Shown: positions 1 to 64,000 of the stretch, in pieces
Position numbering within the stretch: position 1 is the first letter of the stretch
How the letters are laid out: every line of letters begins with the position of its first letter
Virus record (IMG/VR): IMGVR_UViG_3300013108_000188
Length of the DNA: 64,000 nucleotides
Source of the DNA: a virus
Strand: one strand, 5' to 3'
Program-made: the position numbers and the translations under genes
Notes under the pieces: generated by a model
What the model was told of the DNA's origin: nothing
The model's database searches: none
The model's input: the letters and a program-made list of their open reading frames with translations, nothing else

Positions 1-53
1 TGTGGGTCTTGTCTGTCTTCTACTATTCCTGTAAAATGTATAAACTTGGCCAT
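1..53 (-). CDS. gp5: 5' end of baseplate hub subunit/needle gp5 (runs off the window)
   Basis: Manual translation MAKFIHFTGIVEDRQDP matches the gp5 N-terminal OB-fold motif (GvVEDRxDP); follows gp53 and the hub gene. Confidence 0.8.
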   Translation of the reverse strand, partial: MAKFIHFTGIVEDRQDP

Positions 54-96
54 TTTTATTCCTATACTGCGTTATTTAATTGTACTGCGTGATACA

Positions 97-345
97 TCAT
101 TTATTACTATTTATTCCAAACCTACGCAAATGGCGATTTATCGCCATATCTTTGATAGTGTGTAAGACAATTGCTTCTGCGTACCCAATCTTCTCTAGTA
201 CGCCGACTTCATCTTTTAGACCGAATGTCTGCGCCTGGCCTTTGAAAAATGTCTGTAAGGATATTTTATACAAAGCATCCTCTCGGGAGTTGCGTATGGT
301 TTCAAATGTGTTGCGTAAAGCGTTGTTTAATTGTTTCATAGTCAT
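97..345 (-). CDS. hypothetical protein
   Basis: 82-aa ORF between hub gene and gp5; no recognisable motif. Confidence 0.35.
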   Translation of the reverse strand: MTMKQLNNALRNTFETIRNSREDALYKISLQTFFKGQAQTFGLKDEVGVLEKIGYAEAIVLHTIKDMAINRHLRRFGINSNK

Positions 346-370
346 ATTATTAAGTTCTCTAGTTCAAAAT

Positions 371-385
371 GTTCTCATATTGTTC
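371..385. promoter_or_regulatory. alphaproteobacterial LexA-type SOS box (GTTC-N7-GTTC)
   Basis: GTTC tcatatt GTTC, intergenic; the surrounding 20 nt are 19/20 identical to a second copy at 31369-31388. Confidence 0.55.
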
Positions 386-521
386 TGTTTTCGTGTCAGA
401 ATATAGTGGAGAGTATGCTGAAAGACCCTATATTATAGTGTTTAATGCGATTTTAGGCACTTTAGCGGGCGGACTCTTCTCTTCTCTAAGCATTCTCTCA
501 TATGTTGCAAATATGAATAAA

Positions 522-1976
522 CTACGATATAGTACTAAAGATTCCATCGTCTATACTCTCTTGGTAATAAACATCTCCTTTTTTATCTACTAATTTTGGT
601 TCGGTTTCTATTGTTGATGAGTAGTATGGAACCATCACACTATCTTTCACACACTCAACACTCATTGAGTGATAAGAATTACCAGGTTTGATTAAATGTA
701 CTATTTTGGATACTAGGTATCTGCCTGATAATATAGTGTCTCGGTCCTTATCACCTTCAGATGTTTTCTCATATCTAGGTAATTCTATTGTAATTATTTC
801 TCCTACTGATAATCCTGTATAACCTGGCACATTTATTCTCATTTTAAAACTATCTAAACAAGCGGCCTGACTTATTCTTTTTGATATTTTATCTCCATCG
901 TCTATGTGTTGATAGACATTTCCATTTGCGTCTTCGTATGTATTACTATTGTCCGATGAGTGATAAAATGTACCATCTGGGAATTCTGATAACATCTTGC
1001 CGTCTCTAAATGGATATTCAGGCACGACTTTCTTCATATGCTCTCTAGCACCATTGTTGTGTTCTAGGTGATGTGCCTTCTCATAGTTCTTTACATAATC
1101 AAAATCTGTACTCTTAAATGTTTTGTTAAATAAATCTGTCTTTAATACTCTACTCGCCAAGGCGCCAGTTGCTAATAGTTTCATAGTATTAAAATTTTCT
1201 AATATCTCATATGAGTTTATAGTCTGCATTTGTTTTTGTATATTCAAACTATCCACACCTGTTATTTGTTGTTTAAATGCGCCATTAGCAGGTCTAGCAG
1301 CGTCTACTCCTACTGCCATCATACTCTCTAACGACCTGCAATGAAATCCTTGCGATGTTTCGTAAAACTTATATCCTGTACTTTGAAATTGTACTGATTG
1401 AGCATTGTTGCATAGAAAATCAATTGTTCTATATGGTTTCCATCTTGGTATAACATATTTTCTATTTCCTCTTGTCTTCTCAATGAATATATCCTTACCT
1501 GTTCCTAGTTCACCTTGACATACTTTGCCTAACATATTATCTACTGAACCTTCAAAACTTCTTTGGACTTTTACGGTTTGATTTGTTAGTTGTTCTACAC
1601 TACAGAAATATAGTACATAGAATTGAGACCTAGGATTGTGGACTTGTCTTTGACCTATTTTGTATATGACCATTGGGTTCTTTTGAAAGTCATAAAATCT
1701 TTCAGACCCAGGAGTACCTAACTTAAACTGGATTAGTTCGTGGCCTGTTAAAGGCATATTATTAGGTAATCCTGTTGAATCTGATAATACTATTTGTCCT
1801 GATAAATTCTTTTCGTCAATGTCTTCGTAAATGTTAATTTCAACAACCAGACTTGTTATATCAATTTTCTTTGGCGTTGATGAACCATCAAAACTCTCCT
1901 TGCTTACTACTGCAATTTGTGATAGTACATAGTCACCAGCTTTCTTTAAGTCTGTTGAATTTAATTGGCTATACAT
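522..1976 (-). CDS. baseplate hub protein (gp27/GpD-like)
   Basis: 484 aa between gp53 and gp5; N-terminal IDITSLVVEINIYEDI and C-terminal GRYLVSKIVH typical of contractile-tail hub proteins. Confidence 0.65.
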   Translation of the reverse strand: MYSQLNSTDLKKAGDYVLSQIAVVSKESFDGSSTPKKIDITSLVVEINIYEDIDEKNLSGQIVLSDSTGLPNNMPLTGHELIQFKLGTPGSERFYDFQKNPMVIYKIGQRQVHNPRSQFYVLYFCSVEQLTNQTVKVQRSFEGSVDNMLGKVCQGELGTGKDIFIEKTRGNRKYVIPRWKPYRTIDFLCNNAQSVQFQSTGYKFYETSQGFHCRSLESMMAVGVDAARPANGAFKQQITGVDSLNIQKQMQTINSYEILENFNTMKLLATGALASRVLKTDLFNKTFKSTDFDYVKNYEKAHHLEHNNGAREHMKKVVPEYPFRDGKMLSEFPDGTFYHSSDNSNTYEDANGNVYQHIDDGDKISKRISQAACLDSFKMRINVPGYTGLSVGEIITIELPRYEKTSEGDKDRDTILSGRYLVSKIVHLIKPGNSYHSMSVECVKDSVMVPYYSSTIETEPKLVDKKGDVYYQESIDDGIFSTIS

Positions 1977-1979
1977 TTA

Positions 1980-2489
1980 TTACTCACTCATTAATTTGTC
2001 AAACTCGTCCAAGAAGGTTGGTAAAAAACCTGGGTCTAATAATTTAATCTCGGACATATCATTTTGTAGTCTTTGTTCATACTCTCTATTTGATATGGAT
2101 ACTGCACCTGAATCAGAAGATATACACTCAATCATTGTTTCAGTACTACCTGAAGATTGAGGTTTCTCGTAATGATGTATCGCTTCAGGATTTGTATATT
2201 TGTCTTTAATAAAAGTTTCAAACTCAGCATATCCCATAGGCCATCCGTAATATGCGTCTGTTATATTATTTGTCAACAATATAATCCAATGATATTCAGA
2301 CTTTCCAAAGTGTTTATCTGCAACATCTTCAGGTCTTTCTCCTTGTTGTACAAAATACTTTTGATACAAACTAGAAGCGTCCAATATCTTTTCTCTTACT
2401 TTCACTCTTTTGATAATGTTAGTAACCAGTTTTGCTTTCTGGTCACCTTTCATATCATAAAGTAATAATGGAAAACTTGAAAAATACAT
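1980..2489 (-). CDS. gp53: baseplate wedge subunit gp53 (LysM-like)
   Basis: MYFSSFP start, GERPEDVADKHFG..HWIILLTNNI..WP motif. Confidence 0.85.
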   Translation of the reverse strand: MYFSSFPLLLYDMKGDQKAKLVTNIIKRVKVREKILDASSLYQKYFVQQGERPEDVADKHFGKSEYHWIILLTNNITDAYYGWPMGYAEFETFIKDKYTNPEAIHHYEKPQSSGSTETMIECISSDSGAVSISNREYEQRLQNDMSEIKLLDPGFLPTFLDEFDKLMSE

Positions 2490-2494
2490 AGTTG

Positions 2495-3706
2495 TTAGTG
2501 TCCTTGTGCTATTGTTTCTTTAGTCATAATTTCTGTTTCGGCAAAATTACAAGTCACCTTTGTTATTACTGGTGCCGCTCCTTTATCATCTTCTCTAAAT
2601 GTGTGGAATGCTCCTTCGTTAGCATAATCTACTTCCATTGATGTCAATACACACCTAGATACTAGAGGAATATATGAGTTCATTTTACTTCGGTACATAT
2701 AAGTTATCTGAAATTCAGATGGCGATAAGAAAGCGCTATATGTCTTATTACTAAATTCTGGTAACATATGAAATTTCAATAACTTGATAATCTTATGTAC
2801 ATTTTCCATTTCTTTTCTATTCTTTGGCGCAAATTCAAATGGAAATGGAAATTCTCTAAATGGTACACTTCTAAAAACTTGTTCGTTAAATGGATTTAAT
2901 GCTCTTCCCATTGATTTATCTATTGCACCTCTAACATCTCCAACACCAGGTAAAGCACTTGCAATTCCTGTAACCGCTTCACCTAATACTCTCTCTAGTG
3001 TAGCTCCACCACCTTGCAATATAGCTTCCTTTATTGACATACTCTTTCCTCTTTCCATTGAAGAAGCAAATAGACCTGCAAGGCCTGTTGCTAACATTTC
3101 ATAATTAGCTTTGTATGTAAATTTTACTGCGTCAGCAGGAGTATATAAACAAATACTATCTGTTATTCTTGTATGTGTATGACTGCCACCTTGACCAATA
3201 CCAGATGACATTGTTCTTAAATGTTTTTGTCTAGCAGACTCAGCGTCTTTTATCATACCACTTTTTTCTGCTAAATCATTTGAAGTAGTAGCTTGTCCAG
3301 GTAAAGTTGTTCCAACTTTTCCATCTGGTAGTTCAATCACACGATTCATTGACTTGTTAAAACTTGACTTATCGTGTGCCACTACATCTATTATTACATA
3401 GTGTCCTTCATCTAAATTAGATGTTTCTTCTGGATAATATATTGTGCCGTAATTGTATCTACCGCTTTCTGCCATAGATTTTTGTACTGCACCACCAGCA
3501 CCTATTTCTAACGGAGATGAATTGATTATATTTTTAGCTTTTGCCTTGGCAGCATTAATATCTGCAACACCAGAAAAAGCACTAGTAAACTTATCTATTT
3601 CGCCTGTTAGGTTACCAGCCATATTATCAATAAACCCCTTAGCACTAGAAGCACCACTATTGATTCTTCCTTTAATAACACTACTGATTTTCTTTGTCCA
3701 CGCCAT
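2495..3706 (-). CDS. gp48: baseplate tail-tube cap gp48
   Basis: ALNPFNEQVFRSVPFREFPFPFEFAPKN and C-terminal tube-fold motifs; adjacent to gp53. Confidence 0.8.
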   Translation of the reverse strand: MAWTKKISSVIKGRINSGASSAKGFIDNMAGNLTGEIDKFTSAFSGVADINAAKAKAKNIINSSPLEIGAGGAVQKSMAESGRYNYGTIYYPEETSNLDEGHYVIIDVVAHDKSSFNKSMNRVIELPDGKVGTTLPGQATTSNDLAEKSGMIKDAESARQKHLRTMSSGIGQGGSHTHTRITDSICLYTPADAVKFTYKANYEMLATGLAGLFASSMERGKSMSIKEAILQGGGATLERVLGEAVTGIASALPGVGDVRGAIDKSMGRALNPFNEQVFRSVPFREFPFPFEFAPKNRKEMENVHKIIKLLKFHMLPEFSNKTYSAFLSPSEFQITYMYRSKMNSYIPLVSRCVLTSMEVDYANEGAFHTFREDDKGAAPVITKVTCNFAETEIMTKETIAQGH

Positions 3707-3707
3707 A

Positions 3708-3715
3708 TATAAATA
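3708..3715 (+). promoter_or_regulatory. T4-type late promoter for gp4
   Basis: Perfect TATAAATA upstream of the + strand gp4. Confidence 0.7.
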
Positions 3716-3734
3716 TCCTTATGAGTTGTTTTAA

Positions 3735-3742
3735 TATTTATA
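3735..3742 (-). promoter_or_regulatory. T4-type late promoter for the gp48 operon
   Basis: Perfect TATAAATA on the minus strand 28 nt upstream of the gp48 ATG. Confidence 0.7.
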
Positions 3743-3757
3743 CAAGAAATAGAGGAT

Positions 3758-4198
3758 ATGTTAATGGCTACAGCAAGTTATAAAGGAAGATATTTACCTA
3801 TAAACAAAGACAAATACATAGGAAATCCAGATAGAATAGTATATCGTTCAAATTGGGAGAGAAGATTTATGGTCTATTGTGACCGTAATGACGCCATTCT
3901 TCATTGGGGTAGTGAGGAGATTGCTATTCGTTATCGTAATCCTATCACTAAAAAAATATCAAATTACTTTCCTGACTTCTTTGTTGTCACCAAGAAAGCA
4001 AAGACAATTATAGAAATTAAACCCAAAGCATTTACAATTAAACCTAGACCTCGTAAAAGAAAAACACGAGCATATATTAATGAAAGTTTAGCGTATATTA
4101 AGAATAAATGTAAATGGGGTGCTGCTAGGCGTTATTGTGATATGCAAGGTTGGCACTTTAAAATATTTACGGAAGATGATTTAGGTAAGTTTAACTAA
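3758..4198 (+). CDS. gp4: head completion nuclease gp4
   Basis: YKGRY.P.N.DKYIG.P..IVYRSNWER, WGSEE, YFPDF, IEIKP motifs. Confidence 0.9.
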   Translation: MLMATASYKGRYLPINKDKYIGNPDRIVYRSNWERRFMVYCDRNDAILHWGSEEIAIRYRNPITKKISNYFPDFFVVTKKAKTIIEIKPKAFTIKPRPRKRKTRAYINESLAYIKNKCKWGAARRYCDMQGWHFKIFTEDDLGKFN

Positions 4199-4360
4199 TT
4201 GCCAAGCAAGTAATCCAATTATAATCAGTTCAGCAATACTCACTTCAGGTTTTAGATAAGCAGTTCTTATTCTCAATGCTCTTGTAATCCTAGAAAATAG
4301 TTCTGGATTATTGTGCATAACCAATATGAAGATTGCCAATGTTAATAGTATTAGTTCCAA
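4191..4360 (-). pseudogene. small membrane-protein gene split by a single-base frameshift
   Basis: TTG-start LELILLTLAIFILVMHNNPELFSRITRALRIRTAYL continues one frame back as KPEVSIAELIIIGLLAWQIS*. Confidence 0.35.
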
Positions 4361-5883
4361 AATGATATTTTATCCCAAAAACTAGATGGTTCAGGATTCT
4401 TATCTGCCTTAGCGACCATCGCTGTTTCTGAATTTGATTGAGTATTAGTAATTGTTTTATTGTCTTGTACAATAACAGCATTATTTGTGCCAGTAGGAGC
4501 AACTGCTTCGTTCTTCATCACTTCTGCCGTTTCTTCATTGTCTTTATTCCAAGTCCAAGGTTTAAACCATTTACTTTCGTCTTTGTCCATTTTTACTTTT
4601 TGGACCTGACTTGGTTCTGTAGTTATTGAGTCAGCGGTTGTACTACCTGCTTCAGCGGCAGCGGCACCTTCTTGTCCTAGAAGTGGTATATTGATACCAG
4701 GTACTTTGTTTAATAATTTTATTGGTGCATTAATCATAGCAAAGAAACCTTTTTTTAACATATCACCAACCGTCTCAACAACACTACCTAGAAGATTTAA
4801 TATTTTATCTCCTACACCTGATAATGCTTCACCTAACATTGTAGGTATATTTTGTACCCACTCAGCAAATTTACTTCCTAAATCTTTCACACCTTGCCAC
4901 CAATTTGCTAAGGTTTGTGCCATATTATTCCACCATTCAGTAAGTTTATCTTTAATATCACCTAATTTAAATATTATAGCAGTTATTATTGCAACAACAG
5001 CAAGAAATGCCAATGTTTTTAACATTAATGGTATTATTGACAACATCAAATTAGCACCAAAAAGTTTTAATGATTTAATTGGTGTAAGCATTGCCTTACC
5101 AAAGTTCTTAAATGATACGCCTATTCTCTTACCTAATTCTGCCATTTCTATAAATGGACCTGTAATACTATCTTTAATTGCCACAAATTGGTCGGCAAGT
5201 GGACCAAGAATACCTTGGGCGTCAATCATATCTCCTTGTTCAGCACCACGAATAGGACTAGTATCACCTTTTCTTTTCTCTTTATCTTCTTTTAGTGCTT
5301 TTTCTTTTTCAATAATCTTTGTTTTATCTCTTAAAATCTCTCGTTCTAAATTAAATCTTTCTATTCCTGTTTTACCATCTAATTCTTTTGTCTTTTTTTC
5401 TAATTTTATGGTGTCTTGTATTATTGTTTTCTCTTTATTTGCCCAATCTTTTTCTATTTGTATCATTTCTTTTTTAGAAATAATAGCAGCTCTTACACCA
5501 GTTTTTGTTTCTCTTATTTCAGCAGCAATACCTTTTTCTCTTAAATCTATAACTTGTTGTTCTACCTTCGTTCTTTGTTCTTCTTTTGCTCTTAAAGCAT
5601 TTTGGAGAGTTCTCATACTATCAGGTATGTTTTTCATATCTCTAGTTAAATCATCAACACTCATTCCCAAGTCTTTCATACGCAAAATGAGTTTATCCAT
5701 TGTTTTAGAAACATTATTAGGTTGCTCTCTAAATGCGTCTATTGTTTCTGCGATGATTTGATTTAATTTAGGTTTGGCCACCTGGACCATACCTTCTATA
5801 GATGATATTGATTTGTTCGCAACAACTTTAAATATTTTTAATATTTCTGCTTCGGTTGCTTCTGTTAAAGTTGTTGCGGCCAT
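4351..5883 (-). CDS. probable tape measure protein (gp29-like)
   Basis: 510 aa, long coiled coil, hydrophobic segment and Trp-spaced amphipathic repeats; located in the tail module downstream of gp26/51. Confidence 0.65.
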   Translation of the reverse strand: MAATTLTEATEAEILKIFKVVANKSISSIEGMVQVAKPKLNQIIAETIDAFREQPNNVSKTMDKLILRMKDLGMSVDDLTRDMKNIPDSMRTLQNALRAKEEQRTKVEQQVIDLREKGIAAEIRETKTGVRAAIISKKEMIQIEKDWANKEKTIIQDTIKLEKKTKELDGKTGIERFNLEREILRDKTKIIEKEKALKEDKEKRKGDTSPIRGAEQGDMIDAQGILGPLADQFVAIKDSITGPFIEMAELGKRIGVSFKNFGKAMLTPIKSLKLFGANLMLSIIPLMLKTLAFLAVVAIITAIIFKLGDIKDKLTEWWNNMAQTLANWWQGVKDLGSKFAEWVQNIPTMLGEALSGVGDKILNLLGSVVETVGDMLKKGFFAMINAPIKLLNKVPGINIPLLGQEGAAAAEAGSTTADSITTEPSQVQKVKMDKDESKWFKPWTWNKDNEETAEVMKNEAVAPTGTNNAVIVQDNKTITNTQSNSETAMVAKADKNPEPSSFWDKISFWN

Positions 5884-5915
5884 TTGAATTGTCTCTCTTT
5901 AGTGTATAGTAATAT

Positions 5916-6215
5916 TTAGTCTTTATTTTTGATTTTTGTTGCTTTTCCGTTCACATATATTGCAAACCAACCAGCACCAGCACCAACTACTACTGAAACT
6001 AAACCTGCCTGTGCGTTGTTAGGATTCTCTAGTGCCATAAACCAATTTATAACATCTAAAAATGCCCAACCATAGGCAATCATTAAAAGTCGTGGTACTA
6101 ATCTCCAATTTGACATTAATTCAGGTATCTCTACCTCAATGAAATGCCATACTTGTTTTACACCGTATTTAAAATTAGTCCAACCACCTGTAAATAAGTT
6201 CTTTATATTCCACAT
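5916..6215 (-). CDS. small two-TM membrane protein (holin-like)
   Basis: Two hydrophobic helices and a basic C-terminus. Confidence 0.45.
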   Translation of the reverse strand: MWNIKNLFTGGWTNFKYGVKQVWHFIEVEIPELMSNWRLVPRLLMIAYGWAFLDVINWFMALENPNNAQAGLVSVVVGAGAGWFAIYVNGKATKIKNKD

Positions 6216-6219
6216 ATTG

Positions 6220-6738
6220 TTATTCCTCTTTTTTGTGTTTACCTAATATTTTAACTATTTCCCAAGTACCATCTTCATAATGATGTACTTCGGCGTCAAC
6301 TAAATCACACATAAAATTTAATGAATCACCGTGTATTTGATATGTGATACCATTAATCTCTACGCTATCTGTACCTTCTGCTCTATCTCTCCAAAGTTTT
6401 TCAACCTTTCTTTTGGTCTTCAAACAATCGGACATATTATCTGCACCTTTATGGTCAATTAATGTTCCGTCTGAAAATACACATACAGCAAATACTACTT
6501 CGGGTTCGTGTGTGTGTTCAGCACCTTCAATAGGACATTGTTGGTGTCCATCGTCTCCGCAACCAGTACAATTTGCCTGTGCTTTATTATTTAAAAATAG
6601 TCCAATTAATATAGCGGCCACAAATATACCTGCTACAATCTTTAACAAGTCTTTTGTATCACCATTCTTAAATCCTATTTTCTTTATTAGTTTTTTAAAC
6701 ATATTATCTGATAGGTGGTACATACATAACACCACCAT
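6220..6738 (-). CDS. membrane-anchored Cys-containing exported protein
   Basis: N-terminal TM; CLKxKRxxEK motif shared with 7788..8087; true start probably MFKKL. Confidence 0.55.
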   Translation of the reverse strand: MVVLCMYHLSDNMFKKLIKKIGFKNGDTKDLLKIVAGIFVAAILIGLFLNNKAQANCTGCGDDGHQQCPIEGAEHTHEPEVVFAVCVFSDGTLIDHKGADNMSDCLKTKRKVEKLWRDRAEGTDSVEINGITYQIHGDSLNFMCDLVDAEVHHYEDGTWEIVKILGKHKKEE

Positions 6739-7780
6739 CCTTCCATAGTTTGTTTAGTCCTCTTTCTAATGCAAGAGGAGTATTTGGTCCTACATTTCTC
6801 TCGTATGATTCTCCATAGTTACCAACTTGTTTAATAATATTATAACCAAATTTCATACCAAGTCCTAACATTGGACCTACATAACCTTCTACGCCCAATA
6901 TTCTTTTAACTTCTTTTGATTTGGCAGTTAACATCATATCCACATTTTGACTAGTGATACCTGCTTCTTCAGCATTTACCATAATGAAATGTGTCCATCT
7001 AACTACATCTTCCCATTCTTGGTCGCCTTGTCTTACAAGTGGACCTAATGGTTCTTTTGATATAATTTCTGGTAAAACAACCCATTTACTAGGGTCTTCT
7101 GCACCAGACCTTGCTGACGCAAGACCTGAAGCGTCTGTTGTGAATACATCACACTCGCCACCAAACAATTTAGCTTTTGCTTCTTTATTACCTTCAACAT
7201 ATATTGGTTTATATGTCATATTGTTTTCTGCAAAATAATCGTTTAAGTTCAGTTCAGATGTAGTTTCTTTTGTAATACAAACAAACGCACCATCTAAATC
7301 TTTAGCACTTTCAATGCCTAGTTCTGTTGGTATTAAAAATCCTTGTCCATCGTAATAGTTAACTCCTGCAAATTCAAACATTAAGTTAACATCACGGCTA
7401 ATTGTCCAAGTCGTGTTTCTTGCAAGTAAATCAATATTACCTGACGCTAATGTTGGAAATCTTTGAGCAGCATTTAATCCTACATATTCTACTTTATTTG
7501 AATCACCAAATATAGCAGCGGCAACTGCCTTACAGAAATCAACATCTAAACCAGACCAATTTCCGTTTTCATCCTGAGCAGAAAAACCAGGTAAGTTTGC
7601 ATTAACTCCACATCTTACAAAACCTCGTTCTCTAACTTCTTGTAGTAATCCTATTTCTTTAAGTACTTCAACTTTTTTACCTTTATTACTATTACTAGTA
7701 AAAGCAACTGATAATAATACAGCGGCCAATAATACCACGCCAATGATATTTTGAATATTCTTTTTAAAATCTATTTTCAT
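6704..7780 (-). CDS. aapJ: general L-amino acid ABC transporter substrate-binding protein (AapJ/BztA/YhdW family)
   Basis: RGFVRCGVNANLPGFS, GLDVDFCKAVAAA, RNTTWTISRD, YYDGQGF, SKEPLGP, VGNYGESYERN and C-terminal PPIR motifs. Confidence 0.9.
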   Translation of the reverse strand: MKIDFKKNIQNIIGVVLLAAVLLSVAFTSNSNKGKKVEVLKEIGLLQEVRERGFVRCGVNANLPGFSAQDENGNWSGLDVDFCKAVAAAIFGDSNKVEYVGLNAAQRFPTLASGNIDLLARNTTWTISRDVNLMFEFAGVNYYDGQGFLIPTELGIESAKDLDGAFVCITKETTSELNLNDYFAENNMTYKPIYVEGNKEAKAKLFGGECDVFTTDASGLASARSGAEDPSKWVVLPEIISKEPLGPLVRQGDQEWEDVVRWTHFIMVNAEEAGITSQNVDMMLTAKSKEVKRILGVEGYVGPMLGLGMKFGYNIIKQVGNYGESYERNVGPNTPLALERGLNKLWKDGGVMYVPPIR

Positions 7781-7787
7781 AATTTAC

Positions 7788-8087
7788 CTATTTTGTTAAT
7801 ACTTTAACCTTTTTCTCTTTTTTCTTTTCAGTTAGAGATTTCGCCGTACCACCTAGTTTCAAACTACCAGATTGGTCGGGCATTTTATTTTTAATACTAA
7901 TAATGTTACCTTCAGCATCCACTTCGGCCATTGATGGACCACAGATTACTCTACGACCATCTTTTAATTTTTCAATTGCTCTTTTATCCTTCAAGCAAGC
8001 ACCTAATCCGTCATACTTGACGAATTCGCTTGAAGTGTCGGTAACTATAAACATTGTAATAATGGTAACTAGTGTAGCAGCATCCAT
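7788..8087 (-). CDS. small exported protein, paralog of 6220..6738
   Basis: Hydrophobic N-terminus; GACLKDKRAIEK...C..AEV motif. Confidence 0.55.
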   Translation of the reverse strand: MDAATLVTIITMFIVTDTSSEFVKYDGLGACLKDKRAIEKLKDGRRVICGPSMAEVDAEGNIISIKNKMPDQSGSLKLGGTAKSLTEKKKEKKVKVLTK

Positions 8088-8090
8088 ATC

Positions 8091-8546
8091 TTATTCTCCT
8101 GTTTTATGTCCGTTTTTAACACTTCTAATTTTATCTTTTAATTCCTCAACATCAGCAAGAACCTTGTCCATATCTTTTTGCAACCTTTCAATGTTAACTG
8201 CATTGTTCATCATATTTTGCAAATCTTTTTGGATGGACTCCACCTGACCACTTAAAAATTCTATGAGCATAAATTGCTCGGAATCGGCAGGTAAAGAACC
8301 CATATCTCCTCTTGGCCATTTGATTCTAAATTCGTTATTCTTCTCTATATCTACTGCTAATGTTTCTTCTGCTTGTATTAAGTCTTTTTCTAATAGTGTT
8401 GTATTTGTCTCTAGCTTGTTCAAGCGCTCAATCACTCCGAAGTATGCCCACACTCCAACCGCCACAGCGGAAATGATAGCGAGCAAATTCTTCATCGGCA
8501 TACTTACCGCTGATTCACTTGATATATCTATTCTGTCCTTTGCCAT
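8091..8546 (-). CDS. TM-anchored coiled-coil protein
   Basis: One N-terminal TM followed by heptad repeats; AAGGAAG RBS. Confidence 0.6.
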   Translation of the reverse strand: MAKDRIDISSESAVSMPMKNLLAIISAVAVGVWAYFGVIERLNKLETNTTLLEKDLIQAEETLAVDIEKNNEFRIKWPRGDMGSLPADSEQFMLIEFLSGQVESIQKDLQNMMNNAVNIERLQKDMDKVLADVEELKDKIRSVKNGHKTGE

Positions 8547-8554
8547 AATCTTCC

Positions 8555-8755
8555 TTAATTTTGGGTACTTTTAAGTTTTTCCCTTCTTGCCTTTTCTTTT
8601 TCCTCTTTCAAGTATTGAACCAATAAACCAATATATACTTCTCGTTCCCACGGAAGCATTGATTCTAGCTCACTTAAACTATATTTATGATGTTGGACAA
8701 GTGCAAAGTTAGTTTCATAGTACGCCTCTAGGTCGCTGTGGGAGAGGCAGATACG
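8555..8755 (-). CDS. gp51: gp51-like baseplate hub assembly domain, reached by predicted -1 frameshift from gp26
   Basis: Unannotated frame RICLSHSDLEAYYETNFALVQHHKYSLSELESMLPWEREVYIGLLVQYLKEE...; no start codon upstream of the conserved part; overlaps the gp26 end at T TTT TTC. Confidence 0.75.
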   Translation of the reverse strand, partial: RICLSHSDLEAYYETNFALVQHHKYSLSELESMLPWEREVYIGLLVQYLKEEKEKARREKLKSTQN

Positions 8756-9462
8756 AAAAAATCCGACAAGCCACTAAAGGTAACCGTTGATTTTACTTTA
8801 GTTTTGGGATTCTCAACCTCTACTTCGTGTCGCAATTTAGGCATTTCATCAAAAAACTTTCTGATTTTTGTAAATTGGTCAGTATTAAGACTATTAAAAA
8901 AGTCTTCTAGTTCTGCTTTAGAGCTATCCTTTGCCTTATGTATCTGTTCACCTTCATAGATGTAGTCAATACAGGAAATAATTGTTGAAAATATTTGTTC
9001 TGCGGAAAACTTTTCACCTACGCCCATAGGAACAGATTGCATAGTTGGATAATTTAAAACAAGACCTAGTTGTCTTTTTTCGTCTAACAATACATTGTTT
9101 GTATGGTTGTCGTCTACTTGTACTTCAACTTTAGTTAAGTCTATCTCAACAGGAATTAGTGTTACCTTATCTTCAGGACAAAAAACTCTAAACTTAGCAA
9201 TCTCACCAATTGACTTGGCACGAATATTTAAAAACAAATATTCTATGTCAAATATTGGCATATTAGCTGGTTTAAGTTTTCCAAATGTACAAGAATTAAC
9301 TAAATCTAAAACTGCCTGTTGAACCTGTTTGTCTTCTCCAGATTCCATAGCAATCATCAATAGTTTTTCTTCTTTGACCAAGAACGGTCTATATTGTACA
9401 ACTTTGTCTTCCGATGGTAATGTCAACTCGTATGTTGGGACATCAATCTTTGGTAAAGCCAT
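8728..9462 (-). CDS. gp26: baseplate hub assembly chaperone gp26
   Basis: MALPKIDVPTYELTLPS, YRPFLVKEEKLL, FDIEYLFLNIRAKSIGE, C-terminal GLSDFF. Confidence 0.9.
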   Translation of the reverse strand: MALPKIDVPTYELTLPSEDKVVQYRPFLVKEEKLLMIAMESGEDKQVQQAVLDLVNSCTFGKLKPANMPIFDIEYLFLNIRAKSIGEIAKFRVFCPEDKVTLIPVEIDLTKVEVQVDDNHTNNVLLDEKRQLGLVLNYPTMQSVPMGVGEKFSAEQIFSTIISCIDYIYEGEQIHKAKDSSKAELEDFFNSLNTDQFTKIRKFFDEMPKLRHEVEVENPKTKVKSTVTFSGLSDFFVSASPTAT

Positions 9463-9494
9463 TATGTTTCATACTCCTTAATAATTATTATATA

Positions 9495-10430
9495 TTATAT
9501 ATTTAGTGGTCCAAACTTGAATGGTGGCATAACTCTTCCACCTGTTATCTTCCCAATAGGGAAACTTCGTTTCAAATTCTGTAATATTCCTTCTCCTGCT
9601 CTTCTCAATTCAGGTGGCAGTTTAGATAAAAATCCAGATTTACCTTCTTTCACTATTGGCATACCAAATTGTGATTGGCCAATTTGAAATTTGTTTTGTT
9701 GGTCTATTGCAAAGTTTAACCAGTATCTATATTTAAAAGATACCGTAAATGTTTGAGCAGAATTAGTTTCTGAAGCATATTCTACTGCTCCTACTTTAAT
9801 TGGATATGCTTCCCATAATCTAACTCCATATGTTGCTCCGTCTCTTTCCTGGGTACCTGGATCAGCACCTAGTTGCAATATATTAATTGGTGCAACATAC
9901 TCATCATAATAAGAATAATTGTGTGTCATATTTGAAAAGGCAGTCTTTTGCCACATTTCAAAAAATATTCTTTCTCTCAAATACTTGTCTGTATAAAATG
10001 TCATATCTACATCTGCCATTTCATAATCGTTAACTATGTGTCTAGCAGGTCCGTTATGTTTAATTGCAACCGTCTTCATAGTTCTTTCAGGCATACTTAC
10101 ACTTGAACAAAATGCCTGTACTCTTTTTTGTACACTTGCTTCTTTTGAAAATTTTGATAGTTTAGCTTGGTTAATCATACCAGAAGAAGATTCATCTTCT
10201 TCAAAATTAGCTCTTGGTAATTCAAATACAACATAAAATCTTGCCTTACGAGCAAAACCTTCTGCTTCATTTACATATGCCTGGTATCTACCTATTGTTG
10301 TTTCTGGATTGGCACCCGCTCTTTGTTTAAATCTTGGATCCCTATTAATGTTATCCATTGAACGGTCTCTTGGAATACCCAATCGGATATCCATACCAAA
10401 TATTCGTTTACCGCCTCTTAAAATTGCCAT
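9495..10430 (-). CDS. gp54: baseplate-tail tube initiator gp54-like
   Basis: Tube-fold motifs (FCSSVSMP, MTFYTD, YYDEYV, EAYPIKVG, FTVSFKYRYW). Confidence 0.7.
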   Translation of the reverse strand: MAILRGGKRIFGMDIRLGIPRDRSMDNINRDPRFKQRAGANPETTIGRYQAYVNEAEGFARKARFYVVFELPRANFEEDESSSGMINQAKLSKFSKEASVQKRVQAFCSSVSMPERTMKTVAIKHNGPARHIVNDYEMADVDMTFYTDKYLRERIFFEMWQKTAFSNMTHNYSYYDEYVAPINILQLGADPGTQERDGATYGVRLWEAYPIKVGAVEYASETNSAQTFTVSFKYRYWLNFAIDQQNKFQIGQSQFGMPIVKEGKSGFLSKLPPELRRAGEGILQNLKRSFPIGKITGGRVMPPFKFGPLNI

Positions 10431-10439
10431 TTTACTTAC

Positions 10440-10592
10440 CTAGTCGTTGTCGTTTTTATTGCGTCTATTTCGCATACCCATATAATTGTCGGATGGTTCA
10501 TAATTCCATTTATGTCCGTGGTGACCTCTAACATCAGCGTACCACATTCTCAATCTTACTATCAACACTCTCCAAAGTGTTCTTCTTGCCAT
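10440..10592 (-). CDS. small basic hypothetical protein (50 aa, not in ORF track)
   Basis: Manual translation MARRTLWRVLIVRLRMWYADVRGHHGHKWNYEPSDNYMGMRNRRNKNDND; fills the gap between gp2 and gp54. Confidence 0.55.
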   Translation of the reverse strand: MARRTLWRVLIVRLRMWYADVRGHHGHKWNYEPSDNYMGMRNRRNKNDND

Positions 10593-10605
10593 TGCTTATC
10601 AAATA

Positions 10606-11163
10606 TTAAATTCCTCTTCTGCTTCTACTCCAAACCGTTGTGGCTGGTTGTTTCTTAAATTGCTGTACTGGCAAGTAGACTGCCAATGCCGCTTCCGTTG
10701 CGTCTATTCTCAAAAATTGACTTCTGATATGACTATAAAGATATTTATGTAGTGTTGGTTTAACCATTGGAATATTTTTAACAGAATTGTATGATATTTG
10801 ATACTTGGAAGTTCTTCCTAACTTGTCTCCTACCAAAAATCGGTCTAAACGAGATAATAAAGTAAATCTCATAGCAGGTGGCAAGTAGTGAAAGTTCATA
10901 CCAACAAATCCACCTTTAATTGTGTCTAAAGGTAATACTAATGGAAAAGTGTCGTAATACGGTAAAGTCTTTTTAAATTTTGGGTCATAAAAGAATAGAT
11001 TTAATCTTCCGCCCGATGGTCTACCCAATAACTGACCTTTTCTCATTAAAACACCTGCTCTTGCCTTATCAGCTATTGAAGCAACTGCTTGTCTGTACCA
11101 GGCACCAGACTTTCTGGTGTCTCCTTGTTTCTGTACTAATGGGTCTAGTATTGATATTGCCAT
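10606..11163 (-). CDS. gp2: DNA end protector protein gp2
   Basis: FFYDPKFKKTLPYYDTFPLV, GMNFHYLPP motifs. Confidence 0.9.
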   Translation of the reverse strand: MAISILDPLVQKQGDTRKSGAWYRQAVASIADKARAGVLMRKGQLLGRPSGGRLNLFFYDPKFKKTLPYYDTFPLVLPLDTIKGGFVGMNFHYLPPAMRFTLLSRLDRFLVGDKLGRTSKYQISYNSVKNIPMVKPTLHKYLYSHIRSQFLRIDATEAALAVYLPVQQFKKQPATTVWSRSRRGI

Positions 11164-11170
11164 AATGCTA

Positions 11171-11178
11171 TATTTATA
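11171..11178 (-). promoter_or_regulatory. T4-type late promoter for gp2
   Basis: TATAAATA 7 nt upstream of the ATG. Confidence 0.7.
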
Positions 11179-11188
11179 TTAGAAATGA

Positions 11189-11215
11189 CAAAGGGGTCCA
11201 GAAAGGACCCCTTTG
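11189..11215 (-). terminator. hairpin terminator after gp32
   Basis: Perfect 11-bp stem CAAAGGGGTCC / GGACCCCTTTG. Confidence 0.7.
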
Positions 11216-11244
11216 CTTTAAAAGTAATGTAGGAAAGAGAGAGA

Positions 11245-12147
11245 TTATTCGTCTTCAGCGAGTTTTGAAAAATATGATAAGGTATCATCCTCATCACCAA
11301 CGCCTTTAGACGCCTCATTACTTTGTACCGAAGCAGTTTTAGCTGCTGTGCCAGTAGAAGGTGGGAGGTCTATCTCACTAGCAGTCTCGGTATTCTTTGA
11401 ACCAGCAATCACACGATTTAATTTCTCTTTTAAATCGTCATATGATTTAAAGTTGCTAGTTTCAAGGAATGGTTTAAGAGGATATTGCTTACTCCAAATC
11501 TCTTTGATTTTTTCGTCATCACTATTGACTGGAGAAGGTGCCTCAAATTCAGATTTATCATAGTTCCAAAAACCATCAACTTTTCTAATCTTCAATTTGA
11601 AGTTAGCACCTGACCAAAAGTCAAATGGGTTAATTGGTTTTTCATCTTCAAACGCTGGCGACATTGCTTCTGTAATCTTATTAAATATCTTTTTACCGAA
11701 TTTAAATAAGAAGACTTTACCTTCGTTCTCTGGATGTTTGGCGTCTGATACAACATAGATGTTTGAGTAGTATGATAATTTTCTTTTTCTCTTACGAGCA
11801 ATTTCTTTATCACTATCAACACCTGTGTTCCATAGTCTTGTATTTTCTTCACTAACAGGATCCTTCTGACCCAATGTTGTTAAAGAGTTCTCAATATACC
11901 ATCCACCTGGTCCTTGGAAAGCGTGAGACCAAACTCTTGCCCACGGCATTTCTTCTGTTTTACTAGCAGGTAGGAAACGAATAACTGCATAACCATTTCC
12001 AGTCTTATCTAGTTCTGGTTTCCACAATCTATCGTCTTGGTATTTGTTTTTTGTCTTGGAAGCGTCCTCAGGATTGAGGTTTGCTTCTATTTGTTTTGAA
12101 AGTTTGTCAAAGTTCTTTTGACTATCTTTTAATGTTTCAAAATCCAT
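11245..12147 (-). CDS. gp32: single-stranded DNA-binding protein gp32
   Basis: DDRLWKPELDKTGNGYAVIRFLP, HAFQGPGGWYIENSLTT, acidic tail DDTLSYFSKLAEDE. Confidence 0.97.
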   Translation of the reverse strand: MDFETLKDSQKNFDKLSKQIEANLNPEDASKTKNKYQDDRLWKPELDKTGNGYAVIRFLPASKTEEMPWARVWSHAFQGPGGWYIENSLTTLGQKDPVSEENTRLWNTGVDSDKEIARKRKRKLSYYSNIYVVSDAKHPENEGKVFLFKFGKKIFNKITEAMSPAFEDEKPINPFDFWSGANFKLKIRKVDGFWNYDKSEFEAPSPVNSDDEKIKEIWSKQYPLKPFLETSNFKSYDDLKEKLNRVIAGSKNTETASEIDLPPSTGTAAKTASVQSNEASKGVGDEDDTLSYFSKLAEDE

Positions 12148-12164
12148 AATTTTCTCCTTTGTAT

Positions 12165-12230
12165 GTATTTCGTATTTGTATTTTCGTATTTAAGTATCAT
12201 AATATAAATCGTATTTCAATAATAGTATTT
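12165..12230 (-). repeat. six AAATAC repeats in the gp32 leader (candidate autoregulatory operator)
   Basis: GTATTT on + strand at 12165, 12172, 12178, 12186, 12211, 12225. Confidence 0.6.
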
Positions 12231-12233
12231 ATA
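12226..12233 (-). promoter_or_regulatory. T4-type late promoter for gp32
   Basis: TATAAATA. Confidence 0.6.
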
Positions 12234-12255
12234 ATACTTTTATACTATTATTAAC

Positions 12256-12284
12256 AATATAACACATTCTACAACCTTTGTCAA
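12256..12284 (-). promoter_or_regulatory. sigma70-type early promoter for gp32
   Basis: TTGACA-17-TATATT. Confidence 0.7.
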
Positions 12285-12293
12285 TAGTCCGTG

Positions 12294-12899
12294 CTATGTT
12301 AATTCTTCTTTAATTATCAGTTTCATCTGCGTTCTATTATATCGTATAAATGGCAGATATTTCTTTATTCTTTTACTAAAAACTGGCCAAACTACGCCTT
12401 CCACAATCTCTTTATCCCATTTTTTAATGAAATCAAGGAAGTTTTCAAATACGCAAAAAGTCTGATAGCTAATTCTTTTAGATGAGAGAAGTTTGAAAAA
12501 TGGTGGATGTTGGCCTCTATCAACCAGAAACAAATCATCAAACTTAATGTTGTTATTATCCAAAGTATCCCTAATAATCCTACACTCACTCCTAAAATTA
12601 TAACTAAAACTATCTTTATAAGCTCTATGAGAAACATAGTTATCGGTACCATCTTGCTTGGCAAGATTTCCAATCCACGCTTTATCACTAACCAAGAAGT
12701 TCGCAACAAAGAAATCAAGTGCTTGGTCAGCGTCATATTTTTTAGAGAGTTTATGAAAGAAGTATCTATCATTTCGTTTTGTAAATGTCTCCAGTTTGCA
12801 ATTAACTTTACCTCCGTATTGAAAGTAATCGTAAGTCTTGGTAGTAAAATGTAGTTTTACTGCCAACCATATTTTAAAAACTTCAAATCCGCCATACAT
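12294..12899 (-). CDS. gp59: helicase loader gp59
   Basis: LAVKLHFTTKTYDYFQYGGK, F.KRNDRYFFHKL; T4 synteny 33-59-32. Confidence 0.9.
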   Translation of the reverse strand: MYGGFEVFKIWLAVKLHFTTKTYDYFQYGGKVNCKLETFTKRNDRYFFHKLSKKYDADQALDFFVANFLVSDKAWIGNLAKQDGTDNYVSHRAYKDSFSYNFRSECRIIRDTLDNNNIKFDDLFLVDRGQHPPFFKLLSSKRISYQTFCVFENFLDFIKKWDKEIVEGVVWPVFSKRIKKYLPFIRYNRTQMKLIIKEELT

Positions 12900-12900
12900 A

Positions 12901-13536
12901 TTATACTAACTCTGGTCGTTCTATCAAATATTTAGTACAAATAGGAAAATGCTCTTGCATATGTTTAACTATTTGTTCCGCTACTCTTCCTGTTTCTTTT
13001 TGTGCGTTTGGTTTAATTCTTAAATTACATACTCTACTAAAAGCATATACACTACCAGACCATATCCATTCGGTCATAGTATTTTGTGGGAGTATCATAC
13101 GAGCCATTTCAGGAGCAATACCTTCTTCTAACATATCATTATAAGTTTCTAATGCAACATTAACAGCGTGGTTAATATCATATTTTATAATCTTATCACC
13201 TGAACCTTGTTTAATAGATTTATCTGGTCTACTTCTCCACTCGTCTGTCATATAAAATTCTGGTTTATCATCTATGTATCTTCTACTCACTTCGTTCCAA
13301 GCTAAACCTACTTGATGTTTAACTAATTGTCTTGCAACAAATATAGGTGCTTTAATTCTAAATGACATTGTAGCGTGAGCAAAAGGTGACCAATGACCCC
13401 AATATGCCAAGTACTTAATTAACTTGTCATCTTTGGCGTCTAATTTGCCTTTTTTAACTTTTGCAAAGGACACTCTAGCAGCATTTACTACTGACATATC
13501 ATTGCCCATTTTATTTACAAAAGCTACCTCTATCAT
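12901..13536 (-). CDS. thyX: flavin-dependent thymidylate synthase
   Basis: VNAARVSF, HWSPF, ARQLVKHQVG.AWNEVSRRY, PEMARMILPQ. Confidence 0.95.
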   Translation of the reverse strand: MIEVAFVNKMGNDMSVVNAARVSFAKVKKGKLDAKDDKLIKYLAYWGHWSPFAHATMSFRIKAPIFVARQLVKHQVGLAWNEVSRRYIDDKPEFYMTDEWRSRPDKSIKQGSGDKIIKYDINHAVNVALETYNDMLEEGIAPEMARMILPQNTMTEWIWSGSVYAFSRVCNLRIKPNAQKETGRVAEQIVKHMQEHFPICTKYLIERPELV

Positions 13537-13748
13537 AAAGGCAATACTCCACTAGTCTTTGGTAATAAATTAAGTTTCTGACACTCCAACGCTACCTTTT
13601 CTTTTAATGCTTTGTTTATTAAAGGTCCAACGGTAGCAGTATCAATCTTTCTTTCCTCACAATATCCAACAATGGCCTCCATATAAGAGATACCTTTGTG
13701 TTCTTTTTTGTAAGTTTCTATTTCTAAACTAAATTGTTTTGAGTTCAT
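13533..13748 (-). CDS. gp33: late-promoter transcription co-activator gp33
   Basis: FSLEIE...YMEAIVGYCE...LINKALKEKV..E...LNLL; synteny. Confidence 0.85.
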   Translation of the reverse strand: MNSKQFSLEIETYKKEHKGISYMEAIVGYCEERKIDTATVGPLINKALKEKVALECQKLNLLPKTSGVLPL

Positions 13749-13754
13749 AGTACT

Positions 13755-13782
13755 ACTATATCACATTCCTACGGAAAGTCAA
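13755..13782 (-). promoter_or_regulatory. sigma70-type promoter (leaderless gp33 transcript)
   Basis: TTGACT-16-TATAGT, with ATG 6 nt after the -10 box. Confidence 0.55.
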
Positions 13783-13786
13783 GCAC

Positions 13787-14047
13787 CTATCTATTTAATT
13801 TAGCTGCCTTTATTTGGGTAGGGTCTATATCATATTCACCACACGCAATAGAATTTATCATCTTATTAGAACCTTCCTGTGCTAGTGTCATTAACAATCC
13901 AGTATATAATGATGGATAATTTAAGGTAACGAAATCTGTACATTCTTTAAGTGTTTCAAACTTATATCCTGGATGATGTCTAATTTCATCTGGTTCTCCA
14001 GACGCAATTAGAATAGCGATTATCATAAAAAAAGTTTCTTTTAACAT
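13787..14047 (-). CDS. small exported hypothetical protein
   Basis: Hydrophobic N-terminus, two Cys. Confidence 0.55.
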   Translation of the reverse strand: MLKETFFMIIAILIASGEPDEIRHHPGYKFETLKECTDFVTLNYPSLYTGLLMTLAQEGSNKMINSIACGEYDIDPTQIKAAKLNR

Positions 14048-14071
14048 TTTAGTGTTGTCCTATTTGTGGTT

Positions 14072-14325
14072 AAAGGTGGACTTCTGTTGCCAAGTGTCCA
14101 CCAAACTCCGTTGCCTATTAACTAGGCAGCAAGGGCAAATGTATTATTGCCAGTTAAAAATGAGTTTTAAGTTCTCCAACTATTAATCTCCAATGTTCTT
14201 TAATCTGTGAATCGAACCTGTATCACCCCCCATAAGCATACACCAATGGTATATGTTTAAAGTGAGTGGTGGAGGTGTTGGGAATTGCACCCAAGTCTTC
14301 TCCAGTTATTACAACACTTTCAACG
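14072..14325 (-). ncRNA. ssrA: circularly permuted two-piece tmRNA (alphaproteobacterial type), tag (A)GNNTFALAA*
   Basis: T-arm TTGGG-TGCAATT-CCCAA plus CACCTCC-A-CCA (14267-14294) precede an intervening hairpin and the 5' strand GGGGGTG (14224-14230), giving a 7-bp acceptor stem with G3:U70; tag ORF 14122-14151; terminal hairpin GGTGGAC/GTCCACC. Confidence 0.92.
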
Positions 14326-14326
14326 A

Positions 14327-14548
14327 CTAATTCTTTTCAATTTGTTTGCAAGTTTCTTTGTTAGCTTGTAATGGTAAATTTTTATCGTGTATCCATACAT
14401 ATGAATATACCACTTCATCACCTTTAATCATACATTTCTTTCCAAGTTTAACACTAGGAGTTTTTATGCTACAGGCACTAACAAAAAATAATGCAATCAA
14501 AAACAATCCAATTGTTTTCATATTTCCTTTATTTAAATCCTTTTTCAA
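14327..14548 (-). CDS. small lipoprotein
   Basis: Lipobox VSAC. Confidence 0.6.
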   Translation of the reverse strand: MKKDLNKGNMKTIGLFLIALFFVSACSIKTPSVKLGKKCMIKGDEVVYSYVWIHDKNLPLQANKETCKQIEKN

Positions 14549-14909
14549 GTTCTTCTACTCTTTTATAGTCAAATAAGTTATACATTAAACACTTATCCAC
14601 TCCATCTGGAGTTTCTACACTAGAAACAAAGACATCTTTGTCCTTTTTCTTATAACCTTGTATCATATATACAGGTTCTCCATCTGCTACCCCACCTTTT
14701 CTTCCAATTCCAACACTTACTATTTCAAAGTCATTATGTTCTAGCCACTTTGTCATATCGTCATAAGAGGCACATAATATCGGTGCTGTAGTTTGAAAAA
14801 ATATACTTTCGTTGTGGTCAGCTTTTACTGACTTAAATCCTAATAGTACCATAATTGATACTAACACAACTATAATCCATTTCTCTATGGGATTGTGAAA
14901 TATGTTCAT
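14529..14909 (-). CDS. exported hypothetical protein
   Basis: Signal peptide ending VKA; two Cys. Confidence 0.6.
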   Translation of the reverse strand: MNIFHNPIEKWIIVVLVSIMVLLGFKSVKADHNESIFFQTTAPILCASYDDMTKWLEHNDFEIVSVGIGRKGGVADGEPVYMIQGYKKKDKDVFVSSVETPDGVDKCLMYNLFDYKRVEELEKGFK

Positions 14910-14987
14910 CTAATCTTTCCTTAATTAGACAGAAACAACTCACTTCGTTAACTAATAATTATTTGACTTCTGCTCTATTGTTTTATT

Positions 14988-15674
14988 TTACTTACGCAAG
15001 GCCATAACGCCTTCGTAATATTTATAAAAACTTTTTATAGATTTGTCTAATTCCTCGTAATAATCTTTAGGATTTTTTATCCACTCTTGCATTGAACCAT
15101 CTTCCCCAGCGATAAGGACAACTATTTGCTCTATCGGTTTACCGAATAGCTCCTCATACATAACTGCATAGGCAGTACATTGAAGAAAATAGTTATCAAC
15201 CCAATCTTCAATCTTTTCTTTGTTTGCTGTTTTGAAATCTATTACTGATAGTTTACCTCTATAGTCAGCAATACAATCAGTTTGACCTGCTAGCGTCAAT
15301 TTAGTACTATACATTATCGCTTCAATCAAATGTATATTCTCAATATTGTCTAGGTAGGGTTTCATAAGTCTAAACAGACCTAATGGTAATACAGAAGTCT
15401 CACCAGGCGTTTCGCCTTTTAAATAGTTCTCAACTAATGTGTGAGTAGATTTACCTCTTTTAGCAGCTCGTCTCATTTCAAAGTTCGCTACATCTTCTCC
15501 AATATTAGCTCTCCAGGCCTTTAGACCATCTGATTTTCTAATATTTAGGATTGAGGTTACTGATGGATAGTTCTTGCCATCTATCTCGTAAAATCTGAAA
15601 CCATCTTGGTTCCGACCTTTAGTAGTTGGCAGAAGTGATTTATTCACATCAACAAATTTAAATTCTTTAGCCAT
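14988..15674 (-). CDS. PD-(D/E)xK exonuclease
   Basis: YPSVTSIL, RGKSTH, AGQTDCI, VIDFKT, YFLQCTAYA. Confidence 0.88.
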   Translation of the reverse strand: MAKEFKFVDVNKSLLPTTKGRNQDGFRFYEIDGKNYPSVTSILNIRKSDGLKAWRANIGEDVANFEMRRAAKRGKSTHTLVENYLKGETPGETSVLPLGLFRLMKPYLDNIENIHLIEAIMYSTKLTLAGQTDCIADYRGKLSVIDFKTANKEKIEDWVDNYFLQCTAYAVMYEELFGKPIEQIVVLIAGEDGSMQEWIKNPKDYYEELDKSIKSFYKYYEGVMALRK

Positions 15675-15697
15675 TATATTACTCCTTTATTTCAATC

Positions 15698-15726
15698 ATT
15701 ATATCATCACACGAGCACAATGTCAA
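15698..15726 (-). promoter_or_regulatory. sigma70-type early promoter
   Basis: TTGACA-17-TATAAT. Confidence 0.8.
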
Positions 15727-15793
15727 GCACCTAGCTTGACCTGTTATTCATAAGCATATCATTAACCTCGTCTTTACTTACGATACCGAGCGT

Positions 15794-16264
15794 TCAATTA
15801 GGGTTATACTCAACATATTGAGTTTTACCTTTATCGTCTCTAAATGCTCTTAATGTACTCTTTCTATTGTCTGTTGGACTCTTATAAGAGCAATGAATCC
15901 ATCCAGAATTTGGTTCGTCTGGTTTATGGTATTCCAATATCAATTGGTCATAGTCTAAATTTTCCATAATCCATTTTGCCAATTCCGCATTCGGCACACC
16001 AAAAATTTCAAAATCGGCGGCTTGGCCTTTGGCGTGCTGTGAATTTACGGAGCTTCCTATGGCTACGCAAAGTTCCTCGGAGCGGAACCCACTTGATACG
16101 GTGACTGGACTTGCATAATGGTCCCTTACAGGTTGCAAAATATTTTCACTTAATTTCTGCAATGCTGTAATTTGGTCATCATTGGGATTATTATTAATCC
16201 CTTTCCTTTCAGCCGTTTGAGAAGTGGTTAACTCCTTTAAACTAAAGTTTTTGCTTAATTTCAT
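15794..16264 (-). CDS. peptidase M15A-family Zn peptidase (endolysin candidate)
   Basis: LSKNFSLKEL, SSGFRS, SQHAKGQAADF, WIHCSY. Confidence 0.88.
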   Translation of the reverse strand: MKLSKNFSLKELTTSQTAERKGINNNPNDDQITALQKLSENILQPVRDHYASPVTVSSGFRSEELCVAIGSSVNSQHAKGQAADFEIFGVPNAELAKWIMENLDYDQLILEYHKPDEPNSGWIHCSYKSPTDNRKSTLRAFRDDKGKTQYVEYNPN

Positions 16265-16406
16265 TTAATTTATCCTTCGCTTTTAGTTTCATTTTTTTAA
16301 GTTCTCTTAATCTTAACCACGAATTATATCCTCGTCTTTGTTGTCTTACATCTTCAGCTATTAATACTTCCTTTTTCAGTTCCTTATGTTTCGCTTTAAG
16401 CGACAT
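16242..16406 (-). CDS. small basic coiled-coil protein (DUF465-like, not in ORF track)
   Basis: Manual translation MSLKAKHKELKKEV...LRELKKMKLKAKDKL. Confidence 0.5.
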   Translation of the reverse strand: MSLKAKHKELKKEVLIAEDVRQQRRGYNSWLRLRELKKMKLKAKDKLNEIKQKL

Positions 16407-16409
16407 AAA

Positions 16410-16817
16410 TTACCCCCTTGTTAGTTTTAATATCTTATCAATTTGTGCTTTGATTATAGGTCCTCTATTTGGCCAATGTATATATGGCTCTTCTGATTTG
16501 GAAAGATTGTATAAGAAAGGTAATATAATCTTTTCAATTTCTTTAAATCTTTCTTTTGTTTCTTCTGTAGTTATCTCTTTAGTAATAGTATCCTTTTCAG
16601 CAACTATTTGCATTATCTCGTTCATCATAGTTTTAATAGAACCAACATCTGATTTAACTTTCGCTAACTCTATGTTAGTACCTTCAAACTTTGAATCTAG
16701 TTGTTTTTCATCAACACCTGGTTTTTCTTCAACAGGTTTATTGGTGACTGGAGTAAAACCCCAATCATCATTAAGGTCAAAACCTCTCATATAATCAGGC
16801 ATATCGTTTTTTGCCAT
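16410..16817 (-). CDS. hypothetical protein
   Basis: ORF with coupled stop/start; YIHWPNR motif. Confidence 0.65.
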   Translation of the reverse strand: MAKNDMPDYMRGFDLNDDWGFTPVTNKPVEEKPGVDEKQLDSKFEGTNIELAKVKSDVGSIKTMMNEIMQIVAEKDTITKEITTEETKERFKEIEKIILPFLYNLSKSEEPYIHWPNRGPIIKAQIDKILKLTRG

Positions 16818-17038
16818 TACTTGTCTTCCTCCTTAATATTGTCTATGATATGGACCCTTATAGGTTTACCAGATTGTATCTGTACACCCAAGTCCACAGC
16901 ATTATAACCAATACTATATGCGTTTTTATTAACAACTGCTGTACTTATGCCACCAACGGTGAATAGGTTATTAAACCCAGCACTACAATTACTAACAATT
17001 GTTCCAATAACGCATAAAAAAATTATTCTGTATATCAT
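16817..17038 (-). CDS. small lipoprotein-like protein
   Basis: Hydrophobic N-terminus ending VSNC. Confidence 0.5.
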   Translation of the reverse strand: MIYRIIFLCVIGTIVSNCSAGFNNLFTVGGISTAVVNKNAYSIGYNAVDLGVQIQSGKPIRVHIIDNIKEEDK

Positions 17039-17039
17039 A

Positions 17040-17342
17040 TTACTTCGGTAGTATTCCGTGTTTCTTTAATACTTGTCTTGTTTTAATATCTTTAGTTGAC
17101 GCTCTACCGTGTCTCTCGGCGAAAGGTGTACCAGGATTTCTTTCTGCGATTTTTGATTGTACTTCTTTCCATCCGCCATCAGTTCTAATATTTGTACTTC
17201 CTGTTCCACTTACTATATTTATTGCTTTCAATATCTGCTTAATGTGTTTATTCTTCTTCAAATACTTGTCTTTTTCAGACATACTCATAAAATCTGTAAA
17301 TTCTTCTTTAGTTTTGGTGTTTATAAACGAATATGTCGGCAT
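17040..17342 (-). CDS. FmdB-like small protein
   Basis: MPTYSF.N..T start and GWKEV.SKI motif seen in T4-like marine phages. Confidence 0.55.
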   Translation of the reverse strand: MPTYSFINTKTKEEFTDFMSMSEKDKYLKKNKHIKQILKAINIVSGTGSTNIRTDGGWKEVQSKIAERNPGTPFAERHGRASTKDIKTRQVLKKHGILPK

Positions 17343-17349
17343 TGTGTTT

Positions 17350-17736
17350 TTACCTTAATGACAAGTGATATAATGTTTGAGAAGTAGTTTCTGCCATATC
17401 TTCTAACACAGAAATTATATCTTCAAATTGATTCAAATCATTTTGTTGTGTTATGTTATATGTTGCTTGTGAAACATCCTGTTGATATTGTACTATTTCT
17501 GAAGTGGTATGTTCTTTACTTTTATAATTTTGTAAAGTATGTTGTCCACTTTCAATATGTACTCTTTTATTTTGGTTACCTTGCCACGCTTCAACTAATT
17601 TATCGTTAAGGTCAGATAACTTTTTATGAAATTCTCCTAATGCTTCGTGTTCAGCATAACTATGTGTTTGCCAATGTGCTAATTGTATGTTGTTTAATAA
17701 AACAATTGTTTTACTTACTAGTGTTTCTATCATCAT
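17350..17736 (-). CDS. ferritin/Dps-like four-helix protein (DUF5856-like)
   Basis: HWQT.SYAEHEALG...D.LVE..QG motif. Confidence 0.7.
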   Translation of the reverse strand: MMIETLVSKTIVLLNNIQLAHWQTHSYAEHEALGEFHKKLSDLNDKLVEAWQGNQNKRVHIESGQHTLQNYKSKEHTTSEIVQYQQDVSQATYNITQQNDLNQFEDIISVLEDMAETTSQTLYHLSLR

Positions 17737-17737
17737 A

Positions 17738-17959
17738 TTATTTACTCCTAAAATCGTTCCAAAATTTTACTATTGGATTATCCTTATCTTCTTCTATTTG
17801 TTTTTCTTTTTTTTCTTTTGTGTATGTTCCTAAAAATAACGCAATCCCAAAACCTAAAATGGTTAATATTGTGCCACCTATTCCCAATGTCAAACCGTCA
17901 ACTATATCCATACTATCTTGTTTCTTCTGACTTAACATTGCCATTTTCGTCTCGTTCAA
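17738..17959 (-). CDS. small membrane protein
   Basis: Single TM. Confidence 0.5.
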   Translation of the reverse strand: MNETKMAMLSQKKQDSMDIVDGLTLGIGGTILTILGFGIALFLGTYTKEKKEKQIEEDKDNPIVKFWNDFRSK

Positions 17960-18386
17960 CTCCTGCGTTTCTATCTTCTTCTTCTGGCGTCATCTGGAAA
18001 GGTATACCTGATAAGTCTGTTTTAAGGTTCTTTGCTTCTCTATACTTATCATCTTCTAATCTTTGTGCCATTTCTTGTTCTGGTGTTTTAAAATTTGTTA
18101 TCTTGTTTTCTTCTAATAACTTCTGTATATCTCTTTTCTTTTCTCTAGCAACTCTTTCATCACGCTGTCTAAATGATTCTTGCATAGACGCTTCTAATTG
18201 TTCTTTTTCTTTATTTACTTCTGTTAAAAAGTCTTTGGTAGTTTGTGATAAATCTCCAACTTTAATTCTTGTTCCTGTTGCAATATCTTTTGCTTCGTGT
18301 GCCTGAGCAATTGGATGAGTATTCTTTAACTCTTTTTCAACTTCTTTTTGTTTCTGTTCTTCTGCGTCTAAAAATAAATCTGTCAT
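17913..18386 (-). CDS. charged hypothetical protein
   Basis: ATGA overlap with the upstream gene. Confidence 0.55.
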   Translation of the reverse strand: MTDLFLDAEEQKQKEVEKELKNTHPIAQAHEAKDIATGTRIKVGDLSQTTKDFLTEVNKEKEQLEASMQESFRQRDERVAREKKRDIQKLLEENKITNFKTPEQEMAQRLEDDKYREAKNLKTDLSGIPFQMTPEEEDRNAGVERDENGNVKSEETR

Positions 18387-18883
18387 TGTGTTACCTCAAA
18401 CCATTTTGGTTTTCTACTAGGTATTTTCCAAGTAGCAATATCTTTCTTTTCGTTTATATAATATTTTCTATATGAAGCAACTACATCACCATCTATCTTA
18501 CAATAATCAGGCATAGCAGGTGTTGGTAGTGTACCTATTTTAGCTAAAGGTATATTTTTAGGTGGGTTTTTTAAAATATCATTAAGTTTATCAAACGACA
18601 TATGATTTTTTGTTTTATTATATCTTAATTTATATTCATCGTTCATAGCAACCCAATGTCTGTACAACCACACATAATTCCATAATGATTCTCTTACCCA
18701 CTTGGCACTAGGATGATTTTTATGAGTTGATTTATATAAATTCTCATTAGCATTATCTCCATCTAGTTCTCTATGAGCAGTACTCATAAGTTGAGCAGAT
18801 TCTAATATCATTTTAACAATGTGTTTATCACACATCATTTGTACTGCTTTAATCGGGTCTTCGTCTAAACAAAATATATTCAT
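18383..18883 (-). CDS. pyrimidine-dimer DNA glycosylase-like protein (DenV family)
   Basis: MNIF.LDEDP..A....DKHIVKMILESAQL, H.NHPSAKWVR, YRKYY. Confidence 0.75.
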   Translation of the reverse strand: MNIFCLDEDPIKAVQMMCDKHIVKMILESAQLMSTAHRELDGDNANENLYKSTHKNHPSAKWVRESLWNYVWLYRHWVAMNDEYKLRYNKTKNHMSFDKLNDILKNPPKNIPLAKIGTLPTPAMPDYCKIDGDVVASYRKYYINEKKDIATWKIPSRKPKWFEVTQ

Positions 18884-19027
18884 TAATTAACTCTATTAAA
18901 TTTAATAGACAATTGTTTCCATACTCCAGTCCAAAACATTTTTGCCCATTTTGATTGTGCTTTATTCATCATTGTTTCAGCGTTCTTAATCAATTCATTT
19001 TTTCTTTTATCAGTATACATAAGTTTC

Positions 19028-19056
19028 ATTATACACCATTTCCTTGTTGTTGTCAA
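19028..19056 (-). promoter_or_regulatory. sigma70-type early promoter
   Basis: TTGACA-17-TATAAT. Confidence 0.8.
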
Positions 19057-20103
19057 CTACTCAATTTTAGACTTTACTAGTGTTTTATCAACACCTTTTG
19101 GTTCACTTGCGTTCCAATCAAGTATTTGGTCCATTTTTATACGAATCTCATCTGGATCCAGACCCATATCTCTTAATTCTTTATTTCCTAATGCAAGAAA
19201 AAACTTCTCGTAATCTTCATTGGTTAAGTTCTTTTTAGCTAGTTTCTTAAAAAATTCTTTATAATTACCTATCTGTTTCTTTGCTTCTTTAATCTTCTCG
19301 TTTTCTCTTTTAATCTGTAAATCTAACTTTTTAATATCATATTGTTTCTTCTTACTTCGTAATTTACTCCAACCTGATAATGATATATTAGCAGCAATTA
19401 ATAATAATACTGCCAATGGGTCAAATACAAATATCAATACTATTATAACCGCTCTAACTGCTTCATCAAAGTAGTCTTTGGCATTATCACCATATATTAG
19501 TTCTGCGATGTATTTAAGAGGTCCTACTTCTGCCTCTAACATCTTCGTCTCTAATTCAAATTCTTGTTTCTTTAACATCAACTCATCAATCTTATCCATT
19601 GCATTGTTGATTGCTAAATTAAGTTCTTCTCGTTCTTCTTTTTGTTTCTTTCTCTCTTTTAGACCTCTACTTACATATTCTTTTGCAATATAAACATCTA
19701 ACGCTTTGTCTAATCTTTCTAAAGTCTTTTCTGCTCGTACTATTACTCGTTCTTCTTGTAATATTTGTTTATCAATTAAAACAATTCTAGTTTCATTTGT
19801 TGTGGTAGGTTTAACTTGGTCTAAATGTGCCTTTGATAGGAAACCAAATATACCCATTGAGGTAACAAATACTAACACAACTACGGAGGTTGTCAAGTAG
19901 TATTTTATGGACTTCGGCAGTAATGGATTTCTCCAGTTCTGATATAACCAAGAAGCGGTAACTAACTTACCAACTTCTAATACTGCACCCATTATTATAA
20001 TAGGTACTTTTGCACCAGCGAATATGGCAGCTAAACCTAAAATACTATAAAAGGCAGCTACGCCTGAAATACTTAATGCCGCTAAAAATGCTAATATACC
20101 CAT
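19057..20103 (-). CDS. multi-TM coiled-coil membrane protein
   Basis: Three N-terminal TMs, coiled coil, EVGPLKYIAEL, VFDPLAV. Confidence 0.75.
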   Translation of the reverse strand: MGILAFLAALSISGVAAFYSILGLAAIFAGAKVPIIIMGAVLEVGKLVTASWLYQNWRNPLLPKSIKYYLTTSVVVLVFVTSMGIFGFLSKAHLDQVKPTTTNETRIVLIDKQILQEERVIVRAEKTLERLDKALDVYIAKEYVSRGLKERKKQKEEREELNLAINNAMDKIDELMLKKQEFELETKMLEAEVGPLKYIAELIYGDNAKDYFDEAVRAVIIVLIFVFDPLAVLLLIAANISLSGWSKLRSKKKQYDIKKLDLQIKRENEKIKEAKKQIGNYKEFFKKLAKKNLTNEDYEKFFLALGNKELRDMGLDPDEIRIKMDQILDWNASEPKGVDKTLVKSKIE

Positions 20104-20104
20104 T

Positions 20105-20413
20105 TTATCTCCTGATAACTATATATTCATATCCTTCCACATTTTCTAATTTCTTTTGTGTGAATATGTAATTTCTGTTATCTAAAAATAGTCTCATCTT
20201 TTTAAATATCTTATTAGATTGTCTTCCTGGAAAACAAGACATCACATCTTTTTGCCAATTGCCTGTGAAATATATCTTGCGTTCTCCTCGTCTCATCCTT
20301 TCAAAGGTCAAAAATGCTTGTTCAATCATTTTCTTTAAAAAAGGATCCATATAAGGACGATTATCTTCCTTAATGTTATTATAACTTTCATCTTCCCAAT
20401 TATTTGGTCTCAT
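20105..20413 (-). CDS. hypothetical protein
   Basis: Tightly coupled ORF. Confidence 0.55.
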   Translation of the reverse strand: MRPNNWEDESYNNIKEDNRPYMDPFLKKMIEQAFLTFERMRRGERKIYFTGNWQKDVMSCFPGRQSNKIFKKMRLFLDNRNYIFTQKKLENVEGYEYIVIRR

Positions 20414-21123
20414 TACATTTGTTCCTCTAGTTTTCTTATCTTTTTAATAATTCTGATTACTCGTTCTGGATAATCAGGTGTAGTGGAAAATTTATCAAGT
20501 GTTTTTACCAACTCAATTGGGTCCATTTTGCCATATAAAGAAAGTTGTTTTATTCTCAACTTTCTAAATCTCTCATAAGCAGGATGCTCGTTCATTAATC
20601 TAATATATTCTTTTACACTATCGCATTTCGTAGCGAATACTCTTACTCCCCAACCAGGCCACTTCTCCATACCTTCAGGTAGCATATGTGGTTGTGTTGT
20701 TTTAAATACTCTTATGCCAAATAAGTTGTTTGCTTTTTCTGCAAATCTACTATTACCCCAAGCACTTTCCAAAACTGCCTGTGCCGTAACCATTTCATAT
20801 GGTACTCTATTATGCGATGGTGTTGTGAAGTTTAAATAGTCAATACATTTATGGACTGCCCTAACAAACTGCATATCATTATTAAATTCAAAAGCAGGTT
20901 CTCTTAAATCTAGTTCTTTTAATTTGTCTAGGTATTTGTTTTCAAATTCTTTTTCGTATTTGTGTAAGATGTAATTGTTTGGATGAAAGGTTCCCACTAG
21001 ATATATGGAACCAAATAATAGTCCTATGCCCAATATTCTCTTTGTCCATTTTTTAACAGACACAACTGCATTACTGACTTCTTTATTAATTTTTTGTTTC
21101 ACTTTTCCCATAATGTTTTTCAA
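20413..21123 (-). CDS. membrane-anchored GH73 glucosaminidase (Bax/FlgJ-like)
   Basis: AQAVLESAWGNSRFA..ANNLFGIR, YxxxMN.HPAY, FSTTPDY; N-terminal TM. Confidence 0.85.
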   Translation of the reverse strand: MKNIMGKVKQKINKEVSNAVVSVKKWTKRILGIGLLFGSIYLVGTFHPNNYILHKYEKEFENKYLDKLKELDLREPAFEFNNDMQFVRAVHKCIDYLNFTTPSHNRVPYEMVTAQAVLESAWGNSRFAEKANNLFGIRVFKTTQPHMLPEGMEKWPGWGVRVFATKCDSVKEYIRLMNEHPAYERFRKLRIKQLSLYGKMDPIELVKTLDKFSTTPDYPERVIRIIKKIRKLEEQM

Positions 21124-21126
21124 CTA

Positions 21127-21546
21127 TTAAACTATGTCAATTCCTGCTCTACTCATTTTATTTTTATATGAGTAAAACAACTTGTTATGATTACCACTAT
21201 CACCTCTTGTCATTTGAAACAGATGGACCATTTCGTGGCCAAGTGTATCAATAAATTCTTTCTTATTTTTATAGTGAGTACATAACTCTAAATGAAAGGC
21301 ACTAGTACCTTTTCTTTTCCATTCCCATTGTGTAACCTGTCCAAAACATCTTTGATTTCTTAAATCTTTTAAATGTACATCATTGAAAGGTTGTAATTCA
21401 TTATCAAATATCGCCTCGTTTATCCAGGCAAATACTTTCTTTATATCTTTATAGGTAGTTTTATATTTGTTTGTATGCTTATATTCTGATTTAACTCTTT
21501 TTTTAAGAGTAGCATACCTAACTGATTTAGGTTTTAGTGATGGCAT
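21127..21546 (-). CDS. SprT-like Zn metalloprotease
   Basis: N..IF...L, TLGHEMVH...H...F motif. Confidence 0.75.
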   Translation of the reverse strand: MPSLKPKSVRYATLKKRVKSEYKHTNKYKTTYKDIKKVFAWINEAIFDNELQPFNDVHLKDLRNQRCFGQVTQWEWKRKGTSAFHLELCTHYKNKKEFIDTLGHEMVHLFQMTRGDSGNHNKLFYSYKNKMSRAGIDIV

Positions 21547-21712
21547 AGTTCTCTCTCTTATTTGTTTCTGTTATTTTTCCAATCTTTGTATTCTAAATGT
21601 AGATATAGAAAAACACAACTAAAAACAATAATCCATATTTCTTTAGGTGCGATACTATACATAAGTTGCAATGTGTCAGCAACACTATAAATAAAATTTT
21701 CCATAAACCTCC

Positions 21713-22024
21713 CTAGTTAGTTTGGCTTTCTTTATATATTCTATCTGCGTCTTCCCTTATTTCAGCGGCAATGCCTTCTAAAATATTCGGCAAGTGTTTC
21801 TGTATAACAAAAGTCATATCAACTGCCATTCTATGGATAAGTCTTTCAACTTCGGCAGTTAAAACTTTCTTATGGTCTATATCGTTTCCGTTAACCGTTT
21901 GTGTGATTATGTGTGCTGTTGTAGCGGTAGTGTACTCGTCTGCTTTTGCGTGTTGCATAGTCAGGTGTAACCCTACTCCAAATAACCATATAAAAACACA
22001 TACTTTAATCATCAATTTAATCAT
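21713..22024 (-). CDS. exported hypothetical protein
   Basis: Signal peptide ending AKA; RBS GAAAGG; own promoter. Confidence 0.6.
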   Translation of the reverse strand: MIKLMIKVCVFIWLFGVGLHLTMQHAKADEYTTATTAHIITQTVNGNDIDHKKVLTAEVERLIHRMAVDMTFVIQKHLPNILEGIAAEIREDADRIYKESQTN

Positions 22025-22054
22025 AATATACCTTTCTCATCATTTATAGTATTT

Positions 22055-22083
22055 ATTATACACAAATTCGGACCCTTTGTCAA
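22055..22083 (-). promoter_or_regulatory. sigma70-type early promoter
   Basis: TTGACA-17-TATAAT. Confidence 0.8.
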
Positions 22084-22144
22084 GCAAAAAATTGACTATT
22101 TTTAAGGGATTTTATCAGTAAAAACCCCCTAAAAATCACTACTT

Positions 22145-22651
22145 TTATGTCTCAATTTTGACAAAATCATCATTCCAACTAAATGCTTCTTTTATTACAG
22201 CAGAAGTCAATCCTTTATAGATATTGTTAAGATTCTTATCCTTAACGCCTACCAACAACTTCGCTTCGTCTGCCGATAAACCTTCTAGCATTTGTATAAA
22301 AAGAGTTTCTTTTTTCACTTTAGTTAAGTTCATATCCGCACCGACTACAAAATGCCATAACCTTTTTGCTTCTTGGTCAAGGTAAGTGTGTTCAGTACCT
22401 AATGGTGCCTCGTTCTCAATGTACGGAGGAGTACCTTCAGGTAAATCCCATTTGATTTTTGGGTCAAACGCACCTTTTAACACTTGTCTCATAGCAGGAC
22501 TATCGTATTGTCTTAATACTTCAATCTTCCTTTGCTTGTCTTTGGCGTTATTAACTTTAGTAAAGATTTCGTGGAATGTCAGCACCATTGAAGACGCTGT
22601 AGCTGCCGCTTGTTTAAGGGCAGGATTTAATATACTTTTATTTTCAGCCAT
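22145..22651 (-). CDS. conserved T4-like marine phage protein (DUF6433-like)
   Basis: FDP.I.W.LPEG.PPY, KETLFIQMLEGL...EA; downstream of RNase H. Confidence 0.7.
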   Translation of the reverse strand: MAENKSILNPALKQAAATASSMVLTFHEIFTKVNNAKDKQRKIEVLRQYDSPAMRQVLKGAFDPKIKWDLPEGTPPYIENEAPLGTEHTYLDQEAKRLWHFVVGADMNLTKVKKETLFIQMLEGLSADEAKLLVGVKDKNLNNIYKGLTSAVIKEAFSWNDDFVKIET

Positions 22652-22675
22652 TTCATTTCCTCTTATATTGCAATA

Positions 22676-23539
22676 TTAAAAATCATTAATGTTTTCAATT
22701 AGTGATTTCAGTTTATAATTCATAAAATACGGTAATAGTTTGGACCTACTAGGTACTTTACAATTCTTATAGCTATTTATAATAGATTTTTCTAGTGATT
22801 TTGGTATCATAGTAAAGTCTATTAATTTCTTATTCCTATTATAATATTTCTTGGTCTCACTACCCAAAGGTATATCATCAACCTGTGCCCACTCTTCTAA
22901 TTTCTTCTTCGTTATAGGGTTTTGTTTCTTCTTCGTTGCAAATACATCATCGGCAGACAAGATGTTAGGAACACCATCACTTCGGTCACCTTTGATTATT
23001 TGTTCGTGTAAATATCTTCTAGGATTATCTTCTTTAACCATAATCTTCTGAATAGGAGAAAACTGAAACACATTTTTAAACTTCTGTAATTGTTTAAAAT
23101 CCTTATCACCCGATATAATAAGGTACTTTTTCTCCTCTTGTAGACCTACAATCACAGCAATTATATCATCTGCTTCTGCGTTGTCTACTGCAACTACTTT
23201 GTAAGGTAAGTTATCAGCAATCTCATCTTTAACTTCTAAAATGATTTTGAACATTAAGTCCCAATCACTTTTGCTTTCTTCTCTACCTTGTCTTCTACTC
23301 CATTTGTAATTAGGAAAGTAATCTCGTCTCCAAGGGTCAGCACTATCACAAGCAAGTACTAAATTATCTCTACCGTATTCATTACCAAACTTTCTAACAT
23401 AACCTCTTAATGAATTACAACACATATGCCTAACCATTTCTTTATTAACAACACCTACTTTAGTACCTTTCCAACTTTTCATTGTAATTTGTGCCATAAT
23501 ATTGCTAATCAATACTTGGTGCATATCTACGATAATCAT
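22676..23539 (-). CDS. rnh: T4-type RNase H (5'-3' flap exonuclease)
   Basis: IIVD, WRRDYFPNYK, EADDII, SGDKDFKQL, GDRSDGVPN. Confidence 0.95.
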   Translation of the reverse strand: MIIVDMHQVLISNIMAQITMKSWKGTKVGVVNKEMVRHMCCNSLRGYVRKFGNEYGRDNLVLACDSADPWRRDYFPNYKWSRRQGREESKSDWDLMFKIILEVKDEIADNLPYKVVAVDNAEADDIIAVIVGLQEEKKYLIISGDKDFKQLQKFKNVFQFSPIQKIMVKEDNPRRYLHEQIIKGDRSDGVPNILSADDVFATKKKQNPITKKKLEEWAQVDDIPLGSETKKYYNRNKKLIDFTMIPKSLEKSIINSYKNCKVPSRSKLLPYFMNYKLKSLIENINDF

Positions 23540-23745
23540 TATCTACCTAATTTATCTTTTCGTCCTAGTGGAAGTTTTTGCCATTTGGTCATTTCAGTAC
23601 CTTTCTTAGCAACCCACTCCATATAAACTATACTTTGTTTTACTTTGTTCTGAAAAGATTTAACTGCCTTTTTAAATCCAGATGATTCTATTTCTTCTAC
23701 TTCTCCATCATCTTTCCAGAATTTAAATATTCTCATCTTCGCCAT
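23539..23745 (-). CDS. hypothetical protein
   Basis: Coupled ORF with RBS. Confidence 0.55.
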   Translation of the reverse strand: MAKMRIFKFWKDDGEVEEIESSGFKKAVKSFQNKVKQSIVYMEWVAKKGTEMTKWQKLPLGRKDKLGR

Positions 23746-23854
23746 TATAATGTTCCTTGTAAATAATTTAATATCAATGATAAAGCAATTAAAACTCCTG
23801 CAATACCACCAATTCCTAATATGTATTTAATAATCGTATTTTTTATCTTTGTCA

Positions 23855-24076
23855 TTATTTTATATCCGTTCTTACTATATGTTTTCTTAATTCTTTTACA
23901 AAAAACTCTATCTTGTCTATGTATTCAATTAAACTTTTATCTGTAATATATCTTGTCTTCTCTTTTAATTGGTCATATTCTTTTATTGAAATCTGAACCA
24001 TTGGAGATAAATCTCTACTACCTTCGTTCTCTAATGTAGCGTCTAAACCTCTTTGTTTGTCATCACTATCCGTCAT
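23855..24076 (-). CDS. hypothetical protein
   Basis: ORF with AAGGA RBS. Confidence 0.55.
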   Translation of the reverse strand: MTDSDDKQRGLDATLENEGSRDLSPMVQISIKEYDQLKEKTRYITDKSLIEYIDKIEFFVKELRKHIVRTDIK

Positions 24077-24096
24077 AAAATTTCCTTATTAGTTAT

Positions 24097-24167
24097 TGAG
24101 GAAGAGTAGGGCGAAGTCCACGCTAGCTTTCTTCGCCCTTACAAGCAAACTAATGTTGCCTTCCTCA
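24097..24167 (-). ncRNA. candidate structured RNA element (three-stem junction)
   Basis: TGAGGAAG/CTTCCTCA closing stem enclosing GCAA..TTGC and AGGGCGAAG/CTTCGCCCT stems. Confidence 0.45.
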
Positions 24168-24177
24168 CCTTTAGGTA

Positions 24178-24483
24178 CTATGCTCTATTTGCGTAAGAGT
24201 AATCTGTACCGTAAAGTTTTTTAATACCAGCAGCTATAATAGCTCTAGTAGGAGTTCCAATTCTATATGAAGTACCTTTAACACCTTTGTTAATGTATAT
24301 CATATGTCCTTGTTCTCTTAATTTGTCAACCATAGCTCTTGGTGACATAAGGTCAAATCTTGTCCTTAATGTTTTCCAAGATACTGGTTCACCTTTTGAC
24401 AAAAGGTTTAACACCTTTTGCGTTTTAGATAATTTGGTTCTAGCCATTCTATCTTCTCCTTTATTAAATAAAAATTTAAACAT
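24178..24483 (-). CDS. small winged-helix-like DNA-binding protein
   Basis: KVLNLL..G.PVSW..L..RF....PRA.V..LR..G..IY.N...Y.IG pattern; probable start at MART. Confidence 0.55.
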   Translation of the reverse strand: MFKFLFNKGEDRMARTKLSKTQKVLNLLSKGEPVSWKTLRTRFDLMSPRAMVDKLREQGHMIYINKGVKGTSYRIGTPTRAIIAAGIKKLYGTDYSYANRA

Positions 24484-24553
24484 AATTGTTCAAACCTCCT
24501 TTTTATTTGTTGTGGCAAATCGCATTATAATGGTTTCCCACAAGCAAATTCTT

Positions 24554-25132
24554 TTATGCGTTCTCTGGACCTTCGTCATCATCAGGACCTAATGGTACTG
24601 GTGGTATGTTATTGTTATCAAATTCAGGTCCGTCTTTAAAATCAAAGTCTTCCGTAAATTGAAAGAAACCGTGATTACGATTATTTAAATCGTCTGAAAT
24701 ATCTTTATTAATTGGTTTTGTAGTTTTACTTGTCTCATCACTTATATTACTATATTCTATTCTAGCAGTCACCACACCAGCAGGATTCATACGCAACTTA
24801 ACAGAAGCATCCACAACTTTTTGTATAGGGTGTACCATATTAAATTGTCTGTATAATAATCCTCTAATTGAGTCCATAGATAATGCTAAATCTTTTGTAA
24901 ATACATCTTGTTTTGTATCTAATCCCATACCAACAAATCGTCTAACTAAATCTAATCCAATCTCATCTGTAGCAGTTTCTACAAATTTAGCGGCCTGATA
25001 TGCTCTCATCTTTTTAGCTGCCGTAGGGTCAGTAGGTTTAGGTGGTCGTTTTATTTTATTCTCTGGAAATAAAACAACATTTTTAAACGCATTTTTTGGT
25101 TTATCTTTCTTATCGTCTTTATCGTCTGTCAT
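24554..25132 (-). CDS. hypothetical protein
   Basis: 192-aa ORF with GAGGA RBS. Confidence 0.65.
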   Translation of the reverse strand: MTDDKDDKKDKPKNAFKNVVLFPENKIKRPPKPTDPTAAKKMRAYQAAKFVETATDEIGLDLVRRFVGMGLDTKQDVFTKDLALSMDSIRGLLYRQFNMVHPIQKVVDASVKLRMNPAGVVTARIEYSNISDETSKTTKPINKDISDDLNNRNHGFFQFTEDFDFKDGPEFDNNNIPPVPLGPDDDEGPENA

Positions 25133-25276
25133 TATATTCCTCTAGTCCACACTTCACACACGCACCAAATTTTGGTTTATGTACCGTATTATCTCCACAT
25201 TTGGAACAAAATATAAATTCTCCTTCTTCCTGAAAATTTACACTTCCAAAAACTCTTTTGTTTTCTACTTCGTTCA

Positions 25277-25543
25277 TTACTTGATGTTGCCTTTGAAATC
25301 TACTAAACCTTCATTATTGTAGTGTTCAATTAACTGATTATATCCACCAATCAGTTTTCCATCTATCTTTATCTGTGGCATTGACCTGACTTTTTTACCT
25401 ATGTCTTTTATCATATCGTCCACACTATCAAATTCTTCTAACTTCTTCTCAACAAAAGTGAGACCAAGTCCCTTTAGAAGGGACTTCGCCTTCACGCAAT
25501 AAACACAATTGTTTTTTGAATAAACAATTATCTTATTATCCAT
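25277..25543 (-). CDS. nrdC: glutaredoxin
   Basis: IVYSK.NCVYC.KAK, SMPQI.IDG..IGGY; start reassigned to MDNK. Confidence 0.9.
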   Translation of the reverse strand: MDNKIIVYSKNNCVYCVKAKSLLKGLGLTFVEKKLEEFDSVDDMIKDIGKKVRSMPQIKIDGKLIGGYNQLIEHYNNEGLVDFKGNIK

Positions 25544-26180
25544 CGTTCTTTTTTTCATTACTTGTACTCTCCACATCTTCAAATGCTTCAAGTGCTTTTA
25601 GTTTAATTTTATGACTATCAACTACTTCTGCAATTGTGTAATCATACATCTTATTAAACTCACCTAGAGGTAATCTTAAACCAATCCACGCTCTATAATA
25701 ACCTTTTTTCGTTCTGGTTACTTCCTGAGCAAAGATTTCATATCCTCTAACAGGTGTATTTGAAATAACATTAACTAAAGCAGTTTCAACATCTTCAACT
25801 ACCGTTTTCTGGTTTGTTTTTCCAATCTCGGTAACGAATATTTTTGCTTTCTTATTCATTTCACCTGCAACTATATCAGCCATTTCAGCTTTTGCAATTA
25901 GTTTTGCTTTCTCAATTGCAAGTTCTAAAGATGGAGATACAGAAGTTCCGACACCATAGATACAGACTTTATCGTCATCTTCACTTTTAACGATTGGCTT
26001 ATTCGCCCACATTGAAATATCGCAATGTTTCTTTTCGTCAAAGTTAGCCATATACCATTGTGGCACCTCGGTAACTATTTTATCACTCTCCTGTTTGATT
26101 TTGTACTTTGTAGAAGAGCAATTTGTAAGTAATACTGCAAATAGCAATACACCTACGGTCTTCCATATTGATTTATACAT
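25536..26180 (-). CDS. LPP20-like lipoprotein
   Basis: Lipobox LTNC; VP.WY and G.G.S..LE.A..KA motifs. Confidence 0.7.
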   Translation of the reverse strand: MYKSIWKTVGVLLFAVLLTNCSSTKYKIKQESDKIVTEVPQWYMANFDEKKHCDISMWANKPIVKSEDDDKVCIYGVGTSVSPSLELAIEKAKLIAKAEMADIVAGEMNKKAKIFVTEIGKTNQKTVVEDVETALVNVISNTPVRGYEIFAQEVTRTKKGYYRAWIGLRLPLGEFNKMYDYTIAEVVDSHKIKLKALEAFEDVESTSNEKKNDG

Positions 26181-26202
26181 TGTTTTTCACACTCCTTATT
26201 AC

Positions 26203-26231
26203 ATTATATAATAAATCGCTAAGTTTGTCAA
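26203..26231 (-). promoter_or_regulatory. sigma70-type early promoter
   Basis: TTGACA-17-TATAAT. Confidence 0.75.
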
Positions 26232-26329
26232 TAAGCTGATTGTCTTCTACATAGACAGCGACTTCGTTAAAAGTCATACCAGTTAACAACATAGCAAGGA
26301 GTCCAAGTATAATTAGATTTTTCGTCATA

Positions 26330-26938
26330 TTATCTTTTCTCCCATTTACCTTCTGTCGTTAAACACGCCGTTCCGAAGGTCTTAAAAGCGTGTGAAGGTT
26401 GAGAATACAACCTACAATATTCTGGTGCATTCAAATCTTTGTAATAGAAGGCAGCAAATAGTTCCCAATAACCTGGTTTCTTTGCTTTCTCTAACTCAAT
26501 TTGTTTTTCCAGTTCTGCAATTTTTTCCTTGTCTGTTTTACCGTGTTCGGTATCAGCACACTCCATAATTTCTTCCTTGATTATATCTCCATTATCAAGT
26601 TCTCTTATAACAATCTTAATAAAACACCATTGACCGTCTCTTTCAAATCTCTCTAGTGTAGTTTCTTTTAAAATCTTTTTCTTCTCGTTCTCACTTAATA
26701 GTTTTAATTTCGCCTGTACCTTTTCGTGTACTTCATTAACATAAATGACATCAACAGGTGCCGAATTAACTTGCATAATTTCACCTTCTTCGGGTTTAAC
26801 TTTTTTCATAACCCAAGTAGGTTCATTTGCCCCAGCGGTAATCGCCAGTAAAGACATAAACATCAAAAATATTGTTATGTATATTATAGTTCTCGGATTC
26901 ATCTTTTCTCCACCCAACGACCATCTGGCATTTGGCAA
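26330..26938 (-). CDS. exported hypothetical protein
   Basis: Signal peptide from MNPR; C-terminal CR.Y...GTAC...G.W shared with the upstream gene. Confidence 0.6.
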   Translation of the reverse strand: MPNARWSLGGEKMNPRTIIYITIFLMFMSLLAITAGANEPTWVMKKVKPEEGEIMQVNSAPVDVIYVNEVHEKVQAKLKLLSENEKKKILKETTLERFERDGQWCFIKIVIRELDNGDIIKEEIMECADTEHGKTDKEKIAELEKQIELEKAKKPGYWELFAAFYYKDLNAPEYCRLYSQPSHAFKTFGTACLTTEGKWEKR

Positions 26939-27450
26939 ACGGTTCCAAATCTCGTATCAACATATTGATTTCCAATACCAACTACTGGCCAGTTTGATTT
27001 AATATTAAAATTACTTTCATACTCTTTGCATATTAATGGACCTTGTACATAACTTCTATTAATCTTAATCGTTCCATTATTTCCTGACTTCGTACTATAC
27101 CAATTAGTATAACTAGCACTTGAAGGACCGTTATTCAAATGGTCAACAAATACTGCCTGGTGTAAATCGTAATCACTATTATACATTATATCTGCACCAA
27201 CAAAGGCACCTACTACTGCACAACCAGCGGCGATATATGGGTCTGTCCCAATAAGTTCAATACACGCACCAGCACCAGTAGCACCACCTAGGACAACTCC
27301 TAAATGACTTCTAGTGAATTTGTAATTTGGTGTTTCTTCACTAACATTAACATTAACTTGTTTTGTACTACTACAAGCAGTTAATAAACTAATTAATAAA
27401 ATCAAAATTATTCTGTCTAATTTCATCACAAACTTTCTTTTGGTTTTCAC
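26899..27450 (-). CDS. glycine-zipper surface-antigen lipoprotein (17 kDa antigen-like)
   Basis: Lipobox LTAC, GxxxG zipper, W....GN.G, C.EY, GTVC.MPDG.W. Confidence 0.7.
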   Translation of the reverse strand: MKTKRKFVMKLDRIILILLISLLTACSSTKQVNVNVSEETPNYKFTRSHLGVVLGGATGAGACIELIGTDPYIAAGCAVVGAFVGADIMYNSDYDLHQAVFVDHLNNGPSSASYTNWYSTKSGNNGTIKINRSYVQGPLICKEYESNFNIKSNWPVVGIGNQYVDTRFGTVCQMPDGRWVEKR

Positions 27451-27595
27451 TTAATATTACAGCAAAATCGTTTTGTGTATTATCAACAACAAATCTTTCT
27501 GCCATTCTTGTATCTGTCCACCAAACCTGTGCCCTAGCGGATACAGGTCTGATTAGAAAAGTACCATCGTTGGCACTAGTTAATTGAAAATCCAT
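27389..27595 (-). CDS. hypothetical protein
   Basis: Coupled ORF. Confidence 0.5.
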   Translation of the reverse strand: MDFQLTSANDGTFLIRPVSARAQVWWTDTRMAERFVVDNTQNDFAVILSENQKKVCDEIRQNNFDFIN

Positions 27596-27849
27596 TAGTT
27601 CTTAACTCCAAATAACGATTTCAATTGTGCCCAATTCTCGGCAGTTTGAGTCTTCATTTCTGCCCAAGATTCTTTTTGATAAGCTTTTGTTTTTTCAACT
27701 TCACTTGTCAAAAAATTTGATACATCTGACGGAATATTAAAAACTGCTGTTTTAACTTCTGTAAATGTATAAGTCTTTTGTTCTTCTGCAATTACATTAC
27801 TCATCATAACTCCAAGTAATATTACACATAATATAAGTATCTTATTCAT
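27595..27849 (-). CDS. exported hypothetical protein
   Basis: Signal peptide. Confidence 0.55.
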   Translation of the reverse strand: MNKILILCVILLGVMMSNVIAEEQKTYTFTEVKTAVFNIPSDVSNFLTSEVEKTKAYQKESWAEMKTQTAENWAQLKSLFGVKN

Positions 27850-27851
27850 AA

Positions 27852-28115
27852 CTATATTTTCTTTCCCATTGTTTTAAAATCGGCTTTATCAACTATCTGA
27901 TAATTGCCTTTGTTATATGCAACGCCAATTGTCTTGCCTTCAGGAAGTACTACTTTTGGCATTGCTTTTTTAGTAGCATATCCTGGTATTCTATCACTTG
28001 TTGGTATAGAATTTCTGTTATCTGAATTATAATCAGGTAGAGGAAAACCTGTAAGTTTATCTCTATCTAATTTACCGTATTTACCCATTAGCTTTTTCTT
28101 CCTTTTCAGGTCCAT
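27852..28115 (-). CDS. hypothetical protein
   Basis: AYNKG.YQ motif. Confidence 0.55.
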   Translation of the reverse strand: MDLKRKKKLMGKYGKLDRDKLTGFPLPDYNSDNRNSIPTSDRIPGYATKKAMPKVVLPEGKTIGVAYNKGNYQIVDKADFKTMGKKI

Positions 28116-28401
28116 ATTGGTCTATTTCGTGTTGTTGTTGTTCTGCATAAGTTCTACCAAATACCGTTTTATAAAAATGGTCTCTAGGATTTGGACTTGA
28201 CCACGCAAAGATTAAATTATCAAATTGTTTTTGTGTAATCCCAATTTGTCTCATAGCACTAGGATGTTCTTTTTTAAGAGATTTCATTTCTTTTAAAAAC
28301 TTAATACGATTGTCGTATTTCTCTTTCTTACCTTTTTGGTCTTTGATGGTAGCCGTTTTAAACTCACTAAACATCATTTCTTTTGTATATGTAAATGTCA
28401 T
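28081..28401 (-). CDS. early hypothetical protein
   Basis: Strong GAGAGGTG RBS directly downstream of a promoter. Confidence 0.65.
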   Translation of the reverse strand: MTFTYTKEMMFSEFKTATIKDQKGKKEKYDNRIKFLKEMKSLKKEHPSAMRQIGITQKQFDNLIFAWSSPNPRDHFYKTVFGRTYAEQQQHEIDQYGPEKEEKANG

Positions 28402-28430
28402 ATTATTGCACCTCTCTCATTGTTATTACT

Positions 28431-28459
28431 ATAATACTATAAAACCCTTATATTGTCAA
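28431..28459 (-). promoter_or_regulatory. sigma70-type early promoter
   Basis: TTGACA-17-TATTAT. Confidence 0.65.
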
Positions 28460-28591
28460 TAAGCGGATTTATCGCATATTTACACCCTTTTTTACTCATT
28501 TTGACCGTCATAGGGCGGTGTATAGGGCGATTTCCACCACCTTGCGATACTTGTATCACCCTAAATATACTACTTTTAGTTGTATTTCTCA

Positions 28592-28828
28592 TTATCTAAT
28601 AGGGTCGTTTGCAAGTTCTCCGACAGGCATTTTACTATCATACTCTTTTTTCATAGTCTTTTCAAATAAATCTAGTTCATCTTCTTTCTTTGATTTCCAA
28701 GTTCTCAAATCATCTAAAACATCATCAATAGCTGATTTCAGTTTATCTGTATCATTTGAACATTTGGCATTATCAAGTTTATCAATAGCTTTATCTAAAT
28801 TATCAATTGCTTCAATTGTCTCAATCAT
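28592..28828 (-). CDS. hypothetical coiled-coil protein
   Basis: AGGAGG RBS. Confidence 0.6.
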   Translation of the reverse strand: MIETIEAIDNLDKAIDKLDNAKCSNDTDKLKSAIDDVLDDLRTWKSKKEDELDLFEKTMKKEYDSKMPVGELANDPIR

Positions 28829-28838
28829 ATTGTCCTCC

Positions 28839-29186
28839 TTAAAAAATCTTTATCATAATTATTGTTTGCATAACTAACAATATAATTGGAAGTATTGTTC
28901 TTACCAATTCTAATTTGTGGTTATGTTTATCTAATTCTCTTTCTAACCAATCTCTCTTATGTACTTCAATATTGTGTTTCTTTTTAAATTGTAGTTCATC
29001 GTACCATTTAAATAATATTTGTTTTGCTTTATTAAAATCACTAGTACCTGAAGATTTAACAATATCACTACCTTGAATATAAGTACGACCAACCCAATTA
29101 TCTGACTTGATTTTACCATTGTACTTATCAGTTCTTACATAAATGTGTAGTTTGCCGTCTTTAAAATGTTTTAATCTTCTATTCAT
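28839..29186 (-). CDS. protein resembling a stand-alone integrase arm-binding domain plus C-terminal TM
   Basis: DGKLHIY.R...W..R..I.G..I.KSSGT.D...AK....WY.EL.FK; start reassigned to MNRRLK (ATGA overlap). Confidence 0.5.
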   Translation of the reverse strand: MNRRLKHFKDGKLHIYVRTDKYNGKIKSDNWVGRTYIQGSDIVKSSGTSDFNKAKQILFKWYDELQFKKKHNIEVHKRDWLERELDKHNHKLELVRTILPIILLVMQTIIMIKIF

Positions 29187-29449
29187 CCAAAAACTCCTCC
29201 TGCACCTAATAATATTAATATTAACATACTTGGAATAACTATACTCAAAGGCCAAAATTCTAGTAATTGTCTCCAAGCAGTTTTCTTTTGTTTCATTTGT
29301 TTTTTTAAATCTCTTTTAATTTCCATAAGTAAATCGTGTAAAGGTTCACCTTTTTGATATGATGGAAAACCTAAATCTCTTTGTATTCTAACTATATTCA
29401 TTGCTTCTAATATAGTTTTCTTTTTTAGTTCTACTTGTACTCTATCCAT
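29183..29449 (-). CDS. small C-terminally anchored membrane protein
   Basis: C-terminal TM; start reassigned to MDRVQ. Confidence 0.55.
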   Translation of the reverse strand: MDRVQVELKKKTILEAMNIVRIQRDLGFPSYQKGEPLHDLLMEIKRDLKKQMKQKKTAWRQLLEFWPLSIVIPSMLILILLGAGGVFG

Positions 29450-29880
29450 TTTACCTTTCCTGATACTTTTATTTGTTCTGGTATGTTTTCTTTCCAAGTT
29501 GGTTTTTTAAACATACTATTTGCGTCACCTGATTTAAAATCTTTCTTATGTGATATTGTAATATGGGCAGGTCCTTTATCTAATCTTTTTAATTTCTGAT
29601 ATGCTGACATATACTTACTATGTTTATGTGACCAATATGTTTCTTTCAAATACATTTCGTCTACCCAATATGCTTCTATACTTTCGTTACCTCTTATTTG
29701 ATTAACAAACGCATCCACTTTTCTATCAACTAATGGCGCCAATTTCACAAACTTCTTACTATCTGGTTTATAAGCAAGTGTGATATGGTCGCCATTAACA
29801 ACATCAAAGGTAGCATTTAATTTCATTTCTTTTTGAGATTGTTTATCTAGTACAACTGCAAAATATCCGTTCATATTCAT
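29431..29880 (-). CDS. 2H phosphoesterase
   Basis: Two HxT motifs (DHITL, AHITI) about 75 aa apart in a 149-aa protein. Confidence 0.7.
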   Translation of the reverse strand: MNMNGYFAVVLDKQSQKEMKLNATFDVVNGDHITLAYKPDSKKFVKLAPLVDRKVDAFVNQIRGNESIEAYWVDEMYLKETYWSHKHSKYMSAYQKLKRLDKGPAHITISHKKDFKSGDANSMFKKPTWKENIPEQIKVSGKVKWIEYK

Positions 29881-30086
29881 TTAACACTTTTCGCCATAAG
29901 TTCTTTATTATTTACAAATACTCTAATCAATCTGGATACTTCAACTTCCTCGTCTTTTAAAGTTTTAGGATTTGTAAAATATACTTTACACTCATTGACT
30001 TTAAGCATTGCCTTATTCTCATCAACTACAACTGCGTTGTCTGTATTCTTTCTCCAATCGTGTGGTGAATAATCTGATTTTGTCAT
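29877..30086 (-). CDS. hypothetical protein
   Basis: Coupled ORF. Confidence 0.55.
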   Translation of the reverse strand: MTKSDYSPHDWRKNTDNAVVVDENKAMLKVNECKVYFTNPKTLKDEEVEVSRLIRVFVNNKELMAKSVK

Positions 30087-30544
30087 TATTTACCTATTTG
30101 ACTTTCTGCTTCTAAATTTAAAGCAATATCAACATCTGATTCTTCTTTAGTACCTGTATCAACTAATTTGATTTTTGTTAATTGATGTGGCTCGTCTTCG
30201 TCTGCCCAAGTATCAATGTGTATATCTTCGTTCTCAACTGCTTCTTCAAGCGTTTGACTAAAACTATCATCATCATATTTTACTTTACCAATAAACTTGG
30301 TATCATCTGTTTCAGTATAGTTAGCGTCAACCATATAGGTCTCAACTCCATCTTTAGTATCAGTAATATCTTTTGTGATTTTAGAATAATTTACTCCACA
30401 CTCACTAAACTTATTATCTGCCTCGTCTTTATCTTTAGCAATTACATCTTGCTCAACGCAAAGTGTGTAATAAGTTTTCTTTCTGTATAGGTTTTTACCT
30501 ACATCATCTTTATTAAACCAAACATCTGTATCAACTTTTTTCAT
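30086..30544 (-). CDS. acidic hypothetical protein
   Basis: AGGAGG RBS. Confidence 0.6.
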   Translation of the reverse strand: MKKVDTDVWFNKDDVGKNLYRKKTYYTLCVEQDVIAKDKDEADNKFSECGVNYSKITKDITDTKDGVETYMVDANYTETDDTKFIGKVKYDDDSFSQTLEEAVENEDIHIDTWADEDEPHQLTKIKLVDTGTKEESDVDIALNLEAESQIGK

Positions 30545-30557
30545 AATATAATCCTCC

Positions 30558-31085
30558 TTAATTTAAATAAATGTTCTTTAATTGTTTAACTAACTCTCTA
30601 CCGTAATCGGTAAATAAAAATCCTTTTTCCCAAACAAAGTGTTCATAATCTTGTATGTGGGTTAGTCCTAAATCTTTAGTCAACCATCTTAATGCTTCTT
30701 TCTCATCTTTTGCACCAGCTTTGATTGTCTTATTAATCAGGTCTTTAAATTCTGTAATAGCTTGTTCTTCAGCTTTCTTTTCTTCTTTAATATTTTCATC
30801 TGCGATAACAGACATTTCATCTGTTAATTTTTCAATTTCTTCAATAGACATTTTGTCATAATTAAAACTTCTAGCATATGATTTACTATACGCACTAGAA
30901 GTCACCTCATAACAAGTTTGAATTGCAAGGTACTTGTCTAGGTCTTTTGGTGTATGTACACCATATTCTTTCCAATGATTTAAGTCTTCAACTAACTTAC
31001 CACCGAATCTATTTTTAGGGTCTTCGTCAATCCACTTCTGCGTCTTAGCGTTCATATCTCTAATGTGTTTAACTAATGCGTTCAT
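30558..31085 (-). CDS. hypothetical protein
   Basis: Coupled ORF in the early operon. Confidence 0.65.
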   Translation of the reverse strand: MNALVKHIRDMNAKTQKWIDEDPKNRFGGKLVEDLNHWKEYGVHTPKDLDKYLAIQTCYEVTSSAYSKSYARSFNYDKMSIEEIEKLTDEMSVIADENIKEEKKAEEQAITEFKDLINKTIKAGAKDEKEALRWLTKDLGLTHIQDYEHFVWEKGFLFTDYGRELVKQLKNIYLN

Positions 31086-31276
31086 TATTTTCCTCTATTG
31101 TTGTCAATTACTTCGTCAACATTGTGTTCGTCAATACCTGTAAGTTCAACATTATCAACTGCAAGTATTTTATTTTTAGCAACCGTTGAATTATATTTGC
31201 CATTATTCATATCGTCAATTATATTATCAACCATTTTTTCTGCATTATCCCAAGCCATTGTTTTTACTTTTGCCAT
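31085..31276 (-). CDS. early hypothetical protein
   Basis: GAGGT RBS; first gene after a promoter. Confidence 0.6.
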   Translation of the reverse strand: MAKVKTMAWDNAEKMVDNIIDDMNNGKYNSTVAKNKILAVDNVELTGIDEHNVDEVIDNNRGK

Positions 31277-31326
31277 AGTGTTTTACCTCTTTTTGTTAGT
31301 GTGTTATTGTTTAAAATCATACTCAT

Positions 31327-31355
31327 ATTCTATCAGTTTTGACTATCATTGTCAA
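31327..31355 (-). promoter_or_regulatory. sigma70-type early promoter
   Basis: TTGACA-17-TAGAAT. Confidence 0.7.
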
Positions 31356-31372
31356 GCAAATAATTCTTAAAT

Positions 31373-31387
31373 GTTCTCATTTTGTTC
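31373..31387. promoter_or_regulatory. alphaproteobacterial LexA-type SOS box
   Basis: GTTC tcatttt GTTC, 17 nt upstream of the -35 box. Confidence 0.6.
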
Positions 31388-31630
31388 TTATCCAAATAGA
31401 CCATAATTTATTGATAAACCAATCAAAGATACAATAGTTATTACAAGATTTGTAGTGATTATAGATAGTCTATTCCACATAAATCCTACTAAAACCCAAG
31501 TCAGACCACCGAATATCATTACAATAGGTCCTAAAGGGTAGTATCCTAGAGAGTTTATGCCAACTCCAATAATCAATATTGAAGTTCCTAACCATTCTAG
31601 TATTTGGGTATTTGTGTTATTATTAATCAT
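31388..31630 (-). CDS. small three-TM membrane protein
   Basis: Hydrophobic; start reassigned to MINNN immediately after the promoter. Confidence 0.6.
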   Translation of the reverse strand: MINNNTNTQILEWLGTSILIIGVGINSLGYYPLGPIVMIFGGLTWVLVGFMWNRLSIITTNLVITIVSLIGLSINYGLFG

Positions 31631-31636
31631 ATGTAC

Positions 31637-31665
31637 ATAATACCACGATTCCAGTACTATGTCAA
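31637..31665 (-). promoter_or_regulatory. sigma70-type early promoter
   Basis: TTGACA-17-TATTAT. Confidence 0.7.
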
Positions 31666-31719
31666 GCACTTTTTTGATTAATTTTCGTTGATTTTAAAGG
31701 GTTTTTGGGAGATTTTGGG

Positions 31720-31959
31720 CTAAAACCAGTTAAAAATAGCCCGAATTGCCAGAATCACATACATTAATTCCATCAAAGTACGAGGAATATCTCTATCTTC
31801 TATTCCTTTCAGTACCCATATCGCACAACTCATAGATGTAATAGACCAACCAATCCATTGAGTATCTGGTTGGGCATTACTTAAAATATAGACACCAATA
31901 ATAGCTAGGGTAAAACCTAACCATCTAATTTTGCTTTGCCTTTGTAGTTTCATATCCAC
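31720..31959 (-). CDS. small three-TM membrane protein
   Basis: Hydrophobic; W.G..L.I.G pattern like the neighbouring gene. Confidence 0.6.
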   Translation of the reverse strand: MDMKLQRQSKIRWLGFTLAIIGVYILSNAQPDTQWIGWSITSMSCAIWVLKGIEDRDIPRTLMELMYVILAIRAIFNWF

Positions 31960-32503
31960 ACCTCGCTATGAAAAAACTATCTACTATATCGGTAACAGGA
32001 TTATTGAGTGTAGTCTGGTCACACGCTTCCATCATATTAACTCCTGTTTCCTCATAAAATTTATCATACATCTTTTCCTTATCTGCATTACCTTTACCTG
32101 TTGCCAGTTTCTTAATTACAGATGGAACCAATGTCTCAAATTTTATACCTTTTTTATATAGTTTATGTTTTAAAAGTCCTGTATTTTCTGCTAAATTAAA
32201 TACTCTTCCTTTACTTCCAAAAGAGTAGTCTTCAATATAAACCATAGGGTTTACGGTACTTCCTATTACCGTATCAAATACCCATTCTGATATATTATCG
32301 TGTCTTTCTTGTTGTGTATTCCAATCAGGAAAATAGTCACCTTGTATTTGACCATCTAAAAATAAACCTTCATATTTTTTTACACCTGTTAGATAGTAGA
32401 ATCTGCAATTATCTAAACCTGCATTATCGCCATTAAAACCACCATCTACTACACAACAACAAGGACAAGTTAAACTATAATCAATTCCAATTATCTTCAT
32501 CAT
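31925..32503 (-). CDS. RuvC-like nuclease/resolvase
   Basis: IIGIDYS, YIEDYS, P..IKK.ATGKGNA.KE, D..DS acidic catalytic pattern. Confidence 0.75.
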   Translation of the reverse strand: MMKIIGIDYSLTCPCCCVVDGGFNGDNAGLDNCRFYYLTGVKKYEGLFLDGQIQGDYFPDWNTQQERHDNISEWVFDTVIGSTVNPMVYIEDYSFGSKGRVFNLAENTGLLKHKLYKKGIKFETLVPSVIKKLATGKGNADKEKMYDKFYEETGVNMMEACDQTTLNNPVTDIVDSFFIARCGYETTKAKQN

Positions 32504-32654
32504 CTTCCTCACTTGAAATCGTTTCAGTTTCGTCATCTTTATCTAATGCACCACCACAGAAAGGACAAGTCCAAGGTTCTAAATCTACCTCTTCCCAAAT
32601 TATTGTAAAACTTTCTTCACAATGAGGACATTGTGTCTTTCTTTTCTGTGCCAT
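32481..32654 (-). CDS. small Zn-ribbon protein (not in ORF track)
   Basis: Manual translation with CPHC...CPFCG and an acidic tail. Confidence 0.65.
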   Translation of the reverse strand: MAQKRKTQCPHCEESFTIIWEEVDLEPWTCPFCGGALDKDDETETISSEEDDEDNWN

Positions 32655-32658
32655 TATC

Positions 32659-33765
32659 TTATAATTTAAATTTCTTAAATTGGTCTTTCTCTACATCTTG
32701 TTTTATACCACCGATAACATAACTTTCTATTTCTGTTTCCTGTGGTGCGTTTTGTAATCCACGACTATTAAACCAATGTTCAGTCCAAGGCAATGGGTTT
32801 GTATTAGATATATCGTATCGTGGTTTCATACCAATTGCTTTCAATCTTTTGTTAGCAGTCCATTCAACATAGTTATGTAAAAGTTTTTCTGATAAACCTA
32901 TCATACTACCTTTACTGAATAGATATGTTGCCCAACGCTTCTCTTCTGCAACTGCGTCATCATATAATTTCGCAACATACTTTTCATTATTCTTAATAAC
33001 TTTGTCCATTACTTTATCTTTTTCAGGACCTCTATAGTTATTAATTATTCTTTGTGATACTGCTAAATGCTGACTTTCGTCCCTTGATATAAATGATATA
33101 ATCTTTGCACTACCTTCCATTAGTTTTAATTCACCAAAAGCGAAACTACAAGCAAAGGAAACATAAAATCTTAATCCTTCAAGTATGTTTACCGTTACCA
33201 AAGTTCGCCAAAGTTTCTCTTTTAAATCGTATTCATCAACTTTAGATTTATCTAATGACCACTTATTACCTAATTGTATAAGTTCATCATAATGTTGAGT
33301 TACCGATTTACTTCTTCTCTCTATCTTCTCGTCTTCTATTATAGTATCAAAAACTTCTGAAGGATTACTATATAAATTTTTGATAATATATGTATAACTT
33401 CTACTATGTATAGTTTCAAAAAAATCCCAAGCAACTATACAACCTTCTAATTCTGGTAGTGATACAAATGGTAAAAATGCCAAACACGGACCTCTACCTT
33501 GTACACTATCTAACATAGTTTGATATTTTAAATTACTAGTAAATATAAACTTCTGTTCTTCTCTTAATATCGCCCAATCTGACCTATCTTTTTGTAAAGA
33601 TACTTCTTCTGGTCTCCAAAAGAAACCTAATTGTTGTTGTGTCAATTTATCAAAGATAGGATATTTCATATCGTCATATCTTTGTACTGCTAAATCTTCA
33701 CCAAAAAACATAGGTTGTTTTGTAAAGTCTAAACCTTTTCCTTTATTAAAAACGGTACTCGTCAT
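32659..33765 (-). CDS. nrdB: class Ia ribonucleotide reductase beta subunit
   Basis: FFWRPEEV, ETIHSRSYT, LEGLRFYVSFAC, RDESQH, APQETEI.SY. Confidence 0.97.
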   Translation of the reverse strand: MTSTVFNKGKGLDFTKQPMFFGEDLAVQRYDDMKYPIFDKLTQQQLGFFWRPEEVSLQKDRSDWAILREEQKFIFTSNLKYQTMLDSVQGRGPCLAFLPFVSLPELEGCIVAWDFFETIHSRSYTYIIKNLYSNPSEVFDTIIEDEKIERRSKSVTQHYDELIQLGNKWSLDKSKVDEYDLKEKLWRTLVTVNILEGLRFYVSFACSFAFGELKLMEGSAKIISFISRDESQHLAVSQRIINNYRGPEKDKVMDKVIKNNEKYVAKLYDDAVAEEKRWATYLFSKGSMIGLSEKLLHNYVEWTANKRLKAIGMKPRYDISNTNPLPWTEHWFNSRGLQNAPQETEIESYVIGGIKQDVEKDQFKKFKL

Positions 33766-33769
33766 CTTC

Positions 33770-34141
33770 TTATTTGATTTCAACCTTTCCACCTGCTGCT
33801 GTAAGTTCTTTAGAAATCTTTTCTGCTTCTTCTGGTTCTAAATCCGTTTTAACCTCTACTTTTTCACTTGCTGATTTTTCAACAAAATTCTTTGCTTCTA
33901 ATAATCCTAAATCTAGTATAGGTCTTATAGTCTTAATAACCATAATCTTCTTACTATCTTCAAAACCAATTAGATATACATTTTTCGTAGCTTTTGCTTC
34001 TTCTACAACTGGAGAAGCACTAGGTTGTATATTACTTGCTTGAATACCCCATTTCTCTTCCATCATCTTTGCCATATCGGCTGCTTCTTGCATAGTAAGA
34101 TTACCTATTTGTTCTACTAATGCGTCTAACTTATCACTCAT
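33770..34141 (-). CDS. rplL: 50S ribosomal protein bL12 (L7/L12)
   Basis: N-terminal LT..EA......EEKWGI dimerisation domain; C-terminal KKI.VIK.IR....LGL.EAK.FVE...EAEKI..EL.AAG.KVEIK. Confidence 0.9.
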   Translation of the reverse strand: MSDKLDALVEQIGNLTMQEAADMAKMMEEKWGIQASNIQPSASPVVEEAKATKNVYLIGFEDSKKIMVIKTIRPILDLGLLEAKNFVEKSASEKVEVKTDLEPEEAEKISKELTAAGGKVEIK

Positions 34142-34784
34142 CTTTTACCTTTTCTCCTTTATAAAAATAATCATCACTATCGCCATATCTCCATTGTTCT
34201 TCTTGTTCGCAATAGTAATATCTCCCACATACCTTAAAGTCAGGTTTTTTTAACTCTTTTGGAGTAAGAGATTGTTCGTACCAAAGCATTCTATTATTTG
34301 GTTGAGCAAAGTATTGCCCGTTTTCTAACTTACCAAAATTAAATTGTTTGTGTTCGGTTGGTACCTCCGACACTCCAGTATTTATTGTGTTTGGATCCGA
34401 GTGGACTGAATCGATAGTAAATAGATATTCACCTTTCATTTCTCCTTTATCTGGTATCCATATTTTAACATTACAATTCTTTAATAAACTCTTTTCCCAT
34501 ATTTGAATATGATAACTAAAAGCATCCCAAAGTTCTAATTGATTAAGATTTAATTGTTCACTATTAATTATATTCTTTCTCCACACTAACGCACTTATTG
34601 GAAACTTATCAAAACAAGCACCATATTCAGGTAAGTATGCTTCAAACATCAATGCCTTACCTCTCATTGATTTAACTGCTATTAATACTGCTTCTATATA
34701 TTCGCCGTGTCCTCTTTCTAAATCGTGGACATATTCTTTTTTTATAAAACAACGAATATGTGGTATGTTCGCAACAAAATTCAT
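34134..34784 (-). CDS. conserved hypothetical protein
   Basis: ANIP...IKKEY..D...GHGE, PISA, LWD.FSY, EHK, AQPNNR motifs. Confidence 0.7.
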   Translation of the reverse strand: MNFVANIPHIRCFIKKEYVHDLERGHGEYIEAVLIAVKSMRGKALMFEAYLPEYGACFDKFPISALVWRKNIINSEQLNLNQLELWDAFSYHIQIWEKSLLKNCNVKIWIPDKGEMKGEYLFTIDSVHSDPNTINTGVSEVPTEHKQFNFGKLENGQYFAQPNNRMLWYEQSLTPKELKKPDFKVCGRYYYCEQEEQWRYGDSDDYFYKGEKVKDE

Positions 34785-34796
34785 ACACTCTCTTTC

Positions 34797-37175
34797 TTAT
34801 ATATTACACGCTTCGCATTCCTCTTCCGACAATTCTTCTTTTTGTGGAACCTTTATTTCATCTTTAGTATCTAGTAATATATTTGGTTGTTGATTTGGTT
34901 GTAGATTTACACTACCTATTTCTGCTTCTTCATAAGTCAATGGGTGCATTGGCTCATCTTCAACTTTACCGTCATATGTATTCTGATAATAAGATGTCTT
35001 CCACCCATACTTATAAGTCGTTAATAAATCACCTGCCATTGTAGATACTGGCACTTGATTATCTTCGTAATTTTCAGGATTGAAAGACCAATTACCAGAT
35101 ATAGCTTGGTCAAAATACTTCTGCATTACTGACACTACATTTATATATCCTTCATTGTCTTTCATATCCCATAACAATGTATAGTTATTTTTTAATCTTG
35201 TATAATCAGGCACAACTTGTTTTAATGTACCTTTCTTACTTTTCTTAACACTTAAAAAACCTCTAGGTGGTTCAATGCCGTTTGTAGCATTGGAAACCAC
35301 ACTAGAAGATTCAGAAGGCATTTGGGCCGAGAGAGTGCTATGTCGGAGCCCATACTTTTTTATATCGTTCCGTAATTCTTCCCAATCAAAGCTGAGTTTA
35401 CGATTTACAATCTCATCAACTTCTTTCTTGTAAGTATCTATCGGAAGGATACCGTCTGAATATTTTGTCCTGTCAAAGTAATCACACTTTGTTTTCTCTT
35501 TTGCAAGTTCATTACTTGCACATAACAGGTAATACTGGAATGCTTCTGTAAGTTTATCTACTTCTTTCCACGCCATCTTTTGGTCATAAGTATAACCTTT
35601 CTTAGCAAGATAGTGTGCTAGACCAATATATCCAACTCCTAAACTTCTTCTAGCTTTAGTAGATATTTCAGCTGCCTTAACTGGATACTTTTGATGGTCT
35701 ATAATTTCGTCTAATGCTCTTACTGATAAATCACATAGTTCTTCTAAATCGTCTAGTGATTTTAAAAGACCAACATTGATTGCACTTAAAATACATAATG
35801 CAATTTCACCTTTGCCATCTATGTGATGTATAGGGTCTGTTGGTAAAGTAATTTCTTGGCATAGATTTGACATATTAACTTTGTCTTTAAAAGAGGAGTG
35901 TGAGTTTGCGTGGTCTATATTCATAATGTATATACGACCTGTTTCTGCTCTTTCTTTTAATAAGTCCATAAACAATCTTTGTGCCGATACTTTCTTTCTA
36001 TATACCGATGTATCTTTTTCATATTTTAAATACATTTCATCAAAAGCGTCTGTACCAAAAGCGTCATATAGACCAGGTACTTCGTGTGGACTAAACAAAG
36101 TTATATCTTCGTCATTAATAAATCTTTCGTAAAATAGTTTTGATAACTGAATTGAATAATCTAATTTTCTAACTCTATTATCATCACTACCTTTATTATT
36201 TTTTAAAACTAATATATCTTCTATCTCTTTATGCCATATAGGAAAGTGTACCGTTGCACAACCACCTCGTACACCGTTTTGTGTACAACTCTTAACGGTT
36301 GCTTCAAATTTCTTTAAGAAAGGTATAACACCTGTGTGTTGCACTTCTCCACCTCTTATTTTAGAGTTAATACCTCTTATACGACCCATATTAAGACCTA
36401 TACCTGCTCTTTGTGCTGTATAGTATCCAACTGCCATATCACTTGAAAAAATAGATTGTAGAGTATCAGCAACATCTACTAATACACAACTAGCATATTG
36501 TTTAATTGGAGTTCTAACACCTGCCATAACAGGAGTAGGAATATTAATTTTAAATGTTGAGATTGCGTTATAATATTTTTTAACATAAGTTAATCTTTTA
36601 TTTTTTGGATATTGAGCAAATATTGTAGCGGCAATCATCATATACATCTGTTGTGGAGTTTCGTGGATAGTTCCATTACTTCTATCTTGTACAAGATATT
36701 TGTCCATCACTTGTCTTAAACCAGCATATGTAAATGAATAATCTCTATCGTGTGCCAACATAGCATTCATACGGTCAAAATCTGCTTCATCGTACCATTT
36801 TAAAATATCTTTATCATATACTCCAAGTTCAACACATTTCTTTGTGTGTTTAAATAAATGTGGATGGTCCCACAATCTTCTGTTAATAGATTTTCTTAAA
36901 CTATAAAGTAATAGTCTAGCAGCTACATATTGGTAATTTGGATTTTCTAATGAGATTAAATCTGAAGCAGACTTAATTAAGATTTGTTGAATTTGGTCTG
37001 TCGGTATGTTATCATAAAATTGTAAATCACTATTCATTTCTACCTGTGAAGATGACACACCTTTAATGTCTTCACAAGCATACTCAACCATATCGTGGAT
37101 TTTATCTACATTTATTTCTTCTCGTCCACGACCATTTCTTTTTATAACAAATATCTTCTTGCCTTCTTCACCCAT
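34797..37175 (-). CDS. nrdA: class Ia ribonucleotide reductase alpha subunit with ATP cone
   Basis: VIKRNG ATP cone, PTPVMAGVRT, SCVL, SNLCQEI, MPSESSS, KTSYY, C-terminal CEACNI. Confidence 0.98.
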   Translation of the reverse strand: MGEEGKKIFVIKRNGRGREEINVDKIHDMVEYACEDIKGVSSSQVEMNSDLQFYDNIPTDQIQQILIKSASDLISLENPNYQYVAARLLLYSLRKSINRRLWDHPHLFKHTKKCVELGVYDKDILKWYDEADFDRMNAMLAHDRDYSFTYAGLRQVMDKYLVQDRSNGTIHETPQQMYMMIAATIFAQYPKNKRLTYVKKYYNAISTFKINIPTPVMAGVRTPIKQYASCVLVDVADTLQSIFSSDMAVGYYTAQRAGIGLNMGRIRGINSKIRGGEVQHTGVIPFLKKFEATVKSCTQNGVRGGCATVHFPIWHKEIEDILVLKNNKGSDDNRVRKLDYSIQLSKLFYERFINDEDITLFSPHEVPGLYDAFGTDAFDEMYLKYEKDTSVYRKKVSAQRLFMDLLKERAETGRIYIMNIDHANSHSSFKDKVNMSNLCQEITLPTDPIHHIDGKGEIALCILSAINVGLLKSLDDLEELCDLSVRALDEIIDHQKYPVKAAEISTKARRSLGVGYIGLAHYLAKKGYTYDQKMAWKEVDKLTEAFQYYLLCASNELAKEKTKCDYFDRTKYSDGILPIDTYKKEVDEIVNRKLSFDWEELRNDIKKYGLRHSTLSAQMPSESSSVVSNATNGIEPPRGFLSVKKSKKGTLKQVVPDYTRLKNNYTLLWDMKDNEGYINVVSVMQKYFDQAISGNWSFNPENYEDNQVPVSTMAGDLLTTYKYGWKTSYYQNTYDGKVEDEPMHPLTYEEAEIGSVNLQPNQQPNILLDTKDEIKVPQKEELSEEECEACNI

Positions 37176-37190
37176 AATTTTTCCTTTATA

Positions 37191-38225
37191 TTAAACTTTT
37201 TTATAATTTACTAATGCTTGTTTTGCTGATAATTTAGAGTATGTGTTGATACTTATAATTTCATCTAATTGTACTTTGGTTACACCTGTCATAATTAAGT
37301 CATTAACATCTTTAAGTTGTATCTCACTAGGCCAAATAAAAATGTTATATCCTTGTTCAATAATCTTTTCCATTCTATTAATGATTTCTTTATTACGAGG
37401 TTCGTTGTCAAATATATATGTGACCTTATCTTTTGAGATTTTACTATCTAAAGATAAATCTGCCCCACCAGCAGCTAAACAATTATCTAAAAATAAACTA
37501 TCAATAGGTCCTTCTACAACAAATATATGTTTTGCAAAATTTATTCTTTCAAGTCCAAATACTTTTTGTTTATTTTCATCTAACTTAATGGTTACATATT
37601 TTGGTACTTCTTTTCCAAAGGCACGACCTTGATAAGCAAACACCTTACCTTGTTCATCATAGAAAGGAATAATCAATCTAGGATGGTCGTACTTCGGTTT
37701 ATTATATTTTCTTGGAGCAATCTTATGTGCCCATTCATAAAATTTGTCGCATAAAAATAACTTATCAAAATACTTCTCTGGAATAAGTCTTTCTACAACA
37801 ACTTTTCTTGCTGGGTGTTGAGCGTCTAACTCAGCAATACTTTTCAGTTCACTAATATGGTCATCTTTTATATCAGGTTTAAAATCAAATTTAAACTCTG
37901 GTTTAGGTGTCGCTGGGGACGCCGTTTTATATCTTTCTAATAGATATGTTTCATAGACTTTTGGGTCTATAAATTTTAAAAAATTTGCAAGGTTTTGACC
38001 AACACCACAATTATGGCATTTGAAAAACATATCGTTTTTCTTACGATAGAAATAACCTCTACTTTTTAGTTTTGACTTCTGACTATCCCCACAATGAGGA
38101 CATCTGAAATTGAATAGATAGTCACCTTTTTTCTTAAATTGGCCTAATCTTACCGAAATCTCATTTATGAATTTTAAATCAATATAACTGGACATAGCAA
38201 TCTCATAATTATTATTATTACTCAT
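37191..38225 (-). CDS. gp61: DNA primase gp61
   Basis: FRCPHCGDS..FKCHNCG Zn finger, EGPIDSLF, FDNEPRN, KDVND; real start may be 38195. Confidence 0.95.
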   Translation of the reverse strand: MSNNNNYEIAMSSYIDLKFINEISVRLGQFKKKGDYLFNFRCPHCGDSQKSKLKSRGYFYRKKNDMFFKCHNCGVGQNLANFLKFIDPKVYETYLLERYKTASPATPKPEFKFDFKPDIKDDHISELKSIAELDAQHPARKVVVERLIPEKYFDKLFLCDKFYEWAHKIAPRKYNKPKYDHPRLIIPFYDEQGKVFAYQGRAFGKEVPKYVTIKLDENKQKVFGLERINFAKHIFVVEGPIDSLFLDNCLAAGGADLSLDSKISKDKVTYIFDNEPRNKEIINRMEKIIEQGYNIFIWPSEIQLKDVNDLIMTGVTKVQLDEIISINTYSKLSAKQALVNYKKV

Positions 38226-38252
38226 ATTACACTAATACGAGCTATTTGTCAA
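38224..38252 (-). promoter_or_regulatory. sigma70-type promoter for the primase-nrd operon
   Basis: TTGACA-17-TAATAT. Confidence 0.6.
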
Positions 38253-38321
38253 GCACCTCTAAAAAAGGTATTTGGGGAAAAAAATGCCAAGGTAAATTCG
38301 CCCTTTAAAAAGGTAGAAAAC

Positions 38322-38777
38322 CTATTGGACTTTCATAAGTTCAATTACTAGAGGAAAATTCCTAGCTAATATAAACCCTATTACTATTGACCCACCTATA
38401 ATCAACCACTTCCATTTCTCTAGTACATTTACCCTATCTCCAAGTGTATTTTTGATAGACTTAATCTCGTTCATAATACGCTTTTCAGTAAGGTCCATAT
38501 TCTCTTTTAGAGACGCATATCTTGTTTCTGTCTCTACTTGTCTTTCCTTTAATTTAGAAAAGATAATTTCATCTAATTTTTCTGCTTGTGATAGTTTTTC
38601 TTCGTGTACTGCTAACATAGACTTAATACTTGAAGATATACCTGTTAACTTCTCAATCGCTGTATCTAGTCTTTTATGCACCATTGAGTTTTGTTCTAGT
38701 TCTGTTCTCAGCACCTCAATACTTGTCCTGTTGTCTGCGACTTCTCTCTCTAAAGAAGTTAGTGATTTTTCTGCCAT
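38322..38777 (-). CDS. coiled-coil protein with C-terminal TM
   Basis: Heptads ending in LEKWKW followed by a hydrophobic helix. Confidence 0.65.
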   Translation of the reverse strand: MAEKSLTSLEREVADNRTSIEVLRTELEQNSMVHKRLDTAIEKLTGISSSIKSMLAVHEEKLSQAEKLDEIIFSKLKERQVETETRYASLKENMDLTEKRIMNEIKSIKNTLGDRVNVLEKWKWLIIGGSIVIGFILARNFPLVIELMKVQ

Positions 38778-38787
38778 TTATTTATCC

Positions 38788-40932
38788 CTAATCTGTCTGT
38801 ATTATTGTTATATTATTTTGGGTAGAGGAATTTCCCACATCAAGGTGTTGTGCTTCTTTATCTTGTAAAATTTGAATATCTGCCTCATTACTCGTTTCAG
38901 TTTTTACATAAGCTCTATGATTATCGTTATATCTATTTATAATTGTGTAGTCACCACTAGTAGAAGCAGTAGCGTCAAAATCATTATTTAATGTTGATAC
39001 TCTTCCTGTGGAAGTAGCACTTGAAGTCGCACCTGTAACCCCATCCGTTGTAGTTAAAGTTTGGGTTACATCTCCAGTAGTATAGTTTAAAGTTTCACCA
39101 CTAGCAGTTACCTGTGTTTCTGCACCAGTATTATCAACCCATTCAGTACCACAACTAGAATTAGCATTGTCCCAATAGTATCCATATTTTAAACACTCGT
39201 CTTCATTATAACTAGCTAATAATATTTCTAGTTCTGCGTCTATATCATAGTCATCTTCGTAAGCATATTCATCTTCCCAACTAGATTGGTCATCTTCATT
39301 ATTGTAATCGTAACCTGTGTACCACCAATCGTATAATGCGTCCCAATATGTATCCCAATCTGACCATTCCCAATCAGTTATGTAAGTCTTTTTTAAATCT
39401 TTCATTTTCCAAGGTTTAGGTTGGTCAGCACACATCTTATAGTTTGGCCAACTTCCACACCAACCATATAATTTACCAAATATCTTTTTAGCTTCTTTAG
39501 TCCAACTATCATTGGTTACTTTTAAAGTCCAGTCATCTTTATACCAATCGTTTAAGTAATCAACATAGTCTTGGTTACACCAATAGTCTTCGTAACCATT
39601 GTACTCACAATAGTTTTGTACCGTTAATGTAGGAGGACCTCCATTAGCAATGTATTCAGAATTGCTATAGTAAGCGTCATCTAAAGCAAAATCTTCCCAA
39701 GTATATCCTTCAACTACTTCTGCTTCTGTTTCTTCTTTAGTTTCTTCAACTACATCTTCCTCAACTACTTCTACATTCCAAGAAGCAAGACCATAGTCAG
39801 ATAAAATTTCGTTATATGCCTCATCATAAGCATCCCAATCAACTTCATCCCAATTTATATCATCCCAATTAACACTATCCCAACTACAATCTGAACAACC
39901 TATTGCGTCAAAATATGCTTGGTCCATTTCGGCATACATTTGTTTAGCGTCATCCCAATCCATAGTCTTTTCACCTTCAGCATCCCATACAGAAATCTGG
40001 TTATCTTCATCTATATAACCCCACTCTTTTAAATCATCTTCCCATTCATCATAGTAAGATGTATCTACTTCTGATTCTACAACTGCTGTATCTAAACCTT
40101 TTTCTTCTATTGATTGTGTTTCAATTATTGCGTCACCTTCACTAACAGACATATCTGTTTGAACAATTGTGTCATTGTTCTCTACTACATTTACTTCTTC
40201 ATTTATTATCGCCTCTTCCATTGCTTGTGCTTTTTCAACTTTAGTATCCATATCACCAAAAGATTTCTCAACATCTTCTTTTATATCTTCTTCAAATTTA
40301 TCTAACTCAATAATGTTTTGTTTATTAGTTTCTATTTTAGGAGGTGTAGGTGCTAAATCATTATTATAAACGGTTACGGAATTAAATGCGTTTGTAATTG
40401 TTTGAGAACCTGCGTCATTAGATACGGTTAACATACCTACTGAACCATCACTATCAGGCAACAAAGTAATTGTTGCTTTACCTGAAGTATCAACGGTACC
40501 TGAAAACGCTGTACCTTGTACCGTAATCGTAGCGTTACCAGCATTAATATTAACTTCACCACCTAATTCTGATACACTTCCAGATTCATATGTAAATGAA
40601 CCTACATTAACCGATATGTTCATTGCTAATTCTATTGGCACAACAGAAGTATCAAAAGCAAACTCATCAATAATTAATTCTGTATTTGGTCCCATTGTAA
40701 ATTTAGTTTTATCAACATATGATATTATCATACCACCATCTTCACCTGTTTGAAGAAAGTCGTTCATCTGTAATTCATAACCAGTAGAAGTGTTTTCAGT
40801 TGAACCGTCCCTTTCGTTCCAAGTCGTACCCATTGAACCTATGACTTCGCCAACTTTTGGACCTGTTATTTGAGCTATTGCACTAGTACAGAAAAGTACC
40901 AGGAAAGATACTATGAGAAATAGTTTTTGCAT
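38788..40932 (-). CDS. exported FecR-domain protein with acidic Trp/Tyr-rich region and curlin-like C-terminus
   Basis: Signal peptide; D.LQTG.DG..I.Y.D.T.F.MGPN..L.ID and A.I.V.GT.F FecR motifs; ends NNITIIQTD. Confidence 0.8.
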   Translation of the reverse strand: MQKLFLIVSFLVLFCTSAIAQITGPKVGEVIGSMGTTWNERDGSTENTSTGYELQMNDFLQTGEDGGMIISYVDKTKFTMGPNTELIIDEFAFDTSVVPIELAMNISVNVGSFTYESGSVSELGGEVNINAGNATITVQGTAFSGTVDTSGKATITLLPDSDGSVGMLTVSNDAGSQTITNAFNSVTVYNNDLAPTPPKIETNKQNIIELDKFEEDIKEDVEKSFGDMDTKVEKAQAMEEAIINEEVNVVENNDTIVQTDMSVSEGDAIIETQSIEEKGLDTAVVESEVDTSYYDEWEDDLKEWGYIDEDNQISVWDAEGEKTMDWDDAKQMYAEMDQAYFDAIGCSDCSWDSVNWDDINWDEVDWDAYDEAYNEILSDYGLASWNVEVVEEDVVEETKEETEAEVVEGYTWEDFALDDAYYSNSEYIANGGPPTLTVQNYCEYNGYEDYWCNQDYVDYLNDWYKDDWTLKVTNDSWTKEAKKIFGKLYGWCGSWPNYKMCADQPKPWKMKDLKKTYITDWEWSDWDTYWDALYDWWYTGYDYNNEDDQSSWEDEYAYEDDYDIDAELEILLASYNEDECLKYGYYWDNANSSCGTEWVDNTGAETQVTASGETLNYTTGDVTQTLTTTDGVTGATSSATSTGRVSTLNNDFDATASTSGDYTIINRYNDNHRAYVKTETSNEADIQILQDKEAQHLDVGNSSTQNNITIIQTD

Positions 40933-42018
40933 TTAACACCCGCTATTGTTTAGCTGAACGGTTGTATCTGCTGTCTGATTGTTTCTATTGAAAGAGTATG
41001 TACAATTATCTGAACCATCTTGGTCAACAAGTAAAGTGTAATCGTAAATTGAATCACCACTTACGGTTAAGTTTGCTTCGTTTGAACCACCTGTTTGTTT
41101 TAATTCTACTACTGCGTTTGAAGTATAGATATAAACATATGCCTTATTGTTTCCACCACTTCCATAATATCTATAAACATTTGAGTTACCACTTGTAACC
41201 GTTTTCATATAATTATTATCGCCGTATTGAATCATCCTTATGTGAGAACCTACAGCGTCTGGATGAACATCTAATACATTTGAATCACCTATGACATCGT
41301 GTACTTGATAATTACTAGCACCCCAACTTGCCATATGAACCGTATTGGAGCTACCAATTATATAAACATCAATTGTAGCACCTTCGTCACCACTTGTATC
41401 TGCAAATTGTCCGTGTGATTCTACATTTGGACCAATCATAACATTTGCTTTACTTGAACCAACCATACCTGTTGAGTTAGTTGCACCATAAAACTCTACA
41501 TCATTTGAATCACCTGACATAAGAACATATAAGAAGTGTGAGTCACCTCTTAAATATGCCCAAAAATCATTTGAGTCACCTTTAATATCTAAATCTATGT
41601 GAGTATCTTGTATATCATCACTTGTATGTGAATCTAACTCTACTATGTTTGAGTTACCTGTAATATCTATATCGTAATAGTGTCCATCTGCGCCTGTGTC
41701 ATCTAAATCAAGTCTTAATACATTTGAATCGCCTGTTGCAATGTAATCAAAGGTCATATTAGACCCATAAAAAGTGTCGTGGTTGGTATCTACAGCAACA
41801 TTATTATCGCCTAATTGTTTTATGATAAGTGTTAAGTTAGGACCATTAATTATAAAATTTGCTGAGGAAGAACCAAACTTATTACCTGAACCATCTTGTT
41901 TTATATAGATGGATCCTGCACTAGTTTGATTGTCTTGCTGAATATAAACAGAATTGCCAGCGAAACTATTAGTTAGTGTCGCTAGAAGAATCACTATTGC
42001 CATTACTATCTTTTTCAT
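40933..42018 (-). CDS. curlin-like repeat protein (CsgA/CsgB-like)
   Basis: Signal peptide; repeated (Q/I)xGxxN beta-solenoid units of about 22-24 aa. Confidence 0.75.
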   Translation of the reverse strand: MKKIVMAIVILLATLTNSFAGNSVYIQQDNQTSAGSIYIKQDGSGNKFGSSSANFIINGPNLTLIIKQLGDNNVAVDTNHDTFYGSNMTFDYIATGDSNVLRLDLDDTGADGHYYDIDITGNSNIVELDSHTSDDIQDTHIDLDIKGDSNDFWAYLRGDSHFLYVLMSGDSNDVEFYGATNSTGMVGSSKANVMIGPNVESHGQFADTSGDEGATIDVYIIGSSNTVHMASWGASNYQVHDVIGDSNVLDVHPDAVGSHIRMIQYGDNNYMKTVTSGNSNVYRYYGSGGNNKAYVYIYTSNAVVELKQTGGSNEANLTVSGDSIYDYTLLVDQDGSDNCTYSFNRNNQTADTTVQLNNSGC

Positions 42019-43081
42019 CTGACTTGTTCTCCTGTTCTGTATGTTTGTCTACTTCGTCCCAATCTTTTTCATCTACGAGTTTTGTACACTCTTCTGATAC
42101 TTTACCAGAAGCATTAGCGTTTTTCTCGCATTCCATTTTAATTTTTATATCTCTTTTTCTTGCTTCTTTTTCTTCTTCTTTTTGTTTAAGATAGTCTTCG
42201 TATGTTTTCTCAACTTTTTCTTCACCTATCTCTACGGTAATTGGTGTTCCGTCATACTTATCTAAAGCGTGACCATCTTCTACATAATCTTTAATTTCTG
42301 GCACTATTGTTTCATCAATTTCCCATAAACCTTTTTTAGCACCTTCATTAATTAAATCTACTACACCTTTTTCTATTGCTTTTCTTACTGCATAGGTAAC
42401 TGGTTCGTTTCTTGCCACTCCCATTTCAATCTCTACTAACATTGTATCTGTATCTAGGTATTTAAATACATCTGCACCTGTTTCGCCTGAAAGTATAGTC
42501 TTTTCAACGGTTGTAGTTATTACTACTTCACCACTTTGTACATTAACTAATCTTAATATAATAGTAACCACATCTTGTCTGTATTGTTTGTGTGCTTGAA
42601 TACCTAATATTCTTGCACCAACACCACCAGATTTAGTATCACTATCATATCCTACTATACCACCTGTGATATATGCACCTGCGAATAGTAATGGTGGTAA
42701 AGGTTCTGCACCTTCACCATTTACTTGTTGTCTTGTAGACCTTATTAATTTTCTCTCTTGTAATAGACTTGGTAGACTTGCTCTTTCAACAACTCTAAAC
42801 CATTTGCCATCACCTGCGTCTTGTAATGCTTTAATTAATAATTGATATGACCCTTGCGTTACCGCTGTACTCATTGACGCAAAAGAACCACCTGGTTTCT
42901 TTTGTCCTGTCATATCTAAAAAATCATACACAGCAATTACTACTGGTTCACCTTTTGGCGAATTAATTTCTGTCAATCCTTTATATGATACCGTTTGAGT
43001 TCTTACATCAAAATCTGATTTTGTACTCGCACAACTACCCAAAAAGAGTGTAAGCAATAACAAAGATATAATTCTTAACAT
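41969..43081 (-). CDS. csgG: curli secretion channel lipoprotein CsgG
   Basis: Lipobox LGSC; AVYDF.D.TGQ.KP, STAVTQG, WFRVVER, ERKLIRS, GGIVGYD, NEPV. Confidence 0.95.
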   Translation of the reverse strand: MLRIISLLLLTLFLGSCASTKSDFDVRTQTVSYKGLTEINSPKGEPVVIAVYDFLDMTGQKKPGGSFASMSTAVTQGSYQLLIKALQDAGDGKWFRVVERASLPSLLQERKLIRSTRQQVNGEGAEPLPPLLFAGAYITGGIVGYDSDTKSGGVGARILGIQAHKQYRQDVVTIILRLVNVQSGEVVITTTVEKTILSGETGADVFKYLDTDTMLVEIEMGVARNEPVTYAVRKAIEKGVVDLINEGAKKGLWEIDETIVPEIKDYVEDGHALDKYDGTPITVEIGEEKVEKTYEDYLKQKEEEKEARKRDIKIKMECEKNANASGKVSEECTKLVDEKDWDEVDKHTEQENKSDEKDSNGNSDSSSDTN

Positions 43082-43089
43082 ATTTTTTC

Positions 43090-43548
43090 CTACGAGTTAT
43101 CTTCTTTAGGTAAAGTATAAGTTGTTACCGTACCATCTGATTCTGTTACCGTTACCACTACATTACCTGTACCTGATGGTGTAGTCCAAGTGACCACTTC
43201 TCCACCAACTGGTGATGTAAATGTACCAGAGTCTTGTTGTAGACCATCTGTACCGAATACATTGTCCGTAATTTGTTTTGCCAGAGCAGTATAGAATCTA
43301 CTCTCTAAATTTGCTTTGAATTTAGCTATAGCAGTTGCCTTTGCGTCTGCTGTTGCTTTATCAGCTGCCGCTTTGTTCGCTGCCTTGATTGCGTCTTTTC
43401 TAGTTTTCTCAATGTTCTCTATTGTTAAATAATGTGAAGACTTTCCTTTACCTGAAAACGAAGGACTATCAAATTCAAATGTTAGTTCGCTTGAGTATGC
43501 ACTAGAGATAAAGACAAGTGTAAGTATAATACTTGTAATGAATCTCAT
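43090..43548 (-). CDS. csgF: curli assembly protein CsgF
   Basis: Signal peptide then ELTFEFDSPSFSG; F..NLESR....L; immediately upstream of csgG. Confidence 0.85.
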   Translation of the reverse strand: MRFITSIILTLVFISSAYSSELTFEFDSPSFSGKGKSSHYLTIENIEKTRKDAIKAANKAAADKATADAKATAIAKFKANLESRFYTALAKQITDNVFGTDGLQQDSGTFTSPVGGEVVTWTTPSGTGNVVVTVTESDGTVTTYTLPKEDNS

Positions 43549-43563
43549 AATTCTCCTAATAAT

Positions 43564-43586
43564 TGCTATAATATTTATAATAAATA
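43564..43586. promoter_or_regulatory. divergent promoter region: late TATAAATA (minus, 43572-43579) for csgF; TGcTATAAT extended -10 and AATAAATA (plus) for the cyclase
   Basis: Motifs read directly in the 55-bp intergenic gap. Confidence 0.55.
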
Positions 43587-43603
43587 GTCAGACGAGAATT
43601 GAT

Positions 43604-45229
43604 ATGAATCAAATATTTACTACAAGATGGTTTGCTTGTCTCACTTTTGTTATACTTCTTGGAATTTACTTGGTAAATCCAGTACTATTACAATCAACTA
43701 GACTAGCAACCTTTGATACTTACCAGAAATTTGGGACTCATTTAGATTCCAAATCTTTAGTCCTATTGGATATTTCAGACAAAGCACTTAAAAAGAACGG
43801 ACAATGGCCTTGGAAAAGAGATACACTTGGTCGCACTATAATTAATGCGTATAAAAATGGTGCCGCTCTAGTAGTATTACAAGTAGTCTTTCCTCATAAA
43901 GATAGACTAGGTGGTGATGAAATGTTTTTAAAGATGATACAAAAATATCCTGTCATACTAACTGAAACAAATGAAGTTAAAAATCTTATCAGTATATCCA
44001 GAAGAGCATTAGCAATAGGTAATGTATCTGTACCTGTTGATATAGATGGTACTATAAGAAAACTACCTCTGGATAAATCAATACCTGAAGTCGTATTAAA
44101 AGTAATAAAATTTCCTACACCTGAAGTAGATAATATTTGGTTAGATTTTAGACATCATATTCCTAGAGTAGATTTTACAGATAAAGATTGGTCATCTATG
44201 AAAGGTAAAATAGTTTTCATAGGTACTACATTTAAAGGTTCTACTTTTGCATTAACTCCAAATGGTTTAAAAAACACACACGAAATTATGGCAGTTAGTA
44301 CAGAAACTTTATTGTCTGGTAAATATATTAGTAGACCACATTGGTTATCTAGTTTAGAATTTTTTTATATAATAATAGGTTGTGTAATACTATTGTTTTT
44401 TATTCCTAAATTAGGTGTATTATCTTCTGCATTAATGTATGCTGGTTACTCTATACCTATCGCACTAGGAAGTATATATCTATGGACACAAAATTTATAT
44501 CTAACTGATTGGTTAAGTCCATTAGTAATAGGTACTTTAGTTTCAGGTCATTTAATATACAATAATTTTGCTAGAGAAAATAGATTGAAACTACAAATTA
44601 AAAAACAATTTGAACATTATCTAGCACCTCAAATGGTTAAAAAATTACAACAAAATCCATCACTATTAAAACTAGGTGGAGAGAGAAAAGAAATGACATT
44701 TTTGTTTTCTGATATAAGAGGTTTTACTCCTATAACTGAATCAATGAAAGGCGAACCAGAAAAGGTTGCTAAGTATGTTAATAAGTTTCTTACTGCAATG
44801 ACAAGTATAATACTTAAAAATGGTGGCACTATTGATAAGTATATGGGTGATTGTATAATGGCATTTTGGAATGCACCACTTGATAATCCAGAACATAAAA
44901 GACTAGCAATATTATCTGCGTATCAAATGAGAAGAACCGTTAGAGAAATGAATAAGAGTGGAGAGTTTAACCCACCTTTAAATATTGGTATAGGTATCAA
45001 TACAGGCGATTGTCTTGTAGGTAATATGGGTAGTGAACAAAGGTTTGACTATTCTGTTATCGGTGACGCTGTTAATCTTGCAAGTAGATTAGAAGGTCAA
45101 AGTAAAGAATTCAATACAACTATTGTAATATCAGAAAATAGTATCGCTGGAGATTTGCCGTTCTATAAACTTGGTAAAGTTAAAGTAAAAGGTAAAGAAG
45201 AAAAGATTAATTGTTATTCTATTAAGTAA
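43604..45229 (+). CDS. CHASE2-domain class III adenylate cyclase
   Basis: GQWPWKR CHASE2 motif, 1+3 TMs, LKLGGE, FSDIRGFT, IDKYMGDCIMAFWNAP, GIGINTG, FDYSVIGDAVNLASRLE; start reassigned to MNQIF. Confidence 0.93.
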   Translation: MNQIFTTRWFACLTFVILLGIYLVNPVLLQSTRLATFDTYQKFGTHLDSKSLVLLDISDKALKKNGQWPWKRDTLGRTIINAYKNGAALVVLQVVFPHKDRLGGDEMFLKMIQKYPVILTETNEVKNLISISRRALAIGNVSVPVDIDGTIRKLPLDKSIPEVVLKVIKFPTPEVDNIWLDFRHHIPRVDFTDKDWSSMKGKIVFIGTTFKGSTFALTPNGLKNTHEIMAVSTETLLSGKYISRPHWLSSLEFFYIIIGCVILLFFIPKLGVLSSALMYAGYSIPIALGSIYLWTQNLYLTDWLSPLVIGTLVSGHLIYNNFARENRLKLQIKKQFEHYLAPQMVKKLQQNPSLLKLGGERKEMTFLFSDIRGFTPITESMKGEPEKVAKYVNKFLTAMTSIILKNGGTIDKYMGDCIMAFWNAPLDNPEHKRLAILSAYQMRRTVREMNKSGEFNPPLNIGIGINTGDCLVGNMGSEQRFDYSVIGDAVNLASRLEGQSKEFNTTIVISENSIAGDLPFYKLGKVKVKGKEEKINCYSIK

Positions 45230-45576
45230 TTAATCATAGCTAATCAACACAAATTTAATCAATGCTACGAAAATTATAAATGTTGTGATTGATATTTTTG
45301 TATATATTGCTATGAAATTTCCTAGTCTGAAAGACCAGTATATAACTGCCCATAATATAATTAAATTTATTAATAATAAATGTGTATTCATCTGTCTTTA
45401 AACAGATATTACTTTTTATCTGTCAATTTGTTTATAAGTTCAAAAGCTACTTTAACTTTTTCTTCTAACACTTTTATTCTATAATGTGATTGTGCTAAGG
45501 TTACTATTAAAATGATAAATGCCACAAACATTGGCCACAATCTACTTATCATTAATACTAAATCTGCGTCCATAAA

Positions 45577-45942
45577 TTACTCTTTGTTCTTTGGTTTTTT
45601 CTCCTCTGGTTCATAATATTCTTTATATGCGTCAATCAAATCGTTGGTTGCTTTCATATGATTTCTAATTTGAGCAAAGTTTTTAGCGATTAATTGAAAA
45701 TCTTTATCTGTTAAACCAAATAACACAGGATCAATACCTTCATCTTCTAACTTCTGGAATACTTCAGCAGCATTATCAGAAGTAATGATAATCCATTTAA
45801 GTTTTTCTAATTGTGGTAAGGTTGGTTTTTGTAATTCTAATTTTTGTCTTTCAACTTCTGTTGTGAATATGTCAAGTTTTTTAATACTTGAGCATCCAGT
45901 TAAAAGGACTATGAATAAAATACTAATTACTATACGGTACAT
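45577..45942 (-). CDS. o-spanin (Rz1-like lipoprotein)
   Basis: Lipobox LTGC, Pro-rich stretch, overlaps the end of an upstream TM/coiled-coil gene. Confidence 0.7.
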   Translation of the reverse strand: MYRIVISILFIVLLTGCSSIKKLDIFTTEVERQKLELQKPTLPQLEKLKWIIITSDNAAEVFQKLEDEGIDPVLFGLTDKDFQLIAKNFAQIRNHMKATNDLIDAYKEYYEPEEKKPKNKE

Positions 45943-46399
45943 AATTTGGGTTCGCTATACTTGGACATTCTCTATTAATTTCAGATTTCTTTGTAGCTTT
46001 AATTTCTGCTTCTGTTAAGGCAGCGCCACCAGCAATTTCAACACAACGCATAACATTATCGCTACCTCTATTGATTATTTTCTGTATGACTTTCGTTTTT
46101 TCTAATGCAAGTTTACCAAAGTCTCTTCCACCTTTAGTAAATCTCTTGTCTAAATCTTGTAAATCCTTTTGAAGTTTATTCATAAGAGTATTCATCTTAT
46201 TATTTGCTTCAAGGATTTTACCAAAGTCTTCTTTTTGTTGGGCTATAACTTTCTTTTGACCTTCAACGGCAGCTTCTAACTTAACTTGATTAGCTTTTAA
46301 AATTGCATTGTCCTTCTGCAATTTCATAACATAGAGACCTGCACCTGCAAGTCCACTAATCATTATTACAACCATTGCCATTTTCATATAACCAAACAT
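45923..46399 (-). CDS. i-spanin (Rz-like)
   Basis: N-terminal TM, long periplasmic coiled coil, C-terminal Cys. Confidence 0.7.
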   Translation of the reverse strand: MFGYMKMAMVVIMISGLAGAGLYVMKLQKDNAILKANQVKLEAAVEGQKKVIAQQKEDFGKILEANNKMNTLMNKLQKDLQDLDKRFTKGGRDFGKLALEKTKVIQKIINRGSDNVMRCVEIAGGAALTEAEIKATKKSEINRECPSIANPNYVPYSN

Positions 46400-46515
46400 A
46401 AGTTTACTCTACTTCCAGAATTTTAATTTTTTAACTAAACCCGCTAGGTCTTCAAACTTCTCATTAACATACCAACCTAAAGCGAATCCTATAATAAGTC
46501 CTATTGTTAAAAACA

Positions 46516-46905
46516 TTATTTCTTCCTTCCTTTAAGATTGACCAGCTCTAATTTCATTTTAGCCACCTGGTCTTCTAGTTTATTTATCTTCGCACTTAAC
46601 GATGGAAACTTCTTAATTAGTTTCTCTTCCTTCGTTAATACATCTAAATTATATCTTTTAGCTGCCCAATTATAACATTGGTCTACCTTCTTATAAAACC
46701 AATGTCCCATTTTTGTTTTTTTAAACCACGCATTGGTACTTTGACCAATGATAGCACCCATACAGGATTTTACTATAAAGAACCACATATTATTTCTTTG
46801 GTTTTGCTCCTCTTGGTGCCGAGCTATTAATTGCCCAACGGCCGAACATTCTAACTGCGTAATAGGCAGATAAAATTTTAAATTTTGAGACAGAAGGTTC
46901 AGCAT
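46516..46905 (-). CDS. hypothetical protein (true start probably MWFFIV near 46788)
   Basis: ORF track; upstream extension overlaps the neighbouring gene. Confidence 0.5.
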   Translation of the reverse strand: MLNLLSQNLKFYLPITQLECSAVGQLIARHQEEQNQRNNMWFFIVKSCMGAIIGQSTNAWFKKTKMGHWFYKKVDQCYNWAAKRYNLDVLTKEEKLIKKFPSLSAKINKLEDQVAKMKLELVNLKGRKK

Positions 46906-47272
46906 ATTCCATACCTTGTCTGAATATGTTATCTGCTATTGCTCTATATTCTTCTCTCTCACTTTTACTTTTAATAGTACCTTCTTTAAATGCACCATTA
47001 ATTTTTTCATAAAGTATATCGTGTACTACTGCCGCTCTTGCAACATCAAACGGAGCTATTACTGCCCAAGCTATTCTTGGTACACTAGCTAAATCTGTGA
47101 TGTATCCAGCAGGTACGGTAACTTCGCCATTATCTTTAACTGCAACTCCACATCTTGCTAATTTACTTATCTCTACTTCGTTTAAATCTGCTACGAATTT
47201 TAACGCATTATTTAATACCCAATTTCTTGGTGGTAAAAATATAGCGTCAAGCAGTCCATTAAATCTACTCAT
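46790..47272 (-). CDS. DUF1353-family protein
   Basis: VPAGYITDLASVPR, AAVVHDILY, AD..F, AVR.FG. Confidence 0.8.
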   Translation of the reverse strand: MSRFNGLLDAIFLPPRNWVLNNALKFVADLNEVEISKLARCGVAVKDNGEVTVPAGYITDLASVPRIAWAVIAPFDVARAAVVHDILYEKINGAFKEGTIKSKSEREEYRAIADNIFRQGMEYAEPSVSKFKILSAYYAVRMFGRWAINSSAPRGAKPKK

Positions 47273-47279
47273 ATTTGTC

Positions 47280-47975
47280 CTATGGTTTCCTATCTTTTAG
47301 ATTCTGTTTAAATTTCTTATCGAATCTTTTAATTTTTCTATCCAAAACTTTAGCTTTAAGTCTGATAGAAATTTCTTTTTTTAAAGTTGGATCTGTTTGA
47401 GAAACTAATCCTACAGACCTCATTGTTCTATGTCTACCTTTAGGTGGTGTATCACCTAGAGCAGCAATAGGGTGCATTGCACCATAACTTCCACTACCTA
47501 TATTAAAAGCACCAAATTCTTTTAACCCAGCTTTTTCTAATACAGATTTCTTAACAGGTTCTTCTACAAATTCTATTTCATTTTTCCCATAAGATTTTTC
47601 ATCTACTATAACATCTATCTTATCCATTTGGTCTAGTATCTGATTTAAAAGAACACTATTAGTTTCTTTGTTTTCTTTGACCGTAGTACCAAGTCTTGTC
47701 ATAATTTCTTTTTTCTTTTTCTTATCTTGTACTGCGTCTGGTGGCATAGATACACCACCTCCTGCAACTGAATTAACAGGTGCGTCTTCTATTTGAAAAC
47801 CTAATTTCTTTTTTTCTTTTTCATAAGCGTCTGCGTCTGCTTTAGTATGAAATATAACCTGTACGGTATTTTGACCTGGTCTTTTCATCCGTACTATATA
47901 TTTACCACCGACAACTTTCGCTTCGTTCTTCTTATCTTTTAAGTACTTCATCAATATCTCTTTAACTGATGGCAT
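47280..47975 (-). CDS. hypothetical protein, possibly internal head protein
   Basis: IE-DAPVNS processing-like motif. Confidence 0.55.
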   Translation of the reverse strand: MPSVKEILMKYLKDKKNEAKVVGGKYIVRMKRPGQNTVQVIFHTKADADAYEKEKKKLGFQIEDAPVNSVAGGGVSMPPDAVQDKKKKKEIMTRLGTTVKENKETNSVLLNQILDQMDKIDVIVDEKSYGKNEIEFVEEPVKKSVLEKAGLKEFGAFNIGSGSYGAMHPIAALGDTPPKGRHRTMRSVGLVSQTDPTLKKEISIRLKAKVLDRKIKRFDKKFKQNLKDRKP

Positions 47976-48537
47976 TTAAATAATCTCCTGGGACTAATCG
48001 TCCATTTATATTATATATGTCCATACCTAACGCTGTAGTATATGGTTTCGTGTCCTCGTTGCATTGTACTATCGTTCCTTTCGGAAGAAAGTTATCTCCA
48101 TCAAATAAGTCGGACTTCAAATCATACTTACCTGATTTTAAAACTCTTTCATTAAAGTATTCTTCATTAAGAGTTTCAGTATAGTTAAATTCATCTATAC
48201 TTTTTAAATATTTATAGCAAGTTCGTTCTATATTCTTACCGTGTTCACTATAAAAATCTTTATCTTCTTTTAAAAGTAATCCTAATGCAACTGCAAAAGA
48301 ACCTAACTTACTACCTAGACCAACTTTACCTAGTATTCGTTTCATATTAAATACGAATCTATGCAACATAGTATAAGATGATTTTTCTTTACTAGTTTTT
48401 AATAGTCTATACGGTTTTAGCACTTTACCTTTATCGTCTATAATACCTGTCTTAAACGCTTCGTGGTTTTTAAATGGAGTAACCAATAATTTAATTACTC
48501 TATATGCTATTAATAAGTCTACTGCTCTACTTGCCAT
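47962..48537 (-). CDS. conserved T4-like marine phage protein
   Basis: D...YR.IKLLVTPF....A...GIID..G motif. Confidence 0.7.
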   Translation of the reverse strand: MASRAVDLLIAYRVIKLLVTPFKNHEAFKTGIIDDKGKVLKPYRLLKTSKEKSSYTMLHRFVFNMKRILGKVGLGSKLGSFAVALGLLLKEDKDFYSEHGKNIERTCYKYLKSIDEFNYTETLNEEYFNERVLKSGKYDLKSDLFDGDNFLPKGTIVQCNEDTKPYTTALGMDIYNINGRLVPGDYLNAIS

Positions 48538-48899
48538 TATAAGTTCCTTAATTCTAATTTAATGTATTCGTCTTCCGTCAGATTTTCAAGTTCTTTCGGA
48601 TACAAATAGTTTAAATAACTAAAAACAGACTTTAGTAAAGGCCAATACTTCGTGTCGTTTTTATATAACAACAAAGTAATACAGGCATCCACTCCAAAGA
48701 CATTTTGTAGTACGACAATATGATTGATAACAAGTCTTATCTTTACTTCACCTGTTAATTCATATTTCCGAAACAATCTTTTGATGTATTTAAATCGCTT
48801 AATATCATCCCAAAATTCTTTTTCAGTTTCAAAAGTTGGATTATCATAATGCTTTTGAGCATATAATAACCAATTATCTTCGGTTATCTGTTTGAACAT
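48537..48899 (-). CDS. conserved T4-like marine phage protein
   Basis: YA.KHYDNP...EF.DD.KRFKYIKRL..Y, RL..NH...L.NVF. Confidence 0.75.
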   Translation of the reverse strand: MFKQITEDNWLLYAQKHYDNPTFETEKEFWDDIKRFKYIKRLFRKYELTGEVKIRLVINHIVVLQNVFGVDACITLLLYKNDTKYWPLLKSVFSYLNYLYPKELENLTEDEYIKLELRNL

Positions 48900-48905
48900 T
48901 ATTGT

Positions 48906-49337
48906 CTACACTAATTTAGCGTAAACCTTTGATGAACCGTTAGACAATGTTTCGTATTTTACTTCTAATTTTAAATTATCAATACCAGGTCCATTATCTA
49001 CTACCACATCTTCAGGTTTAGTATCAGTTGTTTTTCCGTAAGTACCACCGAATTGTTTTACTTCACCAGTTACCGTTCCAGAAGTTCCTTCTAATTTCAT
49101 AGGACTAATATCTAATCCTATTCTCATTAGATTTTCTCTTAATTTGTCAACTGCAAATTGTGGTTTAATGTATTCCATATTTCCTACACTACCAACAAAA
49201 GCATTAACTCTATCTAAAACTCTTTGGTCTTTTAAATTCGCCGTACCTAAAGAACCGTCTTCAACTGCGTTTGAAGTTTGTACATTGACAGCACTTGCTG
49301 ACTTGTCTTCCTTTAAGTGTTCTCTAAAAGTTTTCAT
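48906..49337 (-). CDS. probable virion protein with capsid-targeting-like N-terminus
   Basis: MKTFREHLKE start. Confidence 0.6.
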   Translation of the reverse strand: MKTFREHLKEDKSASAVNVQTSNAVEDGSLGTANLKDQRVLDRVNAFVGSVGNMEYIKPQFAVDKLRENLMRIGLDISPMKLEGTSGTVTGEVKQFGGTYGKTTDTKPEDVVVDNGPGIDNLKLEVKYETLSNGSSKVYAKLV

Positions 49338-49439
49338 TTTTTCTCCTCTTTATCATTTATAGTTTGATTTGATTCTTCCTTATTTGGTTGAACCAAATCT
49401 TCCTCAAATTCTTCTAACTCTTTATCCGAGTTATCTATG

Positions 49440-49682
49440 TTATTTTTTATCTTCTCCATCTTCTTTTCCTTTAAGTTCTTGGTTAGCTTCCCTTAAAGTC
49501 AAATCGCTATCTGCTTTTCGCAAAAATTTTTCACAAACTTGTACTGCACCGTGTAAGGCATTTAGTTGTGATTTCGCACTTGCTAAATCTGTTTCTAATT
49601 TATTTACACTTTCAGTTAAAGCAGCTCGTTCTTTGTATAATTGATTAAATTCTTTCTCAATTATTGCTAATGATATTGCCAT
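49440..49682 (-). CDS. small coiled-coil protein
   Basis: AGGAG RBS; heptads. Confidence 0.6.
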   Translation of the reverse strand: MAISLAIIEKEFNQLYKERAALTESVNKLETDLASAKSQLNALHGAVQVCEKFLRKADSDLTLREANQELKGKEDGEDKK

Positions 49683-49706
49683 TATAAACTCCTATAATAA
49701 TATTAA

Positions 49707-50156
49707 TTATGCTACTGCGTATCCGTGACCAGCGATTATATTCCATTTACTATTTTTGAATAATAATGTAACCGATTCTCCTTCTGCATTAAGAGTAATA
49801 GTTGAGTGTCCTCTTAAATTAGTTGGTGTGATTACGCAATTGTTTGCTCCAGTACCAATAGTTATTAATGTTTTAATTTGTCCATCAGAACCATCTGCTA
49901 GTGTTAATGCTGTTGCACCACCACTTTGGTCTACTTCTGATATTGCTGAGGTAACATTAGCCGCTGTACTAGATGAAGTTAATGCTTCACTAGCTTGGCC
50001 TAGTCCTATAAAACTAGGTATGTTATTGAAAACATTTTTTGCTGTTACCTTTTTATTTATTGGTGTGTTTGAAGGATCGTCAACAATGTGAAACAAATCC
50101 ACATCTGCTAACGCTGTGCCCAGGTCATCCAGGGCGGTGATTTTTTTGTCTGCCAT
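49707..50156 (-). CDS. probable virion structural protein
   Basis: MADKKITAL start; beta-rich; late promoter upstream. Confidence 0.6.
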   Translation of the reverse strand: MADKKITALDDLGTALADVDLFHIVDDPSNTPINKKVTAKNVFNNIPSFIGLGQASEALTSSSTAANVTSAISEVDQSGGATALTLADGSDGQIKTLITIGTGANNCVITPTNLRGHSTITLNAEGESVTLLFKNSKWNIIAGHGYAVA

Positions 50157-50222
50157 TTTTTTCTCCTATAATTCCGATTTAACGGTAAACTACTCCGTAC
50201 ATCATATACGGACCATCTATAC

Positions 50223-50230
50223 TATTTATA
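50223..50230 (-). promoter_or_regulatory. T4-type late promoter
   Basis: TATAAATA. Confidence 0.7.
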
Positions 50231-50235
50231 CAAAT

Positions 50236-50262
50236 AAAAAAGGGGACCATAAGGTCCCCTTT
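50236..50262 (-). terminator. rho-independent terminator
   Basis: AGGGGACC/GGTCCCCT stem followed by a U6 run. Confidence 0.85.
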
Positions 50263-50293
50263 GATATTATTACTAGATTTTGTTAGTTATCTA

Positions 50294-50878
50294 TTAACTT
50301 CCAACCGTAATAGTTCCAGCAGCTGATCCAACACCTGCTGAGATAGTTCTTACTGCGTTTCCGCCACCGATAGCATCCACTATTGTTGCGCCATTCAAAT
50401 TAATTGATTGAGCAGCAATTGATATTACATCATTTGCATTAACATTAGCGTTTGTAGCAGTTGCTGAAAAAGAAAGTGTATCTCTTGTTCCTGCACCACC
50501 ATCCATCGTTAAAGTAATTGAGGAAGCTCCTCCACTACCTGCTTGGTCATTAGAAACATACATTAGAGGCGAACCACCTGCAATTGTAACCTGTTCATTA
50601 AAGTGAACCTCTACCGTAATAGTTGATCCACCTGCACCTGAAATTGTTTGTCCAACTGCAAAGTTCACAGCGTCAATAGTTGCTTGTCCTAATTGTGTTG
50701 CTAAATCACCAATAGCGACTAATACTTCTGGAGTTGCGTTTGCGTTATCGTTTCCTGACGCTGCCGTACCCGCTTGTTGAACCCAACCACTTGAATTAGC
50801 ATAGACTTCTTTTTTCTGTGCTGCTGTTAGATTCTTTGGTTTCGACTCGTCATTTGTGTCTGCTCCCCATAGTCCCAT
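50294..50878 (-). CDS. probable virion structural/decoration protein
   Basis: MGLWG..D.SKPK, GWV, EVLVA motifs; Ala/Gly/Thr-rich Ig-like part; own terminator. Confidence 0.65.
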   Translation of the reverse strand: MGLWGADTNDESKPKNLTAAQKKEVYANSSGWVQQAGTAASGNDNANATPEVLVAIGDLATQLGQATIDAVNFAVGQTISGAGGSTITVEVHFNEQVTIAGGSPLMYVSNDQAGSGGASSITLTMDGGAGTRDTLSFSATATNANVNANDVISIAAQSINLNGATIVDAIGGGNAVRTISAGVGSAAGTITVGS

Positions 50879-50942
50879 AATAGTCTCCTTATTAAATTTA
50901 ATTAATTAAACTTGATTAATCTGTTATATTTATGAATAATGA

Positions 50943-51542
50943 TTATTTGAAACCTAGTTTTCTCAATTCAGATATTGTATTACTAGTGCTTGTATGATGA
51001 ATACCTATACCACCTCTCGCTCTAAACTGCGATATATTCTTTATATAGTCATCAATTAGTATTGTAGGCATACCTCCAACCTTAGCAAAATTTTGTTTCT
51101 CTCTTCGTTTTACTAGGTTAACTTTATTGCCTGACATACCTAATCTTGTTCTTGCCCATTTTGATTTACCTGGTATACAATTAGGGTCAGTAGTTTGTTC
51201 TACATAAGCAGATAAAATATGTGGATCATATTTTCTTATAAACGACCATAGTCTTTGACCACCTGGCGCCCAAGGTAATGTAGACCAGAAGTTTTTAGTC
51301 TGCATTATTGGTTTCCACTTATCTCTTATTGATTTGAATTTCTTTCCAGGTTCTTTTGCCCATTGAGACATAGGCATACCTACTGCTTTTTCAGCAGCTT
51401 TTTCAAAATTACATACTACTCCATCCATATCACAATATATTCTAGGTAGTTTATCTCTTAAACCATCCCTTCTATACTCGTGGATATTCTCTAGTTTGTT
51501 TCTTTGATGGATTACATCCTGTCGGAGTTCTTTATATTTCAT
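50943..51542 (-). CDS. HAD-family 5'(3')-deoxyribonucleotidase
   Basis: YCDMDGV, ILSA, GK..W, ILIDD..KN...F...GG.GI.H. Confidence 0.85.
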   Translation of the reverse strand: MKYKELRQDVIHQRNKLENIHEYRRDGLRDKLPRIYCDMDGVVCNFEKAAEKAVGMPMSQWAKEPGKKFKSIRDKWKPIMQTKNFWSTLPWAPGGQRLWSFIRKYDPHILSAYVEQTTDPNCIPGKSKWARTRLGMSGNKVNLVKRREKQNFAKVGGMPTILIDDYIKNISQFRARGGIGIHHTSTSNTISELRKLGFK

Positions 51543-51554
51543 AGTTTTTCTTTT

Positions 51555-51583
51555 ATTATAACACTTTCCCCACTTAAAGTCAA
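51555..51583 (-). promoter_or_regulatory. sigma70-type early promoter
   Basis: TTGACT-17-TATAAT. Confidence 0.75.
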
Positions 51584-51592
51584 GCAAAAAAA

Positions 51593-54580
51593 CTATGCGT
51601 GATAATCTATTCTTGGATTTACATCAATCTTGTCAGATTTTGTACCGTTATCAGTTTTTTTCTTTTCAGGTTCTTTTGTTTGTATATTCATAGGGTCAGT
51701 CTTTTGGGTAGGTTCCTGGGACTTCGGTAATATATCTGTATTATTATCACTTTCTTTCTTTGCTTTTTTAGCAACTAAAGTTTCCCATTTCTTTTTAGCA
51801 GGATGATTTTTATTTTCTATACCAAGTTTCTTTTTAGTTTGATTAGTTGCAACAGCATATCTTACACTATCACCTTTCTTCTTACCATACTGGTCTCTAA
51901 AAGATTTCTTTGGTAGTTCATCAGCTTTCTTATGTACTTTTTTAACTTGCGATTTTGTTAAGTCAGATTCAACTGCTCTTTTAGGTCTAATTCTAATTTC
52001 TTTTAATTTTTTACCACCTTCAGGTTCTTTTTCTGCAACTCTATATCCAAATCTATATTTTGGTTTTCTACTTCTAGCAAAACTACCTTGTCTTGTAGAT
52101 GTATTAGCACCACCTCTTTCATCAAGTTCTTTTTCTTCTTGTTTCTTTTCTTTTGGAATCTTATTATCTTTATCTGGCACACAATTAGGTACTTGTTTTC
52201 CACCTTTGTTTTTCATACCAACCTTTGTATATCCGTCCCAACACGCTTCACCTATTTCTTTATCTTCGTTGGCAGTTTTTAATGCTCTTGCAATAGTAGA
52301 TACTTTAGATAAATCTTTAGCAATCTTTTCTATTTCTCTTACTGCACCACTATAATTACCATCACTCTTTACAGCAATTTTCATTGCCTTTGCAACTTTA
52401 TCAGGACCATATCTTATAGGGTCAGGTGTTGCTTCTTGTAATTTGTTTCTTAAAGATTTAAATGTTTCTTTAACAATTGCTATTTTTTTAGTCTTTCTTA
52501 AATCACCAGTTTTATACCACTTAATAAATTTTTCTGCTTCTGCTTTAGTTTTATATGTACCGTGTATAAATTTACCACCATCCATTTTAGTTATCTGTAC
52601 AGAAAACGCTTCGTTTTGATTCATTAATGAATAGTAACCTGTTTGATTACCATACATCTTTTTAAATGTAGCAGGTTCTTTTTTCGCAATTAAGTCCATT
52701 ACATATTCTCTTGGAGAAGTATCACTAGCTTTTAAATGCTTTTTCAACTCAGCATATTTTTTAGCTTTTAATAAGTCAACAGACTTTTGGAACATCTGTT
52801 TATCCATACCACCTTTTGCTACTTTCTTTTGTAATTCAACAGCAGCATTTTCTTCTAATTCGTTTTCTTCTTTAGGTACACAATTTGGTACTTCTTTACC
52901 ATCTTTCTTTTTCATACCTATCATTTCATAATCTTTCCAACAAGGGTCTTTCTTGTCTTCTCCAACATCTTTTATTAAAAGTGTTTTAATACCTGCGTCA
53001 GATTTTAATCCAACTTCATCTTTGTATCTTCGTATTGCTTCTTTTTCATTTTTGCCTTCAACTTCCCAAGTCTTTTTACTAGGGTGTGAAACTCTATAAA
53101 CTTGTACACTTTCTTTAACTTCGTCTTTTTCTTTATCTGCTTTATCTTTTAAAAGTTTATGTGCTAAACCAACCGTTAAAGGTACTTCACCTGTCTCTTT
53201 GTTAGGCATTGGTTTAACTGCTTTGTTCTTTTCGTTTTCTAATTTTGTTCTTAACTGATTAATTTGACCTTGAGCAGCGATTAATTGTTTTTCTAAAGTG
53301 TCTGTATCTTTTTCTTTTGCAAGTTTAATTTTATCAACATCTTTTTCTTTAGTTTCTGTTGATGTTTTATCTTTCATAGCTTCAATAGATTTTTTAGGTT
53401 CTTCTTTCTCCTCAACTACACCAGTTTTACCTGTTCTTAATTTAGCATCCACAGGTGGATTGTATCTTCCCATTTTATCTATAGTGAAACCTTTTTTTCT
53501 TAACTTCTGTGCTTTGTTTTGAATATCTGATAAACTATCTCCACCTTCAAATCCATAATGTTTTCCATACTGACTATATGAAATCATATATGGTTGGATT
53601 TTTTCTTCTATTGGAGTTCTTTCGCCTGAAGTTTCTACTCCTGCAATGTTCCAAGCACTATCGTCCTGTTCTTTTGTTAGTACTCTTACATCATCGCCAT
53701 ACTTAGCAACAACTTGTTTGTGGATACTTTCTACATCTTTCGCACTATCAATTCTAACTTCTGAACCATCTGCGTTAGCTTCTCCACCACCAGTTTTACC
53801 TTTAAACATATTAGCAATAGCTTTTGCTTGACTAGAATTCTTTGCCATATATTCTATGTACTCAGCATACTCTACAAACAACCACTCTTTGTTTTCAGTT
53901 TTTAAATGAGACCTAGTTGCCAATTGCATATCTAAAATCTTTTTCATATTACCTGATAGTTCAATACCATCTGGAATATCTTTTACTTTTAATCCGTGTT
54001 GTTTCGCCAAAGAAACCATATTATCTTTTTCTTTTTTATTAGCGAAACCTCTAATAGTTCCTTTACCTTCTTCTACTTGTACAGCAGCATTAGCATTTTT
54101 TTCTTTAGTTGATTCTGTTAATTGTTCCCAAGTTTGTTCTTTAAAGGAAGATAATCTAACTCCTTTAGGTACTTGTATACCTTTCTTAATCATACGACTT
54201 AATGCCATAGTAGAAAGGAATGGAATATCTGCTTTGTATAATTTTGGTAGTTGTGAATTTGTTATCTTGTCAAAGATATTTCTTAATTGGTTTGCTCTCG
54301 CAAGTGAAATCTTAGCACCTTTTAAACTAGCGTAATCTTGTTTAAGTTTAGCAATTTGTCCATCTGAAAATTCCCACAACATTGCTTCAGCAATGTCTTC
54401 TTCTCCAAGTATAGTTTTAACCGTTGAGAGAGGTAGTTTCATTTTCTTTGCTATTTCGCTTGCTGATTTACCGTCAGCGAACATAGTAGCGATAGTTTTC
54501 ATCTTGCCTTCGTCCAATGTTATATCATTAGCCCAGACTTCTTCCATTGCCTCTCGCATTGATTTTGTATATCTTGTCAT
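51593..54580 (-). CDS. large Lys/Glu-rich modular protein, probable processed internal head protein
   Basis: 995 aa; many hydrophobic-x-E sites; duplicated CW..Y...GMK.K.GK.VPNCVP module. Confidence 0.6.
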   Translation of the reverse strand: MTRYTKSMREAMEEVWANDITLDEGKMKTIATMFADGKSASEIAKKMKLPLSTVKTILGEEDIAEAMLWEFSDGQIAKLKQDYASLKGAKISLARANQLRNIFDKITNSQLPKLYKADIPFLSTMALSRMIKKGIQVPKGVRLSSFKEQTWEQLTESTKEKNANAAVQVEEGKGTIRGFANKKEKDNMVSLAKQHGLKVKDIPDGIELSGNMKKILDMQLATRSHLKTENKEWLFVEYAEYIEYMAKNSSQAKAIANMFKGKTGGGEANADGSEVRIDSAKDVESIHKQVVAKYGDDVRVLTKEQDDSAWNIAGVETSGERTPIEEKIQPYMISYSQYGKHYGFEGGDSLSDIQNKAQKLRKKGFTIDKMGRYNPPVDAKLRTGKTGVVEEKEEPKKSIEAMKDKTSTETKEKDVDKIKLAKEKDTDTLEKQLIAAQGQINQLRTKLENEKNKAVKPMPNKETGEVPLTVGLAHKLLKDKADKEKDEVKESVQVYRVSHPSKKTWEVEGKNEKEAIRRYKDEVGLKSDAGIKTLLIKDVGEDKKDPCWKDYEMIGMKKKDGKEVPNCVPKEENELEENAAVELQKKVAKGGMDKQMFQKSVDLLKAKKYAELKKHLKASDTSPREYVMDLIAKKEPATFKKMYGNQTGYYSLMNQNEAFSVQITKMDGGKFIHGTYKTKAEAEKFIKWYKTGDLRKTKKIAIVKETFKSLRNKLQEATPDPIRYGPDKVAKAMKIAVKSDGNYSGAVREIEKIAKDLSKVSTIARALKTANEDKEIGEACWDGYTKVGMKNKGGKQVPNCVPDKDNKIPKEKKQEEKELDERGGANTSTRQGSFARSRKPKYRFGYRVAEKEPEGGKKLKEIRIRPKRAVESDLTKSQVKKVHKKADELPKKSFRDQYGKKKGDSVRYAVATNQTKKKLGIENKNHPAKKKWETLVAKKAKKESDNNTDILPKSQEPTQKTDPMNIQTKEPEKKKTDNGTKSDKIDVNPRIDYHA

Positions 54581-54585
54581 ATTAT

Positions 54586-56724
54586 TTAATCCCCTTGCGA
54601 ATTATTAAATTGTTTGAAAGATTGAACCTTTAAGCGTTCTTCCATCTTATTCGTTGCTTCTTCTAGTTCTTTCTCCCAATCTTCTCCGTATCTTGTCTTA
54701 TATTTATCAATAGTCTCACTTGAAGCAGCCCAATTCTTTATGTCTTCTTTGTCTATTTTTTCTGCCGATTGTTCTGCTCTCGTCTTACTATCTACTGGTT
54801 TCTCACTTGGCGTCTCTCCAGGTGTAATTTCTTTAGTATGATTAGCGTAATCTTTGCCTATTTCATACGATTCTTCTCGTTTTTTTATATCTTCATATGT
54901 CTTCTGTTTATTCATTTTGACTTCCGTTTCCGATACTGCTTCAAAACCATAATCAACATCTAGGTTGTGTTCGTGTAGTTTAACTTCATCTACATTACTA
55001 ACTGGTAGACAATTCCATATCCAACATTTGTGTAAGTTAGATTCTTTATCTTCTAGTACAATATAGTTTGTACTTCTACGGATTACTTTACCTGTTACCT
55101 CTTGTATGGTATCATTTACAATATCATTTGTGTTAAATAATTGTTCACGGATATACAAGTCTCTAATTTGCCATTGAGTAAATCTTTCTACGATTACTTT
55201 TTTCTTTGCTGTAGGATTAATATCAGCACTTGGAGCGTATGTTCCAAGTCCTGCACCTGTTGTATTTTCTAGGTTCATTCCTTTTCTTACTAATTTAAAT
55301 AGTCCATCTTTATCTCTATATGATACAGGTAGACCTCTTTTAAAACTTTGTAAATCGTTTTTGCTAGCGGCGTCTCGCATTTTACTTGCTGACATTCCCA
55401 TAGCTCCTTCAGCGTCTGGATCTCTTTCACCAGCACTTACTACATTAATTTTATCAAACTTGTAATTAGTTCCTCTTGCTTTTACTCCGTTATATTTTTT
55501 TAGAAGAGTATCAAATTCTCTTACTCGGTCACTTCCTACGACCATAGTTATTTGATTTGCTTTTCCATTTAGATTATTTAAAACTTCCATTGCTGTTCTA
55601 GCACCTGGGATTTGTTTTATCTTTGATGAGTGTCTAGGAAACATCTGTTTCATTATTCTCAACTTGTCAGTAATCTTTAATGGGTTTTTCTTTGCGTCTG
55701 TTGTTTTAGTAGGTATGATTAAGTAATCATTAGCACTAACACTTGCCACTTTATTAATAAGTTTTTCGTGTCCTATTGTAGGTGGATTAAATCTACCAAA
55801 TGTAAATGCTATATGTTTTTTAGGTGAACCTACTGCTTCTTTAAGACTATCAATTTCGGCGTCTGTAACCTTGCCGTCATCTAAAATCTTTTTACATTTC
55901 TTATAAAATTTTAAGTAGTGATATTTTTCTAACATCTTATAGATTACATTTTTAGGTAATCTATTTTTAATACCATACTTTCTAATTTCATCTGGCGACA
56001 TATCTTTATCAAACGCTGCTCTTCTATCTGCGTCAACATCATCGCCTATTTTTATTATGTCCTTTATACTATCTTCTATCTCTTTAAGTTTCTTTTCTAT
56101 TTTACTTTGTAAGTTTTCTATATCGTTAGGACCTAATTCTTTTAATTCGTCATAGTCAATTATATCTCTTTTTAATTCTCCTTTGACTACATCTAATTCT
56201 TGTACTTTTCTATTGAAGTCTTTGATATAATCATTTACATTGAAAACAAAATCTGCTGGTCTCTTTATAAATTTATTTTTTCTTATATCAAAACTTGCGT
56301 CTGCCTTTTCTTGTTGGTCATCATATATTTTTGGATCCGCTATCATAAAATAGTTAATCGGATGCTTCGTACCTGGTATTAATTTACCTTGTACATTTTT
56401 TGGATTAGATGAAGATATAAACTTCATAACTAATCTTTCTCTTTCTGCTGGTCTATCTTTATCTTCAGGTATATCAAACAATACATTGATGTCCAAGTCT
56501 GCGTCATCACGGTATCTCTTTGTTAAGATAGAACCAATTAATCCTATTTTAATTACAGGATATTCTTTTGCAAAAACTTTTATTTGGTCTTCTATTTGTT
56601 TAACAACACTCGGTTTAAGTTTTGGATTCTTTGTATCAGCGTCATCAAATACACCAGGAGCATATGTTCGTCTTGGTATATCTATGATACTTTCTTTTAT
56701 AAAATTTTTAAATCTACTTAACAT
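54586..56724 (-). CDS. fusion: Pol-beta-type nucleotidyltransferase + HxGH cytidylyltransferase-like domain
   Basis: IGSIL...DADLDINV; FTFGRFNPPTIGHEKL, MVVGSDRV, SASKMR. Confidence 0.8.
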   Translation of the reverse strand: MLSRFKNFIKESIIDIPRRTYAPGVFDDADTKNPKLKPSVVKQIEDQIKVFAKEYPVIKIGLIGSILTKRYRDDADLDINVLFDIPEDKDRPAERERLVMKFISSSNPKNVQGKLIPGTKHPINYFMIADPKIYDDQQEKADASFDIRKNKFIKRPADFVFNVNDYIKDFNRKVQELDVVKGELKRDIIDYDELKELGPNDIENLQSKIEKKLKEIEDSIKDIIKIGDDVDADRRAAFDKDMSPDEIRKYGIKNRLPKNVIYKMLEKYHYLKFYKKCKKILDDGKVTDAEIDSLKEAVGSPKKHIAFTFGRFNPPTIGHEKLINKVASVSANDYLIIPTKTTDAKKNPLKITDKLRIMKQMFPRHSSKIKQIPGARTAMEVLNNLNGKANQITMVVGSDRVREFDTLLKKYNGVKARGTNYKFDKINVVSAGERDPDAEGAMGMSASKMRDAASKNDLQSFKRGLPVSYRDKDGLFKLVRKGMNLENTTGAGLGTYAPSADINPTAKKKVIVERFTQWQIRDLYIREQLFNTNDIVNDTIQEVTGKVIRRSTNYIVLEDKESNLHKCWIWNCLPVSNVDEVKLHEHNLDVDYGFEAVSETEVKMNKQKTYEDIKKREESYEIGKDYANHTKEITPGETPSEKPVDSKTRAEQSAEKIDKEDIKNWAASSETIDKYKTRYGEDWEKELEEATNKMEERLKVQSFKQFNNSQGD

Positions 56725-57553
56725 TAAGTCCTCGTTGTTTTATAAGATTCATAAATGCTTTTGGGTCTTGTTGTTTTAATTTAAATAAAAATGGATTTGC
56801 ACTATAAGGATTTGTCATATCTTTTCTAGCTTTAATATCTTTGTCAAGTTGTTTAATAGCATCCGCTGTAAGTTTTGCTAATGCTGTTTGTTTTTTAGTA
56901 TCTAATTGTATTTGCATCCATCTTTTTGCTACTATACTTCTAACAGGTGCTCTTACTAATCCTCTAACTCTACCCCATAATTTATTTAATATATCTTCAT
57001 TTGCATTATTATTATCTACTACAATAAAATTACTTCTACCAAAAGAAGTTTGAAATTTTCCAATATTATTTTGTACGGTTTGCCAACTCTTTCTAGTAAT
57101 ATCTTCTGGCACTCTTCTAGTTCTAGTTCTATTTCTTTCTAACGCAACTTCTAAACTTGTATTAACAAATATCATATAGCAATCATAACCTAACATTTGT
57201 AGTAATGATTTCTGTCTACTGATAATACTATAATCTCTTCCTGTTGCGTCAATAACAAGACCTAATCTACCTTGAATATATAAATCCATTTGGTCGCCTG
57301 TAACCTTTTTTGCTTTTGCTCTTAATGGGTCTCTTAAAGCAGCTTCTTTATCAGGCATTTTTAAACTTAATCCTGCCTTTGTTAAATATCTTTCAAATCT
57401 TGTATCTGAATTAACTAACTTCAAACCCATACCACCAGTTGACCTGTTGGTTACATAAGTCTTACCACTACCAGGTCCACCTGCAAGGAAAAATGCCTTG
57501 AATATACCTGGGTCATAAACGCCTTCTTGTATTACTTGTTTAAATAATTTCAT
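56714..57553 (-). CDS. P-loop kinase (zeta-toxin/PNK-like)
   Basis: FLAGGPGSGKT, VNSD, VIDATG, ALERN..R.R. Confidence 0.8.
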   Translation of the reverse strand: MKLFKQVIQEGVYDPGIFKAFFLAGGPGSGKTYVTNRSTGGMGLKLVNSDTRFERYLTKAGLSLKMPDKEAALRDPLRAKAKKVTGDQMDLYIQGRLGLVIDATGRDYSIISRQKSLLQMLGYDCYMIFVNTSLEVALERNRTRTRRVPEDITRKSWQTVQNNIGKFQTSFGRSNFIVVDNNNANEDILNKLWGRVRGLVRAPVRSIVAKRWMQIQLDTKKQTALAKLTADAIKQLDKDIKARKDMTNPYSANPFLFKLKQQDPKAFMNLIKQRGLNVK

Positions 57554-57840
57554 ACTTTATAAAAAGTGTACTTTAATGTTAACTCTTCTCCCTTTTTAAT
57601 ATCTCTTAATGTTTGTAGATACCATTTATTATCTACTTCAATCTTTTGACAATTTGGTTTCTCACTATGATTAATAAAACCTCCTAATGGAGTTCTATAC
57701 AATTCTCTTCCAATTTTGATATGACTTATACCTAAATCATCCATCTTGTCAAACTTTTTTGTAGCAAATAAACCTTGTTCGTGTATTTTGCTATCTTGTA
57801 TTCTTAATCCATCTGGTAATGGTTTATATTTTTCCATCAA
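57550..57840 (-). CDS. SET-domain methyltransferase
   Basis: S.IH..GLFA, GFINHSEKPNC, RDIKKGEELTLKY. Confidence 0.85.
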   Translation of the reverse strand: MMEKYKPLPDGLRIQDSKIHEQGLFATKKFDKMDDLGISHIKIGRELYRTPLGGFINHSEKPNCQKIEVDNKWYLQTLRDIKKGEELTLKYTFYKV

Positions 57841-58423
57841 TCTCTTTCATTATATCTTTAGCTATATCTCCTGCTTCTTTTCCTTCTGCTTTGATAGAAA
57901 TAAAACCAGGTTTCTTTCTAAAGTGGTCTATCGCTGGACCAGTTTCTTTTTTATAGAGAGCAATCCTATCTGATATAATCTTTGGTGTATCATCTTTTCT
58001 TCCTCTCTTTGATAATCTTCTAATCACTTCTTCTTTTGAAACATCTAGGAATACAACTACATCATAACCAATTCCTTCTCGTTCCATATCTCTAACTTGT
58101 TGCATATATCTAGGATAGCCATCCATAATATAACCTTTTTTAGCGTCAGGTTCTAATAATGCTTCCTTAATAAGTTTTAAAACTATTTCGTTTGGTGCAA
58201 ATTGTCCTTTATCTAATAAGTTTTTAATTTTTTCTGCTTCTGCACCACCTTTATCTATCTCTTTTCTTAATAGACCACCTGGATAAATATGTTTTATTCC
58301 ATATCGTCTAATCAAATATTCTGAATAGGTTGACTTACCACTTCCAGGTCCACCCATAATAATAATTCTTGTTTGTTTGTCTTCAAGTAATTGTTGTTCG
58401 TAAAAATTTCTAAATGTTTTCAT
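57824..58423 (-). CDS. adk: adenylate kinase family protein
   Basis: GGPGSGKST, G.LLRKEI, DGYPR..QV, RLSKRGRKDD. Confidence 0.88.
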   Translation of the reverse strand: MKTFRNFYEQQLLEDKQTRIIIMGGPGSGKSTYSEYLIRRYGIKHIYPGGLLRKEIDKGGAEAEKIKNLLDKGQFAPNEIVLKLIKEALLEPDAKKGYIMDGYPRYMQQVRDMEREGIGYDVVVFLDVSKEEVIRRLSKRGRKDDTPKIISDRIALYKKETGPAIDHFRKKPGFISIKAEGKEAGDIAKDIMKEIDGKI

Positions 58424-58558
58424 TTATTCTCCATTAAACTCATCTTCGTTAAAAGGTCGTTTCCCACAACTACAATCATCACATACACACACGCCATATT
58501 CATCTGCGTGTAGTTCTTCGTTGCAATGACAATCGTGGTGACAATTTTTACACTTCAT
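58424..58558 (-). CDS. metallothionein-like Cys/His-rich peptide (44 aa, not in ORF track)
   Basis: Manual translation MKCKNCHHDCHCNEELHADEYGVCVCDDCSCGKRPFNEDEFNGE; exactly fills the gap between two genes. Confidence 0.7.
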   Translation of the reverse strand: MKCKNCHHDCHCNEELHADEYGVCVCDDCSCGKRPFNEDEFNGE

Positions 58559-58842
58559 TAACTTTTAACCTTACTACTTGCTCTCCATTGATAACAACTC
58601 CAGTATCTTGCTTTCCATTTAGGTCCTGGATTATCACAATTATGTCTTGCTCTAAATGACGCTCTTCTGTCTTCGCTATCTCTTTTAATTTCCATATTAG
58701 GATCGCCAAAAGTTACCTTAACTACTTTACCTGATCCGTTCTTAACATAAACACCAAACTTTTTTGAATTGCCTGAAGGCAATCTAAAAGGTTTATTTAA
58801 TGTCTTTTTTACTTCTGCTGATTTTTCTTCGTATGTTTTCAT
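58558..58842 (-). CDS. small basic protein (DUF6321-like)
   Basis: KKF.VYVK..G.V.KV.FG, RR.SF.ARH.C, ARYWSC; start MKTYEE. Confidence 0.7.
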   Translation of the reverse strand: MKTYEEKSAEVKKTLNKPFRLPSGNSKKFGVYVKNGSGKVVKVTFGDPNMEIKRDSEDRRASFRARHNCDNPGPKWKARYWSCYQWRASSKVKS

Positions 58843-60059
58843 TATCCTTTTACCCAATCTTTAGCGATAGTAAAGTTTGCTCTACTAAATTCTAATCTAT
58901 CTACTAACTTAACTACATTACCTATTCTATCAGTAGCAACAAATCCTTCTGGTGCTGTAACCTTATAACCACTATTAGTTCTAATAAAATGTCCAACACT
59001 TTGTATCTGTGCTAACTTCTGTAATAATATATTCTTACAATTTTGTAATGTTATATAACTTGCTATTGCCATATATAATGCTCTACTATTTCTATCTATA
59101 AACTTTAAATTTATTTCTTTTGCCTGTTTATATTTTGCTTTACCTTTTTCAGTTTTCTTACTATCTATTTCTGCGTCTATAAAGTTTTCGTAATAACTTC
59201 TAAAATTCTGTTGTAGTACTTTAACACTACCTATTGTACCTCTACTATTTCTTATAATAGAATTGAAATAACTTTTTAATCTAAACCCTACTGATAATTG
59301 GTCTCTACTATCAAACTCATTTAATAATGGAGCAGCTTTTCCTAAACTACCTTCTGCCATTCTTAACATTGCATTAAATCTAGCAATCTCACCTTTACTA
59401 AAACTAGCACTACCACTAGCGTCTTTATATTGTGCCGATGGTATCCATACTGACCCACTTTTAACACCTCTTACATATCCATAAGACGCACTTAAACTAT
59501 CCATAGTCTTACCACTATAAGATGTATGAAAAACTATTCCCATTCTTGCTCTTGCAATTTGTCTTCCCACAGGACTATCAACTGGCATTGCATATGTAAT
59601 TGTATTAGGAGTAAAAGTAATCATACTTTGTCCATCTATACTTGTAATTTTTTTATCTTCTCCTGTGAACAAACAATCACCTTGTAGTATTCCTCTAATA
59701 CCAAGTTTCTTTAGTTCTCTTAAAGCAACTTGTAATTTAGAACCAACACCACCTGGATGATTTCTTGCTATGTCTGCTGAAGTGTAATTTATTTTAGGAG
59801 TTTTATTGAATACAGATTTGGTGCCGACAAAGAATTTGCCATTTTCAGGATTGATTCCACATATAATAGCAGGTGCACCATCCCACTTAACGGTTACATT
59901 AACTTTCTTGCTAGTGCTAGCAGATAACATCTGTCGCAAAGATTTTAAAAACGCTATAGCGTTTCTGCCACCTGTGGCACCGTCATTTATTATACTATCT
60001 TCTAAATGCTCTAGGTGTGTATTTGTTCCCGAGCTAGAATATCCTTTAAAACTAAACAT
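58842..60059 (-). CDS. conserved T4-like protein (DUF6267-like) with ligase-type KxDG motif
   Basis: NTHLEHLED, TVKWDGAPA, QGD, F.PNTITY, PEGFV, KLVDRLEFS. Confidence 0.75.
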   Translation of the reverse strand: MFSFKGYSSSGTNTHLEHLEDSIINDGATGGRNAIAFLKSLRQMLSASTSKKVNVTVKWDGAPAIICGINPENGKFFVGTKSVFNKTPKINYTSADIARNHPGGVGSKLQVALRELKKLGIRGILQGDCLFTGEDKKITSIDGQSMITFTPNTITYAMPVDSPVGRQIARARMGIVFHTSYSGKTMDSLSASYGYVRGVKSGSVWIPSAQYKDASGSASFSKGEIARFNAMLRMAEGSLGKAAPLLNEFDSRDQLSVGFRLKSYFNSIIRNSRGTIGSVKVLQQNFRSYYENFIDAEIDSKKTEKGKAKYKQAKEINLKFIDRNSRALYMAIASYITLQNCKNILLQKLAQIQSVGHFIRTNSGYKVTAPEGFVATDRIGNVVKLVDRLEFSRANFTIAKDWVKG

Positions 60060-60126
60060 TTGTTCCCTTCATTTTATCCATACACAAATAAACTATCCAT
60101 CTATATACTATTCACTTCGTCTCTTA

Positions 60127-60134
60127 TATTTATA
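60127..60134 (-). promoter_or_regulatory. T4-type late promoter for the 51.6-60 kb operon
   Basis: TATAAATA. Confidence 0.7.
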
Positions 60135-60135
60135 T

Positions 60136-61524
60136 CTAATATACTTTGCATTTCTTACCCCATTGTTCTTTTAATATCTCTTTAAATTCAGGTGTTAATG
60201 TAGCTTGAAATTGAGGTTGTCCTGTAAATGAACCTTTATATCTTAATAGCATATTTAAAACATTTAATTTACCTTTTTTAAGATTAAAAAAAACTCTAGC
60301 TCCATCTGATTTTTTATTGGCTGCTTCATCTAACTCCATTACATATTTTGAATTACTTTTATTTAAAGCACTCAATCCACACATTACGGTATATAATCCT
60401 TTTGCTGGTATATGACCTATTTTAGGATTTCTATCTTTATCTATATCTCCTACAGCAGTTATCAAAGAAAAAGCAAAAGTGTGTTCATCTAACTCTTTAT
60501 ATAATTTATGTTTTAAAATTAAATTTAATAAAGCAGCGGCAAACTGCTCACTATACTTGTTTATAACTGGAACCATAGCGGAATAAACAGAATCTTTACT
60601 CGCTACTTTCCTATTGACAAACGCTCTCATACTTATCTTTTCATTTTTCAGTTCGCCAGGTTTAAATTCTCTATATTTTTTATTTGATTTATCAAAAATT
60701 TGAAAAACATTTGGGTCTGTTTGTTTGGTTGGGTTTATTAAATCAATATCACCTTTACCTTTTATGTTTATTAAGAACATTGGATCTTTAGATTTAAATA
60801 CATTTTTAACATTTCCTGACAACTTAATTTTCATAAGTTGCTCATCATTAGCAGGTAAAGTACCTTTTTTAATTTTTAGATATTTTGCTTTTACTGCTTC
60901 TCTAACAATCCTAGCAAAATACTTTGTTCTTGCCTGTTCAACTTGCTTTTTAATTTGAGCCATTGTTTTTAATTCTTTAGGAGAATCAGATTGTAGTACA
61001 CTATCAAATGCTTTGTTAATTAAAGGAGGATCCCCACTTGTTACCAATGGTTTTTTCTTTAACGAAACTCCATAAAAGGATAGTCCTTTAGGATTTCTCC
61101 ATTGAATAATTAAATCGGATGAGTTGTAAGATTGAAATCCATATGCCGCTATTTGAAATTTTTTAACTTCTTCAGGCCAACTATCTCCTGTTAAGAAAAC
61201 TTTTATAGGAATTTGTGAAGCAGTAATAGGTGTACCAGATTCCCTTGACCTTACTGGTGCCCATTCTCTAATAGAATTGGCAGCAGAAATGCCTTGAGCA
61301 GCTGCTATTAAAAAATCTTTATCATTAATATCAAATGCTTTTAAAAATTTGTCTTTTGTACCATCGGCATAGACAACTTTATTACTTTTAGCTATCTTTT
61401 CACCTTCTTTTAGAAATTTTATTAATCCGTTAGCGTCTTTAGAATATTTGAGTAAGTCGCTAGGACTCATTAACATCGCTACGGATGCCATTATTTCTGA
61501 TGGTTCTACTCCAATTTTTGCCAT
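60136..61524 (-). CDS. hypothetical protein, possible PD-(D/E)xK-type nuclease
   Basis: SSDLII...GVSLKK motif; AGGAG RBS. Confidence 0.6.
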   Translation of the reverse strand: MAKIGVEPSEIMASVAMLMSPSDLLKYSKDANGLIKFLKEGEKIAKSNKVVYADGTKDKFLKAFDINDKDFLIAAAQGISAANSIREWAPVRSRESGTPITASQIPIKVFLTGDSWPEEVKKFQIAAYGFQSYNSSDLIIQWRNPKGLSFYGVSLKKKPLVTSGDPPLINKAFDSVLQSDSPKELKTMAQIKKQVEQARTKYFARIVREAVKAKYLKIKKGTLPANDEQLMKIKLSGNVKNVFKSKDPMFLINIKGKGDIDLINPTKQTDPNVFQIFDKSNKKYREFKPGELKNEKISMRAFVNRKVASKDSVYSAMVPVINKYSEQFAAALLNLILKHKLYKELDEHTFAFSLITAVGDIDKDRNPKIGHIPAKGLYTVMCGLSALNKSNSKYVMELDEAANKKSDGARVFFNLKKGKLNVLNMLLRYKGSFTGQPQFQATLTPEFKEILKEQWGKKCKVY

Positions 61525-61543
61525 ATATTGTTTCTCCTAACAA

Positions 61544-61551
61544 TATTTATA
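61544..61551 (-). promoter_or_regulatory. T4-type late promoter abutting the tRNA CCA end
   Basis: TATAAATA. Confidence 0.65.
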
Positions 61552-61627
61552 TGGTGCCCTTTACTGGACTTGAACCAATAACCTACTGATTACAAATCAG
61601 TTGCTCTACCAATTGAGCTAAAAGGGC
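61552..61627 (-). tRNA. tRNA-Thr(UGU)
   Basis: GCCCTTTTAGCTCAATTGGTAGAGCAACTGATTTGTAATCAGTAGGTTATTGGTTCAAGTCCAGTAAAGGGCACCA, 76 nt cloverleaf with encoded CCA. Confidence 0.97.
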
Positions 61628-61636
61628 AGAAAGGAC

Positions 61637-61894
61637 TTATTGAACATCACAAAGAAAGTGTGGAATACCTCCATTAGGTTCCCATACTCTATGTTTATTT
61701 TGAAATCTAACTAACGCTCTAGCGTCTTTCTCAAAAAAGAAATCTTTTACAATAACATTGGTTGGTTTCTCGGTTACTCTCCAATATATTTTTCCTTTTT
61801 TCTTCACCATACTTTTAATATAATGTAGTTTTTCACCTTTTTCTAAAGGTCTGGATTGTATTTGTTTAAGAGGTTTGTTGTTTCGTCTAGGCAT
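61637..61894 (-). CDS. basic hypothetical protein
   Basis: Start reassigned to MPRR, directly after the gp41 stop. Confidence 0.55.
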   Translation of the reverse strand: MPRRNNKPLKQIQSRPLEKGEKLHYIKSMVKKKGKIYWRVTEKPTNVIVKDFFFEKDARALVRFQNKHRVWEPNGGIPHFLCDVQ

Positions 61895-61895
61895 A

Positions 61896-63260
61896 TTAAA
61901 CTTTGAAGTCAGAAAATTTATCGTACGGATCCACTTCAACTTTTTTCTCCTGGTTGGCGTCTACTATGTTTTGTGCTTTTTGTTCTACATCATACAATCT
62001 CATCTTACTTCTATCAACGCCGATGATAAAACTACGATTAATTGCTGGGTCGCTATATCTATTCTTTAATTGCTTAACCTTCATCTGATTTAATGCGTCT
62101 AGTTCTTCACTAGACATTAAAGCAAACATAAAGTCAGCAGTAGCAGGTAGACCAAAACTTTCTGAAGTATCTTCTAAACCTATGTCTGTTGATACGAAAC
62201 CAGACCTTGTTGTTTGTGTTGCTGTAAATATAGGTAATTTAAACTCAACAGCAAGACCTCTTAATTCTTCTGCGATTGCTTTGATATAGAAATAAGATGA
62301 TATATTACCACCTTTAAATCTACTTGAAGCACATATATTTAAATAATCTATAAACAATACATCTGGTTTAAAACTTTTCTTTAATGCAAGTTCATTTAAT
62401 AATGCTTTGAAGTGTCCACTATGAGCAGACGCTGTTGGATATTCTTTAATAATTAATTTACCAGGACCTCTTTTCTTTAATCTTTCTATTCGGTCATCGT
62501 ACATCTGTTTAGGTAATGCGTGTAAATCATCGGTGGTTACATCTAATAAGTTTGCGTCTATTCTTTCAGCAATTCTTTCTTCTGCCATTTCTAAAGTAAT
62601 GTATAAAACATTTTTACCTTCTAGCAAACTTGAAGAAGCAAGGTGACACATAAACAAAGATTTACCTACACCTGTTCCTGCAAGACAAACATTAAGAGTC
62701 TTCTGTGGAACACCACCTTTAGTTATTCTATTAAAATATTGTAAGTCAAATGGTAATCTTAATTCTTTACGATGGTAATAATCAAATCTGTCATCTGCAT
62801 CCCCAATATAATCGTGCCCGATATGATTATCAAAAGACACAGCAAGAGCTTCAGATAAAATTGAAGGAATGGCCTCTGGAGTTCTTTTCTTGTCTTTTCC
62901 ATCCAAGATTTTAATGCCGTTAAGTACTGCATTGTTAACCGCCTTATCTTTACAGAATCGCTCCGTAGTGTCAAACAACCATTGTATATCATTTTCACTC
63001 GGAGTTAATCCATTAATTGTTGTCTTAATAGCTTTGTATTCTTCCTCGTTAATATCTTTGCGATTGTTTAATTCTATTATCAAGGTCTCTTTGGTCGGAA
63101 GATTATTATATTTATTTACAAAATCTTCTATACAAGCAAATATAATTTTGTCAGACCTTGTACCAAAGTATTCATCTTTTAAAAATGGTAATACTTTTCT
63201 AGTATATTCTTCATTGAATATTAAATTTGTTAATATTGTGTCTTCAATTCTATTTGTCAT
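61896..63260 (-). CDS. gp41: replicative DNA helicase gp41
   Basis: LAGTGVGKSL, TLEMAEE, IDYLNIC, TATQTTR, SESFGLPATAD, QLKNRY. Confidence 0.97.
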   Translation of the reverse strand: MTNRIEDTILTNLIFNEEYTRKVLPFLKDEYFGTRSDKIIFACIEDFVNKYNNLPTKETLIIELNNRKDINEEEYKAIKTTINGLTPSENDIQWLFDTTERFCKDKAVNNAVLNGIKILDGKDKKRTPEAIPSILSEALAVSFDNHIGHDYIGDADDRFDYYHRKELRLPFDLQYFNRITKGGVPQKTLNVCLAGTGVGKSLFMCHLASSSLLEGKNVLYITLEMAEERIAERIDANLLDVTTDDLHALPKQMYDDRIERLKKRGPGKLIIKEYPTASAHSGHFKALLNELALKKSFKPDVLFIDYLNICASSRFKGGNISSYFYIKAIAEELRGLAVEFKLPIFTATQTTRSGFVSTDIGLEDTSESFGLPATADFMFALMSSEELDALNQMKVKQLKNRYSDPAINRSFIIGVDRSKMRLYDVEQKAQNIVDANQEKKVEVDPYDKFSDFKV

Positions 63261-63567
63261 CTAATAATGTTCCGTTTTTCAGTTTTTCTTCCATAATCTC
63301 TATCAGTATATCACCAATATAATTTATAAAACCTGGTTGGTCTAAATCTAAATCTAGTTCTTCTGGTTTCTTTAATAAAGTCCATTCAAATTGCAATGGC
63401 ATTTTGCCATTGTCTAATGGTTCCTTACTAAATTGTACCTTACCATATCTGTAAATAACATCTTTGTATTTACCTTCAACGATTTTTATACAACTAAAAT
63501 CGTCTCCAGGTCTTTGAGCAAAGGTGTATCTTTTATCCGTAGAGGAATTGTTTTTTTGCTTGTTCAT
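63250..63567 (-). CDS. gp40: gp40-like head vertex assembly chaperone
   Basis: T4 synteny uvsX-40-41; beta-rich domain followed by a terminal helix. Confidence 0.5.
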
Positions 63568-64000
63568 CTATCTTGTCTAATACTTCTTTTGTAAAATACT
63601 TTTCAGGATTATCATTGATTGCTTTACCAAATACTTTAGTTCCGTCTGGCATTTCATACCTAGTGGATACTTTTTTAAATATACCTGCTTCTTCAGCAAT
63701 AGCTACAAGTCCGTAATACTTATCTAAACCTTTTTGATAAGTTAACATTACATCAATCATAGCATTTTCTTTTGTTAATCTACTTTTATAATTTTTACAA
63801 TGAATAATATTACCGACAACTTCCGTGCCGTCTTTCACTTTTCTTTTTCCAAGATAAATTATTGATGAGGCAGCGTATTTAAGACCACTTCCGCCACCCA
63901 TTTCTTTTTGTGGGAACATTGAACCTATTACATCGTAAGTATGATTGGTCATAATCATAGGTATATTTGCTTTACCTAGTTTCAATGTTAATACTCTAAA
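63533..64000 (-). CDS. uvsX: RecA-like recombinase UvsX (C-terminal part)
   Basis: [33 protein letters not shown]. Confidence 0.93.

Follow-up and report, generated by a model that had tools for sequence, protein, structure and literature searches.

The window, by which we mean the whole stretch of 64,000 nucleotides of viral DNA analysed here (IMG/VR record IMGVR_UViG_3300013108_000188), has a G+C content of about 32-33% and carries nearly all of its genes on the minus strand. On this strand lies a gene for tmRNA, the RNA that releases ribosomes which have stalled and marks incomplete proteins for breakdown. Its neighbourhood is ordered PD-(D/E)XK nuclease, two small ORFs, tmRNA, 86-codon ORF, gp33, ThyX, gp59 and gp32, while NrdA, a DnaB-like helicase and a CHASE2 cyclase are encoded farther off in the window. 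The following protein-coding genes flank the tmRNA:

14988-15674, minus strand: PD-(D/E)XK nuclease, upstream neighbour (Pfam PF12705, E 1.9e-6)
14327-14548, minus strand: 73-codon ORF, upstream (ORF list; no Pfam family)
13787-14047, minus strand: 86-codon ORF, downstream (ORF list; no Pfam family above threshold)
13533-13748, minus strand: gp33-type late-transcription coactivator, downstream neighbour (Pfam PF16805 Trans_coact, E 5.9e-21)

The UAG stop codon of the 73-codon ORF (14329-14327) falls inside the first helix of the tmRNA, and the 86-codon ORF starts 25 nt past the tmRNA 3′ hairpin.

A preliminary description, made from the sequence alone, had proposed a circularly permuted, two-piece tmRNA at this position, to be checked with covariance models. 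Two Rfam models find it, both well above their gathering scores: RF01849 (alpha_tmRNA, gathering score 50 bits) matches positions 14375-14073 of the minus strand with 85.2 bits (E 1.2e-21), and RF04321 (tmRNA_permuted, gathering score 47 bits; model described in PMC11915505) matches positions 14329-14122 of the same strand with 84.1 bits (E 1.2e-14). Cellular alphaproteobacterial tmRNAs score 150-313 bits with alpha_tmRNA. The phage gene, at 85 bits, is thus a reduced and divergent version.

When the structure is mapped by hand on the minus strand, all canonical tmRNA parts are present and in the right order:

14267-14330, minus strand: acceptor piece, with the 5′ P2 strands, T-arm, acceptor 3′ strand, discriminator and CCA (Rfam alignments)
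14330-14325, minus strand: P2 outer 5′ strand UUAGUC (structure mapping)
14294-14278, minus strand: T-arm UUGGG-UGCAAUU-CCCAA (sequence and covariation)
14277-14271, minus strand: acceptor 3′ strand CACCUCC (sequence)
14270, minus strand: discriminator A (sequence)
14269-14267, minus strand: encoded CCA (sequence)
14231-14266, minus strand: spacer of 36 nt, predicted to be removed on maturation (sequence and fold)
14073-14230, minus strand: coding piece (Rfam alignments, structure mapping and covariation)
14230-14224, minus strand: acceptor 5′ strand GGGGGUG (sequence)
14188-14183, minus strand: P2 outer 3′ strand GAUUAA (structure mapping)
14162-14181, minus strand: pseudoknot PK1, with P3 AGUU:AACU and P4 GAG:CUC (covariation)
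14151-14122, minus strand: tag frame GGC AAU AAU ACA UUU GCC CUU GCU GCC UAG (sequence)
14113-14127, minus strand: stop-codon hairpin GCCUA-GUUAA-UAGGC, which contains the UAG stop and is equivalent to helix 5 (covariation)
14075-14108, minus strand: 3′ H-type pseudoknot, GAGU (14108-14105):ACUU and GGUGGAC:GUCCACC (covariation)

The acceptor piece lies upstream of the coding piece, as had been described: on the minus strand T-arm and CCA occupy 14294-14267, the spacer 14266-14231, and GGGGGUG follows from 14230. The extent first given for the gene, 14072-14325, holds apart from its 5′ limit, since the outer P2 helix starts at 14330 and not at 14325. The acceptor stem has seven base pairs and comes with a discriminator A and a 3′ CCA; the alanine determinant G3:U70, already pointed out in the first description, is found where GGGGGUG (14230-14224) stands opposite CACCUCC (14277-14271).

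The two pieces are separated by a hairpin-forming spacer, again as claimed, of exactly 36 nt with a hairpin of 8 bp (CAUAUACC-AUU-GGUGUAUG). The stretch of 54 nt that runs from acceptor strand through spacer to acceptor strand (14277-14224) folds with -17.7 kcal/mol (z = -2.53). Homologous spacers measure 20-47 nt and have an ACAC/GUGU hairpin core in common. By analogy with the biology of two-piece tmRNAs, the spacer is presumably removed.

Scanning IMG/VR with a T-arm/acceptor/spacer/GGGGGUG pattern yielded homologues on 108 viral contigs. From the homologues we aligned 73 distinct sequences with MAFFT, an alignment in which the paired percentages of the more variable helices are underestimates. 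The full structure as written is paired in 90.6% of cells, compared to 41-49% in controls whose 3′ partners were slid along the alignment by 1-3 columns. Changes on both sides of a pair, that is compensatory changes, are seen among the 73 sequences in 36 of the 51 base pairs. The covariation score is 0.379 compared to 0.05-0.08 in the slid controls, and none of 500 shuffles reaches the observed covariation values. RNAalifold, run unaided, also finds the P2 helices, T-arm and acceptor stem, and of the 26 pairs 16 are compensated.

This support is distributed over the helices as follows. In the acceptor stem and at three pairs of the T-stem the homologues do not vary, by construction, as these were prescribed in the search pattern. 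The other two pairs of the T-stem, which the pattern left free, are broken in none of the 73 sequences while changing identity (GC 52, CG 11, UA 8 and AU 2 for one; AU 34, UA 30 and CG 9 for the other). All 16 pairs of P2 helices 1-3 change on both sides, and the three helices are paired in 95%, 72% and 98% of cells, respectively.

Within the coding piece, each of the seven PK1 pairs shows both-side changes in some sequences, with 72-85% of cells paired, values which are lower bounds given an alignment made by MAFFT without structure awareness. For example, the pair between columns 193 and 205 is UA in 39 sequences and GC in 22, and that between columns 203 and 244 is GC in 41 and AU in 12. 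PK1 is followed by a single strand of 10 nt, AUUUUUAACU, which reaches the resume codon. The stop-codon hairpin is paired in 89% of cells, and its UAG/CUA is exchanged for UAA/UUA among homologues.

Finally, the stems of the 3′ pseudoknot close a near-invariant loop, ACUUGGCAACAGAA. The 3′ stem is a perfect helix of 5-7 bp in 64 of the 73 distinct homologues and is built from 22 different stem sequences; one pair of the pseudoknot (columns 316 and 333) is AU in 41, GC in 24, CG in 1 and unpaired in none. The same motif ends the Rfam alpha_tmRNA consensus, which indicates that a 3′ domain of the alphaproteobacterial type has been retained by the phage.

The tag described earlier, GNNTFALAA followed by a stop, is read at 14151-14122 of the minus strand, giving the product (A)GNNTFALAA. 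The GGC codon that opens the frame is preceded by UAACU. The RF04321 alignment sets UAACU-GGC on UAAaU-GCa of the model, and accordingly GGC is the resume codon. The UA at positions -5 and -4 before GGC matches U85-A86 of E. coli tmRNA, which we take to be the frame-setting context there. The +1 frame (GCA AUA AUA CAU..., encoding AIIHLPLLPS and a stop) was considered and rejected: it has no AA ending, Rfam places the resume position on GGC, and the homologues keep the GGC frame.

Tag frames of homologues were located by position alone, as YAA-NN-GGC downstream of PK1. Found in this way in 61 loci, they comprise 24 distinct 30-mers with identical or related frames of 8 to 10 codons. Twenty of the 24 stay open for exactly nine codons before a stop and the other four for 8 or 10, and every one of them ends in Ala-Ala-stop. 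Entropy is 0.69 at third codon positions and 0.31 at positions 1 and 2; for codons 5-9 the corresponding values are 0.47 and 0.09. At the level of sequence variation, such a weighting towards third positions is the signature of a translated peptide.

GGC is the commonest resume codon of the phage family, being found in 63 of the 108 phage loci. The remaining loci read UAAAC-GCA AAC GAU... and encode classical ANDN... tags. Among 43 cellular alphaproteobacterial tags called by ARAGORN, by contrast, the first residue is Ala in 42, Val in one and Gly in none. These tags come from a class-level sample of 121 genomes of Alphaproteobacteria plus three genomes found through an acceptor-motif search of contigs; the matches of the exact acceptor-motif search of genome contigs included no Pelagibacterales. 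A tally of 119 of the 121 genomes takes in one that is flagged as unpublished, and no other result depends on that genome. With the host side represented by these sampled alphaproteobacterial genomes and by the phylogeny in PMC9004378, the comparison shows that a Gly resume codon is unusual for Alphaproteobacteria and a common derived trait of the phage lineage. The preliminary description had set Gly against the usual Ala, a contrast that holds for the bacteria (0 of 43) but not within the phage family (63 of 108). In phage Mosig, the annotation already shows a Gly resume codon.

Next, we compared gene order by tblastn across 109 loci, which are the 108 IMG/VR contigs and Mosig. The nuclease is found on the strand of the tmRNA in 87 of the 109, mostly 0.7-1.4 kb upstream and in about ten cases 3-9 kb away. 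Similarly, gp33 occurs on that strand in 82 of the 109, usually a few hundred bases downstream. The 73-codon ORF lies directly upstream of the tmRNA in 14 related viral loci, with 50-100% identity (tblastn), and the 86-codon ORF takes its position only in the subclade of the window, which numbers 14 loci. Two of the loci (L017 and L067) belong to essentially the same phage as the window, with about 100% protein identity.

In conserved genes, the DNA of the window is about 75% identical to the Pelagibacter phages Mosig and HTVC008M. The tmRNA region matches only Mosig, at 74% identity over 157 nt, where the feature is annotated as SsrA.

Taken together, the matches to two covariance models, the covariation seen in each variable helix, the conservation of the tag frame and, among T4-like marine phages, that of gene order support the reading of the minus-strand gene 14330-14073 as a phage-encoded circularly permuted tmRNA with a tag of its own ending in ALAA. 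The best explanation of these sequence data is a functional two-piece ssrA of alphaproteobacterial type in a lytic T4-like marine myophage of the pelagimyophage/Melnitz group, to which we assign a probability of about 0.85.

ARAGORN, one of the programs suggested for checking the gene, reports no tmRNA at the locus, also when thresholds are lowered down to -ps80. This miss is a false negative and reflects a problem of sensitivity. ARAGORN fails on 45 of the 102 viral loci that hold a complete gene (about 44%), and all 20 of the missed loci that we submitted to Rfam exceed both gathering scores, with 58-118 bits; its silence is therefore not evidence against the gene. The program does call the genes of Mosig (GEDNFALAA and a stop) and of phage Melnitz (ANDNYVPVDYALAA and a stop). 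Since it is blind to about 44% of complete homologues that Rfam recognizes, surveys of phage tmRNAs based on ARAGORN are probably undercounts.

Two-piece tmRNAs of this kind have been described before. Buchholz et al. 2022 reported them in Melnitz, Mosig and related contigs (PMC9004378), while earlier surveys knew phage tmRNAs in one piece only (PMC4131195). In the former study, tmRNAs were found in 402 of 18,146 phage genomes, representing 133 unique structures; ARAGORN called 53 of the 133 two-piece, with marine or aquatic phages as the source of 50. Permuted tmRNAs were present in 17 of 47 Melnitz-like contigs, and the tmRNA tree grouped the Melnitz-type genes with alphaproteobacterial and pelagimyophage ones (PMC9004378). 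The statement in the first description that phage tmRNAs are uncommon consequently stands for phages as a whole (about 2.3% of genomes, PMC9004378) and fails for this group, given the 108 viral contigs.

The SsrA of Mosig (EXVC030M; MT647606.1, tmRNA 111467-111805) is the orthologue of the gene in the window. It occupies the same slot, in the order PD-(D/E)XK nuclease, small ORF(s), tmRNA, gp33, ThyX and gp59, and shares the permuted layout, identical acceptor stem strands, a T-arm fitting the search motif and the GGC resume codon. Its tag, GEDNFALAA, likewise has 9 codons and an FALAA end but differs from GNNTFALAA in sequence. Its spacer is 44 nt long, compared to 36 nt in the window, and the 86-codon ORF between tmRNA and gp33 is extra in the window. 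A glutamine riboswitch was not found near the Mosig tmRNA.

The ssrA of Melnitz (EXVC044M, gene 86, MZ577097), a phage of Methylophilales (OM43), is also a two-piece gene of the alpha type in the same slot (PMC9004378). It differs in its classical Ala-resume tag (ANDNYVPVDYALAA), its alpha-like T-loop and its spacer, which is long at about 150 nt, and a strong promoter lies a short way upstream of it. Immediately 3′ of the Melnitz gene lies a true glutamine riboswitch (RF01739, 52.8 bits), which served as positive control: the window has no RF01739 or RF01704 match at gathering score, and none around the gene up to an E value of 10. The G+C content of Melnitz is 37.6%, compared to about 32-33% here, which indicates that the window is not Melnitz but another member of the T4-like marine group.

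With the cellular two-piece tmRNA of the Caulobacter type (RF01849; Keiler, Shapiro and Williams 2000, as cited in PMC9004378) the phage gene shares the order acceptor-spacer-coding, G3:U70, the P2 helices and PK1. Cellular alphaproteobacterial tmRNAs also have the AA end of the tag and a 3′ pseudoknot with a GGCAACAGAA loop. They differ in their tags, mostly of the ANDN type and 9-30 residues long, in their T-loops, mostly GGCGGUA or GGCAGUA as opposed to UGCAAUU in the window, and in being accompanied by a genomic smpB, which the phage gene is not.

Beyond the marine group, ssrA genes without a clear demonstrated role are carried by mycobacteriophages, among them Bxz1, Cali and Catera, and by Bacillus phage G (PMC4131195). 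Those tmRNAs are of the one-piece standard form and belong to other hosts and lineages, and that of mycobacteriophage DS6A has no coding part (PMC4131195).

Judged by its sequence, the gene in the window is thus real and functional-looking, yet it has already been published at the same genome position in sister phages and is ordinary for the group. What sets it apart from its relatives is a reduced score, a tag sequence of its own and the lack of a glutamine riboswitch of the Melnitz type.

We also looked for the protein partner of tmRNA. That no smpB lies in the window had been stated at the outset, and this is borne out: searched with an HMM of five bacterial SmpBs, the six-frame translation yields an E value of 0.7 at best, compared to 1e-66 to 1e-77 in positive controls. 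The Pfam SmpB model likewise has no match in the complete genomes of Mosig and Melnitz, while SmpB is present in five of five small genomes of alphaproteobacterial type. Without an SmpB of the phage, the RNA would have to use the SmpB, AlaRS, EF-Tu and tRNA-processing enzymes of the host. We assume that the phage tmRNA is compatible with host SmpB, AlaRS and RNase P.

As to expression, a scan of the minus strand for sigma-70 promoters gave no convincing candidate immediately upstream of the gene. Transcription would accordingly occur together with the surrounding early or middle genes, and the tmRNA, wedged between ORFs, is probably cut out of a polycistronic transcript. Counted against a functional reading were the lack of an upstream sigma-70-like promoter, the overlap of the 5′ helix with the stop codon of the upstream ORF, the silence of ARAGORN and the alpha_tmRNA score well under those of cellular genes.

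By comparison with the two-piece tmRNA of Caulobacter, the tRNA-processing enzymes of the host would cut 5′ of G14230 and the 3′ end would be trimmed to the CCA ending at 14267. Once these cuts had discarded the spacer, two pieces would remain, the acceptor one measuring about 64 nt and the coding one about 156 nt, which may be held together by the acceptor stem and by the P2 helices, the latter established by covariation. The identity pair G3:U70 would direct charging of the RNA by host AlaRS. Host SmpB and EF-Tu would then bring it to ribosomes stalled on broken mRNAs. Translation would resume at GGC14151 and add AGNNTFALAA, in line with the conservation of frame and peptide, and the C-terminal ALAA may act as a degron for host proteases of the ClpXP type.

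The host has a tmRNA of its own, a point that was also counted against a functional reading. As for the benefit of a second gene, our guess is that ribosomes are kept free and amino acids recycled while infection degrades host mRNA and the supply of host tmRNA falls. Countering RNase-type defences, an idea put forward in the preliminary description, is possibly a further reason for which the gene is retained.

Several other explanations were weighed. The one that survives best, although we regard it as unlikely, also takes the gene to be a working tmRNA but places its value in selectivity: the short, phage-specific Gly tag would send the proteins that receive it, mostly those of the host, to degradation, providing amino acids for the phage or blunting an RNase-based host defence. 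Gly-resume tags of about nine codons in 63 of the 108 phage loci, compared to 0 of 43 cellular alphaproteobacterial tags, fit such a role, and Buchholz et al. raised amino-acid recycling as a possibility (PMC9004378). Nonetheless, the ending of the tag is still the generic ALAA degron, and a substantial minority of related phages, Melnitz included, have ordinary ANDN... tags.

Improbable in our view is a decoy that titrates host SmpB and thereby shuts down host trans-translation, the role proposed for the DS6A molecule, which consists of a tRNA-like domain only. A phage that has no SmpB would indeed have to compete for the host protein. The DS6A-like molecule strongly inhibits tmRNA, perhaps by titrating SmpB (PMC4131195), and such inhibition by the DS6A form has been reported in E. 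coli (PMC11915505). For this purpose, however, a tRNA-like domain would suffice, yet the gene here retains not only PK1 and the resume context but also the tag frame, stop hairpin and 3′ pseudoknot, all of them covarying, and the tag is under a codon-type constraint.

We consider it very improbable that the gene is a decaying hitch-hiker, a host ssrA picked up by chance, for example via a temperate phage, and left unused. Gene exchange with a temperate phage has been suggested as the origin (Buchholz et al., PMC9004378), and the reduction of the gene, at 85 bits compared to at least 150 for cellular ones, would suit decay. Set against this, the IMG/VR scan yielded homologues in 108 viral contigs, the majority of which have the gene in a single slot; all helices are maintained by compensatory changes and the tag by synonymous ones; and, apart from genes cut by contig ends, no locus examined has a disrupted acceptor stem or tag frame.

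Least probable of all is an attachment-site relic, that is a piece of ssrA carried by an element that integrates into the ssrA of its host. Such genes do commonly serve as integration sites (PMC4383910, PMC9004378), but the one here is whole on either side and not just a 3′ fragment, it is located in a T4-like lytic module for replication and late transcription (gp32, gp59, ThyX and gp33) with no integrase nearby, and its published relatives are without integrase (PMC9004378).

The preferred reading therefore remains that of a functional two-piece tmRNA. As a discovery it has small weight, because two-piece tmRNAs of pelagimyophages and Melnitz-type phages are published and the Mosig orthologue is annotated. 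What our analysis adds is a structural picture of the reduced phage form, with its PK1, stop hairpin and 3′ pseudoknot, and covariation from 73 sequences.

We further raise, as a speculation that is rather doubtful at present, that the class of short Gly tags, A-G-x-x-x-F-A-L-A-A, is a phage-specific adaptation and not drift, a tagging system which has been retargeted. If so, the phage tmRNA would compete with host tmRNA for host SmpB, and stalled nascent chains, mainly those of the host, would be routed to proteolysis on the terms of the phage. The phage would profit from recycled amino acids in streamlined hosts that are starved of nutrients, or from the neutralization of abortive-infection toxins that cleave mRNA. 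The Gly-resume tag of about nine codons offers a handle for asking what makes lytic phages of streamlined marine bacteria retain a rescue RNA without SmpB.

Two small ORFs flank the tmRNA gene of the window, and the same stretch carries a single tRNA gene and a cyclase gene:

13787-14047, minus strand, 86-codon ORF flanking the tmRNA
14327-14548, minus strand, 73-codon ORF flanking the tmRNA
43538-45229 (within region 38788-45229), plus strand, CHASE2 adenylate/guanylate cyclase (Pfam E-values 6.9e-27 and 3.5e-21)
61552-61627, minus strand, tRNA-Thr(UGU), the sole tRNA gene of the window (Rfam tRNA, 75.3 bits)

A Pfam search assigned no family to either small ORF. Both are conserved in position only within the subclade of the window (14 loci each), and the stop codon of the 73-codon ORF sits within the first helix of the tmRNA. 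The 36-nt spacer of this tmRNA (14231-14266) contains a hairpin and nothing else. Across the IMG/VR homologues the intervening segment measures 20-47 nt, and it reaches around 150 nt in the tmRNA of Methylophilales phage Melnitz (L002:5974-6391). Melnitz also has a cyclase of its own, which in its record adjoins an annotated curli module (CsgF, CsgG, curlin and FecR).

The Melnitz tmRNA has been published as 'controlled' by a glutamine riboswitch (PMC9004378). The riboswitch starts 8 nt after the 3′ pseudoknot of the tmRNA, and its region reads as follows:

L002:6399-6447 (MZ577097 46398-46446), glutamine riboswitch
L002:6431-6568, plus strand, unannotated 45-codon ORF with its ATG at 6431

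This ATG falls inside the riboswitch itself. We consider the 45-codon ORF, rather than the upstream tmRNA, to be the more likely target.

Similar matches are also found in a bacterial assembly. The Verrucomicrobiales MAG CPC23 has alpha_tmRNA matches on three separate contigs (L178, L179 and L180), with scores of 74-88 bits, in the phage-like range. ARAGORN reads two of the three (L179 and L180), with the tags GEGNFALAA and ANDNFAPVDYALAA, and these two contigs are low in G+C. These contigs look like pelagimyophage or Melnitz-like phage DNA binned into a bacterial genome.

Finally, ARAGORN made no call on the window tmRNA (14073-14330), nor on 45 of the 102 complete homologous viral loci. Twenty of the missed loci were put to Rfam, and all 20 scored above the gathering thresholds of both permuted-tmRNA models (RF01849 and RF04321). 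Where it is based on ARAGORN, the prevalence of two-piece tmRNAs in phages is therefore probably underestimated.

Follow-up and report, generated by a model that had tools for sequence, protein, structure and literature searches.

A pelagimyophage form of the phage type VIII (curli) cassette, apparently a chimera of two bacterial modules with a putative FecR-CHASE2 relay

Whether curli secretion genes, a gene for a FecR-domain protein and a CHASE2 adenylate cyclase gene work as one system in a marine phage is the question raised by the locus at positions 38788-45229 of the window, i.e., the whole 64,000-nt stretch analyzed here (IMG/VR record IMGVR_UViG_3300013108_000188). The window is of a T4-like, marine, SAR11-type myophage, for which tail and baseplate families were matched in PHROGs, and among cultured phages it is most closely related to Pelagibacter phage Mosig (75.6% nucleotide identity over nrd/primase). 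We regard the locus as best explained overall by the published phage type VIII (curli) cassette in a pelagimyophage form, in which a chimeric gene set would serve a FecR-CHASE2 relay (a rough probability of 0.5).

The five genes named in a preliminary description of this DNA, namely csgF, csgG, a curlin gene, the gene for an exported FecR-domain protein of 714 aa and a divergent CHASE2/class III cyclase gene, were all recovered by the analyses of ORFs and Pfam domains. csgF (43090-43548, - strand) encodes an exported T8SS cap/adaptor of 152 aa with a signal peptide (Pfam E 2.5e-12; 47.6 bits, the cut-off being 25.8) that reads "SELTFEFDSPSFSG" at the mature N-terminus, and a PDB sequence search with CsgF returned no match. 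csgG (41969-43081, -) encodes an outer-membrane lipoprotein channel of 370 aa (Pfam E 5.9e-50; lipobox LGSC), which was aligned over the full length with Escherichia coli CsgG (3x2r; E 2.7e-49). Its core (aa 1-256) is followed by an acidic/Lys-rich tail of ~110 aa, and the 3' end of csgG coding this tail overlaps the start of the curlin gene by 50 nt. The curlin-repeat protein (40933-42018, -; 361 aa with a signal peptide) matched Pfam Curlin_rpt (E 7.4e-7; 29.4 bits, cut-off 20.7), bears the repeats G-[DNS]-[SN]-N and IxIxQxGxxN, and is related to the curlin part of HTVC008M gp018 (E 1e-7); we presume that it is the fibre subunit and the substrate of CsgG. The CsgG lipoprotein channel, CsgF and a Sec-exported repeat protein are common to this cassette and the curli system of E. 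coli. On the other hand, the constriction residues N55/F56 of E. coli CsgG are replaced by S/M in the window (alignment to 3x2r), the 110-aa tail is an extra, and the repeats of the 361-aa curlin are degenerate and Asp/His-rich. As already noticed in the preliminary description, the cassette has neither csgE nor csgD; csgC is absent as well, and Alphaproteobacteria likewise have none of the three.

The downstream border of the cassette is marked by a gene for a DUF7201 coiled-coil protein (38322-38777, -), followed by a primase gene (37191-38225) and nrdA (assigned by Pfam). This border recurs in relatives, while unrelated genes follow the DUF7201 gene in Mosig. Directly upstream of the cassette lies a spanin pair (45577-46399, -; PHROG 812 and 739, E 2e-10 and 7e-11, respectively), comprising an o-spanin (45577-45942, -; lipobox LLTGC) and an i-spanin (45923-46399, -; an N-terminal TM and a coiled coil), both annotated as "Rz-like spanin" in PHROGs, and spanin homologues flank the cassette across the clade of the window. 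Between csgF and the cyclase gene, the divergent intergenic region (43549-43603) is 55 bp long, as previously described, since the cyclase starts at the ATG at 43604, a Met equivalent to that starting all close relatives. In this region, a T4-type late-promoter box, TATAAATA (- strand, 43572-43579), is situated ~24 nt upstream of csgF and abuts AATAAATA on the + strand. The box is kept in 9 of the 10 relatives with the divergent layout, and TATAAATA was found near the csgF start at 37/80 loci against 0/80 control windows, albeit its count over the entire window was not above chance. We read the cassette as a late operon, and in the lineage of the window the cyclase stands behind a late-like box of its own. 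The adjacent spanins, the late-promoter box and the altered constriction of CsgG can be accommodated by the idea, already proposed for Melnitz, that CsgG/CsgF has been turned into a gated hole of the outer membrane (secretin- or pinholin-like), the opening of which is timed by the cyclase and FecR together with the spanins. We consider such a lysis-timing device unlikely. The adjacency to spanins is not conserved, as the cassette sits between the spanins and DUF7201/primase in the window but between ssb/2OG-oxygenase genes and tail genes in HTVC008M and Melnitz, and the curlin with a signal peptide is invariably retained in the cassettes, which a pure pore role leaves unexplained. Moreover, a pore spanning the outer membrane does not depolarise the inner membrane.

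The gene set is not new: modules of CsgF, CsgG, CsgA-B, FecR and adenylate cyclase had already been described in pelagiphages (Wittmers et al., 2022; PMC9599517), where the term CHASE2 does not occur. The published T8SS module, which is expressed as a block, shares the families, the order from csgF to FecR and the host group with the cassette in the window. The same genes run all in one direction in HTVC008M (gp014-019) and Melnitz (gp99-104), whereas in the window the cyclase gene is placed upstream and inverted behind a divergent promoter, and the second curlin gene is absent. The proteins differ as well: the FecR protein of 714 aa contains a 390-aa acidic, Trp-rich insert in contrast to about 370 aa in total in HTVC008M/Melnitz, and the cyclase (541 aa against 611-683 aa) has a shorter CHASE2 domain.

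Wherever a viral csgG locus had sufficient flank, at 37 loci out of 37, it also contained csgF, FecR and the cyclase; the cyclase was downstream on the same strand at 31, upstream and divergent at 5, and elsewhere at 1. Conversely, FecR and an outer-membrane secretion set were found at 30/30 cyclase-bearing loci with enough flank. The cyclase and FecR genes therefore co-segregate with csgFG, the very point on which the preliminary description had proposed to stake its relay, and the linkage outlasts at least four different placements of the cyclase. Because at the sister loci L016-L028 the cyclase still follows the long FecR gene and precedes DUF7201/primase, it was relocated and inverted in the lineage of the window, and this is new. 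In the ancestral layout, the cyclase is the last gene of the operon; it was later shifted ahead of csgF and inverted.

The cyclase gene (43604-45229, +, within the ORF 43538-45229) encodes a CHASE2/class IIIb adenylate cyclase of 541 aa (Pfam CHASE2 E 6.9e-27; Guanylate_cyc E 3.5e-21), 34% identical to HTVC008M gp019. TM1 (aa 9-24) is followed by the periplasmic CHASE2 domain (aa 25-248; 43676-44347), three TM helices (aa 249-322) and the catalytic domain (aa ~340-541; 44621-45226), and the best PDB relatives are 6fht (a bacteriophytochrome-adenylate cyclase fusion), CyaB (3r5g) and 2w01. Both metal-binding Asp residues are invariant across 23 phage homologues, as are Asn491, Arg495 and Arg480. 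Thus, the sequence is still best read as an active adenylate cyclase, and we hold it very probable that the locus represents the known cassette and that its cyclase is active. The earlier assignment of the catalytic residues stood for the metal Asp pair and the Asn/Arg motif, but not for the Lys/Asp pair thought to specify ATP; the substrate pair is Lys412/Ser484 (541-aa numbering), the Ser aligning with the Thr of Pseudomonas aeruginosa CyaB (3r5g, class IIIb), and the Asp of "FDYS" lies two residues upstream. No cNMP-binding protein was detected in five cassette-bearing phage genomes.

The FecR-domain protein (38788-40932, -; 714 aa) comprises a Sec signal peptide, a FecR-fold domain, a long acidic Trp/Tyr-rich stalk and a conserved C-terminal beta domain. 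Although its Pfam FecR score (18.8 bits) is under the cut-off of 24, the call stands because residues 1-200 share 31% identity with HTVC008M gp017 (E 4e-19), which exceeds the Pfam cut-off as does Melnitz gp102, and the AF2 model matches the FecR-type domains of PupR (6ovk_R; Z 15.3) and BDI_1681 (4m0n; Z 14.9) (VIA). The N-terminal beta domain (aa 25-216; 40285-40860, -) bears the invariant G140-T141, and its FecR fold and conserved Gly-Thr are shared with E. coli FecR, which self-cleaves there. In a profile search of 33 phage FecR proteins against PDB, the sole sequence match was 5ix9_A (E 6.8e-4), the retention domain of the RTX adhesin MpIBP; the first half of the N-domain resembles 5ix9 structurally as well (74/76 residues aligned, rmsd 2.2 Å; VIA), with a Z of 7.4 that is below 8 and a match covering half of the domain. 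Wittmers et al. (PMC9599517) suggested, among others, iron or cofactor import, in which an ungated CsgG channel would take up siderophores or vitamins under iron-dependent control by FecR. Apart from this suggestion and the domain name, the observations point elsewhere: the signal peptide runs straight into the FecR fold with neither a cytoplasmic anti-sigma domain nor a TM anchor, Pfam showed neither an STN partner domain nor an ECF sigma factor nor a TonB-dependent transducer in the cassette, the closest PDB sequence relative is an adhesin retention domain rather than an iron regulator, and bacterial homologues occur as fusions with RTX, cadherin, BapA_N and TPR parts. We thus regard iron or cofactor import as highly improbable.

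The stalk (aa 217-620; 39073-40284, -) consists of 28% Asp+Glu and 15% Trp+Tyr with 8 Cys, and folded inserts are predicted at aa ~290-385 and 410-490 (AF2; pLDDT 80-90); in short-form homologues, only ~80 aa align with this region. The C-terminal beta-hairpin domain (~90 aa; 38791-39072, -) ends with IxIxQ(TD), conserves R667, I708, I710 and Q712, and was found in all T8SS-type phage FecR ORFs but in no bacterial ORF examined at E<=10 (HMM). Together with the signal peptide, present in 33/33 T8SS-type phage FecR proteins, the acidic stalk and the FecR gene lying between two curlin genes in many phages, this domain would befit a secreted fibre part (nucleator, cap or adhesin tip) exported via CsgG, with the CHASE2 cyclase sensing an unrelated ligand. 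This possibility is quite unlikely, as the FecR domain is the very portion shared with bacterial partners of CHASE2 cyclases and matches periplasmic domains (PupR CCSSD and the MpIBP retention domain). In addition, the idea of a curlin-like tail found no support: hhalign gave the FecR tail a probability of <5% with two curlin profiles and 15% with CsgF, and none of 22 FecR tails matched Pfam Curlin_rpt. Its link to the fibre or pore is therefore argued from conservation only.

Among bacteria, a phage-like FecR gene was found within 4 kb at 23 of the 47 loci with the nearest CHASE2 cyclases, in agreement with the expectation that FecR genes neighbour CHASE2 sensors; such pairs have also been published for Burkholderia (BiofilmReg, LysM-FecR plus a CHASE2 kinase; PMC5192318) and Campylobacterota (CHASE2 cyclase, FecR, TPR and a phosphodiesterase; PMC9239204). 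A TPR protein was the commonest extra neighbour at the bacterial FecR/CHASE2 clusters (13/116 neighbours). Given this pairing, a functional FecR/CHASE2 pair is credible, and we consider it probable that the two work together. As in the window, the bacterial clusters place an exported FecR-domain protein beside a CHASE2 membrane sensor, with a class III cyclase as the output in the nearest relatives, but neither csgG nor csgF was found at any of 80 bacterial CHASE2-cyclase loci, and the FecR partners are without the phage C-terminal domain. In turn, at seven csgFG loci of Alphaproteobacteria (E 1e-82 to 1e-95), there were curlin-like genes but no FecR or cyclase gene within 10 kb. Thus, the two modules are of separate bacterial origin, and the cassette appears to be a phage-made chimera of them. 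The first, an alphaproteobacterial-type csgF-csgG-curlin set, would equip a host without curli genes with a channel in the outer membrane and with fibres on the surface; the second, the FecR-domain protein with a CHASE2-gated class IIIb adenylate cyclase, is a sensor pair found in bacteria without curli genes.

Since each module works without the other in bacteria, the cassette might be an envelope island of two independent functions, in which the FecR/CHASE2 cyclase raises cAMP on a periplasmic cue (nutrient or envelope stress) as a host-takeover device, the curli genes make fibres or a pore, and the linkage is owed solely to a common late promoter and a variable region. The region indeed varies among relatives, as Mosig lacks the cassette at this site and HTVC008M has it at another genome position. 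We find this explanation rather unlikely. Co-occurrence was complete in the two surveys above despite the various cyclase placements, and the phage FecR gained a domain missing from the bacterial partners. Furthermore, in a second set of viral contigs, the same cyclase occurs together with a TolC-like/HlyD-like set as well as a giant FecR-N/cadherin/RTX protein. The cyclase ended the operon with HlyD-like and ABC-like pieces at 13/13 loci of phage TolC-family genes, and the giant protein, without a signal peptide, was found at 7/7 of those with upstream flank; no T4 hallmark gene was detected in these pieces, the viral status of which is from IMG/VR only. As the outer-membrane secretion set that accompanies the FecR/cyclase pair is another one there, unrelated secretion and sensing are hard to uphold.

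The TolC-type contigs closely match the layout of RTX adhesins of the LapA/MpIBP type, which an N-terminal retention module holds in a TolC-like pore; 5ix9 served as the template for the LapA module plugging this pore (bioRxiv 10.1101/198937). The cassette in the window shares with these adhesins a homologous N-terminal beta domain, a long linker, an extracellular part and an outer-membrane conduit beside it. It differs in that the conduit is CsgG/CsgF, a Sec signal peptide is present, retention is a prediction, and the output is a cAMP cyclase instead of c-di-GMP-controlled proteolysis; no LapG or LapD gene was seen within the cassette. The comparison suggests a FecR domain that is kept in the periplasm, where it would anchor a surface protein and be sensed by CHASE2 of the cyclase.

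In the FecR-CHASE2 relay that we propose, CsgG/CsgF would be installed and the curlin exported late in infection, and the FecR protein would pass the inner membrane via Sec. Its N-terminal beta domain, homologous to the LapA/MpIBP retention ("plug") domain, would remain periplasmic, and the CsgG/CsgF pore would be engaged or traversed by the stalk with its acidic residues and by the C-terminal domain specific to phages. By contact with the FecR domain, the periplasmic CHASE2 domain may read its state (present, pulled, cleaved or released) as the signal and set cAMP synthesis of the infected cell, the cAMP then acting on a presumed target. The likeness of the N-domain to a retention domain, the TolC-like sister module and the phage-specific C-terminal domain indirectly suggest that the pore holds the FecR protein. 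Along with the complete co-inheritance, the relocated cyclase and the separation of the two modules in bacteria, they lend a trans-envelope relay indirect backing. CsgG passes unfolded curlins; the predicted folded, Cys-containing inserts of the stalk would not fit a channel ~1 nm wide, which argues against threading. We thus hold retention or threading in the relay to be possible but doubtful. The interpretation in the preliminary description is partly supported, but its proposal that the infected cell senses contact or superinfection and adjusts lysis timing is pure speculation.

FecA-FecR-FecI and the system of Sinorhizobium meliloti, in which the CHASE2 cyclases CyaD1/D2/K answer an external protein signal via the outer-membrane barrel NsrA, likewise relay signals across the envelope, from a protein of the outer membrane to a signalling protein of the inner one, and the latter system is a precedent for CHASE2 cyclases in such a role. 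In contrast to these, the cassette has no sigma/anti-sigma part or TonB-dependent transducer, and at the outer membrane it has a secretion channel in place of a receptor.

The cyclase gene had been described as one of only two + strand genes in the window, which is roughly right; the other lies at 3758-4198, and positive GC skew is confined to 44-46 kb.

The cassette was found to comprise four closely packed genes on the - strand and one gene on the + strand in the ORF calls. csgF (43090-43548, - strand) is located directly 5' of csgG, and its product was assigned to CsgF based on this position, a signal peptide and a match to the Pfam CsgF profile (E 2.5e-12; 47.6 bits against a cut-off of 25.8); a search of the PDB with the CsgF sequence returned no match. 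The product of csgG (41969-43081, - strand) belongs to CsgG by its Pfam match (E 5.9e-50), a lipoprotein signal with the lipobox LGSC and a full-length likeness to the solved structure, as E. coli CsgG (3x2r) was aligned across its whole core (residues 8-256, E 2.7e-49). In the alignment with 3x2r, the constriction residues of E. coli CsgG, Tyr51/Asn55/Phe56, are not kept in the window protein, and S/M occupy the positions of N55/F56, within aa ~60-75 of the window CsgG (...SFASMSTAV in the window versus ...PASNFSTAV in E. coli). Judging from the aligned residues, the pore lining probably differs between the two proteins, while the family membership is unaffected. The window CsgG also bears an acidic/Lys-rich C-terminal extension of ~110 aa (aa ~260-370; 41969-42300), which is absent from the CsgG of the cultured phage HTVC008M and the coding region of which overlaps the start of the curlin gene by 50 nt. 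The curlin gene (40933-42018, - strand) encodes a protein with a signal peptide and tandem strand-turn repeats that scored 29.4 bits with the Curlin_rpt profile (cut-off 20.7), and we regard it as a putatively amyloid-forming curlin of the CsgA/B type. The remaining two genes encode a FecR-domain protein of 714 aa (38788-40932, - strand) and a CHASE2/class III cyclase (+ strand, from the ATG at 43604 to 45229).

These five genes, clustered in a pelagiphage-type genome, represent the module of type VIII (curli) secretion (T8SS), FecR and adenylate cyclase genes known from pelagiphages. In HTVC008M, gp014-019 on one strand encode CsgF, CsgG, curlin, a FecR protein, a PA14/curlin protein and a CHASE2 cyclase, and the same six genes have already been annotated in the cultured phage Melnitz. 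CsgF, CsgG, CsgA/B, FecR, a frequent second CsgA/B and adenylate cyclase were reported in pelagiphages of both Podoviridae and Myoviridae; the second curlin (frequent in myophages) and a histidine kinase (podophages) are variable parts of the module, FecR and the cyclase lie outside bacterial curli operons, and the module genes are present in metatranscriptomes (Wittmers et al., 2022; PMC9599517). Neither a second curlin gene after the FecR gene nor a histidine kinase gene before csgF was found within 38322-46399 of the window by ORFs, Pfam and PHROGs. The gene set is already published, and the window is a rearranged member with a long-stalk FecR protein and no second curlin. CHASE2 is mentioned neither in Wittmers et al. 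(2022) nor in the earlier papers on phage curli. What we add here is the argument from the CHASE2/FecR pairing, the homology to a retention domain and a TolC-type sister module, through which the role of phage curli cassettes becomes accessible to experiment.

The FecR profile (PF04773) scored only 18.8 bits on the 714-aa protein, below the gathering score of 24. Nevertheless, the FecR assignment holds, since the first 200 residues resemble HTVC008M gp017 (31% identity, E 4e-19), the homologues exceed the Pfam cut-off (35.8 bits for gp017 and 40.5 bits for Melnitz gp102), and the modelled fold matches those of FecR-like proteins. In the AlphaFold2 (AF2) model based on 33 homologues (mean pLDDT 67; ~80 in the N-domain), the N-domain is predicted to adopt the periplasmic beta fold of FecR/PupR (Foldseek E 4e-5). 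By VIA it resembles the cell-surface-signalling domain of PupR (6ovk_R; Z 15.3, rmsd 2.8 Å over 137 aligned residues) and BDI_1681, an anti-sigma factor (4m0n; Z 14.9). The alignment of the 33 phage homologues comprises three conserved parts. The first is a signal peptide (33/33) that leads into the FecR-fold domain, in which Gly140-Thr141 is invariant. E. coli FecR undergoes self-cleavage at G181-T182, of which the phage G140-T141 is a candidate counterpart. The second is an acidic linker, ~80 aa in most phages versus ~390 aa in the window, where it is rich in Asp/Glu and Trp/Tyr and contains eight Cys and predicted folding inserts; the long insert is limited to the clade of the window and its sisters. 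No family was matched by this insert (aa 217-620; 39073-40284), in which the AF2 model has folded pieces at aa ~290-385 and ~410-490 (pLDDT 80-90) beyond mere disorder. The third is a beta-rich C-terminal domain of ~90 aa with a terminal IxIxQ.

The HMM of the C-terminal domain matched every phage FecR protein and none of the ORFs in 80 bacterial loci even at E 10, and the domain looks like an addition on the phage side. When modelled alone by AF2, it reached a low pLDDT of 52, and within the full-length model the C-terminal part resembled generic Ig-like sandwiches only (Z ~4). We rejected the claim of a curlin-like tail, as hhalign of 22 FecR tails yielded probabilities of 0.8% for the window curlin, 0.8% for phage curlin-1 and 4.3% for curlin-2 (14.8% for CsgF; 0.2% and 0.5% for the controls, CsgG and the N-terminal FecR-like domain (FecR-N), respectively), and no Pfam Curlin_rpt match was found in the 22 tails at E<=1. 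The IxIxQ motif is the sole remnant of this idea. A fusion of FecR with a second curlin was likewise rejected for the 714-aa protein, with the best E of 0.21 against HTVC008M gp018. The cleavable signal peptide runs directly into the FecR fold, and the Pfam search of the cassette detected no cytoplasmic anti-sigma domain with a transmembrane (TM) helix, no C-terminal STN-binding part, no ECF sigma factor and no TonB-dependent transducer. Iron-regulated import is a rival explanation that we disfavour, since of the parts defining an anti-sigma FecR only the fold is present.

The cyclase was found to be a protein of 541 aa whose catalytic domain is preceded by one TM helix, a short CHASE2 domain in the periplasm (aa 25-248) and a set of three TM helices, in this order. 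The Pfam match (CHASE2, E 6.9e-27), this topology and the GQWPWxR motif identify the sensor as CHASE2, and G66, Q67, P69 and R72 of the motif are invariant in 23 phage homologues. The catalytic domain (Guanylate_cyc, E 3.5e-21) belongs to class III, and the closest solved structures are a bacteriophytochrome-adenylate cyclase fusion (6fht), P. aeruginosa CyaB (3r5g) and 2w01. D370, D416, K412, S484, N491 and R495 are conserved in the phage homologues; the metal-binding Asp pair, the substrate Lys, the transition-state Asn and Arg and one further Arg are invariant in the 23 homologues sharing 36-78% identity. The preliminary description was borne out in what it observed except for one residue: the metal Asp pair, Lys and Asn/Arg are intact as claimed, but the second specificity residue is Ser484, and the Asp claimed for this role sits two residues upstream of the equivalent position. 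Ser484 pairs with the Thr of CyaB (3r5g, K/T), which is the pattern of subclass IIIb (Thr/Ser; Asp in IIIa). From these residues, the window protein is most likely an active adenylate cyclase. No cNMP_binding domain, which could represent a phage cAMP receptor, was found in five cassette-bearing phage genomes. The 55-bp divergent gap between csgF and the cyclase gene, also described earlier, agrees with the start at ATG 43604, which is the start position in all of the close relatives.

The window is of a T4-like myophage carrying tail and baseplate PHROGs. Among cultured phages, Pelagibacter phage Mosig is the closest to it (75.6% nt identity across nrdA/nrdB/primase). In Mosig (locus L002), the cassette is missing from the syntenic site that follows the DUF7201 gene, and no cyclase match was found in this phage; the cassette was therefore gained or lost between close relatives. 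Unrelated genes, including one for a GTA_holin_3TM-like protein, occupy 17368-21546 of L002 in place of the cassette. The nearest of the records searched (G001) is an 18-kb fragment that lacks the cassette region. The cyclase search mapped 80 viral contigs, the best-scoring of at least 600 matches, so that podophage and distant forms are under-sampled. In most of the mapped contigs, the genes are arranged as csgF-csgG-curlin-FecR-(curlin2)-cyclase on a single strand, and the divergent layout is common to the window and its close relatives (L004-L012 and L019). The sister loci L016-L028 possess the long FecR as in the window and a cyclase (59-68% identical) between FecR and DUF7201/primase. As these loci keep the cyclase gene after FecR, the gene must have moved to the opposite end of the operon and been inverted in the lineage of the window. 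The only inverted repeat found as a trace of the inversion is a 12-nt AT-rich pair (43570-43581/45273-45284), which is unconvincing. The 347 bp 3' of the cyclase gene (45230-45576) contain no ORF >=60 aa and are probably a scar or terminator region of the relocation; the relatives have 300-1700 bp here.

Among the best-scoring 80 of at least 600 matches, all 37 csgG-bearing viral loci with enough flank (csgG-profile loci with >=2.8 kb upstream and >=5.5 kb downstream) possess csgF, the FecR gene and the cyclase gene. The cyclase gene follows on the same strand in 31 of them, lies upstream in divergent orientation in 5 and has another place in 1. Further cyclase placements were seen in L212 and L258, two loci with less flank. 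Conversely, the loci retrieved with the cyclase as the query and having enough flank comprised 28 of the T8SS type, 2 of a TolC type and none without both, again among the best-scoring 80 of at least 600. A failure of the cyclase and FecR genes to co-segregate with csgFG, which the preliminary description had named as refuting its trans-envelope relay, was thus not observed, and the relay is partly supported overall. A rival explanation is that two unrelated functions share one island, against which this co-occurrence argues.

Another rival takes the cassette as a lysis-timing pore, an idea raised, besides 'sibling capture' and uptake, in earlier papers on curli phages. A spanin pair (45577-46399; PHROG 812 and 739, the o-spanin with the lipobox LLTGC) lies directly upstream of the cassette in the window and favours this rival, but the position of the cassette in HTVC008M and Melnitz speaks against it, and the adjacency of spanins and cassette is limited to the clade of the window. 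The o-spanin lipoprotein and the i-spanin are 121 and 158 aa, respectively, and the inverted cyclase gene lies between the spanin genes and csgF.

The T4-type late-promoter box TATAAATA was found on the - strand at 43572-43579, ~24 nt 5' of csgF, and is kept in 9/10 relatives with the divergent layout. Exact copies of TATAAATA between 150 nt upstream and 60 nt downstream of the start of the csgF ORF were detected in 37/80 loci, mostly 13-32 nt upstream, versus 0/80 control windows. The box was found upstream of the cyclase gene in none of the 35 co-directional loci. The cassette was therefore originally a single late operon with the cyclase gene in last place. In the window, the inverted cyclase gene is preceded by the one-mismatch box AATAAATA. 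As TATAAATA is not enriched across the whole window (13 found versus 15 expected), the reading of late expression is grounded in position and conservation. The scans for sigma-70 promoters and terminators over 38-46.6 kb yielded no more sites than expected from shuffled sequence. Another pair of TATAAATA boxes placed back to back (3708-3715, + strand; 3735-3742, - strand) precedes the other + strand gene (3758-4198), and the arrangement of boxes at 3708-3742 is the same as that at csgF/cyclase.

The nearest bacterial CHASE2 cyclases share ~30-36% identity over the full length and are mostly of Alphaproteobacteria, SAR86 and Omnitrophota. Among 47 bacterial loci with >=4 kb on both sides, 23 have a match to the phage-built FecR profile within 4 kb of the cyclase gene, and neither csgG nor csgF was found in the 80 bacterial CHASE2-cyclase loci (L084-L163). 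The commonest further neighbour of the bacterial pairs is a TPR protein (13/116 neighbours, three with Slam-type TPR), and a TPR neighbour has likewise been published for Campylobacterota (PMC9239204). The FecR protein is fused to TPR repeats in L127, and genes for GAF-domain and TolC-family (OEP) proteins recur at bacterial loci, two of the 116 neighbouring genes being of the TolC family. Some FecR neighbours are giants that carry RTX repeats, a BapA prefix domain, six cadherin domains (SAR86) or fused TPR. Conversely, seven alphaproteobacterial genomes possess csgG/csgF very similar to those of the phages (E 1e-82 to 1e-95) with curlin-like genes nearby, and no FecR, FecR C-terminal domain or CHASE2 cyclase was found within 10 kb in these seven. 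The fusion of the curli and FecR/cyclase modules is phage-specific among the loci searched.

In a second group of IMG/VR contigs, the same CHASE2 cyclase ends an operon without curli genes. This TolC-type module (e.g., L041:1528-10941 of UViG_3300020404_001806; also L164-L176, L050, L068 and L073) encodes a giant protein of 1299 aa, which begins with a FecR domain (E 1.6e-7) without a signal peptide, bears cadherin repeats and has an RTX C-terminus of the serralysin type. Also encoded are an outer-membrane factor of the TolC family (E 3.5e-51), an ABC transporter-like piece of 250 aa, an HlyD-family adaptor, an ORF of 130 aa and the CHASE2 cyclase. The cyclase gene was found in 13/13 loci with the phage-contig TolC-family gene, and the giant FecR-N/cadherin/RTX protein in 7/7 TolC-type loci with an upstream flank. 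CsgG was absent from four TolC-type contigs, no full ABC exporter was found beside the module except the 250-aa piece, and T4 hallmark genes were absent from the examined pieces of these contigs, which are presumed viral by their IMG/VR assignment only. Neither the TolC-type variant nor the RTX/cadherin proteins are mentioned in the cited papers on pelagiphage curli.

The profile of 33 phage FecR proteins had a sole significant match in the PDB, 5ix9 (E 6.8e-4), and matched no PupR or FecR entry even at E 10. The first half of the FecR N-domain (aa 24-122) also superposed on 5ix9 (Z 7.4, 74/76 aligned, rmsd 2.2 Å, 19% identity). This structure is of the N-terminal domain of MpIBP, an RTX adhesin from Marinomonas, and served as the template for the 'retention module' of LapA, which remains periplasmic and keeps the adhesin in its TolC-like pore (bioRxiv 10.1101/198937). 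The window FecR and the LapA/MpIBP module share homology to the MpIBP N-domain and an N-terminal place before a long linker. In contrast, LapA/MpIBP are substrates of the TolC-type route (T1SS) with no signal peptide and an RTX C-terminus, whereas the window FecR has a signal peptide and no RTX; the absence of a signal peptide, an RTX C-terminus and a TolC-like pore were together found in the sister viral contigs only.

A FecR-like domain and the cyclase are constant across curli phages, TolC-type contigs and bacteria, and the signal peptide status fits the route (Sec for T8SS, none for T1SS), both of which argue for a shared periplasmic job of FecR and CHASE2. To these the phage loci invariably add a conduit in the outer membrane, which differs from case to case, as does the extracellular part. 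The FecR-like domain may remain periplasmic as the inner end of a surface-exposed protein; its state would be sensed by the cyclase, which would adjust cAMP accordingly in late infection. We infer a contact between FecR and CHASE2, threading or stalling in CsgG, a signal and a cAMP target; the predicted complex of FecR aa 22-205 and CHASE2 aa 25-248 with homologue alignments scored 0.00, uninformative either way. A precedent is S. meliloti, in which an outer-membrane protein drives CHASE2 cyclases. We tentatively extend this reading to a general circuit of appendage surveillance captured by marine phages at least twice, on two different secretion systems, to which we give a probability of roughly one in four. 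The FecR-like domain would plug the conduit, CsgG/CsgF in the window and the TolC-family channel in the other viral contigs, and the cyclase would distinguish a plug in position from one that is pulled or has been cut (perhaps at the invariant Gly-Thr) and answer with cAMP. Many Alphaproteobacteria and SAR86 possess RTX/cadherin giants with a FecR-like domain beside the cyclase. A further, less likely rival takes FecR as a part of a secreted fibre, against which its match to the periplasmic domain of MpIBP speaks.

SAR11 and OM43, the hosts of these phages, rank with the most abundant marine cells. No function has been accepted for the phage curli genes since they were annotated in HTVC008M and reportedly described across pelagimyophages in 2020. 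The window brings in no new gene family, but the comparison narrows down what stays constant: a conduit in the outer membrane, a surface protein bearing a periplasmic FecR-like domain, and a CHASE2 adenylate cyclase. This unit survives several rearrangements and is built on two secretion systems, and a vague notion of 'auxiliary biofilm genes' thereby gives way to a testable signalling model. Should the surveillance circuit exist, infected cells of the SAR11 type could signal the condition of a surface structure made by the phage, such as its contact with neighbouring cells, particles or other virions. The model also suggests a class of ligand for CHASE2, a widespread sensor for which the cited papers name no direct ligand. 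Even if the relay is wrong, the cassette still stands as a late-expressed, phage-specific fusion of two bacterial modules.

The complete IMG/VR genome of 170.8 kb containing locus L012 (G002) encodes cassette proteins 55-84% identical to those of the window, with 54% identity in primase and, for the baseplate tail-tube cap, a sole partial match of 30% identity. These figures hint at a transfer of the cassette among myophage lineages, or at a tighter constraint on it than on the core genes.

Follow-up and report, generated by a model that had tools for sequence, protein, structure and literature searches.

Candidate T4-type capsid-targeting leaders on nucleotide-handling enzymes of an uncultured marine myophage

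Why should an adenylate kinase and several unrelated proteins encoded in one stretch of a phage genome begin with a similar short leader, ahead of the conserved part of the protein? The question is raised by region 47280-60134 of the window, that is, the whole 64,000-nucleotide stretch of DNA analysed here, which comes from an uncultured T4-like marine myophage that, among named phages, is most closely related to Pelagibacter phage HTVC008M. The window has a GC content of 32% and an intergenic share of 9.35%, and the region is flanked by the gp41-like helicase gene and the primase gene, amid replication genes. The original prediction interpreted it as a late operon of enzymes bearing the capsid-targeting sequence (CTS) of T4 internal proteins. 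All seven N-termini that it listed were recovered in the sequence, on the minus strand, which also carries all other features described below. From the sequence, we consider it rather likely that four of these leaders are functional equivalents of the T4 CTS, marking head-loaded cargo.

In the T4 CTS, residues 4 and 7 influence targeting and residues 8 and 10 processing, with a leader length of 10-19 residues (PMC9026906). Anchored on these published determinants, the criteria used here were an aromatic residue at position 4, a hydrophobic residue at 7, L/I/V at 8 and Glu at 10, or else an L-x-E further along, of the kind seen in T4 IPI. The regular expression was composed after inspection of the data, and is partly post hoc; it was calibrated on T4, where it recovers IPII, IPIII, IPI (MKTFKEFTSTTTPVSTITE|A) and gp61.1, with few other matches. 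The fit is good in four of the seven N-termini, namely, those of the adenylate kinase (Adk), a P-loop kinase, a nucleotidyltransferase (NTase)-cytidylyltransferase fusion and the small protein p143. The targeting positions are occupied by F4/F7 in Adk, F5/F8 (shifted by one residue) in the fusion, F4/V7 in the kinase and F4/H7 in p143, the last two deviating at position 7 from the Phe of T4. The predicted processing sites are IQE|G (kinase), IKE|S (fusion), LKE|D (p143) and LLE|D at 12-14 (Adk), and the leader Glu is invariant among the orthologues of each of these proteins. The fit is partial in p94 (MKTYEEKSAE, start 58842) and p995 (MTRYTKSMRE|A, start 54580), and the N-terminus of a DUF6267 protein (MFSFKGY, start 60059) is only weakly tag-like, with two aromatic positions only and no Glu site, so that the idea of one leader common to all seven proteins stands for four of them.

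At true starts, the pattern is found four times, where internal windows of the same proteins would predict 0.31 matches (P about 3e-4), and none of 2000 shufflings of the N-termini reached four matches. It occurs in 4 of the 17 genes inside the region versus none of the 88 outside it (Fisher 5e-4). In near homologues of Adk, the kinase, the fusion and p143, the pattern is kept and the sequence is variable. Furthermore, the catalytic fold excludes the leader, as Pfam and PDB alignments begin past it and AF2 models it with low confidence. In HTVC008M, a search for the strict pattern gave no match, and looser forms only were seen.

The short-type Adk (57824-58423) carries a 14-residue leader, MKTFRNFYEQQLLE, encoded by codons 58382-58423. 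PF00406 matches residues 22-171 (1.3e-37, 129.7 bits versus a cut-off of 26.8), the P-loop GGPGSGK is present, and the best PDB matches are AK1-type kinases (6e-33). The leader is missing from cellular Adk, as had been anticipated, since residue 2 of the E. coli enzyme aligns to phage residue 19. Among nine orthologues, F4 and E14 are the sole invariant leader residues; the core is conserved throughout, P-loop included, with a mean column identity of 86%. In the AF2 model, the leader forms a helix (pLDDT about 51) and the core mostly exceeds 80. In each of the 119 nearest homologues whose N-terminus is intact, the conserved core is preceded by a leader, variable in sequence and length.

The P-loop kinase (AAA_33/zeta-toxin-like, 279 aa; 56714-57553) begins with MKLFKQVIQE|G (codons 57524-57553), a leader which is kept in IMG/VR relatives, in HTVC008M, in Melnitz (MKTFAELQE|G) and in the Ralstonia jumbo phage RsoM2USA (MTTFKEYLLE|G). 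The 712-aa fusion (54586-56724; leader MLSRFKNFIKE|S, codons 56692-56724) joins a Pol-beta-type nucleotidyltransferase to an HxGH cytidylyltransferase-like domain, and is matched by PF01909, PF01467 (29.4 bits versus a cut-off of 21) and phrog_395 (3.6e-66). The (H/T)xGH motif is read as FGRFNPPTIGH in the translation, and the C-terminal half is orthologous to SSM1_190 of cyanophage S-SM1 (blastp 4.6e-58) and gp154 of cyanophage S-CREM2 (2.7e-28). In this NTase architecture, an aromatic-bearing leader of 6-17 residues ending in Glu is found in 81 of 81 homologues. This Glu precedes a strongly conserved SIIDIPR, and persists in a 1181-aa fusion in which the domain lies internally. The small acidic protein p143 (14 kDa; 48906-49337) starts with MKTFREHLKE|D (codons 49308-49337); 120 homologues keep the leader M[KR]TF[KR][EQ]H[LIV][KT]E, followed by a hypervariable spacer, and the HTVC008M homologue begins MKSFKDFQNVNE. 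Melnitz and HTVC008M share both the kinase and p143.

With regard to transcription, a T4-type putative late promoter, TATAAATA, occupies 60127-60134, with the DUF6267 start 68 nt downstream, and heads the block running from this gene to p995. Among the gene-strand sites of this sequence, 7 of 11 are intergenic and lie 8-79 nt upstream of a start; by its position, in a class enriched just upstream of genes, the site at 60127-60134 can be taken as a late promoter, and transcription reading through from upstream may also reach the block. The single late operon of the original prediction is not exact, since the NT5C-like 5'-deoxynucleotidase (50943-51542; phrog_2643, 1.6e-27) has its own early-type promoter, a predicted sigma-70-type TTGACT-17-(TG)TATAAT (51555-51583, 11/12 matches) ahead of its ATG at 51542. 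The placing of p143 in the next late unit fits the sequence: a strong hairpin terminator (50262-50239; 10-bp stem with six GC pairs, then a T run) precedes a second putative late promoter TATAAATA (50223-50230), located 67 nt ahead of p149 (49707-50156; conserved in HTVC008M, without tag), which starts the unit holding p143. The sequence CATAAATA is located 49 nt upstream of p194.

The other genes of the region are of several kinds. The DUF6267 protein (405 aa; 58842-60059), encoded by the first gene of the block, matches PF19782 (2.9e-123, from residue 13) and phrog_455, and is 52% identical to an HTVC008M protein. Its stop overlaps the ATG (TAATG) of the basic p94 (94 aa; 58558-58842; phrog_7595), whose relatives have longer MKSFKDY... 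leaders with an I/V-x-E end, then a conserved core. The Lys-rich p995 (995 aa, 111 kDa; 51593-54580) has two Cys motifs in common with the S-CREM2 virion protein gp160. Both p94 and p995 are possibly additional head cargo. The description of the range as a leader-bearing enzyme kit does not extend to three proteins on which no CTS-like tag was found, namely, the SET-domain protein (95 aa; 57550-57837; PF00856, 1.4e-10), whose start MEKYKPLPDG is conserved in relatives, a 44-aa Cys/His-rich protein (58424-58558) and the early-type NT5C. Nor does the range consist of enzymes only, as several genes code for structural-type virion proteins. One of them, p194 (50294-50878), is the counterpart of T4-GC425, an S-layer-domain protein shared by HTVC008M and S-SM1 and identified in virions of S-SM1 (PMC3037559). 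Conserved late-unit proteins, p120 (phrog_407), p191 (phrog_18642) and p231, are encoded at 47280-48899, upstream of the primase region, and one p231 relative begins MLGFKELL...

The claim that such leaders mark virion cargo can be set against the virion proteomes of two cyanophages, both obtained by mass spectrometry on purified particles. In S-CREM2, the virion enzymes SAM hydrolase gp6, kinase gp14 and cytidylyltransferase gp154 start with MKDFDSFLEE, MKRFDAFLTE and MKNFSSFLTE|A, respectively (PMC10665884 Table 3), and further leaders are those of gp13 (MKDLHSFLTE) and gp136 (MQTFSMFFSE). The motif is present in 5 of 218 ORFs of this phage, and the 52 proteins detected in its virions include the products of four of these five genes (hypergeometric p about 0.011). 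The detected ones have TATAAATA or GATAAATA 27-30 nt upstream, or belong to a gp15-headed block behind such a promoter, and the single undetected one has no such promoter upstream. In S-SM1, the sole strict match in 229 ORFs is the cytidyltransferase T4-GC190 (MKKFSAFLNE|A), which was detected in virions (Sullivan et al. 2010; PMC3037559). Combining both proteomes, five of six motif genes were detected versus about a fifth of all ORFs. Peptides from the S-CREM2 virion enzymes are spread along the protein, with 11-26% coverage, and the authors caution that soluble proteins, if abundant, may be carried along in virion purification (PMC10665884). The presence of the same leader on virion enzymes of both phages, with its pattern conserved, lends the claim comparative support. 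A library search did not find the phrase 'capsid targeting sequence' in the text of PMC3037559 or PMC10665884, and no paper linking the CTS to cyanophages or pelagiphages was found in the literature searched. The leader-bearing enzyme set would be a further case of CTS head cargo, with new kinds of protein carried.

No gene for a Peptidase_S77 (T4 gp21-type prohead protease) was found within the 64-kb window; all three relatives, HTVC008M, S-CREM2 and S-SM1, encode one, and their major capsid proteins retain L-x-E at the position of LTE|A in T4 gp23, which we take to be the gp23 cleavage point. In the proposed mechanism, the TATAAATA promoters at 60134 and 50230 would drive late transcription of the tagged genes, and the N-terminal tag (M-K/x-x-aromatic-x-x-hydrophobic, then L/I/V-x-Glu) would dock on the scaffolding core of the assembling prohead, so that the tagged proteins would be enclosed at shell formation. 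The gp21-type protease would cut past the Glu and free the mature enzyme inside the head, and the cargo would exit with the DNA at the next infection. This cargo would comprise the short-type adenylate kinase, the zeta/AAA_33-like P-loop kinase, the fusion of a Pol-beta NTase with an NMNAT-like cytidylyltransferase and the 14-kDa acidic protein. Core binding, cleavage, ejection and an early enzymatic role are steps that we infer; given what appears to be a T4 head-loading tag on Adk, the kinase, the double nucleotidyltransferase and p143, these proteins probably travel in the particle and enter the host together with the DNA. That the enzymes act ahead of any phage transcription, as originally proposed, is pure conjecture.

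Several known systems resemble this one. The T4 internal proteins share an N-terminal tag with an aromatic residue at 4, hydrophobic residues at 7-8 and Glu at 10 (MKTYQEFIAE), or a longer one as in IPI, a single tag common to unrelated mature parts, late synthesis, which for the window proteins is predicted from their promoters, and cleavage past Glu by a Peptidase_S77 protease, which is only expected here. However, they are proteins of 8-20 kDa, whereas the cargo proposed here would consist of large enzymes of 21-81 kDa, perhaps reaching 111 kDa; moreover, position 7 is not always aromatic and leader length is more variable. The cyanophage cytidylyltransferase (T4-GC190, phrog_395; S-SM1, PMC3037559; S-CREM2 gp154, PMC10665884) is the ortholog of the C-terminal half of the fusion, with the same type of leader and the same genome neighbourhood, upstream of primase, but the enzyme here is fused behind the Pol-beta-type nucleotidyltransferase, and the tag is thus located on the Pol-beta domain. 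T4 Alt, an ADP-ribosyltransferase reportedly processed by gp21 at both termini (PMC9026906), is a head-carried, gp21-processed enzyme active on arrival, as proposed for the window proteins, but is not homologous to any of them. The ejection proteins of the giant phages phiKZ and SPN3US, which belong to a different lineage, are many unrelated head-loaded proteins, including enzymes, trimmed past Glu by the prohead protease. They have long propeptides, are not known to share a short N-terminal tag, and have a different cleavage motif, small residue-x-Glu.

The tag might load proteins into the prohead core without their being delivered as working enzymes, the cargo acting within the head (in assembly, in condensing DNA or in balancing charge) or being degraded by the protease like scaffold; packaging would then be right and the injected kit of the original prediction wrong. 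We regard this as unlikely, even though the mature forms are mostly basic, like DNA-contact proteins (pI 9.4 for Adk, 10.3 for the kinase, 9.5 for p995 and 10.4 for p94), and the 80 and 111 kDa proteins would need unfolding for tail passage. T4 Alt measures 76 kDa, and cargo as large as beta-galactosidase can be loaded and delivered by a CTS. For T4, a role of IPIII in head morphogenesis and the breakdown of most core proteins to small peptides are on record, but Alt is ejected and active, and CTS fusions reach the host (PMC9026906). Furthermore, the highly conserved catalytic cores, as in the Adk orthologues, point to selection on enzymatic activity, and the spread of peptides over the enzymes in mature S-CREM2 virions indicates that those enzymes were not degraded.

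The likeness to the T4 CTS could also be coincidental, the N-termini reflecting codon selection at translation starts (AT-rich, unstructured) or an ordinary helix of the fold. The AT-rich codons of K, F, N, Y and I in a genome of 32% GC, the frequency of MK starts among phage proteins, the helical Adk leader in the AF2 model and the NTase Glu, which could be part of the fold since it is kept in an internal domain, would all agree with this. Yet the pattern never occurs in the 88 genes of this AT-rich window that lie outside the region, is equally confined in S-CREM2 and S-SM1, is missing with the whole leader segment from cellular Adk, keeps F4, the hydrophobic residue at 7 and the terminal Glu over leader lengths of 6-17 residues, and predicts virion detection in two independent proteomes, so that chance resemblance seems quite improbable. 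We give very little credence to the idea that the tag docks on another partner (a chaperone, the replication or late-transcription machinery, or a membrane), with co-purification, of which the S-CREM2 authors warn (PMC10665884), explaining virion detection in the relatives. The block does lie between the helicase and primase genes, amid replication genes, but the motif co-occurs with late promoters, and in T4 the pattern selects internal proteins. We know of no alternative partner for such a tag, and T4-type clamp-binding motifs are C-terminal and different in look. In addition, the motif agrees position by position with the CTS defined by experiment in T4 (PMC9026906).

Returning to head-loaded cargo as the preferred reading, we can propose, tentatively and with some doubt, that the tag is conserved in abundant T4-like phages of the ocean and in distant jumbo phages, and at the same time that this lineage ships a nucleotide-handling kit with its DNA. 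If true, the tag would span Kyanoviridae cyanophages and related pelagiphage and methylophage isolates, and capsid cargo would be readable directly from genome sequence. The kit, made up of an adenylate kinase, a P-loop kinase and two nucleotidyltransferases, would be ready-made on entry, and could serve to replenish adenylate or NAD-type pools, or in RNA repair, before phage gene expression in slow-growing or defence-activated hosts.

The search for capsid-targeting sequences (CTS) revealed only four proteins of the window with a matching leader at the true gene start, namely, the adenylate kinase Adk (start 58423 (-); MKTFRNFYEQQLLE/D, a slash marking throughout the presumed cut after Glu), a P-loop kinase (start 57553 (-); MKLFKQVIQE/G), the NTase-cytidylyltransferase, a 712-aa fusion of a Pol-beta nucleotidyltransferase with an HxGH cytidylyltransferase (start 56724 (-); MLSRFKNFIKE/S), and p143 (start 49337 (-); MKTFREHLKE/D), window proteins being named by their length in aa. 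The pattern used (an aromatic residue at position 4, hydrophobic residues at positions 7-8, then Glu) was built from the T4 positions presented in a review on head assembly in T4 (PMC9026906) and calibrated on the T4 genome. According to that review, propeptides of the T4 internal proteins (IPs) are 10-19 residues long, residues 1-10 of IPIII are sufficient for head loading, targeting depends on residues 4 and 7 of the tag and processing on residues 8 and 10, and gp21 cuts C-terminal to Glu (PMC9026906). On T4, the pattern finds IPII and IPIII (MKTYQEFIAE), as well as IPI (MKTFKEFTSTTTPVSTITE/A) once a later cleavage site is permitted, and it selects gp61.1 (MKTFKEFIKE) and few further matches in about 270 ORFs. 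The start of gp61.1 (T4 NC_000866, 18966-19130 (-); 54 aa), which adjoins primase gene 61, almost reproduces the CTS. Homology of gp61.1 to p231 or to a 359-aa protein of Pelagibacter phage HTVC008M was rejected as evidence, the local alignment scores falling inside the shuffled range.

The four start matches compare with 0.31 expected when internal windows of these proteins serve as background (P ~3e-4), and none of 2000 shuffles of the N-termini yields four. Pattern-bearing genes amount to 4 of the 17 inside the region under study (47280-60134 (-)) versus none of the 88 outside it (Fisher 5e-4); a motif produced by codon bias was rejected, among other grounds because the pattern is absent from these 88 genes. 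The original prediction had attributed a shared leader to a longer list of proteins, and this was retained for Adk, the kinase, the NTase-cytidylyltransferase and p143, whereas p94 (MKTYEE) and p995 (MTRYTKSMRE/A) are partial matches and the DUF6267 protein (MFSFKGY) displays the aromatic pair only. The N-termini of the SET-domain protein, the 44-aa protein and the 5'-deoxynucleotidase-like protein NT5C harbour no tag feature. The leader sequences are present and their pattern is non-random, yet it is valid for four proteins and not for the whole operon. With regard to the tagless members, SET (57550-57837 (-); 95 aa) and the 44-aa Cys/His-rich peptide (58424-58558 (-)) lie inside the block of tagged enzymes.

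The gene layout qualifies the proposal of one late operon in a similar way. A putative late promoter, TATAAATA at 60127-60134 (-), is found 68 nt upstream of DUF6267 and heads eight close-set, partly overlapping genes running down to 51593, in the order DUF6267, p94, the 44-aa Cys-rich protein, Adk, SET, the P-loop kinase, the NTase-cytidylyltransferase and p995, several of which are coupled by start/stop overlaps (e.g., TAATG, ATGA). NT5C (gene ATG at 51542) is preceded by a separate sigma-70 promoter, close to consensus and with an extended -10 (51555-51583 (-); TTGACT-17-TGnTATAAT), and a second TATAAATA (50223-50230 (-)) opens the unit of p143, comprising p149, p80, p41, p143, p120, p191 and p231. 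The sigma-70 promoter of the deoxynucleotidase-like gene thus occurs amid otherwise late-looking units. Between them, p194 is preceded by CATAAATA and followed on its 3' side by a strong hairpin terminator (50239-50262 (-)). The total of TATAAATA in the window is not above chance (13 vs 15 expected), and the motif is informative only by its position relative to genes: seven of the 11 gene-strand copies are intergenic, 8-79 nt ahead of a start codon, when intergenic DNA represents 9.35% of the window. The gene-strand copies serve baseplate, gp2-like and gp32-like genes among others, and this is how a T4-type late promoter is expected to be placed. A tRNA-Thr (anticodon UGU; 61552-61627 (-)) is directly followed by TATAAATA at 61544-61551 (-), 20 nt upstream of the gene for a 462-aa protein (phrog_3060).

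PHROG and Pfam profiles revealed other T4-type genes in the window, coding for baseplate/tail proteins, a gp2-like DNA end protector, the gp32 single-strand-binding protein, the gp59 helicase loader, the UvsX recombinase and a gp41-type helicase. GC content is about 32%, and the minus strand holds all genes except two. The closest named phage is HTVC008M (Kyanoviridae), in which the gene order from UvsX and helicase to primase and ribonucleotide reductase is identical, and whose DUF6267 protein shares 52% identity with that of the window. Queried with the region, the phage collection searched yielded no nucleotide match. One of the two plus-strand genes (43538-45229 (+); 563 aa) lies where GC drops to 0.288 and GC skew flips sign, immediately after minus-strand genes with signal-peptide-like starts (38788-43548).

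Comparison with homologues indicates that each leader is an appended segment, selected in its own right. In Adk, the Pfam ADK model begins at residue 22, AK1-type kinases align from residue 16, and residue 2 of the E. coli enzyme pairs with residue 19, confirming that cellular Adk lacks the leader. The AF2 model gives the leader a pLDDT of about 51, compared with more than 80 for most of the core. Across nine orthologues on IMG/VR contigs, mean column identity is 86% in the body and the leader is invariant only at F4 and E14, one clade carrying a four-residue leader deletion (MVQTFVNFLKE/A). In a larger set of the 120 nearest database sequences (55-96% identity, many on 100-170 kb contigs), the N-terminus is intact in 119, and all 119 keep M-x2-3-aromatic-x2-hydrophobic, then Glu, in leaders as diverse as MDTFKQYLFNYLNE, MKSFRDFIFE, MRTFRELYE and MKSFYDFIYPIQEEE, among others. 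The leader of p143 homologues is a nearly constant ten-residue stretch, followed by a spacer hypervariable in length and sequence. An identical p143 is present on a 173-kb contig, and HTVC008M has counterparts of p143 and p94. The kinase leader is retained in HTVC008M (MIPFILKE/G), Methylophilales phage Melnitz (MKTFAELQE/G) and, at 32% identity, Ralstonia jumbo phage RsoM2USA (MTTFKEYLLE/G). Genes 256-254 of RsoM2USA (L067:360-2244 (+)) exhibit three consecutive CTS-like starts, MKFSDYILE, MNQTFKQFLTE and MTTFKEYLLE, the last belonging to the window kinase family.

The NTase leader is present in 81 of 81 homologues of that architecture, with lengths of 6, 9, 10, 11, 12, 14 and 17 residues, an aromatic residue, and a terminal Glu directly before [SA][IV]IDxPR. 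In some relatives (L013:10001-13546 (+), and loci L011, L014 and L015), the kinase, a PAP2-like segment and the NTase-cytidylyltransferase form a single 1181-aa ORF; its putative PAP2-type phosphatase motif (PSGH...SR...H..D) was read by eye. In this ORF, NLQE/SIIDIPR leads into the NTase part (L/I-Q-E/S), which fits a conserved protease site that may split a polyprotein; a Glu that is simply part of the NTase fold would fit equally well.

As for the protease itself, HTVC008M and the cyanophages S-CREM2 and S-SM1 have a single Peptidase_S77 gene apiece, and none lies in the nearest related record, an 18-kb fragment. The major capsid proteins of these three phages keep L-x-E (FLGE, ILTE, LLTE) at the position of FLTE/A in T4 gp23, which we take to be the gp23 cleavage point.

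In the Kyanoviridae cyanophage S-CREM2, mass spectrometry identified 52 proteins in CsCl-purified particles, six of them called non-structural (PMC10665884). N-termini read from the genome are MKDFDSFLEE for the SAM hydrolase gp6, MKRFDAFLTE for the APH/ChoK-like kinase gp14, MKNFSSFLTE/A for the cytidylyltransferase gp154, MKDLHSFLTE for gp13 and MQTFSMFFSE for gp136, while gp12 carries LRFASFMAE/A behind a 17-residue prefix. Across the whole genome, the strict pattern falls on five real genes, and four of these code for listed virion proteins (hypergeometric p ~0.011). TATAAATA, with 12 copies in 175 kb, occurs 28-30 nt upstream of gp6, the gp15-gp12 block and gp154; the sole strict-pattern gene undetected in virions is without it. 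In S-SM1, the only strict match among 229 ORFs is the cytidyltransferase T4-GC190 (MKKFSAFLNE/A), to which the C-terminal half of the window's 712-aa protein is orthologous. T4-GC190 was highlighted as a virion-detected member of the cyanophage core (Sullivan et al. 2010, PMC3037559). In both phages combined, five of six motif genes are virion-detected, versus about one in five ORFs overall. The S-CREM2 authors remarked that kinases and cytidyltransferases are often detected in cyanophage virions, and cautioned that co-purification is possible (PMC10665884). Our literature search found 'capsid targeting sequence' together with 'cyanophage' only in the T4 review (PMC9026906), and no cyanophage or pelagiphage paper on CTS.

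Two further proteins share features with virion-detected ones. In the Lys-rich p995 (51593-54580 (-); 995 aa, with lengths from 616 to 963 aa among close relatives), a Cys motif, CW.GY...VPNCVP, occurs twice; the motif is also present in the virion-detected S-CREM2 gp160. p194 (50294-50878 (-)) is homologous to T4-GC425, an 'S-layer domain protein' detected in S-SM1 virions; its start, MGLWGAD..., is not CTS-like, which makes a structural or decoration role probable. DUF6267 (58842-60059 (-)) belongs to the core genes of T4-like cyanophages (as T4-GC71), and in it we read a VKWDG stretch resembling the KxDG motif I found in ligases and capping enzymes. Its profile matched no PDB sequence, Pfam at E up to 5 returned DUF6267 alone, Atlas matches were confined to DUF6267 and unnamed viral clusters, and the AF2 model (8 sequences; mean pLDDT 51) was too poor for a fold search; a putative RNA/DNA-ligase-like enzyme is a lead only.

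Among the tagged enzymes, Adk belongs to the conventional short type. The profiles matched by the P-loop kinase are those of AAA_33/zeta-toxin and, at a weak level, of polynucleotide kinases; it has no match among PDB sequences. The cytidylyltransferase is NMNAT-like according to the S-CREM2 authors (PMC10665884) and to a weak match with phrog_3462. Roles in nucleotide pools, NAD salvage or RNA-end repair are all possible, each at low confidence at most.

The best-supported reading of these sequences is that at least four late proteins would be loaded into the head through a CTS-type leader and then cleaved C-terminal to the leader Glu. Taking T4 IPI and Alt as precedents, we infer that they would be ejected and play an early enzymatic role. 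The mechanism is already known from T4; the cargo and the phage group are new. Should the tag act as it does in T4, it would account for the cytidylyltransferases and kinases repeatedly reported in purified cyanophage particles, the ten-residue rule together with the late promoter would predict capsid-borne proteins of uncultured marine T4-like phages, and delivery would extend beyond small anti-restriction proteins to metabolic enzymes, here an adenylate kinase.
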